This document shows positions 1 through 41,530 of a DNA stretch of 41,530 nt, piece after piece. The DNA comes from Verrucomicrobiota bacterium (GTDB taxonomy: Bacteria; Verrucomicrobiota; Verrucomicrobiia; Limisphaerales; CAIQOK01): assembly GCA_031423695.1 (NCBI GenBank), contig JANPGB010000120.1, positions 1-41,530 of the forward strand, given 5' to 3'. The number at the start of each line of letters is the position of its first letter. Positions within the stretch are counted from its first letter, which is position 1. The notes beneath the pieces were generated by a model. That model was given only the letters and a program-made list of their open reading frames with translations, was not told the origin of the DNA and did not search any database. The translations under genes and the position numbers were made by a program.

Positions 1-1055
1 AGATTGTTGCCGGAGCCAAGATGAATCAGCGCGAGCGAGAGGCTGTCCAGCGGATTGATGAGGACGCGCCGATGATAGGAGCTGACCATGCCGCCGAGAA
101 TTTCACAGGCGAGGTAGGGATATTTCAGCACGTCGGCATCATCCTGCGCCTTGCGCTTGCCAAGCTGATCCGCGCCGATGTCCGCGTCGGTGCGCAGGCT
201 GGAGAACAGAAACTTCGACCAGTTGTCGCCGGGCATCGGCGTGATGCTGCGCTCCCAAAAGCCGTCCGCGTAGCTGCCAAACAGCGGAGCCATCTCGCCA
301 AGCGGCATCGGCGTCCGCAGGTTCGGCCAGCCGGTGCGCGTGTAGAGCGGGACATCGAGACCGGCTTCAATGGCGATGTTTTTCAACGCCAGCAGATACG
401 ACGCGGGGCCGGAGAATTCGTTGTCGAGCTGGATGCCCACGACCGGGCCGCCGTCTTTCCAGAGCAGACCGTGAAGCTGCTTTTCAATTTCGGTGTAGAG
501 GATTTTCGCCTTGTCCAGAAAGCGGGCGTCCTCCGTGCGCGGCTTGTAATCTTTTTGTTTCACGACCCAGTCGGGCAGCCCGCCGTTGCGGACTTCGCCA
601 TGACACCACGGCCCGCAACGCACGATCACCGGGAGGTTCACGGACTGGCAGGCCTCGACAAATTTTCGCAGGCTGCGCTGGCCGGCCCAGTCGAACTGGC
701 CTTCGACTTCCTCGTGATGAATCCAAAAAACGTAGGTCGAAACAATGTCCACGCCGCCCGCCTTCATCTTGAGCAGTTCATCGCGCCATTCGGTTTCGGG
801 GCAGCGCGAAAAATGGAATTCCCCCATGACCGGCAGCCACGGCTGGCCATCGAGCCGCAGACTGCGGCTGTCCAAGGTCAGCTCGCGGCCATCGGGACGC
901 CGGGTGGTTCCCATTTTGAAATAGCCGGACTCGGGCGGAGTTGGGGACTTGATTTGAACCATCAGCGGATCGTGAACGACGGCGGCGAAAGCACCGCCGG
1001 CCCCCAGCAGCATCGCCACGATTAACAAAACCCGGCTCGGTTGAAGATGAGTCAT
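1..1055 (-). CDS. Secreted GH35 beta-galactosidase, N-terminal part (runs off the left edge; absent from the ORF track)
   Basis: Manual translation from ATG 1055: signal peptide MTHLQPSRVLLIVAMLLGAGGAFA, then GH35 motifs MGEFHFSR..WRDELLKMKAGGVDIVSTYVFWIHHE, RCGPWCHGEVRNGGLPDW and GIQLDNEF. Confidence 0.88.
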   Translation of the reverse strand, partial: MTHLQPSRVLLIVAMLLGAGGAFAAVVHDPLMVQIKSPTPPESGYFKMGTTRRPDGRELTLDSRSLRLDGQPWLPVMGEFHFSRCPETEWRDELLKMKAGGVDIVSTYVFWIHHEEVEGQFDWAGQRSLRKFVEACQSVNLPVIVRCGPWCHGEVRNGGLPDWVVKQKDYKPRTEDARFLDKAKILYTEIEKQLHGLLWKDGGPVVGIQLDNEFSGPASYLLALKNIAIEAGLDVPLYTRTGWPNLRTPMPLGEMAPLFGSYADGFWERSITPMPGDNWSKFLFSSLRTDADIGADQLGKRKAQDDADVLKYPYLACEILGGMVSSYHRRVLINPLDSLSLALIHLGSGNN

Positions 1056-1341
1056 GTGTTCAATTTGAAGGAATTGAACGACAGGTCACGTAAATTATTA
1101 GTTGCCCAAGGATGAATCCTTGGCGCAGTCGCTTCGTTCGAGCTGGCAACTTCTGAGTGCGTGTCGATTCCCCCACCAGCACCAGCCGCCGAACCATTCT
1201 AAAACCACGGCAGAAGGGGCTTGTTTTCAGATGGCGCGCGGCCTAAAACATCACCACCCACCGGCGGCATGCTGAGGAAGGGCTGGCGGGAGCAGGCTGT
1301 TCAACACCAATCGATCCGGGATCATTATCGGACACTAATCT

Positions 1342-2973
1342 ATGGCACGCACCCTACTCCTTCGTTCGATTTTGAGACTGGCCGGGCAGTATCGCGTCGC
1401 CGCGAAAACGGGGCTTCCCGTCCCGGCGGTGCAAGACCGGCAGACGCTGGCGGTCGCGAGCGGACAGCGTGCGTTCACCCGCCGGCAGTTTCTAGCAGGT
1501 GTGGCGGCGGCGACCGCGGGCCTGGCCATCTCTCCCTGGGCTTCGGCGGCCGCGTCCGGCCAGCCTCGGATCGCGATCATCGGCGCGGGCATCTCCGGCT
1601 TGAACTGCGCGCTGACGCTGGCGGACAGCGGAGTGCAGTCCACCGTTTACGAAGCGTCACCACGAATCGGCGGCCGCATGTTTTCCAACAACGCCGGCTA
1701 TTGGGCGGATAATCAAGTGACGGAATGGGGCGGGGAGCTGATTGACACGGGCCATGTCACCGTTCAAAAACTCGCGGCGCGCTTCGATCTGACTCTGGAC
1801 GATCTCACGGCGGCCGGGCCGGCGGGCGCGGAGGATACTTACTATTTTGATCGCGCCTACTATCCACGCCCGCAGGCGGTGCGGGATTTCGCACCGGTTT
1901 ACCAGGCGGTCATGGCCGACTCCGCGGCGGCGGGTTATCCCACCACCTTCGCGACGAGCACTCCCGCCGGGCTCAAGCTGGACCGGATGAGCGTGTGGGA
2001 CTGGATTCAGCACCGCGTGCCGGGCGGACATTTTTCGAAAATGGGCCAGCTTCTGGAGGTCGCTTACGCCATCGAGTATGGCGCCGATACCCGCGAACAA
2101 AGCGCGCTCAACCTGGTTTACCTGCTCTCGGGGAGTGATCAGCGGTTTGAAATCTTTGGCGCGTCCGACGAGCGCTTTCATGTCCGCGGCGGCAACCAGC
2201 AGATTCCGCTCGCCATGGCCAACCTGCTCGCAGGCCGGGGCATGCCCGTGCAAACCAGCCGGCGGCTCGCGGCGATCCGTCAGCGGCCGGACGGCTCGAT
2301 CGCGCTTGGGTTTGAATCCGGCGGGGCGATCCGCGAGGAAATCGCCGAGCTGGTGGTGCTGACACTGCCATTCGCCGTGCTGCGGACCCTCGACTATTCC
2401 CGGGCCGGCTTTGATCCGTTGAAGCACCAGGTCATCCAGCAGCTCGGCCGGGGTCGCAACGGGAAGCTGCAATTGCAGTTCAGCCGGCGGCTCTGGAATC
2501 ATCACGGCAACTGGGGCACGAGCAACGGCCAGAGCTTTTCCGATCTGGGCTATCAGCTTACCTGGGAGCCCACCCGCGGACAGGCTGGCAACAGCGGCAT
2601 CCTCAACAACTACACCGGCGGTACCGTTGCTGATCAAAAGCGCGCGAAACTTCCCTTCGCCTTGATTGGAAATGCCGAGGTGCGGCAGGATGCCACCAGG
2701 TTTCTCAGGCAAATCAACCGCGTCTTCCCCGGATTGCCGAAACTCTGGAACGGGCAAGCCGCCAGCTCGCTGCCGCATCTCTCGCCGTTTTTCAACTGCT
2801 CCTATTCCTTCTGGCGTGTGAACCAGTATCACACCATCGCCGGTTACGAAGGCGTGCGGCAGGGCAACATCTTCTTCGCCGGCGAACACACCTCGCAAGA
2901 CTTCCAAGGATTCATGGAAGGCGGGGCCTCCGAAGGCGGACGCGCCGCGCGGGAAATCCTGGCTCAACTTTGA
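1342..2973 (+). CDS. Flavin monoamine oxidase / L-amino-acid oxidase family protein with Tat-like motif
   Basis: RRQFL plus hydrophobic stretch; GAGISGL FAD motif; EA..RIGGR; C-terminal IFFAGEHTS..QGFMEGG. Confidence 0.88.
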   Translation: MARTLLLRSILRLAGQYRVAAKTGLPVPAVQDRQTLAVASGQRAFTRRQFLAGVAAATAGLAISPWASAAASGQPRIAIIGAGISGLNCALTLADSGVQSTVYEASPRIGGRMFSNNAGYWADNQVTEWGGELIDTGHVTVQKLAARFDLTLDDLTAAGPAGAEDTYYFDRAYYPRPQAVRDFAPVYQAVMADSAAAGYPTTFATSTPAGLKLDRMSVWDWIQHRVPGGHFSKMGQLLEVAYAIEYGADTREQSALNLVYLLSGSDQRFEIFGASDERFHVRGGNQQIPLAMANLLAGRGMPVQTSRRLAAIRQRPDGSIALGFESGGAIREEIAELVVLTLPFAVLRTLDYSRAGFDPLKHQVIQQLGRGRNGKLQLQFSRRLWNHHGNWGTSNGQSFSDLGYQLTWEPTRGQAGNSGILNNYTGGTVADQKRAKLPFALIGNAEVRQDATRFLRQINRVFPGLPKLWNGQAASSLPHLSPFFNCSYSFWRVNQYHTIAGYEGVRQGNIFFAGEHTSQDFQGFMEGGASEGGRAAREILAQL

Positions 2974-3086
2974 ACCCAACTTCCGAAGCGGCGGGGAGTT
3001 AACGCGGCTTTGCGACTGAGAAGATTTAAGCAACCCCCTCCGGCGGTGACTCCGCGGATCTCGCCGACCGGCAGGCATGCCCGCCG

Positions 3087-3647
3087 CTACGGGCGCAGTT
3101 TTTTCCCGCGTAATGTTTCCACGAAAGCAACGAAGCCGTCCGCCTGTTTGCCCAGGCGTTTCTCCATTTCCGGACTGGCGAATTGCCCGGCGGCGTCGAG
3201 CAGGTTGTTTACGCCGGGCATGAACACGCGTTCGGGATAAATGAGCGCGTTGCGATAGCCGAAGATGGCCTGCAACTGCTCGACCGGACGCAGGGCGCCC
3301 CACACCCCGGCGGCCAGCCCGACGAAACAGACGGGACGCCGCTCAAAACTTTCCGGGAACGGCAGCATATCAATGAAATATTTCAGGACACCGGGGATGC
3401 CGCCATTGTATTCGGGCGTGACGACGACCAATCCGTCCGCCGCGAGGACCGCGCTGGTGAATCGCGAAAAGCCTGCGGGTTTTTCCGCGTACGCGCCCGG
3501 CGAAAAAATATCCGACGGCAGCTCCGCCAGATCCAGCAACTGCGTTGGCACGGAGAGCGACTTGTAAACCGACTCGACGTGCGCCGCGATTTTGCGAGTG
3601 TTGCTGCCGGGGCGGTTGGTTCCGCTGAGGATAACAATCATGGCCAT
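3087..3647 (-). CDS. NADPH-dependent FMN reductase
   Basis: GTNRPGSNT and VVTPEYNGGIPGVLKYFID flavodoxin-like motifs. Confidence 0.9.
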   Translation of the reverse strand: MAMIVILSGTNRPGSNTRKIAAHVESVYKSLSVPTQLLDLAELPSDIFSPGAYAEKPAGFSRFTSAVLAADGLVVVTPEYNGGIPGVLKYFIDMLPFPESFERRPVCFVGLAAGVWGALRPVEQLQAIFGYRNALIYPERVFMPGVNNLLDAAGQFASPEMEKRLGKQADGFVAFVETLRGKKLRP

Positions 3648-3935
3648 GTTTTAAGTGAGTTGGTTCCCTTCGTCCATCCTTTTACATTTTCCAACCCATT
3701 CGTGGCGGCCGGGCCGCTCCAAATGCCGCCCAACCCGCGAGGGACTCATCCGCTGGGCGGAATTTAATTTCAAGCGGTGGCCGATTGACTTCAACACTAC
3801 GCAAGCCTGGGTTTTGCGCCCGCCTCGCTTGCCAGGACCAGAGCCCGCTACCACGAACAGCACCGAAAGCGGGATCCAGCACTTCGCACGACATAGACAA
3901 TTTACAATCCACCGGCGGAAGGCTAGCTTCCCGCC

Positions 3936-4553
3936 ATGCAAACGGAGGGCGACCCCCCCAGCAGCGAGGACAGGCACGAGCTTTCAGACCCCGAGCAATG
4001 GTTGGATCTGCACGGCGACCACCTTTTCAGATATGCACTCATGCGCCTGCGCGACCCGGCCAAGGCCGAGGACGCGGTGCAGGAGACTTTCCTCGCGGCG
4101 CTCAAGGGCGGCCGGAGCTTCGCGGGCCGTTCGGCGGAGCGAAGCTGGCTCATTGGGATTTTGAAAAACAAAATCTTCGACTATTTCCGCAAAGCCAGCC
4201 GCGAAACCTCCTTCACCGACATGGATTTTTACGCGGATGAGGAAGGCGACCGCTTCGTGTCCGGGGGCCTGGGCAAGGGCGGATGGATTCACGCGCTAGG
4301 CCCGACCGAATGGCCGGCGAATCCCGGCGCGGGCCTGGACAACGAGTTGTTTTGGAAAACTTTTCGGGAGTGCGCGGGCAAATTGCCAAAAAATGTCGGC
4401 GCCGTTTTCTGCCTGCGCGAAATGGACGAGGTGGACAGCAAGGAAATCTGCGCCCGGCTGGACATCTCCGAGAACAACTTGTGGGTCATGCTGCACCGCG
4501 CCCGCATGGCCTTGCGCCGCTGCCTCGAAAGCAACTGGTTTGGGAAATTGTGA
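3936..4553 (+). CDS. ECF (sigma-70 family) RNA polymerase sigma factor
   Basis: Region 2 AEDAVQETFLAA..WLIGILKNKIFD; region 4 EIC..LDISENNLWVMLHRARMALRRCL. Confidence 0.93.
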   Translation: MQTEGDPPSSEDRHELSDPEQWLDLHGDHLFRYALMRLRDPAKAEDAVQETFLAALKGGRSFAGRSAERSWLIGILKNKIFDYFRKASRETSFTDMDFYADEEGDRFVSGGLGKGGWIHALGPTEWPANPGAGLDNELFWKTFRECAGKLPKNVGAVFCLREMDEVDSKEICARLDISENNLWVMLHRARMALRRCLESNWFGKL

Positions 4554-4596
4554 AAACTTGTAAGGATCGTGAAACTCCACCGACCAACCCTCCGTC

Positions 4597-4878
4597 ATGA
4601 ACCGGCTCATTGAAACCCTTCGGGCCCTCGCGCCCAACTGCCGGGAAGCGATCCGCCTGCAATCCGACGCGCTGGACCGCCCGCTGCCGCTGCTCCGGCG
4701 CATCGGTCTGCGCATTCATCTGGCGCTGTGTATCTGGTGTTTGCGCTATGGCCGGCAGATAAAGTTCTTGCGCACCGCCGCCCAGCACTGTGACGCGGAC
4801 CATGGGCTGGCACCAACCCTGCCGCCCGAAGCGCGGGAGCGGATCAAGCGCCGGCTTCAAGCCGGCGCAAAGGAGTAA
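4597..4878 (+). CDS. zf-HC2 (ZAS) anti-sigma factor
   Basis: C-x-E...HLALCIWC (HxxxCxxC) motif, directly downstream of the ECF sigma. Confidence 0.85.
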   Translation: MNRLIETLRALAPNCREAIRLQSDALDRPLPLLRRIGLRIHLALCIWCLRYGRQIKFLRTAAQHCDADHGLAPTLPPEARERIKRRLQAGAKE

Positions 4879-5741
4879 TCCGCCCGCGCACCGATTCGCA
4901 CCAGTGGGCCGGCGCTTTGCGCGTCCATCATGGGCGTTGTGTCAACTCGTCGGATGCGAGTGGATGAAAGGAGATACGGCCACATTGGCAACAAACCGGG
5001 CGGGCCAAACAGGATCTGTGACCGGCGAAGCGCGTGAAAGCAGAAGGCGGAATGAATCTGGAAGTTAAGCCGATTAAAAAGGAATGGCTGGCGTGGGCGT
5101 ATTTACCAACTGATCACTATCACAGACCACTCTCTACAGACAACCCTCACTGACTTACGGTCCACTGACACTATCAACCAACATTCACGTCCACGTCAGC
5201 CACCTTGAACATAGGCTTGATTGACCAACCGTCAAGCGCGGCAATCACACTTCGCGAAATTCCAGGACTGACCCTGAAAAATGGGGACGGCTCCGTAGGC
5301 CATGCACTGAGCGGAGTGTGGTGCGGCCAGCAAAACCACCGAGGCATTCAGCCAGGGACATCCTGGAAGGAAAGGGGGTGAACACCATGAAAAACAAATG
5401 GCTGAGGGATTCGGCGAATTTTACCGGGACTTGTTCGCCCGCGTTCGAGAATCACATCAGCCAGTCTTTTTATACGCCAGTTTCACGGACTGTCAATAGC
5501 CCGATCACGGAGGGATGCCGAGGCCAAATCGAGGCGGCGGAATTCCGGAATGGGCTTTTCTTGACTCATGACTTTTCGGCTGACACTTTTCCGTGCATGA
5601 GTCCTGCAAACATCCCGCTCGAAAACTATCCCCGCTGCTGCAGGCAGAGCGACACCAGCACGACCCCATGGCTTGTCCAGGCGTCTCCGACGCGATGAGC
5701 CTCAGACTTCCACTCCCCAAACTGACCTTGAAACCCAGCCC

Positions 5742-6728
5742 ATGAAGCCGCCCAAAGTCAGTGTCTGCATCCCCACCTACAACTACGCGCGCTTTTTGCC
5801 CGAGGCGATCGAATCCATTCTGCAACAGGACTTCACGGATTTTGAACTGCTGATCATCGACGACTGTTCCAAGGACAATACGGCCGAGGTGGTCCAAGAA
5901 TATGCGGCAAAAGATGCGCGCATCCGTTTCAGCGTCAATTCGCCGAATGTCGGCATGGTGAACAATTGGAACTTGTGCCTGCGCGAAGCGAGGGGGGAGT
6001 TCATCAAGTTTGTGTTTGGCGATGACCTGCTGACCACCCCAGACGCCTTGCGGAAAATGCTGGCGCCCCTGCTTGCGGACCCGTCCATCAGCCTGGTGGC
6101 GACCGCGCGCAACCTGATTGATCCGGAGTCCAAGGTTATGCGCACCCGGTCCAGTTTCGGAAAAACCACGGTCATCGCCGGCGATGCGGTGATCCGCCGC
6201 TGCCTACTGGAGCAAAAAAATCTGATCGGCGAACCCACGGTGGTCCTGTTCCGCAAAAAGGACGCGGCGCGCGGATTCAACAAGGACTATCGCCAGATCG
6301 TGGATTTGGAAATGTGGTATCACCTGTTGGAAAATGGACAGCTCGCTTATCTAAATGAGCCGCTCTGCGCGTTTCGCTGCCACCCGGACCAGCAGACGGA
6401 GCACAACAGCCGATCCAACGCCACGCTGGATGACACCACCCTCTTGTTGAATGAGTATTTGAAGAAGCCGTATCTGCATTTCAGCGGCGTGGGACGGAAG
6501 TTGATCACGTACGACTTTTGCTATCAGGTCTGGAAAACTTACCGGAAGAATAAACTCAGCGAGGAACACGCCATGGCGACCATCAACAAAGCCTGCGGCT
6601 TCACCCGCTTCCGGCTGTTTCTGCCGTTGTATAAAATCATCCGGCCGATTCGGAAACTCATCCGGCACCTCGCCCGCCGGATGGGCACTGCGGAGGCCAG
6701 TTTTGAGGAGGCGGATCCCGCCGCCTAA
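5742..6728 (+). CDS. GT2 family glycosyltransferase
   Basis: VSVCIPTYN..IIDDCSKD..NWN..FGDD..DLEMW; ATG 5742 preferred over the upstream ORF start at 5673. Confidence 0.92.
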   Translation: MKPPKVSVCIPTYNYARFLPEAIESILQQDFTDFELLIIDDCSKDNTAEVVQEYAAKDARIRFSVNSPNVGMVNNWNLCLREARGEFIKFVFGDDLLTTPDALRKMLAPLLADPSISLVATARNLIDPESKVMRTRSSFGKTTVIAGDAVIRRCLLEQKNLIGEPTVVLFRKKDAARGFNKDYRQIVDLEMWYHLLENGQLAYLNEPLCAFRCHPDQQTEHNSRSNATLDDTTLLLNEYLKKPYLHFSGVGRKLITYDFCYQVWKTYRKNKLSEEHAMATINKACGFTRFRLFLPLYKIIRPIRKLIRHLARRMGTAEASFEEADPAA

Positions 6729-7717
6729 GCCCGCTTGTCGCTCGGCTCACCGGCGCCTTCACCCCGGTCGGTACGATTGATCTTTGCCAGAATGTGATTC
6801 AGAAAGACGGGCTGGAGGTGCTGGCGCAACTGATCAAAGCAGCGGTAATCCCCCGCCCGGAACTCGTGCCATTGGCCCTTGGCTTTGTGCTTGCTGTGAA
6901 AGGCGAAACAACATGAGGTGATGCCTCCCGGCGCGATTTGCTGGATGTCCTGGGTGGCGGGAATGGTCTTCGCCGGAAACCAAGTCCGCCAAATGACCAG
7001 GCTGTCTTCATCCTTGAGATGGGAGGCGATGATCGAGAGCGCATGCGGAGTGGTGAACAAGTCATCATCATCCAGAAACATGATCCACCCTTCGGAGACA
7101 CAGTCCATCATGTCATTGACGAAGAGATTATAGGGATGCGATCCGCCGGTGCTGCCCCGGACCACCTTCACCAGATCAGCGGCCGGCAGATTGTATTTTT
7201 TCAGATAATTGTACGTCTCCTCATTTTCATAGCTGACCAAGTGCCGGAATTTCTTGTACGTCTGCCCCGCGATCGAATTGCGGTTCTCGGAAAAAAATCG
7301 CGCCCGCAAGTTGGTCCGGGTCAGGATATTGATCAACGGGGCGGACGCCTCCGGCGGCGACGGAACATCAGCGCTGACAGATTCCAGATACTGTTCGAGC
7401 TGCCCCAAATTCCTCAAATATGTTTCACAGCGCGGGCCCGAAATCCGGCCCTCTGCCGAACCAAACGTCAACCAATGTTTCCGGGCGGCTCGCTTGGTGG
7501 TGATTCCGAGTTGCCTGAGATCGGGATAGAAGTTCAAATAAAACTTCCAGTCAAACCCCTCAAGCAAGCGGGCCTCTCTTTTCCGTTCCGACTCCTGCCC
7601 GGTGTCAGGCGGGGTAGCGGTCGGCCGGTCCTCGGACTTCACCGGCGACCCGCGCCATCCCGCCCACCATTTTTCCAACAAGCAACGCAACCGCATAACC
7701 CCGGAATCATGCAACAA
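6725..7717 (-). CDS. GT-A fold glycosyltransferase with N-terminal FDWxFY..YPDL..HW..G..EGR module (start uncertain)
   Basis: LINILTRT, WIMFLDDDD (DxD), GDY motifs; N-terminal module FDWKFYLNFYPDL..ARKHWLTFGSAEGR. Confidence 0.75.
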   Translation of the reverse strand: MLHDSGVMRLRCLLEKWWAGWRGSPVKSEDRPTATPPDTGQESERKREARLLEGFDWKFYLNFYPDLRQLGITTKRAARKHWLTFGSAEGRISGPRCETYLRNLGQLEQYLESVSADVPSPPEASAPLINILTRTNLRARFFSENRNSIAGQTYKKFRHLVSYENEETYNYLKKYNLPAADLVKVVRGSTGGSHPYNLFVNDMMDCVSEGWIMFLDDDDLFTTPHALSIIASHLKDEDSLVIWRTWFPAKTIPATQDIQQIAPGGITSCCFAFHSKHKAKGQWHEFRAGDYRCFDQLRQHLQPVFLNHILAKINRTDRGEGAGEPSDKRA

Positions 7718-7807
7718 GCGCCAGGCTCAAACAATTCAATACACTTTTGAATTCCCAATTTATCCGCCGGCCATTAACGTCAGCAAAACGATGCACCCAC
7801 CCTTGCC

Positions 7808-9007
7808 ATGAAGATCCTCCACTTTGCCTCCCACTTTTCATTGTTGTCCGAAACATTCATTTACGACGAAGTTTTGTCGCTGGAAAAGGCATACCCTCAT
7901 TCCAACGCCGTTTTGACCATGGAGCGTCACCTGGAAACAGAGCGGCCGTTTCACCGCGTGCTCGTGCTGCGCAAAAGCCCCTCGTTTGCGCAAAATGTCC
8001 ACCGGCGCTACCTAAAACATATCAAAGGCGTCCGGATACCCCGACACATGTTCCCGCTGTGCTCCTACCTCGACAAACACCTGGACTCGTTCGACCTCGT
8101 TCAGGCTCACTTTGGGTGGAATGCCGTCACCCTGTGGCAGGCCCTCAAACTGTTGGGCCGGGAAAAGCAAAAACCGATCCTCATCCGATGCCAAGGGACG
8201 GACATCAATTCAAAGCCCCTCCTGGAACCCGAGTACAGAAAGCAATTGTTGGAAATGGCGGGTGCCGACAACGTGCTGTTGAGCACCCTTTCAGAATGCA
8301 TGAAACAAAAAATGCTCAAACTGGGAATCGCTCCGACCCGGATCCATCCTGTCCCCAATGCTTTCAACAGTTCCTTTCTGGCCCATCGCAAGCAGCGTTT
8401 CTTTAAGCCAGGCGATTGCCTGAAGCTGATCAACACAGCCAGATTCATACAATGGAAGGGGCAAAGCTACCTGGTCAATGCATTCGCCCGATTCGTCCGC
8501 CAAGTGTATCACAAATCCGTCCTCACCCTCATCGGCGCGGGGGAAACCCTGGATTCCATCAGACAACTGGCCGAGCAGGAAGGGGTCGCCGACAATATCC
8601 GGTTCCTCGGTGCCGTTCCTCACCCGGAGATTGCGCGCCATCTTTCTGAAAGTGATTTGTACATTCAGCCATCCATCATTGATCCGGATACTTTCCAAGA
8701 AGAAGGCCTGCCGATCGCTGTGCTCGAGGCCCTAGCCGTCGGCCTGCCTTTGGTAGTCACCCGGACCGGCGGAATGCCCGAGATTGTAGGCGAGGACAAC
8801 GCCTTTGCGCGGATCATTCCCGACCGGGACTCCGAGGCCATGTACCGCGCGCTGAAAGATATGTTCGAAACAGGAACCTGCTTCCAGGACACCTCGGCCT
8901 ATTCTCAAAAACGACTCGCCTTCTTTACCCCCGAAAAACAATTGCAGGATTTACAATCGGCTTACGCCAAAATCCTGCCGGCGGGACGATCCTCCGCCGC
9001 AGCCTGA
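7808..9007 (+). CDS. GT4 glycosyltransferase (WcaL-like)
   Basis: SETFI, AHFG, KGQ, EEGLPIAVLEALAVGLPLVVTRTGGMPE (ExxxxxxxE). Confidence 0.9.
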   Translation: MKILHFASHFSLLSETFIYDEVLSLEKAYPHSNAVLTMERHLETERPFHRVLVLRKSPSFAQNVHRRYLKHIKGVRIPRHMFPLCSYLDKHLDSFDLVQAHFGWNAVTLWQALKLLGREKQKPILIRCQGTDINSKPLLEPEYRKQLLEMAGADNVLLSTLSECMKQKMLKLGIAPTRIHPVPNAFNSSFLAHRKQRFFKPGDCLKLINTARFIQWKGQSYLVNAFARFVRQVYHKSVLTLIGAGETLDSIRQLAEQEGVADNIRFLGAVPHPEIARHLSESDLYIQPSIIDPDTFQEEGLPIAVLEALAVGLPLVVTRTGGMPEIVGEDNAFARIIPDRDSEAMYRALKDMFETGTCFQDTSAYSQKRLAFFTPEKQLQDLQSAYAKILPAGRSSAAA

Positions 9008-9039
9008 AACGGGTGCCGCCAGCACTGTCGACCAGCCAG

Positions 9040-10047
9040 TCACAATCCACAAAACCGCTTGAGCCGGTCAAACCTTCCTTGCCGCGACGGTCCCGCCGCC
9101 GCCGGTGGATACTTCGCATCCAAGACCACCACCTCACCCTTGGCCAGCGCGCCCAAGAAATCCGCCCGCAGCCGTTCGCCGGCGGGTTTAATTTCCCGGG
9201 CGATTTTTTGCGCGGCCAGCCAGCCTTCCTTTGAAACACCCCATCTTGCGGAATCCACGAGCTGGTCGGCGCTGAGAGTCTCCGCTGGAAACACCCGCGG
9301 CCAGCCCAGCGCCAACGCCTGCCGGGTCACCTTGTCTCCGCCCACGATGGAGTCCACCGCCAAAACCGGCACCCCGCCTTTAAGTGCAAAAACCAGGCCA
9401 TGCAGCCGGTTGGTGATGACCAGGTCAACCTTCTGAACGAGCGAAAAAAATTCCGCCGGATTGTGAATGTTGGTCGTGTTTCTGGAGCGCGGCCATTTCG
9501 TATCCAGATCAAGCCGCGCCCAGCCCAGGCGTGTAAGAGCCGCGTGGATCATCTCAATTGTTTCCTTGTGCCGTTGGCGTTCGCCGTACTCCCCTTGCTC
9601 ACCGATCAGGCATAGCCCCACCGTCGGCACCGTCTCGACCGGCGTGAAAAAGCACAAGTCCGGACGGGACTGACGGTCTGAATCCCTTTCCAACAGCGGG
9701 GTAAACGGATTCCAGCTCCTCACCGGTTCAATCATCGTGGTATTGATTCCGATCCGGCAGCAGTGCGAAAACTTCCGAAGATCAATTCCGTTTCGGGCGA
9801 ACAGCTCGGGCCAGCAGGGCCCACAAATAAAAACCAGATGCGTGTAACTTTTCGGCCTTAATTCCGCGGGCGCCAGCGACCCTGGAATATCGTTCCGCAC
9901 CTCTTTCATGAATGCGCAGAGGTCATAAGCCATCCCCAATTCCCGGAGACAATCGATCACGTAATTCAGGCAACCGATGTCGCCGACCGTCGAAAAGTGA
10001 CCGAGCAACAAAGCTTTTCGCGGAACGCCTTTGGCCACCTCCTTCAT
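9040..10047 (-). CDS. Polysaccharide pyruvyl transferase family protein
   Basis: N-terminal GHFSTVGD, RPDL, and the family signature VITNRLHGLVFALKGGVP..DKV. Confidence 0.75.
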   Translation of the reverse strand: MKEVAKGVPRKALLLGHFSTVGDIGCLNYVIDCLRELGMAYDLCAFMKEVRNDIPGSLAPAELRPKSYTHLVFICGPCWPELFARNGIDLRKFSHCCRIGINTTMIEPVRSWNPFTPLLERDSDRQSRPDLCFFTPVETVPTVGLCLIGEQGEYGERQRHKETIEMIHAALTRLGWARLDLDTKWPRSRNTTNIHNPAEFFSLVQKVDLVITNRLHGLVFALKGGVPVLAVDSIVGGDKVTRQALALGWPRVFPAETLSADQLVDSARWGVSKEGWLAAQKIAREIKPAGERLRADFLGALAKGEVVVLDAKYPPAAAGPSRQGRFDRLKRFCGL

Positions 10048-10085
10048 GCGCGCAATATTTTCGGCGGCGGTCTGGAAAGCAAGCC

Positions 10086-11375
10086 CTAGTTCAAAGCCAC
10101 ACCGCGCCGGATGTACGTCGGCACATCCAGGTCCTCGCCCTTGTGGATCGTCGGCTCGCTCTGGTCGAACCGGCCCTTGGAAACAATCTCCAGCGGCAGG
10201 GTGCCCTGGCTCATCTTGGCGTGGGATTTTCGCGACCTGGATGCGCCCGGGTTCTTGCCGGCAAACATCTCGCGCGCGGCTTCCGGGGAGATTTCCGGCG
10301 GCGGCGGAATGATGCGCGATTGCGGACGCACGCTGGTTTCCTTTTCCAGCAGCGAATCGGACTCGCCCGCATCGTCGGTCGGAACTTTTTTGGAAGCCGC
10401 CGCCGCGCGTCGCGTCACCACCATTGTGATGGCCAGCCGCTCACGGAAACTTTCCTCAATCGCCGCGCCCATGATCACCTGCGCCTGCGGGCACTGGCCG
10501 TTGATCTGTTCCATGACCCGGTTCACCTCGGCCATCGTCAGATCCAGTCCACCCGTCACGCTCACCAGCACCGCCTCGGATTCGGAAAGGGCTTTTCCGC
10601 CGTCCAGCATCGGATGGGCGAACAATTGTTCCACCGCCTCCCGCGCGCGCGCCGGTCCCGTCGCCGAGGCGGTCGCGAAACAACTTTCCCCGTGCCGGTC
10701 TCGCAGCAACCCGCACAGGTCGGCAAAATGAATCTCAATCAGCCCCTTGCGCGCGAGCAGTTGCCAGACACTGTTGACCCCTTCGGCCAGCAGCCCGCCG
10801 GTGGCCTTGAACATCTCCACGACGCTCGTGTTCTCATCAATCAACTGGAACAATTTCTGGTTCGGCAGGCAGATCACGCCGTCGGCCTCGGCCTTGAGCT
10901 GTTCCAAGCCGCGCCGCGCCAGTTGCTGCCGGCGGTTGCCCTCGCACACGAACGGCAGCGTCACAAACGCCAGCACCAGCGCCCCCGCCTCCTTGGCCGC
11001 CCGCGCCAATACCGGACTGATGCCCGTGCCCGCGCCACCGCCCAGTCCAGCCACGATGAACACCGCCGTCGCGCCCGCGCAGGCCTCCTTGAGCGTCGGA
11101 AAAAACTCCGCCGCCGCCGCCCCGCCGCGCTCGGGATCGCCGCCGGTGCCCAGCCCGCGCAGCAATTTCGTCTCGACGGAAATTTTTTCTCCCACCGTCG
11201 AGCGCGCGAGCGATTCCGCGTCGGCGCTGATCGCCACCAGCGACGCGCCCGCCAGCGGGCTGCGCGCGATTTGCTCCAGCATCGCGATGCCGCCGCTGCC
11301 AACACCGAAAATCTTCACCGAGAGCGGACGCGTCGCGGCGGACGCGTCGCTTTCCAATTGCTGGTTCGTTTCCAT
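10086..11375 (-). CDS. ftsZ: Cell division protein FtsZ with divergent GTPase motifs
   Basis: GLGTGGDPE.G, AGLGGGAGTG, LPF.CEG.RR, C-terminal peptide EDLDVPTYIRR; follows ftsA. Confidence 0.95.
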   Translation of the reverse strand: METNQQLESDASAATRPLSVKIFGVGSGGIAMLEQIARSPLAGASLVAISADAESLARSTVGEKISVETKLLRGLGTGGDPERGGAAAAEFFPTLKEACAGATAVFIVAGLGGGAGTGISPVLARAAKEAGALVLAFVTLPFVCEGNRRQQLARRGLEQLKAEADGVICLPNQKLFQLIDENTSVVEMFKATGGLLAEGVNSVWQLLARKGLIEIHFADLCGLLRDRHGESCFATASATGPARAREAVEQLFAHPMLDGGKALSESEAVLVSVTGGLDLTMAEVNRVMEQINGQCPQAQVIMGAAIEESFRERLAITMVVTRRAAAASKKVPTDDAGESDSLLEKETSVRPQSRIIPPPPEISPEAAREMFAGKNPGASRSRKSHAKMSQGTLPLEIVSKGRFDQSEPTIHKGEDLDVPTYIRRGVALN

Positions 11376-11387
11376 AAAAGTGCTTTC

Positions 11388-12611
11388 TCAACCGCGACCG
11401 AGGATCTGTTTGATGGTGTTCCCGATGTCCCCCGCCAGCGATTTCCGCCCCGTCCGCTTGCGCTGCTGGTTGGACCCGACCTTCACCAGCCCGATGGCGG
11501 CGGCGAACTCCGGCTGATCCAGCGCGGACTTCAAACCGCTGACGGAATTCGTCTGCCCGATGCTTGCCGGCATCTGCAACACCCGCTCCGCCAGTTGCGC
11601 GATCTGCGGAATCCGCGCCCCGCCGCCGCAGAGAAAAATCCCGGCGCGCAGATAATCCAGCACACAGGCCTGCTCCAGGTCCTGCGCGATGAGCTGGAAA
11701 ATCTCCTCCAGCCGCAGCCCCATGATGCGGCGCAGATTTTCCACGCTCACCGTCTTCTGCGGCAGGCCGAACTCGTTGGGGATCGCGACGGTCGGGCCGG
11801 CGGCGGCCCGACTTGCCAGCGCAGAGCCGTGTTCGCATTTCAACTGCTCGGCCCGGCCCAGCGGAACTTTCAGTCCGTACGCCAGATCGTTGGAAACATG
11901 GTCACCGCCCACCGCCAACACGCCGATGTGCTTGATGACGCCCTTGGAATACACCACGTACTCCGTCGTGCCGCCGCCGATGTCGATCACCAGCGCGCCC
12001 AACTCCTTCTGCTCATTGGTGAGCAGCGCGAGCGACGCGGCGAGACCGTTGAAAACAATTTCGTCCACCTCCAACTGCAAGCCCTTGACCGCGCGCACGG
12101 AATTTTGGAGCCGGTTGAAATTCCCCTGGATCACATGCATGTCCACCTCCACGCGCGAGCCGAGCATCCCGACGGGATTGGGAATGCCGTCCTGGCCGTC
12201 CACCAAAAAATGCTGGCGGACCGCGTGAATGACGTGGTTCTCCGGCGAGCGGTTGATGGCCTTGGCGTTTTTCACCACGTCCTGCACGTCCTCCTCGGAA
12301 ATTTCCCGGTCGGCGGAGACAATCTGGTGTACGCCCCGGTTGTTGCAGCCGCGCACATGCGCGCCGGTCACGCCCAGATAGACGCTGCGGATTTCGACGT
12401 CGGCCATGTGCTCGGCCTCGACAATGGCGTTGCGCACGTCCTCCTCCGCCACCGGCGCGTCGCAGATTTCGCCCTTGCGCACGCCGCGCGAACGGGCCTG
12501 CCCTAGCCCGACGATGTTCAGTTCGCCCTCGGCGTTCATCTCGCCAACGACGGCGCACACTTTCGACGTGCCGATTTCCAGGCCGACGATCACATTCGAC
12601 GAATCAAACAT
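11388..12611 (-). CDS. ftsA: Cell division protein FtsA (alternative start 12626)
   Basis: GLEIGTSKV, DIGGGTT, GGGARI actin-like motifs; C-terminal amphipathic helix. Confidence 0.96.
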   Translation of the reverse strand: MFDSSNVIVGLEIGTSKVCAVVGEMNAEGELNIVGLGQARSRGVRKGEICDAPVAEEDVRNAIVEAEHMADVEIRSVYLGVTGAHVRGCNNRGVHQIVSADREISEEDVQDVVKNAKAINRSPENHVIHAVRQHFLVDGQDGIPNPVGMLGSRVEVDMHVIQGNFNRLQNSVRAVKGLQLEVDEIVFNGLAASLALLTNEQKELGALVIDIGGGTTEYVVYSKGVIKHIGVLAVGGDHVSNDLAYGLKVPLGRAEQLKCEHGSALASRAAAGPTVAIPNEFGLPQKTVSVENLRRIMGLRLEEIFQLIAQDLEQACVLDYLRAGIFLCGGGARIPQIAQLAERVLQMPASIGQTNSVSGLKSALDQPEFAAAIGLVKVGSNQQRKRTGRKSLAGDIGNTIKQILGRG

Positions 12612-12618
12612 TTTTCGA

Positions 12619-13581
12619 TTAAACATTTCTTCTCCTTGCTTTGGCAGGTTTGAGATTTTTGGGAACAACGGGCGCGGCCGTGCCGGCTTCGAGCAGACGC
12701 AGCGGCGTGTAATCGTTCACCGCCAGATCCAGCGTCGCTATGCCCTTGCGCTCCCGCAGGCATTCATCATAGATGCGCCGCCAGCGGGTGAGTTGCCGCT
12801 CGAAATCGTCCGCCGCAAACGTCACTTCACTCCCCTGCGCCGTGGTGACCACGAGCACCTGCGGCGCGCTGACGTCAATCCGCTTCAAATCCACCAGGCC
12901 CGCCATGGGCGACTGCTCGAATTTTTCAATCAGCTTCAAGGCGGACAGCGCCGGGGCGAAATCCAGCTTGCGACCCGTCTGCAACCCGGCGGTGTTGAGG
13001 CCGGCGATCACCGGGTATTGATCCTGCCCCTGCCCGAGCGGCACGGCGCGGTCGCGCGGGTCGAGCGGCTGCAACACAAACCCCTCCGCGTCCAGTTGAA
13101 AAATCTGCTGTTCGATCCCGCCGCCGTCGCGCGGATGCAACACGTTGACCTGGGCCACCGGTTCGCGCTCCGCCACCCGGAGCCGCAAGGTCCCCGGCAG
13201 GATGCGCTCGACTGACACGGCCCGAATCATCGGCACCATTTCCAAGTCATGCTTCACGCGCGCAAGATCCAGCGCGAGCAGGTTCTGCCCCGCCCGGACG
13301 CCGCTCCAGCGCCGCAATTGTTCGGGGGCAATCACCCCGTCGGTCTGCACCTCGATCAATTGGATGGCGAACGACTTGTTGTCGTACACCAGTTGGTTCA
13401 ACGTCCACTCGCCAAGCCGCCATAAAACAAAAAGTCCGAGCAAGGTTCCGCCGATCACGCCAAGCGAAACCACCGCCAGCCGCGTGCGCGCCGCGCGCAC
13501 CACCTTGGAACGCACCTTCACATCCAGCACGCTCTGCCGGTGCCACAACCGCCGGTTTTTATATTTACGTTGGAACCACAT
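12619..13581 (-). CDS. ftsQ: Cell division protein FtsQ/DivIB
   Basis: Single TM, POTRA domain (V.VERILPGTL.L.V.EREPVA), located between ddl and ftsA. Confidence 0.88.
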   Translation of the reverse strand: MWFQRKYKNRRLWHRQSVLDVKVRSKVVRAARTRLAVVSLGVIGGTLLGLFVLWRLGEWTLNQLVYDNKSFAIQLIEVQTDGVIAPEQLRRWSGVRAGQNLLALDLARVKHDLEMVPMIRAVSVERILPGTLRLRVAEREPVAQVNVLHPRDGGGIEQQIFQLDAEGFVLQPLDPRDRAVPLGQGQDQYPVIAGLNTAGLQTGRKLDFAPALSALKLIEKFEQSPMAGLVDLKRIDVSAPQVLVVTTAQGSEVTFAADDFERQLTRWRRIYDECLRERKGIATLDLAVNDYTPLRLLEAGTAAPVVPKNLKPAKARRRNV

Positions 13582-13644
13582 GACTCAATTAAAATTCAAA
13601 ATTGCTGCAGGAGATCGCATAAATTGGGCGTTCGTTTCGCATTT

Positions 13645-14568
13645 TTAATTTTTGACTTTAAATTTTTCATTCCGCCCCAGCGCCAGTTCGATCATCCGCT
13701 GGCAAAGCTGCTCGTAGCTGATCCCCGCCGCCGCCGCCGCTTTCGGCAGCAGGCTCGTCGGCGTCATGCCCGGCAGCGTGTTCACTTCCAGCACCACCGG
13801 CTCGCCGTTCGCCCGCACCATCACATCCACGCGCGAATAATCGCGGCCGCCCACCGCGCGAAACGCCCCCAGCGCTGCCGCCTGAATCCGCGCCGTCGTG
13901 GCGTCATCAAATTCCGCCGGACAAAAATATTCCGTGTTCCCGGGCGTGTACTTGTTGCGGTAATCGTAGCTGCCGGACTTGGGCCGCACCTCGACCACCG
14001 GCAACGCCGCCCCGTCCAAAATGCCCACCGTGGTTTCGCGCCCGACAATTTTTTCTTCAACCAAAAGTTCGGAGCCATGCCGGGAAGCTTCGCGCAGCGC
14101 ATCGCTCCACTCGGCGACGCGCTCGACAAATTGCAGCCCCACGCTCGAACCCTGCCGCACCGGCTTCACCACCAGCGGCGGCTGCCAGCCCATAGGCCAG
14201 GGCGTCTTCTCGGAATCCACCACTAGAAATTTTGCCGTCGGCACGTCGGTTTCAACGCAGCGCTGCTTGGTCAAAACCTTGTCGAACGCAATCCGACTCG
14301 CCTCGGCGTCGCAACCGGTGTAGGGCACACCCAGCTTTTCAAGCTGCTGCTGCACCGTGCCGTCCTCGCCATACGTTCCGTGCAACGCCAGAAAAACCGC
14401 GTCCGTCCCCGGCGGCAGCGTGAATGTGCCGTCCTGCGGATCCACTTCGGTCACCATATGGCCCAGCGACCGCAGCGCCGTCGCCACACCCGCGCCGCTG
14501 TTCAACGACACCTCGCGCTCGGCGCTCGGCCCGCCCAGCATCACCACGATGTTCAGTAGCTTTGACAT
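13645..14568 (-). CDS. ddl: D-alanine--D-alanine ligase
   Basis: GGPSAEREVSL, LHGTYGEDG, KPVRQGSSVG, YDYRNKY, LEVNTLPGMT all present. Confidence 0.97.
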   Translation of the reverse strand: MSKLLNIVVMLGGPSAEREVSLNSGAGVATALRSLGHMVTEVDPQDGTFTLPPGTDAVFLALHGTYGEDGTVQQQLEKLGVPYTGCDAEASRIAFDKVLTKQRCVETDVPTAKFLVVDSEKTPWPMGWQPPLVVKPVRQGSSVGLQFVERVAEWSDALREASRHGSELLVEEKIVGRETTVGILDGAALPVVEVRPKSGSYDYRNKYTPGNTEYFCPAEFDDATTARIQAAALGAFRAVGGRDYSRVDVMVRANGEPVVLEVNTLPGMTPTSLLPKAAAAAGISYEQLCQRMIELALGRNEKFKVKN

Positions 14569-14576
14569 GGTTGCCC

Positions 14577-15527
14577 TCAATCCTCGCCGATAATTTCCAC
14601 TTCCGTATGCAGGTCGATGCCGCGCTCTGCTTTCACCCGCTCCTTCAGAATCTCCATCAACGCAAGGACATCCCGCGCTGTCGCCGCGCCGTCGTTCACA
14701 ATAAAATTTCCGTGCTCCGCCGAAACCACCGCGCCGCCCACGCGCGTGCCCTTCAAGCCCAACTCATCGATCAACCGACCCGCCGAATGTCCCGCCGGAT
14801 TTTTGAACGCACAACCCGCGCTCGACATGGCAGGCTGCGACGCCCAGCGCTTCTTGCTGTAGTCGTTCATGCGCTGCTCGATGGCTTCGCGAGCATCTGG
14901 CCGGCCTTTGAGCACCGCGCCGAGGGCGATGTGGGTTTTACAAGTCGCGCAGCACCGATATTCCACTGCCATTTCCTGCGGTGTCAGTTCACGGACGTTG
15001 CCGTTGAAATCCATCAGTCGCGCCGACTCGACGATGTCGAATGTCGCGCCGCTCATCGCGCCCGCGTTCATCCGCAGCGCGCCGCCCACGCTGCCGGGGA
15101 TGCCTTCCAGAAATTCCAGCCCGGCCAATCCGTGGCGCTTCGCCTCAACGGAGACATGCTTCAACTTCGCGCCGGCTCCGCAGCGCAAGTGTTCCCCATT
15201 GATTGCAACCTGGCTGAACACTGCATGCGCAAGGCAGATCACCACGCCACGAAAACCGCCGTCCCTCACCACTAGATTGGAGCCGCGTCCCAGCACAAAG
15301 AATTTCAGGCCGCAGGTGCCGCAATATTTCAAAACCGCCGCCAGGTCCGCCTCTGAAGCCGGCTCCAGGTAAAGATCTGCCCGGCCGCCCACGCGGAGCG
15401 TCGTGCGCTTCGCCAGCGGTTCGTCACAACGGATCGCCGTCGCGCCCGAGACCAGGCCCGCCAGGGCTTCCGCGTGATTTTTGTCTGCGTGCATCGGCGC
15501 TTCTAAAATGGCGGGTGACGAAGTCAT
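14577..15527 (-). CDS. murB: UDP-N-acetylmuramate dehydrogenase (stand-alone, no MurC moiety)
   Basis: TTLRVGG, GRGSNL, GIPGSVGGALRMNAGA, SAGCAFKNP, HGNFIVN; 316 aa. Confidence 0.96.
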   Translation of the reverse strand: MTSSPAILEAPMHADKNHAEALAGLVSGATAIRCDEPLAKRTTLRVGGRADLYLEPASEADLAAVLKYCGTCGLKFFVLGRGSNLVVRDGGFRGVVICLAHAVFSQVAINGEHLRCGAGAKLKHVSVEAKRHGLAGLEFLEGIPGSVGGALRMNAGAMSGATFDIVESARLMDFNGNVRELTPQEMAVEYRCCATCKTHIALGAVLKGRPDAREAIEQRMNDYSKKRWASQPAMSSAGCAFKNPAGHSAGRLIDELGLKGTRVGGAVVSAEHGNFIVNDGAATARDVLALMEILKERVKAERGIDLHTEVEIIGED

Positions 15528-16717
15528 GCGCCAACGGGCCGCTCACCCGCAAACGGCGCACCGGTCTCCGAACCGGCTCGTTCCGGATCCCGCGCAGGTT
15601 GCCGCCAGTTCGGAAACCGGCGTTCCTCGGCCGCAACTGTCCGCAAAATGATTTCGGCAATTTCTTCCGCCGCCTTCGGGGCGTGCCACTTTGCCAGGGC
15701 GGCCTGCATTTCATCGCGGACGACTGCGTTTGAAATCAATTCCGCAACCATGTTCGCGAGCCGTTCCGGTGTCGCGTCTTTTTGTTCCAGCAACCGTGCC
15801 GCGCCGGTTTCCTCAAAGGCGCGGGCGTTGTAAAACTGATGGTTGTCCATCGCCGCCGGAAACGGCACCAGGACGGCCGGCACGCGCATGGCCGCGAGTT
15901 CCGCCAGCGAGGACGCGCCGGCCCGGCTGATGGCCACGGTGGCCGCACCAAGCGCGACCACCATTTCCGAAAAGAACGGATGCACCACCGCGCGCAGATT
16001 TTTTTCCGCGTAGGCCCGACGGACTCGCTCGGCGTCCGCGGCGCCGGTGAAATGCAGGAACTGCCAGTCGGTTTTCAACAGCGGCAGCGAGTTGACGAGG
16101 AGATTGTTGATGCCGGTCGCGCCCTGACTGCCGCCCACGGCCAGCAGAACGGGCCGCAGCGGATCCAGTCCGAGCGCGGCGCGGCACGCGGCGGCTGCGC
16201 GCGGCTGAAATTCGGGGCGGACGGGAGTGCCGGTCTGGCTGACATGACGGGCGTGGAGCCGTGCGGCGGCCTGCGCAAACCCGACGAACGCTTCCGGCAC
16301 GAAGCGCGACAGCCAGCGGTTGGCGCGGCCGGGGATGGTGTTCGACTCGTGCAGAAAAGTTTTTGCGCCCAGATGCTTCGCCGCGAGCACGGGCGGCGCG
16401 CTGGTAAACCCGCCCATGGCCAGCACGGCTTGCGGCCGGTGTTGTCGAAAATATTTCCGGGCCGCAAAATAAGAACGAATGAAGCCGCGCAGAAAGGCGA
16501 TTTTGTTTCCACCACTCAGACCCACGGCGGGCAGGGTGATGATTTCCATGCCGGAAACCTTTTGCGCGGCCTGCTGGTCCACGTCCTTGGGTGAGACCAG
16601 CAGCGTGACTGCGCAGCCGCGCCGGACGAGTTGTTCCGCCACGGCCAGGCCCGGGAAAAAATGGCCGCCCGTGCCGCCACAGGCGATGGCAATTCTCGTT
16701 GCGGTGTGCGGCGTCAT
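15524..16717 (-). CDS. murG: MurG lipid II GlcNAc transferase with repeat-derived C-terminal tail
   Basis: GGTGGH, HESN, GGSQGA, RAGASSLAE, HQ..NA. Confidence 0.96.
   Translation of the reverse strand: MTPHTATRIAIACGGTGGHFFPGLAVAEQLVRRGCAVTLLVSPKDVDQQAAQKVSGMEIITLPAVGLSGGNKIAFLRGFIRSYFAARKYFRQHRPQAVLAMGGFTSAPPVLAAKHLGAKTFLHESNTIPGRANRWLSRFVPEAFVGFAQAAARLHARHVSQTGTPVRPEFQPRAAAACRAALGLDPLRPVLLAVGGSQGATGINNLLVNSLPLLKTDWQFLHFTGAADAERVRRAYAEKNLRAVVHPFFSEMVVALGAATVAISRAGASSLAELAAMRVPAVLVPFPAAMDNHQFYNARAFEETGAARLLEQKDATPERLANMVAELISNAVVRDEMQAALAKWHAPKAAEEIAEIILRTVAAEERRFPNWRQPARDPERAGSETGAPFAGERPVGA
15555..15626. repeat. Inverted pair of REP-like palindromes inside the murG 3' end
   Basis: ggcgcaccggtctccgaaccggc (15555-15577) and inverted near-copy gccagttcggaaaccggcgttcc (15604-15626); read in frame as ERRFPNW..RAGSETGAP. 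Confidence 0.7.
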
Positions 16718-17859
16718 GCGTTTTGAGGTTCGGCGGAATCAAGACCGGCAGTCAGGCCGTTTTCCAGCGCACGGCCATTCCGCGCGACGTTGAGGAGCAG
16801 CCCGACACAGATGAGCATCGCGAGCAGGTTGGAGCCGCCGTAGCTGATGAACGGCAGCGGGAGCCCTTTGTTCGGCAGCGCGTTGGTGACGACCCCGATG
16901 TTGATCATGGCCTGGAGTCCGATGAGGAAGGTGAGGCCGGCCGCGAGCAACGTGCTGAAAGTGTCGCGCGCGTGGCTGGCAATGTAAACGCCGCAGCCGA
17001 GGATGGCGACAAAGGCTCCGCAGATCAGCAGCGTGGCGATCAGGCCCAATTCCTCTCCGATAATGGCGAGGATGAAATCCGTGTGATGCTCGGGAACCCA
17101 GCCGAGCTTTTGGCGGCCGTTGCCCAAACCCAGCCCGGTCCAACCCCCAGCCCCCAGCGCGAGCCGGGCCTGGTAGGCCTGCAACCCCTTGTCACGCCGC
17201 GTCTCTTCCAGGTGCAGCCACGAATAGACGCGTTCCGAGCGCATCGGGTTGTGATAGATGAAGGCGCTGATGGCGATGAGGCCCGCGATGACGGGCGGCA
17301 AAAAATATTTTAACTGGATGCCGGCGACGAGCAGCATCACGCAGCTCACCGAGGCGAGCAGCAGGGCGTTGCCCACGTCGGGCTCGATGAAGATCAGGCC
17401 GAGCGTCAGGCCGATGAACAAGCCGGGAAAAAGAATCCCGCGTTTCCAGGTGCGCATCTGCCGTTGAAAGTGCTCGCCGTACCACGCGAGCGCCAGAATG
17501 AGCGCGATCTTGGCGAACTCCGAGGGCTGCAGACTGACGCCATGGAAGCTGAACCAGCGGCTGGCTCCGTTGATGCGTTTGCCGATGTGCGGCACGACCA
17601 CGAGCGCCAGCAACACCAAAGTGAAGCCGAGCAGCGGCCAGGCGAATTTCTTGAGCAGCCGACGGTCGAGCAACGCGGCGGTCAGACACAACCCCAGGCC
17701 GAGGGCGCACCAGATCAACTGCATCACCAGGTAATGCGCGCCAATCTCACTGTGCGTGCGGCGGTCCCAGGATTCCATGCTCGAGCTGTAAAGCATCACC
17801 ATGCCCAGCGCGAGGAGGGCGGCGACACAAAACACCAGAACTGTAACGGCCACTTTCAT
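16714..17859 (-). CDS. ftsW: SEDS family peptidoglycan glycosyltransferase FtsW
   Basis: NGASRW, LQPSEFAK, EPD.G, PEHHTDFI..IIGEELG, PNKGLPLPFISYGGS. Confidence 0.96.
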   Translation of the reverse strand: MKVAVTVLVFCVAALLALGMVMLYSSSMESWDRRTHSEIGAHYLVMQLIWCALGLGLCLTAALLDRRLLKKFAWPLLGFTLVLLALVVVPHIGKRINGASRWFSFHGVSLQPSEFAKIALILALAWYGEHFQRQMRTWKRGILFPGLFIGLTLGLIFIEPDVGNALLLASVSCVMLLVAGIQLKYFLPPVIAGLIAISAFIYHNPMRSERVYSWLHLEETRRDKGLQAYQARLALGAGGWTGLGLGNGRQKLGWVPEHHTDFILAIIGEELGLIATLLICGAFVAILGCGVYIASHARDTFSTLLAAGLTFLIGLQAMINIGVVTNALPNKGLPLPFISYGGSNLLAMLICVGLLLNVARNGRALENGLTAGLDSAEPQNA

Positions 17860-17868
17860 GCGCAAACC

Positions 17869-17899
17869 CGGACGCCGGGCCGAGGGCGCCCGGCGTCCG
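17869..17899. repeat. Perfect 12-bp GC-rich hairpin between LysM gene and ftsW
   Basis: cggacgccgggc-cgagggc-gcccggcgtccg; no clear long U-tract. Confidence 0.75.
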
Positions 17900-17909
17900 C
17901 GACCAACAC

Positions 17910-18653
17910 TTACAAAGGTTTCGGAGTGGAGGTTGCCGGCGCGGGCGCGGTCGTTTCAGGAACCACCGGAGCCGTCACCGGGACGATTGTCTTGGCCGGA
18001 ATTTTCAACTTGTCCCCGACTTTGATCTTGTCGGTGGTGAGACTGTTGGCGGAGCGCAGCGCCTTGACGGACACGCCATAGTGCTTGGCGATGGTCGTCA
18101 GAGTATCACCGGACTTGACCTTGTGAATCTGCTCGCCGGTCGCGGCGGAATCTGCCGGGGCGCTGACGGAAGAACCTGCCGTCGGGGTGGCGGTCGCTGC
18201 CGGGAGATGAAGGGGCTGGCCGATTTTCAGTTTCTTAGGATCCACCCCGGGGTTGGCATCTTGCACCGACTTGGTGCTGACGCCATGATCCTTGGCGATT
18301 TTTTCAAAGGTGTCTCCTTTGACAACGACATACTCCTGGCTGGGCGCGACGACCGGCACCACGGGTTCCGGCGCCGGTGGAACGTAGGCGGTGACGTTGG
18401 TGCCCGGAGCGTTGGTGCTGACGGCTGAAACCAGGTTGGTGTCAAACGTCGGCATGGTCATCGTGTTGGTCTCGGCTGGCGGGACTTCCGGCTCGCTCGG
18501 TTTGCGGCAGCCAAAGCCGATGATCAGCAAAGCCATCAGCGCGATGAAATTGACGGCGAACACCAGCGTGACCGCCGTGCGCACGCGGACACGGCTTTGA
18601 TTTTTCTGCTCCACCGCGGGGCTTTCGGGATTCAATGGACTCGGATTATTCAT
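17910..18653 (-). CDS. Membrane-anchored double-LysM protein (alternative start 18716)
   Basis: TM segment ending GFGC; two LysM domains (YVVVKGDT..KIAK.HGVS..; HKVKSGDTL..IAKHYGVS..L..AN); Pro/Thr-rich linkers. Confidence 0.9.
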   Translation of the reverse strand: MNNPSPLNPESPAVEQKNQSRVRVRTAVTLVFAVNFIALMALLIIGFGCRKPSEPEVPPAETNTMTMPTFDTNLVSAVSTNAPGTNVTAYVPPAPEPVVPVVAPSQEYVVVKGDTFEKIAKDHGVSTKSVQDANPGVDPKKLKIGQPLHLPAATATPTAGSSVSAPADSAATGEQIHKVKSGDTLTTIAKHYGVSVKALRSANSLTTDKIKVGDKLKIPAKTIVPVTAPVVPETTAPAPATSTPKPL

Positions 18654-18838
18654 TTGATTCTGACGCGCAACGGCGTCCTTTCTGTGAGGTTGATTTAATT
18701 GGTTCGTTCGCTCCATGGTTTTCCCTCAAAAAACCACGAGGCGATAAATTGTTTTGTTACGGCGTTTTCGTTTCTGTTTTTGGACCGGTTCAAACCGCCA
18801 CCGCTTTCACCATGCATCTTGGGGCAGGCCGGCAGCCA

Positions 18839-19050
18839 ACCCCAACTAATTGATTTCACGCATCGGCAAATTTTTCCACCACGTTGCTGAAAGATTTGAA
18901 ATTGCTCAAAGCTTGAATCAACTGGTGAAAGCAAAAACGAACGCCGACCACCGCAGAATATTTCACTGCGACAGTTGTTTCTAACAACGAACGCGCGGCC
19001 GTGCAAGCGGTAAAACGACCGATTGCCGCGCTATTTTTTTTGGCGTCAAA
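18839..19050 (-). pseudogene. murD: Frameshifted 3' relic of murD
   Basis: Frame A KKNSAAIGRFTACTAARSLLETT..VVG, shift near 18940, frame B LLSPVDSSFEQFQIFQQRGGKICRCVKSISWG matches the MurD C-terminal LLSPACSSFDQF..Y..RG motif; sits in the canonical murD slot after mraY; AT-richer than neighbours. Confidence 0.8.
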
Positions 19051-19061
19051 TTCTTGCCTTG

Positions 19062-19085
19062 TCACGTTTCACCTTTCACGTTTCA
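19062..19085. repeat. 7-bp tandem repeat at the murD deletion junction
   Basis: tcacgtt-tcacctt-tcacgtt-tca. Confidence 0.6.
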
Positions 19086-19095
19086 GGATCGGGCC

Positions 19096-20280
19096 TCATC
19101 GAATCTTCAGTGTGCTCAACGCCACCACCGCACAAAGAATGCACAGGATGTAAAACCGCATCACCACCTGCGATTCATACCATCCCTGCTTCTCAAAATG
19201 GTGATGGATGGGGGCCATCAGAAACAGCCGCCGCCCCGTTCCGCTGCGCCGCCGCGTCCATTTGAACCAGCCCTTCTGCAAAATCACCGAGCCGGCCTCC
19301 ATCACGAACACCCCGCCGGCGATCACCAGCACCAGCGGTTGATGAATCAGCACCGCGGTGATGCCCAGCGCCCCGCCGAGCGCGAGCGAACCGGTGTCGC
19401 CCATGAACATCTGCGCCGGATGACAGTTGAACCACAGGAAGCCGAGACCCGCGCCGATCAGCGCCGCGCAAAATACCGTCAGCTCCCCCGCCCCGCTCAC
19501 GTAGGGAATCTGCAGATACGTCGCCGCCTTCACGTTGCCCGCCAGATACGTCAGCACCAGGAAAACAAACGAGACGATCAGCGTGCAGCCAATCGCGAGG
19601 CCGTCCAGACCGTCCGTCAAATTCACCGCGTTGGAACTGCCCACGATGGCGAGCATCGTCAGCAGCACGCCCAGACCGCCGCCGACGGCGATCGGATATT
19701 TGTAGAATGGCACCATCAACACGCTGACCAGATTGCTGACGAGCGCGTGTTTGAATTCCGGCAGATGCAGTTCGCTGCGCACCGGCAGCATCCACAAATA
19801 CAGCGCCACAAAAATCGCCAGCGAAAACTGCACCCAAAGCTTCACCCGTGGCGGCGTGCCGAGCCCGTTTTGCTGGGTGATCTTGGCGTAATCGTCATAG
19901 AAGCCCAGCGCCGCCAGCACGACCACCGAAAGCAGTGACAGTTGAATCAGCGTGTTCCACTGCGCCCACAGCAGCGTCGAGGCGTTCAGCGTCAGGATGA
20001 TCAAAATGCCCCCCATCGTCGGCGTGCCCTTCTTGCTGAGCAGGCGCGTCTTGAGGTCACCGGTTTGCTCGGCCACGTCCGAATACTCCTGCCCAAACTT
20101 CAGCTGTTTCAGCCAGCCGATCACCTTCGGTCCCAGCCAGAGACTCAGCAGCAGGGCCGTGACCGCCGCGCCTGCGCTGCGTACGGTGATGTACGTGAAC
20201 AGCCGCAGCGGCGACAACCGGCCGGCCCAATCCGTGCCCGCCGCCGACTTCAACAACCATTGGCTCAGGTAATAAAACAT
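19096..20280 (-). CDS. mraY: Phospho-N-acetylmuramoyl-pentapeptide transferase
   Basis: KKGTPTMGG, GFYDDY, NAVNLTDGLDGLA, FMGDTGSLALG, APIHHHFE. Confidence 0.97.
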   Translation of the reverse strand: MFYYLSQWLLKSAAGTDWAGRLSPLRLFTYITVRSAGAAVTALLLSLWLGPKVIGWLKQLKFGQEYSDVAEQTGDLKTRLLSKKGTPTMGGILIILTLNASTLLWAQWNTLIQLSLLSVVVLAALGFYDDYAKITQQNGLGTPPRVKLWVQFSLAIFVALYLWMLPVRSELHLPEFKHALVSNLVSVLMVPFYKYPIAVGGGLGVLLTMLAIVGSSNAVNLTDGLDGLAIGCTLIVSFVFLVLTYLAGNVKAATYLQIPYVSGAGELTVFCAALIGAGLGFLWFNCHPAQMFMGDTGSLALGGALGITAVLIHQPLVLVIAGGVFVMEAGSVILQKGWFKWTRRRSGTGRRLFLMAPIHHHFEKQGWYESQVVMRFYILCILCAVVALSTLKIR

Positions 20281-21675
20281 TCAGCTCTTTCTGCCGGCCG
20301 CGTCGCGCATCGCCTCCGCGATCCGCTCCAGTCGCGCGGACCGCGACGCCTTCAGCAAAACCAGGTCGCCGGCCCTCACAAAATTTTTCAGCCCCGGCAC
20401 CGCCAAGGCCACGTCGGAAAATTCCAGCACGCGATTCAACCCCGCCGCCTTCGCCCCGCGCGCCAGCAGCGGCGCCATCTTGCCCACGGCGATCAATTGG
20501 CCCACACCCAGCTCCGCCGCACGGCCCCCGACTTCCTCATGGGCCGCCTCGCTGCCCCCGCCCAATTCCGCCATGTCGCCCAACACCGCGATGCGCCGGC
20601 CCTTGCAGGGCAGATCCATCAACGTCTGCAGGGCGGCCAGCATGGAGTCGGCGTTGGCGTTGTAGCAGTCGTCCAAGACCTGCACGCCGCCGGCTTCCCA
20701 AAGCTGACCGCGCATTTTCGGTGGCTCGCAGGCTTCCAGACCGCGACGAATTTCCGCCGCGCTCAAACCCAGCTCCGCGCCAAGCGCAATCGCAAACAAC
20801 GCGTTCACCGCCTGATGCCGGCCGAGCAGGCGCAGCTTATATTCGCCGCATAAATCCGGCAGCGGCCCGTCCACGCGAAAAACGAGTTCGTGTTTTTCGT
20901 AACGAACTGCACCCGCGCGCCAGTCGTTTGATTTGGCAAAGCCCACACGCACGACCCCCGCCCGCGCGCGTTTGGCAATCGAGGACGTCCACTCGCTGTC
21001 GCCGTTGAGAAAAAGTTTTCCGTCCGCCGGCAGCCGTTCTGCCAGTGCGCCCTCCTCGTGCGCGACGCCGGCGAGGTCCAAAAAAAACTCCAGATGCTCG
21101 CGCCCGATGCTGGTGAGCACGCCGTATTGCGGCTGAATCATGTCCACCAGCGGGGCCAGCTCGCCGGGATGGTTGGTGCCGACTTCCAGCACGGCGGCGG
21201 CGTGCGTTTTCTCCAGGCGCAGCAAGGTGGTCGGCACCCCGATGTCGTTGTTGAAACTCGCGTCGCTGGACAGTGTGCAAAATTTCTGCCGCAGCACCGA
21301 GGCGATCAAATCCTTCGTCGTGGTTTTCCCATTCGAGCCGCCGACGGCGATGACGGGCAGGGTAAATTGTTTTCGATACGCGGCCGCCAGCTGTCCCAGG
21401 GCCGCGCGCGGTTCGTCCACGACAATCGCCGCGCAGTCCGCCAATTTTTCCGGCTGCCGGGCGCGTGCCATGACAATTGCACCCGCGTGCTTGCCCGCGA
21501 CTTCGTTGAGAAAATCGTGGCCGTCGAACCGGTCGCCTTTGATCGCCAGAAACAAATCCCCGGGCGCGAGCTGCCGGGAATCCGTGCAGACGCGCCGCAC
21601 CATCGCCTGCGATTCGCCGCGCAGGATTTTTCCACCCACGGCGTCCGCGACAAATTTCAGGGTGCGCGCTTCCAT
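20281..21675 (-). CDS. murF: UDP-MurNAc-tripeptide--D-Ala-D-Ala ligase
   Basis: TDSR, GSNGKTTTK, NNDIGVP, E.GTNHPGE, DDCYNANADSM, LGDMAELG, LKASR. Confidence 0.95.
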   Translation of the reverse strand: MEARTLKFVADAVGGKILRGESQAMVRRVCTDSRQLAPGDLFLAIKGDRFDGHDFLNEVAGKHAGAIVMARARQPEKLADCAAIVVDEPRAALGQLAAAYRKQFTLPVIAVGGSNGKTTTKDLIASVLRQKFCTLSSDASFNNDIGVPTTLLRLEKTHAAAVLEVGTNHPGELAPLVDMIQPQYGVLTSIGREHLEFFLDLAGVAHEEGALAERLPADGKLFLNGDSEWTSSIAKRARAGVVRVGFAKSNDWRAGAVRYEKHELVFRVDGPLPDLCGEYKLRLLGRHQAVNALFAIALGAELGLSAAEIRRGLEACEPPKMRGQLWEAGGVQVLDDCYNANADSMLAALQTLMDLPCKGRRIAVLGDMAELGGGSEAAHEEVGGRAAELGVGQLIAVGKMAPLLARGAKAAGLNRVLEFSDVALAVPGLKNFVRAGDLVLLKASRSARLERIAEAMRDAAGRKS

Positions 21676-22449
21676 TCAGTTCAACGTAAAGGTGGTGGTG
21701 ACGACGGCCATGATGGTTTTCTCCACCGAGGTTGTGTCGTTCATGCCCTCGCCGCTGGTCTGCGAATTGTTCAACGGCGTGATCTGGAAGATTCCCATTT
21801 CGGCGTCGTGCAGGTTCGCGATGCCGCGCCCGCCCTGCGTGGCGATCTGTTCGGCGCGGGTCCGCGCGTCCTTGGTCGCCTCGCCCAGCATCTCGATCTT
21901 GGCCTCGCCGGCCTTGGTGTAGATGAAGCGCGGCGAATCCGTGGTGAACAAGACGCCCTGCTCCACCAGTGCCGTGGAGTCGCTGTCCAACTGCACGATG
22001 CGATCCACGTCTGCTGAGCGAACTTCGACCGACTGCCGCAATTTGTAGCCCACGTTCCGTTCTTCCGCGCCGGTAACCTTCCAGTTACCCGACTCACTAT
22101 TCGTCACCAGGGTTTGGAACGTGGCGCGCTTCTCCTCAATGACGATGGGCGTGAACGCATGGTTCGTCATGCCAGCATGGTTCAGAAAGTCATCCACACG
22201 AACCCGGTCTTCCTTCAACTTCCGCTGCGCCTCCAGCAGCGTGGCGGCCTCGGTGGTGAAGCTGCCGCTCCAGATCGCAAGGTCGGACCTGATGTTTTTG
22301 CGCGCCGAACCTTTGACGGTGATGAACTGGGAGTTCTTGATTTTCACCCACGCCGTTGTGCCGAGCATGGCCGAAAAAACCAGGCCGGCGGCCAGGAAAA
22401 GTCCCGCCAGCATCCCGAACAGATGGGGCCGGGAAAGATTGGCATTCAC
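21676..22449 (-). CDS. SIMPL (DUF541) domain protein occupying the murE position
   Basis: N-terminal TM; ITVKGSA....SDLAIW; K.EML.EATKDA..RAEQIA; GIFQIT; EK....VV..TF.L. Confidence 0.85.
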   Translation of the reverse strand: MNANLSRPHLFGMLAGLFLAAGLVFSAMLGTTAWVKIKNSQFITVKGSARKNIRSDLAIWSGSFTTEAATLLEAQRKLKEDRVRVDDFLNHAGMTNHAFTPIVIEEKRATFQTLVTNSESGNWKVTGAEERNVGYKLRQSVEVRSADVDRIVQLDSDSTALVEQGVLFTTDSPRFIYTKAGEAKIEMLGEATKDARTRAEQIATQGGRGIANLHDAEMGIFQITPLNNSQTSGEGMNDTTSVEKTIMAVVTTTFTLN

Positions 22450-24344
22450 GGATTGGTTCCTCCGGTGCGGACCACCCGCAGGTCAGCCGTCTGCGCCAGC
22501 GTGTCGGATTTGGCCGGCTGATTGTCCGGCTGGATGTTCAAGTAGCTCGCCGCGCGCTCGGCAATCTGCTTGAAGGTCGGCGCGGCCACCAGGCCTCCGT
22601 AATAACCTTCCTTGGGCTCATCCAAAACCACGGAGATGCACAACTCGGGATTATCCGCCGGGAAAAAGCCTATGAACGAAGAGACATATTTGCCGTGGAC
22701 GTACTGCCCCCCTTCAACCTTTTGCGCGGTGCCGGTTTTTCCCGCCACGGTATAATTCGTCATCGCCGCCTTCACCGCCGTGCCTCCGGTCAAAACCACG
22801 GTCTTTAGCGCCTCGACCATTTGCCTGGCCGTGGCTTCACTCACCACCTGGCGAACGAGTTGCGGTTCGTAACGGGCGACCGTGCCACCGCCGGCGTCCT
22901 CGAGATGATCCACGAGCATCGGCCGCATGAGCCGGCCGTTGTTGGCGATGGCGCACATGGCCATCACCATCTGCAACCGCGTAACCGCGATGCCATGGCC
23001 CATGGGAATCTGCGCAACGGAGACTTTGCTCCAGTTTTTCACCGGGTGGACAATGCCGGGAACTTCGCCGGGCAACGGCAGTCCCGTGCGCGCGCCAAAA
23101 CCGTAGCTGGTGATGTATTCAAAGAGCCGGTCCGGCCCGAGTTTGATGCCGATTTTCGCCGCACCAATGTTTGAGGATTTGGTGATGATGCCTTTGACGG
23201 TAAGATTGTCCTCGGGCTCGTGATCATGGAGAGTGCGACCCGCAAACGCAAAATGCCCGTGCTCGCAATAGAACACATCATTGAGACTGACGACTTTTTC
23301 GTTCAACGCGCCGGAGACCGGCACAATTTTGAATGTCGATCCTGGCTCCACGATGTCGGAGATGACGCGGTTGCGCCGGGCATCCGCCGGAGCGGCGCCG
23401 GGATTGTTGGGGTTGTAATCCGGCAGCGTCGCCATGGCGAGAATCTCCCCGGTGCGCGGGCGCGCGACGATGGCACTGATGCTGATGGGAGTATGCTTCT
23501 CCATCGCGTCGGCCAGGGCCGACTCGACGATGTGCTGGACGTAGGCATCAATCGTCAGCACCACGTTCAAGCCGTCCCGCGCATCCACGTCCTGCTCGCG
23601 CAGCGTCACGAGTTCGCGACCCCGGTTGTCCGTCTCCGTACGCCGCCAGCCGCGCACGCCGCTCAGCTTGGAATTGAGAAACAATTCCACGCCGTCCTTG
23701 CCGGTGATCTCGGTGATCGAGCCTTTGTCGGCGAGCTCGCGTTCCTCGCTGGTGGCGTAACCCAGCACATGCGCCGCCAGATTCTGGCCGGGATAAATGC
23801 GCAGCTGGTCTTTTTCCACAAAAATGGATTTCTGCCGCAGGGCGCTGTAGAAGGATCGTTCCCGCAACGGCAGTTTTTTCTCGTCCAGACCGAAATTGAG
23901 ATTGGTCATGGCGGCTTGAATGGCCTGCCAGGTGTCCACGGAAACCTTGCGCTGGAGACGCGCGTATTGGTTCGTGAACGATTCTCCTTTGTCATTTTGG
24001 CGGACCTTGGGGGTGAGCCGCTGGGTCAGTTCCGACTCCGACAGTTTCAGCAGGGGCGCCAGGACCCGCACGACTTCGCCCCGCCGCGCCCCCAGCAACG
24101 TCGGGTCGGCGCAGACGGTCAGCACCGGCACGCTGGTCGCGAGGATGTTTCCCTTCACATCCAGAATGTCTCCGCGCCGGGGCTCCAGGAAAAATTTCCG
24201 CTGCGTGTTCTGCTGCGCCTTCCGTCCCAGCTCCTCGTGGCGCAACACCTGCACGTCCGCCAGATGGTAACCCAGCCCCGCAAACGCACAGGCCAGCAGT
24301 CCGGCGAGCAGCCACAGTCTTTGGTATTGCAGTCGTTTGGCCAT
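22446..24344 (-). CDS. ftsI: Class B penicillin-binding protein FtsI/PBP3
   Basis: RG.I.D, G.DGVE; SxxK (EPGSTFK), SxN (KSSNIG) and KTG (GKTGTAQK) intact. Confidence 0.95.
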   Translation of the reverse strand: MAKRLQYQRLWLLAGLLACAFAGLGYHLADVQVLRHEELGRKAQQNTQRKFFLEPRRGDILDVKGNILATSVPVLTVCADPTLLGARRGEVVRVLAPLLKLSESELTQRLTPKVRQNDKGESFTNQYARLQRKVSVDTWQAIQAAMTNLNFGLDEKKLPLRERSFYSALRQKSIFVEKDQLRIYPGQNLAAHVLGYATSEERELADKGSITEITGKDGVELFLNSKLSGVRGWRRTETDNRGRELVTLREQDVDARDGLNVVLTIDAYVQHIVESALADAMEKHTPISISAIVARPRTGEILAMATLPDYNPNNPGAAPADARRNRVISDIVEPGSTFKIVPVSGALNEKVVSLNDVFYCEHGHFAFAGRTLHDHEPEDNLTVKGIITKSSNIGAAKIGIKLGPDRLFEYITSYGFGARTGLPLPGEVPGIVHPVKNWSKVSVAQIPMGHGIAVTRLQMVMAMCAIANNGRLMRPMLVDHLEDAGGGTVARYEPQLVRQVVSEATARQMVEALKTVVLTGGTAVKAAMTNYTVAGKTGTAQKVEGGQYVHGKYVSSFIGFFPADNPELCISVVLDEPKEGYYGGLVAAPTFKQIAERAASYLNIQPDNQPAKSDTLAQTADLRVVRTGGTNP

Positions 24345-24354
24345 CTAAAAGACA

Positions 24355-24496
24355 CCAGCCGCCCGTGGCGATCGGTTCCTCTCCGACGGCGTCACGGGCG
24401 GTGGTAAAAAAGGGTTCATGGTTCGCTCAATTCATTCCATTCCAAATCCAAATGCCAGCCGCCCGTGGCGATCGGTTCCTCTCCGACGGCGTCACG
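24355..24496. repeat. Two identical 42-bp hairpin-forming direct repeats, 100-bp period, between ftsL and ftsI
   Basis: ccagccgcccgtggcgatcggttcctctccgacggcgtcacg at 24355-24396 and 24455-24496. Confidence 0.9.
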
Positions 24497-24513
24497 AACG
24501 GCGGCAAAAATCA

Positions 24514-24891
24514 TCAGCGCCGCGCCTGCATTCCGGCCCGTTGCGCGTACTGCCGGTCGGCCTGGGCCGACGGTTCCAGGACCGGCTCGCTCAACCGCCA
24601 GAACTGCGCGGAGGACGGCGGCACGAGGCCGAGGCCCAATTCCTTGACGCGCATCTCCAAAAACTGCGGCGACCGCATCAGCCCCAGCTGCCGCTTCAAT
24701 TTTTCGTTTTGCCCCTGCAGATCGAGGACGCGCTTTTCGTTGCGGGAAATCTGACGGCCCAGTTCACCGATCCGGCCCTTCTGCCAGACGTAGCCCACGC
24801 CCGCGCCGCCGAACAGCGAGCAGAGCAGGACGACCCAGATCACCGGGCCGAACCGGATCGCCGCCGACTGATTTTTTCGATTCTTGGCCAT
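24514..24891 (-). CDS. ftsL: FtsL-like cell division protein
   Basis: Basic N-terminus, one TM, coiled coil, SP..LE....ELGL.P; located between rsmH and ftsI. Confidence 0.8.
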   Translation of the reverse strand: MAKNRKNQSAAIRFGPVIWVVLLCSLFGGAGVGYVWQKGRIGELGRQISRNEKRVLDLQGQNEKLKRQLGLMRSPQFLEMRVKELGLGLVPPSSAQFWRLSEPVLEPSAQADRQYAQRAGMQARR

Positions 24892-25824
24892 CTAAATTTT
24901 CTCCATCACCCGCAGTTGCGCACTGCGGCTGCGGGGGTTTTGCGCCAGTTCCACTTCCCCCGGCAGCACCGCTTTCCGAGTCACCAACATCAGCTCCGGC
25001 GTGCGCGGCACCCGCAGCTCCGGGATGTCCACTTCACCGGCGAACGAATAATCCCGCGCCCGCTCGCGACCGAAATTCTTCACCACCCGGTCTTCCAGCG
25101 AGTGAAACGTGATCACCGCCAGCCGTCCGCCGGGCTTCAATATCTTCAGCGCCCCGGCCAGGCCGCGCTCCAGCGAGCCGATCTCGTCGTTCACTGCGAT
25201 ACGCAAGGCCTGGAACACCTTCGTCGCCGGATGCGCTTTTTTCCCGTGACGCGGCGAAATTCGTTCGAGCAGCTCCGCCAGTTGCCGCGTCGTGGTAAAG
25301 CGCCGCAGCTCCCGGTCATGCACCATCGCCCGCGCCAGCCGCCGGGAATCCCGTTCGCCGCCGTATTCCCAAAAAATCTTCGCCAACTCTTCCGGCCCCG
25401 CCGTGTTCACCAGGTCCGCCGCCGAGAGCGCCTGCCGCGAATCCATCCGCATGTCGAGCGGGCCGTCGCTCTGAAAACTAAAGCCGCGTTCCGCCATGTC
25501 GAGCTGCGGCGAACTCACGCCCAGATCCAGCAGAACCCCGTCACAGCTTCCTATGGGCACCCACTCCGGGAGTTCCGAAAAATTCCCGCGCCGGATCTCG
25601 AACCGGCCCGCAAACTCGGCCAGCCTGGCACCCGCCGCCTCAACGGCGATGCCATCGCGATCGCACCCCGACAACCACCCAGTCGGCGAACTCGCGGCTA
25701 GTATCGCGCTCGCGTGGCCAGCTCCACCCAGCGTCCCGTCGGCGTACCGCCCGTCCGCCCTCGGCCGGAGCGCCGCCAGCACTTCCGCCAGCAGCACCGG
25801 TTTGTGGGCGAAGGAGGGTGGCAC
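24892..25824 (-). CDS. rsmH: 16S rRNA m4C1402 methyltransferase
   Basis: HKPVLL.E, DGTLGGAGH, DLGVSSPQLD..ERGFSF, FQALRIAVN.E, FHSLEDR, NPRSRSA. Confidence 0.97.
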   Translation of the reverse strand: MPPSFAHKPVLLAEVLAALRPRADGRYADGTLGGAGHASAILAASSPTGWLSGCDRDGIAVEAAGARLAEFAGRFEIRRGNFSELPEWVPIGSCDGVLLDLGVSSPQLDMAERGFSFQSDGPLDMRMDSRQALSAADLVNTAGPEELAKIFWEYGGERDSRRLARAMVHDRELRRFTTTRQLAELLERISPRHGKKAHPATKVFQALRIAVNDEIGSLERGLAGALKILKPGGRLAVITFHSLEDRVVKNFGRERARDYSFAGEVDIPELRVPRTPELMLVTRKAVLPGEVELAQNPRSRSAQLRVMEKI

Positions 25825-25838
25825 GCATCAGTTCTCCC

Positions 25839-26453
25839 TCACGCCGCCGACCCCTGCGAGACGGCCAGTTCGCTGCGCGTCTGCGTGTGCAACGCCGGTT
25901 TGAAATTCGTCTCCTGGCTGAATGTCCGGGCCGGCACCACTTCCACGTCGGCGTCATTCAAATCGTTGCGCACGACCTTGATGTTTTGCAGCGATAGCTC
26001 GCCCTGCACCACCGGCTTGTCAAAGCGTGGAATGGCCGGCTTGGCAGCGGATTTTTGTCCGCCCGACCACCGGGCCGGACTCAGTTTCTCCAGCATCACC
26101 CCGGCCCAGTCCAGAAAGATTTCCCACCGCTTCGGCTTGGCATTTTCCGGGGCGGCGCTGTGACGTGCGGCGACAAACGGCAGCCGTCTCGTCTCCTTCA
26201 TTTTCGCCGACAACTCCGGCAGGCGCTGGGTCTCCTTCAGGTTGGCCGCCGGAATGCGGGCAGCCCGCACCAGCGGCCTGGACAGCGGCTCCGTCACGGC
26301 CGGAGCCGGCTCTTTTTTCGCCGGCGGCGTGAACGGATTTTTGGATGAACCAAATTTCGGCAGATAATTCTTGCCGGGCATGTGGTAGCGGCTCGTGGAA
26401 TTTTTCAAGTCCACCAAAGTTTTCCCGTTGGTCAGTAATTGCATCAGGCTCAT
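25839..26453 (-). CDS. Hypothetical protein embedded between mraZ and rsmH
   Basis: 204-aa co-directional ORF with 5- and 14-nt gaps to neighbours; motifs LPKFGS.KNPF and QGELSL.NIKVVRNDL.DAD.E.V. Confidence 0.75.
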   Translation of the reverse strand: MSLMQLLTNGKTLVDLKNSTSRYHMPGKNYLPKFGSSKNPFTPPAKKEPAPAVTEPLSRPLVRAARIPAANLKETQRLPELSAKMKETRRLPFVAARHSAAPENAKPKRWEIFLDWAGVMLEKLSPARWSGGQKSAAKPAIPRFDKPVVQGELSLQNIKVVRNDLNDADVEVVPARTFSQETNFKPALHTQTRSELAVSQGSAA

Positions 26454-26458
26454 GGTTA

Positions 26459-26929
26459 TTACTCCATCATTTTGAACGCTTCCGTCGCCATCACAGCGTC
26501 GGTCGCGCGAACTTTTTCATAACGGTCCGGATTCCAAATCTCGAACCGGTCCAGCAAACCCACCAGCATGGCTTCTTCGTCTATTTTCAGGCCGGCCGCG
26601 GTTGCCATGGCCTCGGGCAAACAAATGCGCCCCCCCTTGTCGAGCGCCACCTGCACCGACTCACTGCCGATAAATCTTTTCAACACCACCTTGTTCGGAT
26701 CACTGTTTGGCATCGCGTCAATGTCCCGCATCAACTCCGCCATCTCCTGCGGCGGCAGCACCCGCAGACACGGTCCCTCTTTCGATTTTGGCCACAGGAT
26801 CAAAGTGAACTCCACCCCCGCTTCGGAAGGCCGCCACTTGGAAGGGATCTGCAAACGACGCGCTCCATCAACCCCGTGCCGGTAGGAGGAGTTGTAAATC
26901 GTCGTTTCGATGTTCTTCAGCGTTTCCAT
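26459..26929 (-). CDS. mraZ: Division/cell wall cluster repressor MraZ
   Basis: VD..RRLQIPSKWR; LDK.GRI.LP; VGLLDRFEIW. Confidence 0.95.
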   Translation of the reverse strand: METLKNIETTIYNSSYRHGVDGARRLQIPSKWRPSEAGVEFTLILWPKSKEGPCLRVLPPQEMAELMRDIDAMPNSDPNKVVLKRFIGSESVQVALDKGGRICLPEAMATAAGLKIDEEAMLVGLLDRFEIWNPDRYEKVRATDAVMATEAFKMME

Positions 26930-26960
26930 TCAGCAGCCAAACTTGTTCACAGCCGTATTT

Positions 26961-27020
26961 ACCACACCATTTATACCCCTAACTGCCCCACCACGCCACA
27001 GAATGTCACACAACACCCCA
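26961..27020 (-). promoter_or_regulatory. Putative MraZ operator: 5-6 TGGGN/TGTGN boxes at 10-bp period
   Basis: Successive 10-mers end in accat, cccct, cccca, ccaca, tcaca, cccca (minus strand TGGGG, TGTGA, TGTGG, TGGGG, AGGGG, ATGGT), just upstream of mraZ. Confidence 0.7.
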
Positions 27021-27198
27021 GTTTCCGTCAATACCTAAAAGTAGATTTATCAAAATGTTATTCACAATTTGGGGGCACCGCAGAAAATCAGGTCAGAAGC
27101 ACCTTGAGACGGGTGACAATCGAAAGAGTTTGGCGCGCTCATTTCTCCAAACTCCGGCTTTGAAGAACCGCGCCCTTCGCTGCTACGCTGGCACCGAC

Positions 27199-28275
27199 AT
27201 GCAAACCGCAGATTTTGATTTCGCCCTGCCGCCGGAGTTGATCGCCCAGGCACCCGCCGCCCGGCGTGACGAATCGCGGCTTCTGGTGTTGTCGCGCGCT
27301 TCGGCTGAAATCGCGCATCAAAAATTCCGGGACCTGCCTGATTTTTTTCAGGCGGGCGATGTCCTGGTGTTGAACAACTCGCGTGTCATCCCCGCCCGGT
27401 TGAGAGGCGTCAACGTCCAAACCGGCGGAAAATTTGAAATCCTGCTGCTGGAGGAAAATACCCGCAACGACTGGTGGACCATGCTGCGCCCAGGAAAACG
27501 CGCGCGCGTCGGCACCGAAATCATGCTAGTCGATCCGACCGGCCAACCGACGGAGGTGCGAGCCGCCGTGCTCGACACCGGCGAAGAAGGCCATCGCCGG
27601 CTGCGATTCACCGGCACGGAAAACATTCTTGACCGGCTCGCTGCTCTCGGCGACATGCCGCTGCCGCCGTACATCAACCGTAAAAACTCCCCGCACGCAG
27701 CAGCGGATCGCGAACGTTACCAGACTGTTTTCGCACAAACCGCCGGCTCGGTCGCAGCCCCCACGGCGGGCTTGCATTTCACCGACACGCTGCTCGACGC
27801 CATCCGTTCGCGCGGCGTCCAGGTTTGTTTTGTCACGCTGCACGTGGGACTGGGAACCTTTGCTCCTGTAAAAGCGGCGGATATTTTCGACCACAAAATG
27901 CACGAGGAACGCTTTGAGTTAGGCGAGGAAACTGCGCAGCTTGTGAACACCGCCAAGCGTGAGAAACGCCGTGTTTTCGCGGTCGGAACCACCAGCGTGC
28001 GCGTCCTCGAAAGTGCGGCCGCACACGGCGAAGGGCCGCTCAGGGCTGGCGCCGGTCGCACGCGGATTTTTATTCATCCGCCGCGCGCTTTCAAAATCGT
28101 GGATGCGCTGCTCACCAACTTCCACCTCCCCTGCTCCACGCTGCTGATGCTTGTCAGCGCCTTCGCCACGCCGGGTGAAACGCGCGGTCGAGAAATAATC
28201 CTATCCGCCTACGCCGAGGCCATCCGCGAGCGTTACCGCTTCTTCAGCTACGGCGACGCGATGCTGATTTTATGA
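27199..28275 (+). CDS. queA: SAM:tRNA ribosyltransferase-isomerase
   Basis: FDF.LP.ELIAQ.P, MPLPPYI, RYQTVFA..GSVAAPTAGLHF, VGTTSVR.LES, TNFHLP.STL, YRFFSYGDAMLI; TACGCT (-10-like) at 27184-27189. Confidence 0.97.
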   Translation: MQTADFDFALPPELIAQAPAARRDESRLLVLSRASAEIAHQKFRDLPDFFQAGDVLVLNNSRVIPARLRGVNVQTGGKFEILLLEENTRNDWWTMLRPGKRARVGTEIMLVDPTGQPTEVRAAVLDTGEEGHRRLRFTGTENILDRLAALGDMPLPPYINRKNSPHAAADRERYQTVFAQTAGSVAAPTAGLHFTDTLLDAIRSRGVQVCFVTLHVGLGTFAPVKAADIFDHKMHEERFELGEETAQLVNTAKREKRRVFAVGTTSVRVLESAAAHGEGPLRAGAGRTRIFIHPPRAFKIVDALLTNFHLPCSTLLMLVSAFATPGETRGREIILSAYAEAIRERYRFFSYGDAMLIL

Positions 28276-29030
28276 GCCGCATGTTTTCAAAAGCCGAATT
28301 CCAAACTCCAAGACCGGCGCGCGCCCGTCACGTTTCACTGCCATTTGTTCTGGTTAACATGGCCATGACAGCCGATGGAAAAATCGCCACGACCAACCGC
28401 GCGGTTTCCAACTTCGGAAGCCAGCGCGATCACGATCACCTGCTGGAACTGCGCGCCACGGCGGACGCCGTCATGGCGGGTGCCCGCACGGTCGATTCGG
28501 CCAGGGTGAATCTCGGCCCCGGCCCCGACAAGTTTTGCCGGCAGCGAATCAAGCGTGGGCTGGCCGAATTCAATTTGCGGATCATCGTCAGCCGCTCCGG
28601 CACAGTCAATCCGGACGCCGAGATCTTCCGGCACGACTTTTCTCCGATCCTCATTCTGACCACGCGCCGCGCCAGCAAAGTCTGGCTGGGCAAACTCCGT
28701 ACTCTCGCGACGGAGGTGAAAATCTGCGGCACGAAAGAAATCAATTTTCCTCAGACCCTCCGCTGGCTGCGCAAAAAGTGGGGCGTGGATCGGCTGCTGT
28801 GCGAAGGCGGCGGTGAATTGAACGACGCCCTGTTTCGCGCCGGACTGGTGGACGAATTGCACCTGACGGTATGCCCGAAAATTTTCGGGGGACGCAACGC
28901 ACCCACCATTGCGGATGGCGTCGGGTTCAAAAAACTTGACGAGGCCGCCAAGCTGAAAATGAAATCCCTCAAGCATGTCGGCGACGAACTGTTTTTGGTT
29001 TGCGACGCGCGGAAGACATTTTCTGCTTGA
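28272..29030 (+). CDS. RibD C-terminal / dihydrofolate reductase-like protein
   Basis: AMTADGKI, DAVMAGARTV, LLCEGGGELN..L...LVDEL.LTV.P.IFGG. Confidence 0.88.
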   Translation: MSRMFSKAEFQTPRPARARHVSLPFVLVNMAMTADGKIATTNRAVSNFGSQRDHDHLLELRATADAVMAGARTVDSARVNLGPGPDKFCRQRIKRGLAEFNLRIIVSRSGTVNPDAEIFRHDFSPILILTTRRASKVWLGKLRTLATEVKICGTKEINFPQTLRWLRKKWGVDRLLCEGGGELNDALFRAGLVDELHLTVCPKIFGGRNAPTIADGVGFKKLDEAAKLKMKSLKHVGDELFLVCDARKTFSA

Positions 29031-29061
29031 ACCGGCTGCCGCGCGGCCGCAAACAACACCG

Positions 29062-30015
29062 ATGCTGATCAGACCCAAACATCTCGAAGCCGGCGACACC
29101 ATCGGCCTCATCGCGCCAGCCAGCGCACCGCCCGATCCGAAAACGGTGGACCGCTCGGTCGCGGTCCTCGAGCACCTCGGATTCAAGGTGCGGCTCGCGC
29201 CCAATGTTCGCCGGCGCCACGGCTATCTGGCGGGCAGCGACCGCGACCGCGCCGGCGACTTGATGCAAATGTTCTCCGATCGCAGGGTGAACGCCATTCT
29301 TTGCCTGCGCGGCGGCTACGGCTCCGCACGTTTGTTGTCGCTGCTGGACTATCGCGCCATCCGGCAGCATCCGAAAATTTTTGTCGGCTACAGCGACATC
29401 ACTTCGCTGCACTGCGTTTTTTTGGTGAAGGCCGGGTTGATCACGTTCCACGGCCCGATGCTGAATTCCGATTTCGTCAGGCAGGACATGCCGCCCTTCA
29501 CGCTGAACAGTTTTCTGCGCACGTTGACCCGGCCGGTTGCTCCCGGCTCGATCTCGCTAGGCTACCGCCGGAAGTCCGTAAAAATCCTCCGTCGCGGAAT
29601 GGCGCACGGTCCGCTGCTGGGCGGAAACCTGTCAGTCCTGTGCACCACGCTCGGCACACCCTGGCAGCCATCGTTCAAGAAACGGATTCTCTTCCTCGAG
29701 GACGTCGGCGAACAGCCGTACCGCTTTGATCGCATGCTGACTCACCTGTTGAATTGCGGATTGCTGCAAGAGTTGGCTGGCATCGCCATCGGCATCAACG
29801 CCGATTGTGAAGATCCCAAAGCCAGCAGTGCCGGGGAATATCGGCAGACCCTGGCGGACGTAATTAAGGAAAGATTGCTGCCGCTGAAAATCCCGGTGGT
29901 CATCGGGTTGCCCTTCGGCCATGTGCCGCACAACGCCACGCTGCCGGTGGGTGCCGAAGCGGTTTTGGATGCAGAAAAAGGGGACTTACTTTTTTCCGAC
30001 CCGGCGGTGAGTTGA
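29062..30015 (+). CDS. ldcA: S66 family LD-carboxypeptidase (muramoyltetrapeptide carboxypeptidase-like)
   Basis: RGGYGS, GYSDIT (Ser), GGNLS, LEDVGE (Glu), PFGH (His). Confidence 0.88.
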   Translation: MLIRPKHLEAGDTIGLIAPASAPPDPKTVDRSVAVLEHLGFKVRLAPNVRRRHGYLAGSDRDRAGDLMQMFSDRRVNAILCLRGGYGSARLLSLLDYRAIRQHPKIFVGYSDITSLHCVFLVKAGLITFHGPMLNSDFVRQDMPPFTLNSFLRTLTRPVAPGSISLGYRRKSVKILRRGMAHGPLLGGNLSVLCTTLGTPWQPSFKKRILFLEDVGEQPYRFDRMLTHLLNCGLLQELAGIAIGINADCEDPKASSAGEYRQTLADVIKERLLPLKIPVVIGLPFGHVPHNATLPVGAEAVLDAEKGDLLFSDPAVS

Positions 30016-30537
30016 AGTCTCTGTCCACCGCGCCATCAGCCAGAGCAGATCGGCGAGGCGGTTGAGATAGACGATGATTTCAGGGTTGTGCAACTCGCCG
30101 GTTTCCTGCAAGGCACAGACGCGCCGCTCCGCCCGGCGACAAACAGTGCGCGCCACGTCCAACGCCGCCGAGTTCACATTGGCTCCCGGCGTGGCCCAGC
30201 CTTTAAAGGAAATTTTCCGAGCTTCAAGCTGGCGGACCAGCGCGTCCAGCTTTGCGGTCATGGCGGGCGTGACCAGCGAGTAACCGCCCTTGAGGTAACG
30301 CGGCAAATCCTCCTCCGCGACGCCGATTTCGCCCATAAGAATCACCAACTCCTTTTGGATGAGGAAAAGATGTTCGCGCAGCAATTTTCGCTTGGACGTC
30401 GCACGGGCGAGGCCGATGGCGGCGTTCAATTCATCCACCGTGCCGCACGCTTCCACGCGCGGACTACACTTGGAAACCCGCCGGCCAAACATCAAGCCGG
30501 TCGCACCTTGGTCTCCCGTTTTTGTAACAATGCTCAC
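29986..30537 (-). CDS. PduO-type cob(I)alamin adenosyltransferase
   Basis: SIVTKTGD.G.T.L, GTVDELNA.IG, ARTVCRRAERR, YLNRL.DLLW. Confidence 0.92.
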   Translation of the reverse strand: MSIVTKTGDQGATGLMFGRRVSKCSPRVEACGTVDELNAAIGLARATSKRKLLREHLFLIQKELVILMGEIGVAEEDLPRYLKGGYSLVTPAMTAKLDALVRQLEARKISFKGWATPGANVNSAALDVARTVCRRAERRVCALQETGELHNPEIIVYLNRLADLLWLMARWTETSTHRRVGKK

Positions 30538-30584
30538 GCACGTAAATTAATTAGGTGCCGAGGTCTTGGCGAGTATTGAGTGCG

Positions 30585-30714
30585 GTAGAGCTTGTCGCGC
30601 TGCGACAAGTAGCGCTGCGCACAGCGGTGCAAAGAACTAACGGAAACGCGGACTATTCCAAGTATTCCGGCCCTGAACGGGCCGGTTGGTCGGCGCAAGC
30701 GCGCCGACCTCTGC
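30585..30714. repeat. Inverted pair of REP-like hairpins between rnhB and pduO
   Basis: gtagag-cttgtcgc-gct-gcgacaag (30585-30609) and ggtcggcgc-aagc-gcgccgacc-tctgc (30688-30714). Confidence 0.6.
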
Positions 30715-30735
30715 CTTCTGCCGCCCCCCCCACGC

Positions 30736-31389
30736 TCAAAAAAGTTCCCGCTCCTTCGTCCGGATCGGCGCGAAGCTGCGGCGGTGGATCGGGCACGCGC
30801 CGAACTTTTTGATCGCCGCGAGATGTTGCGGCGTGCCGTAACCCTTGTGCTCCGCAAAACCATAGCCTGGAAACTGCGCATGAAACTCCACCAGCATCCG
30901 GTCGCGCGTTACCTTGGCCAGCACGCTCGCGGCGGCGATGGAATAACTTTTGGCGTCCCCCTTCACTAGCGCAGTTTGCGGAAAGCGCATCGTCTTCACG
31001 GCCCGGCCGTCCACGAGGACGTGCTGCGGCGGCGGCGTCAACTGTTCGAGTGCCTCGTTCATCGCGCGATGCGTGGCCTGCAAAATGTTGATGCGATCAA
31101 TCGTCTCCGCATCCACGACAGCGATGGCGAAACGGATTTCGGGATGCGCGGTGAGGATGGCAAAATAGTTTTCGCGCTGCGTTTCGGTGAGTTGCTTGGA
31201 GTCGTTGAGATCACGCAACCGCTCATCCATGCTCGTGTCCAACCAGTGCGACGGCAACACGACCGCCGCCGCCACGACCGGCCCGGCGAGCGGACCGCGC
31301 CCGGCTTCGTCCACGCCGGCGACGTGCGCGAGATTTTGCCGCCACAGTCCGCGCTCGAAGATCAGGCGGTCGAAGAGCTTTGCAGTCAT
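30736..31389 (-). CDS. rnhB: Ribonuclease HII
   Basis: AGVDEAGRGPLAGPVVAAAV, DSK.L, LVDG, KGD..S.SIAAASVLAKV.RD, HKGYGT, HRRSF; start 31389 (the upstream ORF extension overlaps the neighbouring gene). Confidence 0.96.
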   Translation of the reverse strand: MTAKLFDRLIFERGLWRQNLAHVAGVDEAGRGPLAGPVVAAAVVLPSHWLDTSMDERLRDLNDSKQLTETQRENYFAILTAHPEIRFAIAVVDAETIDRINILQATHRAMNEALEQLTPPPQHVLVDGRAVKTMRFPQTALVKGDAKSYSIAAASVLAKVTRDRMLVEFHAQFPGYGFAEHKGYGTPQHLAAIKKFGACPIHRRSFAPIRTKERELF

Positions 31390-31399
31390 AAAGACCCTC

Positions 31400-31870
31400 T
31401 TAAGGCGCCCGTTCAAATACAAAACGGTCTCCGCCTTCTTCGCCGATGTAAAAGAACAGTTCAATTTTTTTACCGTTACTTTGAACTTTAAGAGGGCTTG
31501 CGCCACAATAGAGCTTCTGTCAATCAACTTCGGTGAAGTTTAATTTTATTTGAGTTTCAAGCCATTCTGTGGAGGCAAGCCACTGTCCTTTTCCAATCAT
31601 GACCTGACCTGAACATTGATCAAAGGTTTTCATCAGATAATCCGGAACAGTTCCAATAAACGAATTATCTCCCTGCAAAACAATTTGGCAGAAATTTGTC
31701 GCCTTGAGAAACGCGAGGGAGGCCTTATCTGGAATCCATGTGCCTTGCAGGCCAGAACTCGATACAGACTTATTGCATCCCGCCAACAGAAGACCACAAA
31801 TCAGTAGGCAGTAAAGCCAAGCACAACGGCGAAGCGGAAAGCTTAGCTGAAGAATTATTGTGATAACCAT
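31400..31870 (-). pseudogene. Low-GC lipoprotein gene interrupted by one in-frame TGA
   Basis: Lipobox LLLAGC, then GTW; TGA at 31520-31522; frame continues QKLYCGASPLKVQSNGKKIELFFYIGEEGGDRFVFERAP to TAA at 31400. Confidence 0.65.
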
Positions 31871-31948
31871 AGGTGCAATTTTTCGTGAGCCTACCGCCTT
31901 TCCAAAAACTTGTCGCCAGATTTTTGCCGACGTCACTCCGCTCTGAAA

Positions 31949-31981
31949 AATCCGTGTGCATCCACGCCCATCCGTGGTTAA
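31949..31981. repeat. Short 10-bp-period tandem repeat (atccgtg-type)
   Basis: atccgtgtgc-atccacgccc-atccgtggtt. Confidence 0.5.
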
Positions 31982-31990
31982 ATTTCCCCC

Positions 31991-32521
31991 ATGAAAACTG
32001 AAGCGTTGCACGTCGGCATGAAAGTCCGCCACCCGCAATACGGCGTGGGCGTGGTTAAAACCATTTCAGAAATCACGGCGGACATTTTGTTCGATGACGG
32101 CCGCCGCACCATCTCCCCGGAAGCCGCCGGGGTGGAGGCCGCCGAGCCGCAGCTCAACGTAAGCGGCCTGAGCGTGCCGTTGAAACAATTCGTGGAGCAG
32201 ACGCTCACCGCCGCGGTTCAGAAGCTGGGATTGGAAAAGCCGGACTCCGTGGTCGAACAACTCGGCCTCCGCTGGCATCACGGCAAAGTGGTCATGCATC
32301 CCGCCGATCCGACGTTGCAGACCAAGGAGGTGCCGCTGGAAACTTTTTTCCACAAGGTCGTGATGGTCCGCAACAATCTGCGCGTGCTGGAGCAGAAGAT
32401 CAACGCGCACGAAAAGCTCACCGACGGCGAGAAGGTGGAGATGCAGCAATACATCACGAAGAGTTACGGTTCGCTGACGACGTTCAACGTGCTGTTCAAG
32501 GAAAAGGAAGATCAGTTCTGA
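31991..32521 (+). CDS. Conserved hypothetical protein (N-terminal SH3-like beta domain, C-terminal helical domain)
   Basis: GMKVRHPQYGVGVV; KEVPLETFFHKVVMVRNNLRVLEQKIN..QQYIT..YGSLTTFNVLF; typical codon usage. Confidence 0.85.
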   Translation: MKTEALHVGMKVRHPQYGVGVVKTISEITADILFDDGRRTISPEAAGVEAAEPQLNVSGLSVPLKQFVEQTLTAAVQKLGLEKPDSVVEQLGLRWHHGKVVMHPADPTLQTKEVPLETFFHKVVMVRNNLRVLEQKINAHEKLTDGEKVEMQQYITKSYGSLTTFNVLFKEKEDQF

Positions 32522-32614
32522 GGCAACGCTGCCGGATGAAAGTGGATAGTTGAGGGCTACCCCATTCGGCCGGCATGCATCAGCAGACCCGTGTCGCCAA
32601 ACTGGCTGACCGGT

Positions 32615-35600
32615 TCATTGTTCCCCGGGCGTTCCCAATCCACCCCGCATGACCTGAAAGGCATCCTTGCCGCCGCGCGCGGAGACCACATTTTTACCGT
32701 TGGTCCAGCCGGTGAGCAGCGAGGACGCTTCCATTAATTTGCCCTCAAATTCCTGCACCTGGCGGCGGGCTTCGGCGGCGGATTGCCGGGCTTCGTCGCG
32801 TTCGCGCTCGGTGTTGGCCAACAGCGCCTCGACCGGCTGAAAGTTGACGCGCAGCGTCTGCAACTCCAGCTCGCGTTTCTGCGCGGCAAGTTGATGGGCC
32901 TCTCCCTGCGCGGTCAGTTGGGCGAGCAACTCCTGTTCGCGCTGCCTGGCCTTGGCTTGGGCAGCCTCGTCTTTCTGCTGCATTTCCTTGCGCAGTTGGG
33001 TTTCCAATTCCCGGAGCGCACGCTGCCCGGCGTCGGCGGTTTCCACCTCGCGGCGGCGAAGGGCCTGCTCGGTCTCAACCTGGGACGCGGCCCGAAGGTC
33101 GTCCACTTTCAACTGCCAGTGCTGGTCGCGCTGGCGCACTTTGGCTTGGAACAACTCTTCCTGCTGCTGCAATTCAGCCGTCCAGCGGGATTCGGCGGCG
33201 CGCGCCGTCGCCCCGGCGTCCCGCTCCCACTCCTGCTGCTGGGCTTTCAAATCCTGACTCCACTTCACCTGCAACTCGGCCTGGCGCGCCTCGAACTGCG
33301 CCTGAAGCTGCTGCTCGCGCTGACGGAGTTTGCTTTGGAAAAGCTCCTCCTTCTTTTGCGCCTCGTGACCCAGACGGGTTTCGGTGGCGCGAACGCTCGC
33401 CTCGGCCTGGCCTGCCAATTCCTCCTCGCGGGCGCGCAAATCAGCAGTCAACTGATCCTGCAAATCGGTCTCCCGGGCCTCGGCCCGCGCGGTCAATTCC
33501 TGTTCGCGCTGTTTGAGCCTGGCCTGAAAGTTCAGCTCCTTCTGCTGCAATTCCTGTTTCAAGCGCGTGTCGGCCTCGCGCACTTGGGCATCGAGCTGGC
33601 GTTCCAATTCCGACTCCCGACGGCGGAGTTCCTGTTCCGCCTGCGTCTTAAGATCGCTTAAACGGACCTCCGCCTGCGCCTGCAGTTGTTGCTCCCTCTG
33701 TTTCAAACGGACGAGCGCGGCGTCTTCCCGTTGTTGCACTTCCTGGTTCCAGCGGGCTTCCAATTCGCGGGCACGGGCCTCCAACTGACGATCCTGTTCC
33801 TCCTCGCGGCGACGGGAATCCTTCTCCATGCGGGCCTGTTCCTCCGTCAGGCGGGTTTCAAATTCGAGGGACAACTCGTGTTCGCGCTGCTTCAATTGAT
33901 GCTCAAAATCCTCCTCGCGCTGGCGCAGCGTCTTGCCAAACTCCAATTGCTGCCGCTCGAAACGGTGTTTCTCCTGACGCGCCGCCTTCTCAATTTCACG
34001 GGCGGCGTCCTCCTTGGTTTGCGAGAGCTTGAGCGACAGGACATCGGTCTGCTGTTGCAGTTGGGCCACCGCGACATCGCGGGCGGCCAAGGCCGCTTTC
34101 AGGTCCTGGCCCAGCTTGGCCGAAGTTTCCACGGCGGCCAGTTCGGCATCGGCCAGTTGACGGCGGATCTGGATCACCTGGGTTTTGCAATCTTCCGACA
34201 CCGCCAGCAATTTCTGGTGCTGTTCCTGGAGCAGGGTCGCACGATCAGATTCGTTGGCGGTGCGCTGGTCGTCCAACTCCTGCCGCAATCGGTTCAGGCG
34301 GTCCGCCCAGGCGTTTTGTCGCAGTTGCACCTGGCGTTCAATCTCCGTCTTTTGAAAATCCTGCAAGGCGTCCTTCTCGACCACGGCACGGTTGAGGGAC
34401 TCCGCCAGACCGGTGAACTTGGCGACCCACTCGACTTCCTGCTTCTTTAAATGGTGCTCGTGCGCGGCGGCGGCAGCGGTGCTAGCCTCGTGCGCGGCTT
34501 GCAGTTCAACTTCCTTGGCAGCCAGTGCCTTTTCCGCGTTTGCGTGCGCGGCGCCCAGCGCGGCGTCGCGGGCGGCGATCTCAGTGGCGGCCTCGCGGGC
34601 CAGCCGTTCGGCGCGCAAAATCTTTTGGCGCCCCGCGCGTTTGTAGAGCCAGTGCAGGCGGCGACCGAACAAGCCGAGACGATGCGGGGGACGGTGTTCC
34701 TCACGGTGAAACAGGGTGGAGAAACCGATCTCCACCATCAAGGTCGGCAGGAAAGCAACGATGAAGGCCAGCACCGGATAAACCCAGATGCGCACCATGC
34801 TGATTTGGTCGGTGAGGATATCGCCGCGTTCCTTGGCCGTCGCCTTGATGGACATGGGGCGCTCGCCCTTAAGCAGTCCGCGCACGATTTCCACGGTGGT
34901 GGCGATGCGGTGGACCTGCGTGTTCCGGATGGCCCCCTCCCGCGCCTCGTAAAAGCTTTCGGCTTTTTTGCGGGCGGCATCCACTTCCGCGCGGATTCCG
35001 TCCACCTTCTGAACGGCCGCCGCCAATTCCAGATCCAGCTGTTTCTCTTCGACCGCCAACGCGGCGGTGAGCGCGGCGTAAGCCACGGACAATTCTTCCC
35101 GCTTGCGGTCGGTTTCCGCACGCTTGGTGCCGGAGCGACGGTCAAATTCCTCGCGCAGTTGGCGGGCGTCGGCGTCCACCTGGGCCACGCGGTCACGGCG
35201 CTTGGTGTTGACCGCCGACAATTCGGCTTCCTTGGCTTTGATTTGAGCGTCGATCTCCCCGACCAAGGTTGGCTTGAGAATCGTGTTGGACTCGCGCTCG
35301 GGCGGAACTCCGGGATTCACCGGTTCTTTCATCAACTGGCGCTTGAGGAAGTTGGCGCCGTTGTAATCCGCCAGGTCTTTTTCATAAGCCGCCTTCTTGT
35401 TGGTGTAATCAAACATCTTCGCCTTGTAGGCGTTTTCGATGCGGGCCTCCTCGGCGTTCCATTTGGTGGCCCGGCCCAACTCGATTTCGCGGCTGGCGCG
35501 CAGTTCGGAAATGGATTTCGTGAGCTGGGCGGTATCCGCATTGAACTGCTGGATGATGGTGGACTGGCGGGAATCCACCTCGGACAATTCTTTCTTCTGA

Positions 35601-36223
35601 TAGTCCGTCAGGGAAATGGCATCCTGGCGGACATCCATGTTGCGCTTGAGCAAATCGTCCAGCTCGGCTTTGGCCTTACTCTTCTTGGCGGCGAACTCGG
35701 CGAGCTTGTTTTCGCGGTCCGCTTTCTTCTGCTCGATGGCCGTCAACTCGCCATTGAGTTGGGCAATTTTAATTTCCTCGGTGGACGCCTGCTCCAACAG
35801 TTGACTGGCCGGGGTCATGGCAATGCCCATCTCGTATACCGCCATGTCCTTGACCAGTTGGAAAGTCAGCACACAAATCAGCGGCAGCCCCATGCATAAC
35901 ATCGCCCCTTTCAACCAGCCGCTGCGGGACGCCGTCCAAATGGCGAGGGGCAGCTTCAGCAACTCAACCGCTAAAATAGTCGCGCCAATCGGGCCAATGC
36001 CAAAAAACGTGACCCCCATGCCTTGGGGTAGACAGACGGTTTGCTGGTATTTCCACCCGGTCGCCAGAATGACGAATTCGACCACCGTCGCCATGATGAG
36101 CAGCGGGAGAGTCAGGTAGGAGATGCGCTGGCTTTTCAAACGCTGCCACGGGGATTCCCCCCGACCCGGAGGAAGCGCGGACTGGGCAGAAGCAGGCGAG
36201 TGTGCGGAGTTGAAATCTTTCAT
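32615..36223 (-). CDS. Large membrane-anchored coiled-coil protein with 63-aa tandem repeats (alternative start 36289)
   Basis: About 3 N-terminal hydrophobic segments, ~350-aa coiled coil, TM (IWVYPVLAFIVAFLPTLMV), then ~650-aa E/Q/R/A-rich helical region. Confidence 0.85.
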   Translation of the reverse strand: MKDFNSAHSPASAQSALPPGRGESPWQRLKSQRISYLTLPLLIMATVVEFVILATGWKYQQTVCLPQGMGVTFFGIGPIGATILAVELLKLPLAIWTASRSGWLKGAMLCMGLPLICVLTFQLVKDMAVYEMGIAMTPASQLLEQASTEEIKIAQLNGELTAIEQKKADRENKLAEFAAKKSKAKAELDDLLKRNMDVRQDAISLTDYQKKELSEVDSRQSTIIQQFNADTAQLTKSISELRASREIELGRATKWNAEEARIENAYKAKMFDYTNKKAAYEKDLADYNGANFLKRQLMKEPVNPGVPPERESNTILKPTLVGEIDAQIKAKEAELSAVNTKRRDRVAQVDADARQLREEFDRRSGTKRAETDRKREELSVAYAALTAALAVEEKQLDLELAAAVQKVDGIRAEVDAARKKAESFYEAREGAIRNTQVHRIATTVEIVRGLLKGERPMSIKATAKERGDILTDQISMVRIWVYPVLAFIVAFLPTLMVEIGFSTLFHREEHRPPHRLGLFGRRLHWLYKRAGRQKILRAERLAREAATEIAARDAALGAAHANAEKALAAKEVELQAAHEASTAAAAAHEHHLKKQEVEWVAKFTGLAESLNRAVVEKDALQDFQKTEIERQVQLRQNAWADRLNRLRQELDDQRTANESDRATLLQEQHQKLLAVSEDCKTQVIQIRRQLADAELAAVETSAKLGQDLKAALAARDVAVAQLQQQTDVLSLKLSQTKEDAAREIEKAARQEKHRFERQQLEFGKTLRQREEDFEHQLKQREHELSLEFETRLTEEQARMEKDSRRREEEQDRQLEARARELEARWNQEVQQREDAALVRLKQREQQLQAQAEVRLSDLKTQAEQELRRRESELERQLDAQVREADTRLKQELQQKELNFQARLKQREQELTARAEARETDLQDQLTADLRAREEELAGQAEASVRATETRLGHEAQKKEELFQSKLRQREQQLQAQFEARQAELQVKWSQDLKAQQQEWERDAGATARAAESRWTAELQQQEELFQAKVRQRDQHWQLKVDDLRAASQVETEQALRRREVETADAGQRALRELETQLRKEMQQKDEAAQAKARQREQELLAQLTAQGEAHQLAAQKRELELQTLRVNFQPVEALLANTERERDEARQSAAEARRQVQEFEGKLMEASSLLTGWTNGKNVVSARGGKDAFQVMRGGLGTPGEQ

Positions 36224-36719
36224 AAATGAGCTTAGGGAAAAAAGTCGCTTACGCGTGAGCCACAGGCGGCAAGTGGTGGTGAGCTGCATCGCCTGCGAGC
36301 AAGACGCTTGGAAACGAAGCCACGCGTTGTTTGAAAAATGGACGCGCTGACGCGGGTGTCCTTGGCCGTTTCAATCTGTTTATCACGGGTCGAGCAGCGC
36401 AGCTTGTGTGCCAGTGTGGCGATACTGCGCAAAACTTGACCTGTGACGGTGATTTCCCATGAGCTGTGGGAGTTGGGGGGCGAATAAAACCACACCGGGG
36501 CCTTAAAGTTTACCGGAGTATGCGGTTGGCAGGCTTATTTGAGTCGGACTCTGAGGGCCAGATTGAGACAGGCGGTGTCAAAATTCCTGCCGTTTGAATT
36601 CAACGCCGGGCTTTGCTGCTGGCGGTGCGTCCGGTCCTCGTCGAACACCCCACGTGCGCAGGGTCGGGCTGTTCGACGAGGTAGCCCGAGGGGAAATCAT
36701 GCGTCACGCCGATGGCTTC

Positions 36720-37005
36720 CTCCGCGAGCCGGCCCCATGCCGACCTAGTCTGGATGCAACCCGTTGAGCAGCGCGGCGCGCGTGGGCGAACCGTGGGCGG
36801 TGTTGTAAAACCGCGTAAACCGAAGTCCACTTGCTACGAGCGCGATGAGATTCGGCATGGGAATCTCTGAGCCAAAGCAGCCGAGGTCAGAATAGCCCAT
36901 GTCGTCGACCAGGATGGGGACGATGTTGGGCTTCCGTTAATCCGCAGCAACGGCGGTGGAACCGAACGCGGCTCGAGCCAGGAATATTGTGAACAAGATT
37001 TTCAT
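36720..37005 (-). pseudogene. Arylsulfatase N-terminal pseudogene
   Basis: [59 protein letters not shown]..D*VGMG; stops at 36937 and 36745; catalytic Cys position is Gly. Confidence 0.85.
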
Positions 37006-38450
37006 GGTTGAGCTTTGGCCTTCGGATTCTTGCGGGCTTTCCCTTCCGCAGTCGGATTGGGATTGAGCGTCGGCATTTTGCCGCCGACGCTGGCGCGCCA
37101 GTCGTGCAGCTTCTGCAGCAGCGCCTGGGCTTTCGCCGGATTCTTCGTGGCGAGGTTGTTGGTTTCGCTGAGATCATCGCGGAGGTTGTAGAGTTCGATG
37201 CTGTTGTCCTCATACCATTCGATGAGTTTCCAATCGCCGTCGCGCACGGCGCCGCCAGGCAACCCGCCTTGATCGCTGTAGTGCGGGTAATGCCAGAAAA
37301 TCGGCCCGCGCACCAGTTCGCCGCCCTTCAGTAACGGCAACAGACTGACGCCGTCCACGTGCTGCTGCGGCATCAACGGCAGGCCGGCCAGCTCCAGAAT
37401 CGTCGGATAAAAATCCGTGCTGATCACTGGCTGATCGCACACGCTGCCGGCCTTGGTGACGCCCGGCGCATAAATAATCAGCGGCTCGCGCACGCCGCCG
37501 TCGTAGAGCCAGCCTTTGCCGCCGCGCAGCGGCAGATTGGAAGTGACAAAACCCTGCGCCGTGGACAACCCGCCGTTGTCGGACATGAAAATGACAATGG
37601 TGCGACCGGCGATGCCCGTGCGGTCGAGCGCCGCCAGCACGCGGCCAATGGCGGTATCCAATTGTTCCGTCATCGCGGCGTAAGCGACGTTGTTCTGGAC
37701 CAACTGCACCTTGCGATCATGCTCCGTTCCGAACGCTTCCGGCGGCGCGCTGTTTTTCTTGGCAGTGTATTTAGCCATCAGTTCCGACCGCGCGCCGATG
37801 GGGATATGCACGGCATTGAACGGCAGGTAGGCGAAGAACGGCTTGTCCCTGTTCGTCTCAATGAATTTCACCGCGTCATCGGCGATGCGGTCGGTGAACT
37901 TGGGATCATCCTTCGGCTTCGGATCAGTCGCGCCGCCGGCGGGGAAATACCAGGAAGCCACTTCCATGAGATCGGCCGAGAAGCCCTGGGCCGAAGGGGA
38001 AAACTCGCCTTTGCCCAGATGCCATTTGCCCGCGAAGAAATTCGTGTAGCCCGCAGCGCGCAACGCCTCGGCGATGGTGACTTCATCCAGGGCAAGCTGG
38101 TTGCCATTCAGCGCAGGGAGGAGTTTGCGGTTGTTGTGCTCTCCGCCGGGAATGTAAGTGGTGATGCCCGTGCGCGGCGGATACTTGCCGGTCATGATGC
38201 TCGCCCGCGTGGGCGAACAGACGTTGCACGCAGCGTAGCCTGACGTGAAGCGGACGCCCCGGGCCGCGAGCGCGTCAATGTTCGGCGTCTCGTAAAACGT
38301 CTTGGGATTGTTTGCGCCGATGTCCATGTAGCCCATGTCGTCCGCAAGCATAAAGATGATGTTGGGCTTGGTCGGCGCGGCGGCGGTCGGGAGCGCGGCC
38401 AATGGCGTCAGCAGGACGGCGCCAAGCGCGATTAGAAATGTTCGTTTCAT
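37002..38450 (-). CDS. Secreted Cys-type (S1) sulfatase
   Basis: Signal peptide; KPNII..ADDMG; CSPTRAS; GKWHLG; SDNGG; GGK..LYDGGVR.P. Confidence 0.95.
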   Translation of the reverse strand: MKRTFLIALGAVLLTPLAALPTAAAPTKPNIIFMLADDMGYMDIGANNPKTFYETPNIDALAARGVRFTSGYAACNVCSPTRASIMTGKYPPRTGITTYIPGGEHNNRKLLPALNGNQLALDEVTIAEALRAAGYTNFFAGKWHLGKGEFSPSAQGFSADLMEVASWYFPAGGATDPKPKDDPKFTDRIADDAVKFIETNRDKPFFAYLPFNAVHIPIGARSELMAKYTAKKNSAPPEAFGTEHDRKVQLVQNNVAYAAMTEQLDTAIGRVLAALDRTGIAGRTIVIFMSDNGGLSTAQGFVTSNLPLRGGKGWLYDGGVREPLIIYAPGVTKAGSVCDQPVISTDFYPTILELAGLPLMPQQHVDGVSLLPLLKGGELVRGPIFWHYPHYSDQGGLPGGAVRDGDWKLIEWYEDNSIELYNLRDDLSETNNLATKNPAKAQALLQKLHDWRASVGGKMPTLNPNPTAEGKARKNPKAKAQP

Positions 38451-38515
38451 GGTGTATGCAATATTTTTGAGAACCAATTAATTCAGTGACGGTTTCGACT
38501 AATTTCCCCTCCTCC

Positions 38516-38922
38516 GGAGCGCGGCTGTGTCGTCCTCGACCAGCCGCAGCAGTGTGATGATGACTGTCTCGATCAACATTGGCATGGGATGATCTGTCGC
38601 GGATAAAAGCGGATGAGGGCCGCCGCACTCCAAGACGCTGGCGCGCGATCCAGCGGCCAACGCCAACACAGAGCGTCCTGGAGTGCTCCAGCCCTCTGGA
38701 GCTTTCCTTCCGTGAACCCAGTGCCCCATACCGGCTGTAATCTGGATATGGTCTCGACGCATCATGCCAAGGTGTTTTCCAGCGTGCTGCGGCTGGTCGG
38801 GGGACGACACAGCGCGCGCCCCAAAGCGGTGCTGAAGCACACGCAGTCCAAACGCTGGCGCGAAGTTTGGTGCGCCCCGCCAACGCGGAGCGCTTGGACT
38901 GCGTGCGATTTATTGCCGCTTT
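38516..38922. repeat. Nested cluster of three inverted REP-like repeat pairs
   Basis: Pair A 38516-38551 / 38785-38820 encloses pair B 38606-38645 / 38672-38705; pair C 38823-38862 / 38884-38922 follows. Confidence 0.8.
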
Positions 38923-38984
38923 CCCCGCGCCCGCGCCACAAGGACAATTGCCAACTTCGGATTTTGTGTTGGAAACAAAGCTCA

Positions 38985-40388
38985 TCACTCGGCTTTCTTT
39001 CCCTTCTGCTTCTTGGCGGGCGCACCGGGTTCGTCGCCGTCGCTATCGGAGTTGCCGCCGCCCCAGAGCGGTTTAACGTTCGCCTTGTTCCACTCGTTCC
39101 ACTGCGACTGGAGTTCGTTCACTTTCTCGGGCATGGTGGCGGCGAGGTCTTTGGTTTCGCCGATGTCCGCGCGCAGGTTGTAGAGTTTCACGGCAGAAAC
39201 GCCCTGCCCTCGCCCGCCCGTCAGTGTGTCCGCATTGCGGTCGTAGCGAACGAGTTTGAAGTCACCCGAGCGGATGGCCATCTGCTCGCCGAAACGCCAG
39301 TAGAGCGCATCGTGCGGCGCGCCGGTTTTCTCGCCGGCAAGGAACGGTAGCAGGTTGACGCCTTCCAATTTCCATTCCGGCTTCGGCACAACTCCGGCAG
39401 CGGCGAGCGCGGTGGCGTGGAGATCGAGTTGAATCGCCGGTTGCTCGAACACGCCGGGCTTCACCTGCCCCGGCCACGAGACGAGGAACGGCACGCGAAT
39501 GCCGCCTTCGAGCGTGGTGCGTTTACTGCCCCTGAGCGGGGTGTTGCGCGAGCCATTGACCGTCACGCCCGGCATGGTCGGACCGCCGTTGTCGCTGATG
39601 AAGAAGACGAGCGTGTTGGTGTCGAGGCCGGAGTCGGCAAGCTTTTGGCGCACGCGGCCGATGGCGTCATCCATCGCGAGCATCATCGCGTCGTAAGTGC
39701 GGCGCTGTTTGTCCGCGATGTTGGGAAACTTTGCGAGCCGGTCGTCCGTGGCATTCATCGGGGTGTGGACGGCGTTGAAGGCGAGATAGAGAAACCAAGG
39801 CTGGCGCTTATGCTTTTCGATGAAGGCGCACGCCTCGCGGCCAAAGGCGTCGGTGGTATAATCCATTTCCTTCACCGGTTCAGTGCCGCGAAGAATTCCC
39901 CCCGCATTGAAGTAACTGTGGGCGCCGCCGAGGAAGCCGAAGAAATCATCGAAGCCGCGCTGCTGCGGCTGCATGGCGGACTGACTCCCGAGATGCCACT
40001 TGCCGACAAGACCAGTGGCGTAACCGGCGGTCTTGAGATGATCGGCGAGCGTGCTTTGGGTAACCGGCATTCCCGCAACCGGACCGCTGGGATTAAACTC
40101 GTGGCCGAAGCGCGTCTGGTAATGACCCGTCAACATCCCGGCGCGCGTGGGCGAGCAATACGGCCCGCTCACATAGCCGCTGGTGAACCGCACGCCAGAA
40201 GCCGCGAGGGCATCGAGGTTCGGCGTGGGAATGTCTTTGCAGCCGTGGAAGCCCACGTCGGCATAGCCCATGTCGTCGCCAACGATGAGGAGGATGTTGG
40301 GCTTCTTTGCCGGCGCGTCCGCTGCATGCAGCGCGACCATTGGCGTCAGGAGCAGAGCGGTGAGGGGGAGGACTGGGAGTAATTTCAT
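38985..40388 (-). CDS. Secreted Cys-type (S1) sulfatase
   Basis: Signal peptide; KPNILLIVGDDMGY; CSPTRAG; GKWHLG; SDNGG; GSK....EGGIRVP. Confidence 0.95.
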   Translation of the reverse strand: MKLLPVLPLTALLLTPMVALHAADAPAKKPNILLIVGDDMGYADVGFHGCKDIPTPNLDALAASGVRFTSGYVSGPYCSPTRAGMLTGHYQTRFGHEFNPSGPVAGMPVTQSTLADHLKTAGYATGLVGKWHLGSQSAMQPQQRGFDDFFGFLGGAHSYFNAGGILRGTEPVKEMDYTTDAFGREACAFIEKHKRQPWFLYLAFNAVHTPMNATDDRLAKFPNIADKQRRTYDAMMLAMDDAIGRVRQKLADSGLDTNTLVFFISDNGGPTMPGVTVNGSRNTPLRGSKRTTLEGGIRVPFLVSWPGQVKPGVFEQPAIQLDLHATALAAAGVVPKPEWKLEGVNLLPFLAGEKTGAPHDALYWRFGEQMAIRSGDFKLVRYDRNADTLTGGRGQGVSAVKLYNLRADIGETKDLAATMPEKVNELQSQWNEWNKANVKPLWGGGNSDSDGDEPGAPAKKQKGKKAE

Positions 40389-41117
40389 TTTTATTGTTTG
40401 CGGGCTTTTCAAAGGATTAGGGTTTTATTCGCGCGCTGGCAACACAGCAGACTGTTAAAGTGGTGTGATTTTCACGGTCAGCGGGGACGACGCAACGATC
40501 CATTTCTCGATGACGAGGCACTTTGAATCCGCATCTCAATGCACCAAGCTCGCCTTTTGGCGATTGGTTTTATCGGCGGAGCTCAGCAGGCTCAATTGCG
40601 TCGCGCCCGGTATCAAGGCAAGCGTCAAGCACGACCCCATTTCGACGCGGAACCCATCGGGATAAAAGTGTTCGGCGGACTTGACGATCGTGAGTTGTCG
40701 TTGAATCTGTTGAAGGTTCATAACCCCAAGCAACCACCTGGATATTCCCCCAAAAAAACCGATCAATAACCATGTCCGCAGTCCCCTACTTCGCGGCCCA
40801 GTAAATGCCCAAAGAGCTGATCGCTCTGCGAGTCAAGACTCAGGTTGTATCTGCAACCAGAGTGATTAGCGTCGCGGAACCCGATGGATCAAAAGAGCAA
40901 AAAAAACATTGTGCGTCATTCTCCGCGGCCACCTGCAGGCCGGTCCTGGGTTTGAGCCGAGGCCGATGCAGGCCGTCAACCTGAACGATTCACCAATCGA
41001 AAAACCAGAGCTAATCAGGTGGTTGTTTTATGACACAGCGATAATGCGGCGACCCGGGTTTGACATCGATAATCAGCTTCGCTTCGACTCCGCGACAACG
41101 CGAAGTTTCGGCGTTTT

Positions 41118-41140
41118 GTTATGACTGGGCGTTATGACTG
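41118..41140. repeat. 10-bp direct repeat, candidate integrase arm-type sites
   Basis: gttatgactg-ggc-gttatgactg, 50 bp from the tRNA fragment. Confidence 0.5.
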
Positions 41141-41190
41141 TTGCTTGGGGGGGTGTTTAAAACCCAAGAAACCATTGATTCTGTTGAAAA

Positions 41191-41235
41191 TGGTGCGCGG
41201 TGCAGGTTTCGAACCTGCGACCCCTACCGTGTGAA
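41191..41235 (-). mobile_element. att site: 3' half of tRNA-Val(CAC)
   Basis: Minus strand TTCACAC-GGTAG-GGGTC-GCAGG-TTCGAAA-CCTGC-ACCGCGC-ACCA; no D-arm or 5' acceptor strand upstream. Confidence 0.85.
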
Positions 41236-41395
41236 CATAGTTGCCCCAAGGCTGATTGTCACACATGGAATGTCACGTTTTCCGAATAACCCACAAACCC
41301 AGCCATGCCCACCCCATCCCCCGCGCCCGCGTCCGCCGCGTTCAATCCTGAATCGGACCTCTCCCTCGAAAGTGACCAGCGTGCGTTTGACGAGT

Positions 41396-41530
41396 TCACC
41401 GGCGTGCTGGACTCCGCCGTAGCAAAGGGATCGCGTGCGCCATGGCGAGGACGAAGACCGGCAACGCGAGCGCCCCGCCAATCCAGAACCGGCGTGTCAT
41501 GTCGGCGAGTTCGGGATTTTCTTCCTCGAC
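41396..41530 (-). pseudogene. copA: Truncated copper-translocating P-type ATPase fragment (runs off the right edge)
   Basis: [32 protein letters not shown] resembles the CopA pre-TM1 segment, then stop at 41396 long before any ATPase domain. Confidence 0.7.

Follow-up and report, generated by a model that had tools for sequence, protein, structure and literature searches.

The ftsZ gene found in the window, that is, in the whole 41,530-nt stretch of Verrucomicrobiota DNA analysed here, codes for an FtsZ protein in which the catalytic motifs have been rewritten, and the changes represent a lineage-wide redesign of FtsZ and not a dying gene. By analogy with mutants of characterized FtsZ proteins, we incline to the view that it is a functional FtsZ, the sole one serving division, whose rewritten active site has been fixed and which would build nucleotide-binding, FtsA-tethered filaments with very slow GTP turnover or none. 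GTP hydrolysis at the interface between the T7 loop and the nucleotide pocket drives FtsZ treadmilling, and treadmilling is at present held to organise the synthesis of the septal wall. In a large environmental clade, a sole-copy, strongly constrained FtsZ lacks two of the three residues N207, D209 and D212 together with the gamma-phosphate Thr, which constitutes a natural experiment on whether hydrolysis-driven turnover is needed for division and on whether tubulin-superfamily proteins can have another catalytic solution. This FtsZ may reveal how a bacterium manages to divide when its ring is slow or static.

The ftsZ gene of the window and its active-site motifs

The ftsZ gene (positions 10086..11375; this and all the features described below lie on the minus strand) starts with ATG and comprises an ORF of 429 aa. 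It ends the dcw cluster, in which ftsQ and ftsA precede it, and a 12-nt gap separates it from ftsA (11388..12668; PF14450 and PF02491), located directly upstream. The protein matches PF00091 (8.5e-31; 108.1 bits, cut-off 33) and PF12327 (2.7e-18; 66.5 bits, cut-off 27), and its score against the NCBIfam ftsZ equivalog TIGR00065 is of 251 bits, below the cut-off of 295.2 (E 2.1e-74, residues 2-330). Among solved structures, the best sequence match is B. subtilis FtsZ 2vam (5.8e-58, residues 18-322), the alignment being ungapped up to residue 223. An AF2 model obtained from a 31-row alignment shows core pLDDT values of about 80-96, with high confidence in the pocket region. The top Foldseek matches listed for this model are all FtsZ chains (TM 0.83-0.90, normalised to the target), the best one being B. 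subtilis FtsZ 2rhj (E 9e-36); as modelled, the protein retains the FtsZ fold. A complex prediction with two copies of residues 15-325, GTP and Mg gave no verdict (score 0.00).

The core is followed by a disordered C-terminal linker (10140..10409, residues 323-412; pLDDT below 50 over most of residues 326-404) and by the peptide DLDVPTYIRRG (10101..10133), predicted to be of the FtsA-binding type. For comparisons we used the 120 closest public protein clusters, built at 90% identity; this peptide is identical in 105 of them, and near-identical in 28/28 relatives read. A single PF00091 match is present in the window genome. The earlier note had called for a search for a second ftsZ or btubAB, and neither of these, nor Tubulin_2 (PF13809, 0 matches), was found in this assembly (90.98% complete, 688 contigs).

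The same note had described changes in loops T4, T7, T1 and T2 together with an intact C-terminal peptide, readings that were confirmed by the 2vam alignment and by the DNA. In loop T4, the tubulin signature reads GGGAGTG instead of GGGTGTG (11022..11042, residues 112-118), A115 replacing the gamma-phosphate Thr. We take this residue, aligned to B. subtilis T109, to be equivalent to T108 in E. coli numbering. The E. coli T108A allele is said to bear the name ftsZ3; literature matches to that name concern plant or B. subtilis alleles. The T7 loop and the start of helix H8 (10719..10745, residues 211-219) read GLIEIHFAD instead of GLINxDFAD. Presumably, E214, H216 and D219 correspond to E. coli N207, D209 and D212, respectively; the GxxNxD pattern with its following Asp is thus departed from at its first two positions (N to E, D to H), and only the third, D219, is kept.

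Loop T1 (11280..11300, residues 26-32) is GSGGIAM, the canonical forms being GGGGNNA or GGAGGNA (GVGSGGIAML versus GVGGGGNNAV in the 2vam alignment). In the same alignment, loop T2 (11220..11228, residues 50-52) appears as SAD for canonical NTD, its Asp being retained, and G193-G194 of helix H7 (10794..10799) stand at the positions of B. subtilis D187 and N188, a change absent from the earlier note. We assume these two to be the guanine-facing Asp and Asn, with a role for D187 in guanine contact. Other elements are intact, namely GTGGDP in T3, the T4 glycines, Glu and Arg in T5, Asn in T6 and Phe in H7, and the Arg and Asp equivalent to R143 and D212 are also kept. The PROSITE tubulin signature PS00227 is [SAG]GGTG[SAT]G (quoted in PMC1845146), and GGGAGTG departs from it by the Thr to Ala change.

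Conservation of the altered motifs among relatives

Within the set of 120 closest clusters, the position of the T7 catalytic Asp is occupied by His in 118, and that of the T7 Asn (207) by Glu in 110, Asp in 9 and Gln in 1. At the gamma-phosphate position of T4, Ala is present in 114/120, and Thr in 30/30 canonical FtsZs. The position of D219 (E. coli D212; D213) holds Asp in 113 and Glu in 7. Other residues are retained as well: E139 in 120, R143 in 118, N166 in 117, F183 in 119 and D46 in 109 clusters, whilst G79 of T3 and G116 of T4 are kept in all 120. The remaining changes are found in fewer clusters. T1 GSGGIA occurs in 4/120, T2 is SAD in 11 (NTD in 69), and H7 position 193 is Gly in 13 (Asn in 90); from these counts, SAD and GSGGIA are restricted to the genus of the window and its near kin. 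Of the core columns, 76 show conservation of 90% or more across 30 canonical FtsZs, and 12 of these are altered in half or more of the 14 clade members considered, mainly in T1, T2, T4 and T7. Judging from these alignments, the motif changes exceed chance.

Outside the order, all 20 FtsZs read from the remaining orders of its class, which scored above a further 51 class-level matches, have N-x-D and GGGTG[TGS]G. As these orders are canonical, the T7 and T4 changes arose within the order of the window. In the FtsZ tree, a branch with SH-aLRT support of 99 splits 19 rows of the x-I-H type from 46 canonical and outgroup rows, which indicates one origin for the x-I-H type. Amongst the cleanly aligned nearest representative clusters, N-x-D is kept in only 40/148. 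T7 states other than x-I-H in relatives include PLG, PAS, GLP, PVP and NLT; E-I-H, by contrast, is fixed. Few strings in the clade are better conserved, and the label "degenerate" that the earlier note had attached to these motifs is therefore misleading.

Selection acting on the gene was estimated from the three closest pairs. Core dN/dS was of 0.074, 0.092 and 0.059 for ftsZ, and the corresponding values for ftsA were 0.077, 0.081 and 0.049 (ftsA ranging from 0.05 to 0.08 within the genus). The linker is less constrained (0.15-0.28 versus 0.06-0.09 for the core). End branches in the FtsZ tree are modest (0.032 for the window genome, 0.12 for relative G008), and no internal stops interrupt the reading frame in any relative read. 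The low core dN/dS and the near-invariance of the substituted residues support the suggestion, also made from the window alone, that this is a clade-wide trait and not strain decay.

Activity of the altered FtsZ

The window FtsZ resembles canonical FtsZ (2vam/2rhj, S. aureus) in its two-domain fold, its position after ftsA, its linker and its C-terminal peptide, and shares with it the T3, T5 and T6 loops, the H7 Phe and the R143- and D213-equivalents. It differs in T7 (Glu-x-His), in T4 (Ala), in the T1, T2 and H7 alterations of the genus and in its sub-equivalog score. We propose that the composite active site formed between subunits was rewritten in a large uncultured Verrucomicrobiota clade and that selection would then have fixed the new state, T7 Asn-x-Asp becoming Glu/Asp-Ile-His and the gamma-phosphate Thr becoming Ala; in the window genus, T1, T2 and H7 contacts would have been altered in addition. 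Nucleotide binding and head-to-tail assembly would be kept and GTP hydrolysis would be very slow or absent, and the long-lived, low-turnover filaments so formed would serve as an FtsA-anchored scaffold for FtsQ, FtsW and FtsI instead of treadmilling fast.

The T7 Asp and the gamma-phosphate Thr are absent from the window FtsZ, while its nucleotide-binding loops and polymer-interface residues are under selection. By analogy with E. coli and S. aureus FtsZ mutants, GTP turnover is most likely very slow, as the earlier note had also proposed. E. coli FtsZ T108A is reported to have almost zero GTPase activity and to form rings on membranes that are static and do not treadmill (PMC5979038). In bioRxiv 10.1101/677963, all FtsZs are said to conserve N207, D209 and D212, and GTPase activity is said to be severely impaired when D209 or D212 is mutated. 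For S. aureus FtsZ, PMC8936486 states that T109 binds the gamma-phosphate mimic, that D210 swings and thereby places the catalytic water, that N208 coordinates K+ and contacts D46 and Q48, that N44 and D46 hold Mg-coordinating waters, and that assembly is suppressed altogether by either N208L or D210N as a single change. As single S. aureus changes block assembly, the natural protein must carry compensating changes, and results from single mutants are not simply transferable. The laboratory mutants E. coli T108A and D212A and S. aureus D210N and N208L affect the same positions as in the window FtsZ, but each carries one change only, and with it the protein either loses its function in vivo or fails to assemble, whereas the window FtsZ, a sole copy, combines several and has been naturally selected.

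A natural precedent exists in the superfamily. The T7 loop of beta-tubulin is non-catalytic (Lys in place of the catalytic Glu), and GTP at the N-site of alpha-tubulin stays unhydrolysed, so that a substituted T7 catalytic residue gives a stable, non-hydrolysing longitudinal interface. In tubulin, however, this is one of two alternating heterodimer interfaces, whereas in a homopolymer of the window FtsZ every interface would be affected.

The near-invariance of the new residues also fits a remodelled but competent site, a reading that we hold to be somewhat unlikely. Glu214 and His216 would act on the attacking water, by positioning or activating it, as a carboxylate-histidine pair or as a new metal site in place of both the Asn/Asp residues and the T7 K+; turnover and treadmilling would then persist, perhaps with another ion or pH dependence. 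Several observations agree with it: in the closest set, every His at 209 goes with an acidic residue or Gln at 207, E-I-H is fixed where other altered T7 loops of relatives are diverse, and the R143, D213, G79 and G116 positions are conserved to the extent given above. To our knowledge, a catalytic His in T7 is not known from any FtsZ or tubulin, and no such case turned up in our literature searches. The Thr to Ala change, present in 114/120 clusters, is by itself enough to nearly abolish E. coli GTPase activity (PMC5979038). R143 is credited with a catalytic role beyond assembly in PMC8936486; yet, according to the same paper, R143, D213 and D46 are also required for assembly, so their conservation needs no catalysis. 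From the alignments, selection for chemistry would account for the near-invariant Glu-x-His, R143 and D213 equally well as selection for contacts only.

An unlikely reading concerns the window genus alone, where canonical guanine binding could have been given up, with affinity lost or nucleotide specificity changed, and assembly could have become nucleotide-independent. The genus does add changes of the G20-equivalent to Ser, of the N24/25-equivalent to Ala, of N43/44 to Ser, of T44/45 to Ala and of D187/N188 to Gly-Gly, and these extras are rare in the closest set (GSGGIA, SAD and Gly at D187, with the counts given above); S. aureus N25 hydrogen-bonds the nucleotide (PMC8936486). Against this, the T3, T4, T5, T6 and H7 elements listed as intact remain so in the window FtsZ, core dN/dS is as low as for ftsA, and confidence is high in the modelled pocket.

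Mur ligases and division genes in the order

The rest of the dcw cluster (12619..24344) contains, as identified by Pfam, ftsQ, ddl, murB, murG, ftsW, a LysM gene, mraY, murF, a SIMPL/DUF541 gene and ftsI. At the head of the cluster (24892..26929) are rsmH (mraW; PF01795, 1.5e-102), a 204-aa ORF (25839-26453) with no Pfam family match, and mraZ (PF02381, 2.7e-12). The window murF scores 387 bits against TIGR01143 (cut-off 288.6). No murE, murD or murC is present in the window dcw cluster. MurF, Mpl and FolC are present in the window genome (91% complete), and MurC, MurD and MurE were not found in it; their absence, which had been claimed from the window, is supported at the genome level as none is detectable. 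The LysM and SIMPL genes were considered as replacements for murD and murE. The LysM gene is ruled out, as relative G033 carries both murD and a LysM gene; the SIMPL gene located between ftsI and murF is absent in relative G034. Glutamate racemase was found neither in the window genome nor in any of 16 genomes lacking MurE, MurD and MurC; it is not diagnostic as a marker of stem-peptide salvage, being also missing from 7/15 genomes with all three ligases.

A mechanistic coupling of the FtsZ change to the loss of MurC, MurD and MurE, the link drawn in the earlier note, is improbable. The co-occurrence itself is real in the raw counts. In 39 genomes of the order, the T7 Asp is lost and the Mur set incomplete in 18, the Asp is kept and the set complete in 11, and 10 are discordant; amongst genomes whose FtsZ was read, the Asp is kept in 1/15 without the three ligases versus 11/15 with all of them. 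An independent-pairs comparison of T7 and Mur states, run on the FtsZ gene tree and not on a species tree, gave only 2 well-supported contrasts (5 on all branches), which are too few to test the association. Relative G033 has GLIDIHFSD and GGGAATG beside a full murE-murF-mraY-murD-ftsW-murG-murC/B cluster on one contig, and G034 combines a reduced cluster with the canonical GLINVDFAD. The link drawn from the window fails on the first of these genomes, and the relation between FtsZ and Mur is loose. In the proposal that we favour, that of a low-turnover scaffold, the T7 and T4 changes would have arisen while the lineage still had murC, murD and murE, and the FtsZ change would be part of a wider loosening of division and cell-wall functions in the order and not a direct result of Mur loss.

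Relaxed selection, with ftsZ heading to loss as in Planctomycetota and Chlamydiota, is very improbable and already disfavoured: of the genomes of the order, G021 (83% complete) yielded no FtsZ and G013 has one with only about 21% identity, few of the nearest clusters keep N-x-D and the window FtsZ scores under the TIGR00065 cut-off, but core dN/dS is at the ftsA level, no relative read has a broken frame, the new residues are themselves nearly invariant and the clade shows modest branch lengths.

FtsZ-less division occurs in Planctomycetota and Chlamydiota (PMC12283558, PMC5147048). These phyla belong to the same superphylum, and the order of the window erodes both ftsZ motifs and Mur ligases; it differs from them in that the window genome has ftsZ, ftsA, ftsQ, ftsW and ftsI, under constraint. 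Tentatively, the order, one of free-living Verrucomicrobiota, could be an extant intermediate toward FtsZ-less division, in which the catalytic loop was freed to vary, the large Glu-x-His clade that includes the window genome came to use its sole FtsZ as a hydrolysis-independent, non-treadmilling scaffold, and de novo stem-peptide synthesis was repeatedly lost, leaving Mpl and MurF only. If this were true, treadmilling would not be universally required for FtsZ-based division. The dcw genes of Verrucomicrobiota have hitherto been described as a highly conserved, canonical set (PMC12283558), a picture that is revised by the presence of MurE in only 18/41 genomes of the order and of N-x-D in 40/148 of the nearest FtsZ clusters.

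Active-site motifs and genomic setting

The ORF located at 10086-11375 (minus strand) has an ATG start and encodes a 429-aa protein matching PF00091 (Tubulin/FtsZ GTPase domain, 8.5e-31) and PF12327 (FtsZ C-terminal domain, 2.7e-18). On the NCBIfam ftsZ equivalog model it scores 251 bits, below the 295.2 cut-off, and its closest solved structure is B. subtilis FtsZ (2vam, 5.8e-58). Motifs were read from the 2vam alignment, which spans residues 18-322 and is gap-free to residue 223, and from the DNA, and each motif call of the earlier note was confirmed. The T4 signature (11022-11042, residues 112-118) is GGGAGTG instead of GGGTGTG, and the T7 loop (10719-10745, residues 211-219) is GLIEIHFAD instead of GLINLDFAD. 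T1 (11280-11300, residues 26-32, GSGGIAM) reads GVGSGGIAML where the canonical sequence is GVGGGGNNAV, T2 (11220-11228, residues 50-52) is SAD instead of NTD, and the C-terminal peptide is DLDVPTYIRRG (10101-10133, residues 415-425), all on the minus strand. In E. coli numbering, which we take to be that of B. subtilis minus one, the changes are T108A, N207E and D209H, D212 being kept. The alignment adds a change not listed before: B. subtilis D187/N188, in helix H7, are replaced by Gly-Gly.

The gene closes a minus-strand dcw cluster with the order mraZ, an ORF lacking a Pfam match, rsmH, ftsI, a SIMPL/DUF541 gene, murF, mraY, a LysM gene, ftsW, murG, murB, ddl, ftsQ, ftsA and ftsZ. A whole-genome search of G000, the genome carrying the window (5.37 Mb, 688 contigs, contamination 6.93%), gave one match to PF00091, the window ftsZ, and none to PF13809; no second ftsZ, BtubA/B or FtsZ-like gene, which the earlier note had proposed to look for, was found in this 90.98% complete genome. 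Window ftsZ is regarded as a real division gene of ordinary appearance whose active site is extraordinary.

The 204-aa ORF between mraZ and rsmH (25839-26453, minus strand), for which no Pfam family was found, is unusual for the head of a dcw cluster. Downstream of ftsZ, a polysaccharide pyruvyl transferase-like gene (9040-10047, minus strand), a GT4 glycosyltransferase (7808-9007, plus strand) and a GT2 glycosyltransferase (5673-6728, plus strand) form a surface-polysaccharide block (5673-10047) adjoining the division cluster.

Distribution of the altered motifs

From a 90%-identity protein collection, 8000 candidates were scored, 3753 of them at E <= 1e-60, and the best 120 clusters of these 3753 (60-100% identical to window FtsZ) were read. 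Among these 120, residue 216 (E. coli D209) is His in 118 and Gln in 2; residue 214 (N207) is Glu in 110, Asp in 9 and Gln in 1; residue 115 (T108) is Ala in 114; and residue 219 (D212) is Asp in 113 and Glu in 7. The C-terminal peptide is identical in 105, and retention is also high for the E139 equivalent (120), H7 Phe (119), R143 (118), T6 Asn (117) and D46 (109). T2 SAD occurs in only 11 of the same 120 and T1 GSGGIA in 4; the D187 position is Gly in 13. It follows that the four changes first listed differ greatly in depth: the proposal of a clade-wide trait holds for T7 and T4, whereas T1 and T2, as well as H7, are limited to the genus and near kin. We also compared 14 clade members with 30 canonical FtsZs, of which 10 belong to this order and 20 to different ones. 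Among the canonical sequences, 76 core columns show a conservation of 90% or more, and twelve of these are altered in half or more of the clade members; eleven correspond to E. coli G20, N24, N43, A48, G61, D84, D96, T108, A112, N207 and D209, and the twelfth lies in the C-terminal domain.

Within the order we sampled 41 genomes from 37 families (G000 and its relatives G001-G040). FtsZ is present in 40 and was not found in G021 (83% complete); G032, whose FtsZ is represented only by a 45-aa piece at the end of a contig, was left out of the motif table, which thus covers 39 genomes. These fall into canonical NVD/GGGTGTG forms, x-I-H forms (G000-G004, G008, G030, G033, G038 and G040), and assorted other T7 departures (PLG, PAS, GLP, PVP, NLT, NIR). 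The G013 protein is only ~21% identical and has GRQSGSL in place of the signature, and that of G037 is very divergent, yet murE, murD and murC are all present in this genome. G013, G037 and G021 may represent later stages of FtsZ erosion.

All 81 genomes of a class-level sample gave matches. Among the best-scoring 30 loci of the 81, all 20 FtsZs from other orders carry N-x-D and GGGTG[TGS]G, and four more x-[IV]-H forms belong to the window's order (EIH in G054, QIH in G091 and G074, DVH in G114). A rapid IQ-TREE phylogeny was built from 65 FtsZ cores; as a gene tree, it contains the trait columns themselves, and four of its rows have long branches. One of its branches (SH-aLRT 99) sets 46 rows, the canonical forms together with all outgroups, apart from 19 comprising every x-I-H form and a few further-diverged sequences. 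From the 50%-identity representatives of a 1.84-billion-protein library, for which taxonomy is not given, the nearest 150 were taken and 148 aligned cleanly around T7. N-x-D is kept in 40 of the 148, and the catalytic Asp position is Asp in 69, His in 18 and another residue in 61. The loop has been termed highly conserved (PMC8456036; bioRxiv 10.1101/677963). Judged from these alignments, it is unusually plastic in the window's part of the FtsZ family, with E-I-H as one stable outcome.

Verrucomicrobial FtsZs have been listed with the most divergent FtsZs and with those whose phylogenetic placement is least stable (PMC9871819), in an article whose main text contains no occurrence of 'T7 loop', 'catalytic' or 'GTPase activity', and another describes V. 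spinosum FtsZ as canonical, with GGGTGSG (PMC1845146). In family f47, of another order, eight near-complete genomes of 2.2-2.8 Mb (G045, G056, G067, G076, G093, G099, G105, G116) match FtsZ only very weakly (E 1e-5 to 1e-12, ~22-27% identity over the N-terminal domain); the match of G099 has an in-frame TGA.

Predicted consequences for GTP turnover

According to a study on S. aureus FtsZ filaments (PMC8936486), T109 forms a hydrogen bond with the gamma-phosphate mimic and N25 one with the nucleotide, and the waters coordinating Mg are held by N44 and D46. The side chain of N208 touches D46/Q48 in the adjoining subunit and also coordinates the T7 K+, D210 swings to position the catalytic water with the aid of D213 and G72, and R143 contributes a positive charge. 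D46A, R143Q, N208L, D210N and D213N each suppress assembly (PMC8936486). Window FtsZ lacks the side chains of T109, N208, D210, N44 and N25 and retains D46, G72, R143, D213, the T5 Glu, the T6 Asn and the H7 Phe. For E. coli FtsZ-YFP-mts T108A, PMC5979038 reports almost zero GTPase and rings that form on membranes with GTP but do not treadmill, subunit turnover being nearly absent.

On balance, we favour window FtsZ being a nucleotide-binding, assembling, very slowly or non-hydrolysing scaffold tethered by FtsA. Nucleotide binding and head-to-tail assembly would be kept through compensating changes on both interface faces, GTP would be turned over very slowly, if at all, and a long-lived filament, held to FtsA by the conserved tail, would act as scaffold for FtsQ/W/I. 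We infer the steps leading from the changed residues to a slow GTPase and to the absence of treadmilling. The main alternative, in our opinion possible and rather unlikely, is that Glu-x-His functions in place of the canonical residues, either as a carboxylate-His pair or as a new metal site; the near-invariance of Glu-x-His fits it as well, and so does the retention of R143 and D213. Should biochemistry confirm either that turnover is slow or that catalysis is solved in a new way, this would be of clear interest for cell-division specialists.

A loss or change of nucleotide specificity at the level of the genus, where the T1, T2 and H7 changes are found, seems improbable. Decay of the gene is scarcely credible, and strain decay, which the earlier note had already doubted, is contradicted by a dN/dS near that of ftsA (Nei-Gojobori, identical genome pairs; FtsZ core and ftsA, respectively, 0.074 and 0.077 for G000/G002, 0.092 and 0.081 for G000/G004, 0.059 and 0.049 for G002/G004, 0.143 and 0.152 for G000/G003) and by a confident FtsZ fold. 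FtsZ linker dN/dS is 0.15-0.28. The AlphaFold2 model (31-row alignment, mean pLDDT 73.4) has core blocks mostly at 80-96 and is low only at the N-terminus, linker and tail; all Foldseek matches listed are FtsZ structures (top 2rhj, E 9e-36), with TM normalised to target of 0.83-0.90.

Mur ligases and their relation to FtsZ

No murE, murD or murC lies within the window dcw cluster, and family searches detected none of them in G000. Its Mur-ligase-type genes are three: MurF, encoded within the window (TIGR01143, 387 bits, cut-off 288.6), Mpl, on another contig (G000:C119, L003:988-2385, minus strand; TIGR01081, 478 bits, cut-off 388.7), and FolC. The murC model gives this Mpl only 307 bits, against a cut-off of 335. 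Also present are murA (split across two contig ends), murB, ddl, mraY, murG, ftsW and ftsI. Mpl is the ligase joining ready-made L-Ala-D-Glu-mDAP tripeptide to UDP-MurNAc. As murC/D/E were undetected while Mpl is present, these data suggest that the stem peptide is salvaged, not built. A 2025 survey describes dcw genes as highly conserved in Verrucomicrobiota (PMC12283558); neither Mur-ligase loss in this phylum nor the T7 state of the window clade was found described in the literature searched, mostly without subscription journals or supplements.

Family searches found MurE in 18 of the 41 genomes of the order and MurD above cut-off in 21, with three more weak or partial. The murC model passes its cut-off in 12, MurC being credited to four further genomes with a second, fragmentary murC-type match at contig ends, and an Mpl-like match (~290-325 bits on the murC model) occurs in 40 of 41. 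All three ligases are present in 15 genomes and none was found in 16, including G000-G004. Raw counts over 39 genomes give 11 complete and 6 incomplete Mur sets where the T7 Asp is kept, and 4 and 18 where it is lost; these genomes are kin, and the tree provides only two well-supported independent contrasts (five on all branches).

Two counterexamples to this association were checked by synteny mapping. In G033, an FtsZ with GLIDIHFSD and GGGAATG is encoded on a single contig with a full Mur cluster: ftsI, murE, murF, mraY, murD, a LysM gene, ftsW, murG, a 791-aa murC-murB-type ORF, ddl, ftsQ, ftsA and ftsZ. G034 has GLINVDFAD despite a reduced layout like that of the window, in which ftsI and murF are immediate neighbours, mraY is separated from ftsW by the LysM gene, and murG adjoins murB. 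Therefore, the T7 change is older than Mur loss in the clade, and Mur loss has also taken place without it. The tie proposed in the earlier note is real as co-occurrence in G000, but altered FtsZ coexists with a complete set in G033, the kind of case that the earlier note had named as refuting the link, and the connection is loose at best.

Searches for glutamate racemase (TIGR00067) were negative in G000 and in all 16 genomes lacking MurE/D/C. The enzyme was found in 9 of 41, all with MurD, and is not diagnostic, because seven of the genomes with a full ligase set are without it too.

The usual place of murE is between ftsI and murF, and that of murD between mraY and ftsW. In the window these places are occupied by the SIMPL/DUF541 gene (21676-22449, minus strand) and by a gene with two LysM domains (17910-18716, minus strand), respectively. 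The LysM gene was ruled out as a murD replacement: it adjoins murD in G033, and is thus an order-level insertion. The 791-aa ORF of G033 (G033:C2, L078:6465-8837, minus strand) spans murC and murB matches and resembles the fused murC-murB gene reported from Verrucomicrobium spinosum (PMC12283558); murC-type ORFs of 777-904 aa occur in several relatives.

What the first reader, a model, noticed from the sequence alone, without database searches (positions are those of the whole stretch)
14577..24344. dcw operon lacking exactly MurC, MurD and MurE while keeping the steps before and after: candidate stem-peptide bypass cell wall system
Seen: three non-adjacent slots are empty. ftsI is followed by a SIMPL gene rather than murE, mraY by a frameshifted murD relic, and murG overlaps directly into a stand-alone murB with no murC. 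MurB, MurF, Ddl, MraY, MurG, FtsW and FtsI all keep catalytic motifs and tight gene coupling, so this is not general decay. Established: MurC/D/E are the consecutive ligases building L-Ala-D-Glu-mDAP, and Mpl can add that whole tripeptide to UDP-MurNAc in one step. Inference: three independent losses matching one pathway segment suggest (a) scavenged tripeptide ligated by an Mpl-type enzyme, (b) a non-canonical lipid II with a different or shortened stem, or (c) an early stage of peptidoglycan loss. Relocation of the genes is the null hypothesis.
Basis: partly seen in the sequence, partly recalled or inferred. Interest (0 to 1): 0.88.

Follow-up and report, generated by a model that had tools for sequence, protein, structure and literature searches.

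The report
Cell wall built from scavenged peptide
This soil and freshwater bacterium, like most of its order, has lost the three enzymes that build the first three residues of the cell-wall peptide but keeps everything else plus the recycling ligase Mpl, so it probably has to obtain that tripeptide ready-made from other bacteria.

Summary
The window carries a tightly coupled dcw cluster on the minus strand: mraZ, rsmH, ftsL-like, ftsI, SIMPL, murF, mraY, murD remnant, LysM, ftsW, murG, murB, ddl, ftsQ, ftsA, ftsZ. It has no murC, murD or murE.

The whole genome (a Limisphaerales MAG, Verrucomicrobiota) has only three Mur-ligase-fold genes: MurF, FolC and a bona fide Mpl. Relocation is rejected:
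- The same state is seen in 5 of 5 genomes of the genus.
- Four of the 5 genomes reached through long contigs (the longest 4.64 Mb) show three matches, and the fifth shows the same three kinds with murF in three frames.
- MurE was not found in 279 of 401 genomes of the order that are at least 90% complete, against 2 of 210 in the other orders of the class.

Mpl is retained in 169 of 179 MurE-less genomes. Glutamate racemase is co-lost (1 of 279 against 56 of 122). The tetrapeptide-trimming LdcA is enriched (137 of 279 against 13 of 122), and its gene lies in this window.

Relics of murD and murE in relatives, and nested states (C lost, then E, then D), show repeated decay. SIMPL and LysM are not replacements.

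Best reading (about 0.55): obligate Mpl-dependent salvage of murein peptide. I found nothing in print on this.

The parts
10089..11387 (-). ftsZ
   Evidence: Pfam Tubulin and FtsZ_C
11388..12668 (-). ftsA
   Evidence: Pfam FtsA and SHS2_FTSA
12619..13581 (-). ftsQ
   Evidence: Pfam POTRA_1 and FtsQ_DivIB_C
13645..14580 (-). ddl (D-Ala-D-Ala ligase), retained
   Evidence: NF002378 339 bits, cut-off 243. Overlaps murB by 4 nt.
14577..15527 (-). Stand-alone murB directly after murG. The murC that precedes it, or is fused to it, in relatives is absent here.
   Evidence: NF010480 337 bits, cut-off 259. 4-nt overlap with murG. MurC-MurB fusion frames in G006, G009 and G012, and separate murC plus murB in G010 and G023.
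15524..16717 (-). murG
   Evidence: Pfam Glyco_transf_28 N- and C-terminal domains
16714..17865 (-). ftsW
   Evidence: Pfam FTSW_RODA_SPOVE, 317 bits
17910..18716 (-). LysM-domain protein, an ancestral member of this order's dcw cluster and not a murD relic
   Evidence: Two LysM stretches. Present between murD (or its slot) and ftsW in all 32 mapped loci that cover the place, including genomes with intact murD.
18845..18934 (-). Remnant of the 3' end of murD (about 30 codons) inside a 379-bp spacer; non-coding by composition
   Evidence: TIGR01087 positions 414-440, E 0.014. Order-specific MurD HMM positions 429-458. Stronger remnants in the same slot in G015, G008 and G014. GC3 0.46.
19096..20280 (-). 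mraY
   Evidence: Pfam Glycos_transf_4 and MraY_sig1
20281..21675 (-). murF, the only de novo Mur ligase left
   Evidence: TIGR01143 387 bits, cut-off 288.6. P-loop GSNGKT.
21676..22449 (-). SIMPL/DUF541 protein where murE would be; an insertion seen in a subset of the order, not a MurE substitute
   Evidence: PF04402 78 bits. Also found between murE and murF in MurE-positive G022 and G029. Absent in MurE-less G001, G008, G013, G014, G015, G020, G024, G025 and G030.
22446..24344 (-). ftsI (PBP3)
   Evidence: Pfam Transpeptidase and PBP_dimer. STFK, SSN and KTG present.
24514..24891 (-). ftsL-like small ORF (named by position only)
   Evidence: No Pfam hit. Conserved at this place in relatives.
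24892..25824 (-). rsmH (mraW)
   Evidence: PF01795 344 bits
26459..26929 (-). mraZ
   Evidence: PF02381
28975..30015 (+). ldcA-like LD-carboxypeptidase (murein tetrapeptide to tripeptide), 4.6 kb from ftsI
   Evidence: Peptidase_S66 and S66C. Best NCBIfam model is muramoyltetrapeptide carboxypeptidase, 224 bits, below its 378 cut-off. Best solved relative 6uuk, 179 bits.

Best explanation
The organism still makes peptidoglycan but no longer builds the first three residues of the stem peptide.

Proposed route:
1. MurA and MurB make UDP-MurNAc.
2. Mpl, encoded outside the window on contig C119, ligates a preformed murein peptide onto it in one step. [quoted passage not shown]
3. Alr, Ddl and MurF add D-Ala-D-Ala.
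4. MraY, MurG, FtsW and FtsI finish the job.

Recycling of its own wall cannot supply net growth, so the peptide must come from outside. The likely source is the wall turnover or dead cells of neighbouring bacteria, imported by an unidentified carrier. Candidates in this genome are an OppA-like ABC binding protein and a POT-family peptide symporter.

What is shown: the gene content, its phyletic pattern and the decay series. What is inferred: the use of Mpl as the only entry point, the exogenous source and the importer.
For: **Own genome**
- The Pfam Mur_ligase_M domain hits only MurF, Mpl and FolC.
- TIGR01082, TIGR01087 and TIGR01085 give nothing over their cut-offs.
- A six-frame hmmsearch with HMMs built from relatives' MurC, MurD and MurE finds nothing more except the remnant.

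**Mpl is genuine**
- TIGR01081 scores 478 bits (cut-off 388.7), while the murC model scores 307 (cut-off 335).
- The Mpl-only motif TAFFDKRSK is present, as are the peptide-domain residues named in PMC3060825: RR, F-G-H-H, EPRSNT, SNG (passages read).
- The best solved relative is PaMpl 3hn7 at 347 bits. MurC chains score 200 bits or less.

**Not incompleteness**
- 5 of 5 genomes of the genus lack murD and murE, and none shows a MurC.
- Of 5 genomes reached through long contigs, 4 show three Mur-ligase matches, among them one with a 4.64-Mb contig. The fifth shows the same three kinds, with murF in three frames.
- Order survey: MurE was found in 122 of 401 genomes at least 90% complete.
- Other orders of the class: 208 of 210, my count from the per-family tallies.

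**Mpl is kept**
- 169 of 179 MurE-less genomes and 116 of 122 MurE-positive genomes have it.
- It is the most conserved of nine wall proteins compared: median identity 0.74-0.75, against 0.53-0.72.

**D-Glu supply co-lost**
- MurI is in 1 of 279 MurE-less and 56 of 122 MurE-positive genomes.
- In the own genome the best PF01177 hit is 11 bits. The two class-IV aminotransferases are IlvE and a PabC-like protein, both below the Dat cut-off.

**LdcA enriched**
- 137 of 279 against 13 of 122.

**Decay series among 31 relatives**
- In the 31 genomes (35 with the four long-contig genomes mapped for the tree) no genome keeps murC without murD and murE.
- 2 keep D and E only. 5 keep D only.
- murE relics occur in G011 and G016. 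murD relics occur in G008, G014, G015 and this window.
- MurD scores fall after murC loss: 140-382 bits, against 373-407 in full genomes.

**Other points**
- At least 5, 4 and 4 changes of state for murC, murE and murD on a 35-genome tree.
- Alr and MurA are present.
- Precedent: E. coli grows on exogenous murein tripeptide as its DAP source and secretes it (PMC3173086, passages read).
Against: - No importer is identified. The AmpG-like carrier seen in 7 of 21 MurC-less relatives was not found in this genome. The OppA-like and POT proteins are generic.
- Only about half of the MurE-less genomes (137 of 279) have an S66 LdcA.
- 66 of 122 MurE-positive genomes also lack MurI. The order therefore has some D-Glu source I did not identify, which weakens the D-Glu argument.
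- Mpl is no more constrained in loss lineages than in full ones: distance ratio 0.66 against 0.64.
- mpl has no conserved salvage neighbours.
- Intact murD persists in some MurC- and MurE-less genomes (G028, G005, G016). That is odd if the gene is useless.
- These are free-living bacteria with 3-9 Mb genomes in many habitats, for which an obligate need for one peptide is a strong claim.
- The associations are not corrected for phylogeny.
- There is no biochemical or growth evidence.
Confidence: 0.55

Rival explanations
1. An unrecognised de novo route that does not use Mur ligases makes the tripeptide, or an equivalent peptide, inside the cell. It could use ATP-grasp or other ligases plus an unknown source of D-Glu. 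Mpl then attaches the peptide. On this reading the organism is not an auxotroph.
For: - These are free-living, large genomes from many habitats (record titles).
- 66 of 122 MurE-positive genomes lack MurI, so an unidentified D-Glu source exists in the order.
- About half of the MurE-less genomes lack LdcA.
- No dedicated importer was found.
Against: - No candidate enzyme was found.
- Only three Mur-ligase-fold genes are present.
- No Asp/Glu racemase family member and no Dat above cut-off in the own genome.
- mpl has no conserved neighbours that could encode such enzymes.
- I could not run a genome-wide search for genes gained along with the loss.
Confidence: 0.2
2. Mpl has widened or shifted its substrate, for example to L-Ala, a dipeptide or another peptide. 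The wall then carries a non-canonical or shortened stem, to which MurF adds D-Ala-D-Ala.
For: - PaMpl accepts L-Ala (0.7 per min) and L-Ala-D-Glu (1.4 per min), and multicopy mpl complements a murC(ts) mutant (PMC3060825, passages read).
- Genomes with murD and murE but no murC (G007, G018) would need such an activity if those genes are still in use.
Against: - The Mpl peptide-domain motifs that I scanned are much the same in loss and full genomes: F-[A/G]-H-H in 32 of 32, EPRSNT in 25 of 32 with all 7 exceptions in genomes without murC, and the TAFFDKRSK-type motif in 31 of 32.
- MurF is an ordinary full-length MurF.
- With murD and murE gone there is nothing to extend a single L-Ala.
- LdcA enrichment points to canonical tetrapeptide as a substrate.
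Confidence: 0.12
3. An early stage of peptidoglycan loss: the remaining genes are on their way out.
For: Remnants and degenerate murD and murE copies show ongoing decay of part of the pathway.
Against: - MurF, MraY, MurG, MurB, Ddl, FtsW and FtsI are intact, translationally coupled and conserved across all 22 mapped loci without murE, from many families.
- They have the high GC3 typical of coding genes.
- The MurE-less state spans 89 of 149 sampled genera, so it is old and stable.
Confidence: 0.05
4. Artefact: the genes sit elsewhere in an incomplete MAG, or the junctions are misassembled.
For: The MAG is 91% complete, 6.9% contaminated and in 688 contigs. MurA is split over two contig ends.
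Against: - The same state is seen in the genus and in genomes reached through long contigs.
- 279 of 401 genomes that are at least 90% complete lack MurE.
- Remnants lie in the empty slots.
- Contigs from runs of 2 studies bridge the junctions.
Confidence: 0.02

Closest known systems
Peptidoglycan recycling pathway of Gram-negative bacteria (AmpG/MppA-Opp, AmpD, LdcA, Mpl), as in E. coli and Pseudomonas
   Same: The same enzymes, Mpl and LdcA, and the same chemistry: a preformed tri-, tetra- or pentapeptide is ligated to UDP-MurNAc, and MurF then completes the stem (PMC3060825; PMC3173086).
   Different: In those bacteria it is a dispensable side route next to essential MurC, MurD and MurE (PMC3060825 discussion). 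Here it would be the only route. AmpG was not found in this genome, and no MppA-type binding protein is established.
MurNAc auxotrophy of Tannerella forsythia
   Same: A wall-building bacterium that lacks part of the cytoplasmic precursor pathway and depends on peptidoglycan fragments from neighbours (abstracts in the listing: PMC7670621, PMC5388701).
   Different: T. forsythia lacks MurA and MurB, the sugar part, and keeps the peptide ligases. It is one host-associated species. Here the sugar part is kept, the peptide part is lost, and the trait covers most of a free-living order.
Reduced peptidoglycan pathways of obligate intracellular bacteria (Chlamydiae, Wolbachia and others)
   Same: Partial loss of the pathway while lipid II synthesis is retained (title and abstract of PMC5814848, listings; body not read).
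   Different: Those are small, host-bound genomes. The pattern 'MurC, MurD and MurE lost, Mpl kept' is not one I know from them (recalled, not checked in the text).
MurB/C fusion enzyme of Verrucomicrobium spinosum
   Same: Relatives with the full pathway carry murC and murB in one frame (G006, G009, G012), as reported for V. spinosum (PMC4803751, title and abstract in the listing).
   Different: In this window the murC half is gone and murB stands alone.

Membership tests
[quoted passage not shown] | Scores over the curated equivalog cut-off and better than on MurC | tested here: met
   478.3 bits (cut-off 388.7). The murC model gives 307.3, below its 335.1 cut-off.
Mpl | Mpl-specific motif (S/T)AFFDKRSK, absent from other Mur ligases (PMC3060825) | tested here: met
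   TAFFDKRSK is present in the own protein. The motif ([S/T/C]AFFDKRSK) was found in 31 of 32 Mpl sequences of the order that I examined (30 TAFFDKRSK, G010 SAFFDKRSK; G011 is the miss). The motif is quoted from passages read.
Mpl | Conserved Mpl-specific residues of the peptide-binding C-terminal domain | tested here: met
   The alignment to 3hn7 shows RR, F-G-H-H (Ala to Gly), EPRSNT and SNG. The residue list comes from PMC3060825.
Mpl | Ligates murein tri-, tetra- or pentapeptide to UDP-MurNAc in vitro | not testable with these tools
   Needs an enzyme assay.
MurC, MurD and MurE (TIGR01082, TIGR01087, TIGR01085) anywhere in this genome | A match over the curated cut-off | tested here: not met
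   Best scores are 307 (this is Mpl), 76.6 and 63.5 bits. The six-frame search with order-specific HMMs finds only MurF, Mpl, FolC and a 13-bit remnant.
LdcA (murein tetrapeptide LD-carboxypeptidase, Peptidase_S66) | Both S66 domains present | tested here: met
   PF02016 143 bits and PF17676 134 bits.
LdcA | Passes the NCBIfam equivalog cut-off for muramoyltetrapeptide carboxypeptidase | tested here: not met
   224 bits, cut-off 378. It is still the only family matched, and the best solved relative is a muramoyltetrapeptide carboxypeptidase (6uuk, 179 bits). MccF-type S66 proteins score lower.
LdcA | Ser-Glu-His catalytic triad | tested here: inconclusive
   The alignment to 6uuk keeps the SD, ED and GH positions. 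That these are the triad is recalled, not taken from a call.
Complete Gram-negative recycling system (AmpG, AmpD, LdcA, Mpl) | AmpG permease present | tested here: not met
   No TIGR00901 match at E <= 1e-5 in the own genome. BLAST with relatives' AmpG-like proteins finds nothing. The genome is 91% complete.
Complete Gram-negative recycling system | AmpD-type amidase present | tested here: inconclusive
   One Amidase_2 protein on C535 (74 bits), with only 47 bits on the AmpD model (cut-off 143).
Precursor auxotrophy of the Tannerella type (salvage replaces synthesis) | Biosynthetic genes absent while the salvage enzyme and downstream steps are present | tested here: met
Precursor auxotrophy of the Tannerella type | Growth depends on the exogenous precursor | not testable with these tools
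   Needs culture or labelling.

The most novel reading that the evidence does not exclude
The MurC/D/E-less Limisphaerales are not scavengers. They make the stem peptide by an undescribed pathway that does not use Mur ligases and has its own way of making or epimerising D-Glu, and they hand the finished peptide to Mpl. That would be a second, independent biosynthetic route to the peptidoglycan stem.
Probability: 0.15. Interest if true: 0.95.

Novelty: new variant of a known kind. Interest (0 to 1): 0.85.

Why it matters
MurC, MurD and MurE are textbook-essential in wall-bearing bacteria, and Mpl is textbook-dispensable. Here the roles appear reversed across most of an abundant, mostly uncultured order of soil, peat and freshwater Verrucomicrobiota: MurE was not found in 279 of 401 good genomes.

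If the salvage reading is right:
- The murein tripeptide is a shared community resource on which a large free-living clade depends. This is a large-scale case of loss of a costly function that neighbours supply.
- It gives a concrete, cheap test of why these bacteria resist cultivation: add murein tripeptide or peptidoglycan digest to the medium.
- It predicts that tripeptide-based probes would label them selectively.
- Mpl would become an essential enzyme in nature.

If the salvage reading is wrong, an unknown route to the stem peptide exists. Either outcome is worth a specialist's time.

Tried and rejected
**Ideas tested and dropped**
- SIMPL as a functional replacement of MurE. Rejected: it lies between murE and murF in MurE-positive G022 and G029, lies next to a murE relic in G011, and is absent from 9 mapped MurE-less genomes.
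- The LysM ORF as a murD relic. Rejected: it is an intact gene present in all 32 mapped loci that cover the place, including those with murD.
- A conserved mpl operon. Among 80 related loci only mpl itself is shared with the own contig.
- An AmpG-like carrier. It was not found in the own genome. In relatives it is an MFS protein with a long insert.
- Stronger constraint on Mpl after the loss. Not seen: ratio 0.66 against 0.64.
- D-amino-acid transaminase as a D-Glu source. The two class-IV aminotransferases score below the Dat cut-off.

**Technical points**
- One in-frame TAG reported inside Mpl of G012 was not seen in my tblastn alignment. I left this open.
- Expression: no RNA holder was listed for the stretch. 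This says nothing either way.
- Supplements of papers were not consulted.
- I did not run dN/dS, structure prediction or complex prediction.
- The counts for the 401-genome cross-tabs assume that searches drew the same genomes. Their per-family denominators and their lists of genomes with withheld bases are identical.
- The 301 genomes are the handles up to G313 of that set.

**Literature**
- Searches returned no paper on Limisphaerales or Pedosphaerales lacking MurC, MurD or MurE, or on Mpl as the sole route. I judged this from listings, titles and abstract starts.
- I read passages only of PMC3060825 and PMC3173086.

Full report
**What is in the window.**
Region 10.1-26.9 kb holds one division and cell wall (dcw) cluster on the minus strand. 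Its order is mraZ, a 204-aa ORF, rsmH, an ftsL-like ORF, ftsI, a SIMPL/DUF541 gene, murF, mraY, a 379-bp spacer, a LysM-domain gene, ftsW, murG, murB, ddl, ftsQ, ftsA, ftsZ.

The genes are tightly coupled:
- ftsI/SIMPL, ftsW/murG, murG/murB and murB/ddl each overlap by 4 nt.
- SIMPL/murF and murF/mraY abut.

There is no murE after ftsI, no murD after mraY and no murC between murG and murB. The retained enzymes look intact:
- MurF, MurB and Ddl pass curated NCBIfam cut-offs.
- MraY, MurG, FtsW and FtsI give full-length Pfam matches.
- FtsI keeps STFK, SSN and KTG, and MurF keeps its P-loop.

One detail of the finding needs correction. The stretch after mraY is not a frameshifted murD.
- The spacer keeps only about 30 codons of the murD 3' end (about 18845-18934), inside an ORF with GC3 0.46. 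The cluster's real genes have GC3 0.72-0.83.
- The adjacent 268-aa ORF is an intact protein with two LysM domains.

**Relocation and artefact are rejected.**
The window is contig C120 of a MAG: 5.37 Mb, 688 contigs, 91% complete, 6.9% contaminated. Record titles of its closest relatives name Verrucomicrobiota, subdivision 3, Limisphaerales.

In the whole genome:
- The Mur-ligase middle domain occurs three times: MurF, a 465-aa protein on C119 and FolC on C307.
- The MurC, MurD and MurE models find nothing over their cut-offs.
- HMMs that I built from relatives' MurC, MurD and MurE, run over all six frames of the genome, find only those three proteins and the remnant.

In relatives:
- All 5 genomes of the genus lack MurD and MurE, and none shows a MurC.
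- Of 5 related genomes reached through long contigs, 4 show three Mur-ligase matches, including one with a 4.64-Mb contig. The fifth shows the same three kinds, with murF read in three frames.
- Three independent assemblies of the genus have the same gene order.

Logan contigs from 4 runs of 2 studies bridge the murG/murB and SIMPL/ftsI junctions. Contigs of study P1 also cover LysM to the remnant (X1, X4), the remnant to mraY (X1) and murF/SIMPL (X1). No indels were listed, though the best holder may be the source sample.

**Scale.**
- Among 401 genomes of the order that are at least 90% complete, MurE was found in 122 (117 of 384 high-quality genomes; 60 of 149 genera).
- In a sample of the class, 208 of 210 genomes from other orders have MurE, against 12 of 41 from this order. 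These are my counts from the per-family tallies.
- The trait is therefore a property of this order and covers about 70% of its sampled species.

**Anatomy of the loss.**
I mapped the dcw cluster in 34 relatives. The full state is rsmH, ftsL-like, ftsI, murE, murF, mraY, murD, LysM, ftsW, murG, murC(-murB), ddl, ftsQ, ftsA, ftsZ.
- murC and murB are fused in one frame in G006, G009 and G012, and separate in G010 and G023.
- In loss lineages the murC part is gone and murB is kept in place.
- The LysM gene is present in all 32 loci that cover the place, so it is ancestral.
- SIMPL is present in 10 of 35 loci. These include MurE-positive G022 and G029, where it lies between murE and murF, and G011, where it lies next to a degenerate murE. 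It is an unrelated insertion.

Among the 31 genomes tabulated for all three ligases:
- 10 have C, D and E.
- 2 have D and E only (G007, G018).
- 5 have D only (G005, G016, G028, and the degenerate G024 and G025).
- One 75%-complete genome shows E on a contig that ends before the murD slot.
- 13 have none.

In this set murC is never present without murD and murE. Relics sit in the emptied slots: murE in G011 and G016, and murD in G008, G014, G015 and this window. MurD model scores are lower once murC is gone, 140-382 bits against 373-407.

A tree of eight dcw proteins was built with the quick method, so its support is SH-aLRT only.
- It places this genome in a 15-genome clade (support 99) in which all lack murC and murE, and only G028 keeps murD.
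- The minimum numbers of state changes are 5 for murC, 4 for murE and 4 for murD.
- Because a regain in the same slot is unlikely, murD losses are probably more numerous than that.

**What replaces the three ligases.**
The C119 protein is an Mpl by every sequence test available:
- TIGR01081 scores 478 bits (cut-off 388.7), while the MurC model fails at 307 (cut-off 335.1).
- It has the Mpl-only motif TAFFDKRSK and the Mpl-specific peptide-domain residues listed in PMC3060825 (passages read).
- Its best solved relative is the Psychrobacter Mpl 3hn7 at 347 bits. MurC chains score 200 bits or less.

Mpl was found in 30 of 31 relatives. In the order survey it was found in 285 of 301 genomes: 169 of 179 MurE-less and 116 of 122 MurE-positive. 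At least 2 of the 16 misses are genes split at contig ends.

Mpl is the most conserved of the nine wall proteins I compared, with median identity 0.74-0.75 against 0.53-0.72. This holds equally in full and in loss lineages, so heavy use of Mpl seems to predate the losses.

According to PMC3060825, Mpl takes the mDAP tripeptide at 260 per min, the tetra- and pentapeptide at about 5-6 per min, L-Ala at 0.7 per min and L-Ala-D-Glu at 1.4 per min. Multicopy mpl complements a murC(ts) mutant.

**Corroborating gene content.**
- Glutamate racemase (TIGR00067) occurs in 56 of 122 MurE-positive but 1 of 279 MurE-less genomes.
- The own genome has no Asp/Glu-racemase family member (best hit 11 bits).
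- Its two class-IV aminotransferases are IlvE and a PabC-like protein, both below the D-amino-acid transaminase cut-off.
- Alanine racemase is present, as D-Ala-D-Ala synthesis requires.
- MurA is present but split over two contig ends.
- The S66 LD-carboxypeptidase LdcA, which trims murein tetrapeptide to the Mpl-preferred tripeptide, occurs in 137 of 279 MurE-less against 13 of 122 MurE-positive genomes (odds ratio 8, not corrected for phylogeny).
- The own ldcA lies in this window at 28975-30015.
- Possible importers in the genome are an OppA-like binding protein (C72), a second cluster-C binding protein (C363) and a POT-family peptide symporter (C280). None is specific.
- An AmpG-like MFS carrier occurs only in MurC-less relatives (7 of 21 against 0 of 10) but was not found in this genome.

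**Interpretation.**
The simplest account has these steps:
1. UDP-MurNAc is made de novo.
2. Mpl adds a preformed murein peptide.
3. LdcA supplies tripeptide from tetrapeptide.
4. Ddl and MurF restore the pentapeptide.
5. The membrane steps are ordinary.

Self-recycling cannot pay for growth, so the peptide must be imported from the community. There is precedent: E. coli can grow on external murein tripeptide as its DAP source and secretes the tripeptide during growth (PMC3173086).

The order of loss fits. Once murC is gone, MurD and MurE have no substrate and decay.

I put this reading at about 0.55, because several points weigh against it:
- No importer is identified.
- Half of the MurE-less genomes lack LdcA.
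- 66 of 122 MurE-positive genomes also lack MurI, so some D-Glu source escapes my searches.
- Intact murD lingers in some lineages.
- Nothing here is biochemical.

The rivals are:
- an unknown de novo route feeding Mpl (0.2);
- a broadened Mpl with a non-canonical stem (0.12);
- ongoing wall loss (0.05);
- artefact (0.02).

**Comparison with what is known.**
The parts are those of the Gram-negative recycling pathway. There, however, Mpl is dispensable and MurC, MurD and MurE are essential (PMC3060825).

The closest analogue in logic is Tannerella forsythia. It lacks MurA and MurB and scavenges MurNAc (abstracts). That is the mirror image, sugar lost and peptide kept, in a single host-associated species.

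Five full-text searches returned nothing on Limisphaerales lacking these ligases or on Mpl as the sole route. I judged this from listings and abstract starts, and supplements were closed.

I class the finding as a new variant of a known kind: a known salvage enzyme promoted to the only entry point for the stem peptide, across most of an abundant free-living order.

**Verdict.**
Interest is high, because the finding overturns an essentiality assumption for a large clade and gives a direct, cheap test of why that clade is hard to culture.

Noticed in passing
window 17910-18716 (-), and the same slot in L109-L148: A protein with two LysM domains is a fixed member of the dcw cluster between murD (or its empty slot) and ftsW. 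It is present in all 32 mapped loci of the order that cover the place. Its role in division or wall synthesis is unknown.
   Followed up: partly
window 21676-22449 (-); also L110, L111, L112, L116, L126, L128, L140, L143, L147: A SIMPL/DUF541 gene with an N-terminal hydrophobic segment is inserted just upstream of murF in 10 of 35 mapped loci, whether or not murE is present.
   Followed up: partly
L135 4196-6907, L136 13549-16059, L138 12879-15362: Relatives with the full pathway carry murC and murB as one 828-904-aa frame, with MurC at the N-terminus. Others (G010, G023) have them as separate genes.
   Followed up: partly
order survey: 66 of 122 MurE-positive genomes of the order have no MurI match, so their source of D-glutamate is unidentified.
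   Followed up: no
L133 1465-3726 (-), L134 1459-3768 (-), L132 1453-2868 (-): An AmpG-like MFS carrier occurs only in MurC-less relatives (7 of 21, against 0 of 10). The two long forms (754-770-aa frames in L133 and L134) match TIGR00901 in two separate pieces with a gap between them; L132 holds a 472-aa form. All score below the TIGR00901 cut-off. It was not found in the window's genome.
   Followed up: partly
window 25839-26453 (-): A 204-aa ORF with coding-like GC3 (0.77) and no Pfam match sits between mraZ and rsmH, which is an unusual place for an extra gene.
   Followed up: no
window 32615-36289 (-), 37002-38477 (-), 38985-40412 (-): A 1224-aa ORF without any Pfam match lies next to two sulfatase genes.
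   Followed up: no
window 18695-19006 (-), L110 12533-12865, L112 12832-13272: The ORF around the murD remnant is 72-76% identical in protein between species of the genus despite its non-coding-like GC3 (0.46). It may hold a conserved regulatory or spacer element rather than a gene.
   Followed up: no
G000:C115:11-844 and G000:C301:7711-7998: murA of the window's genome is split over two contig ends. This shows how fragmented the MAG is.
   Followed up: yes
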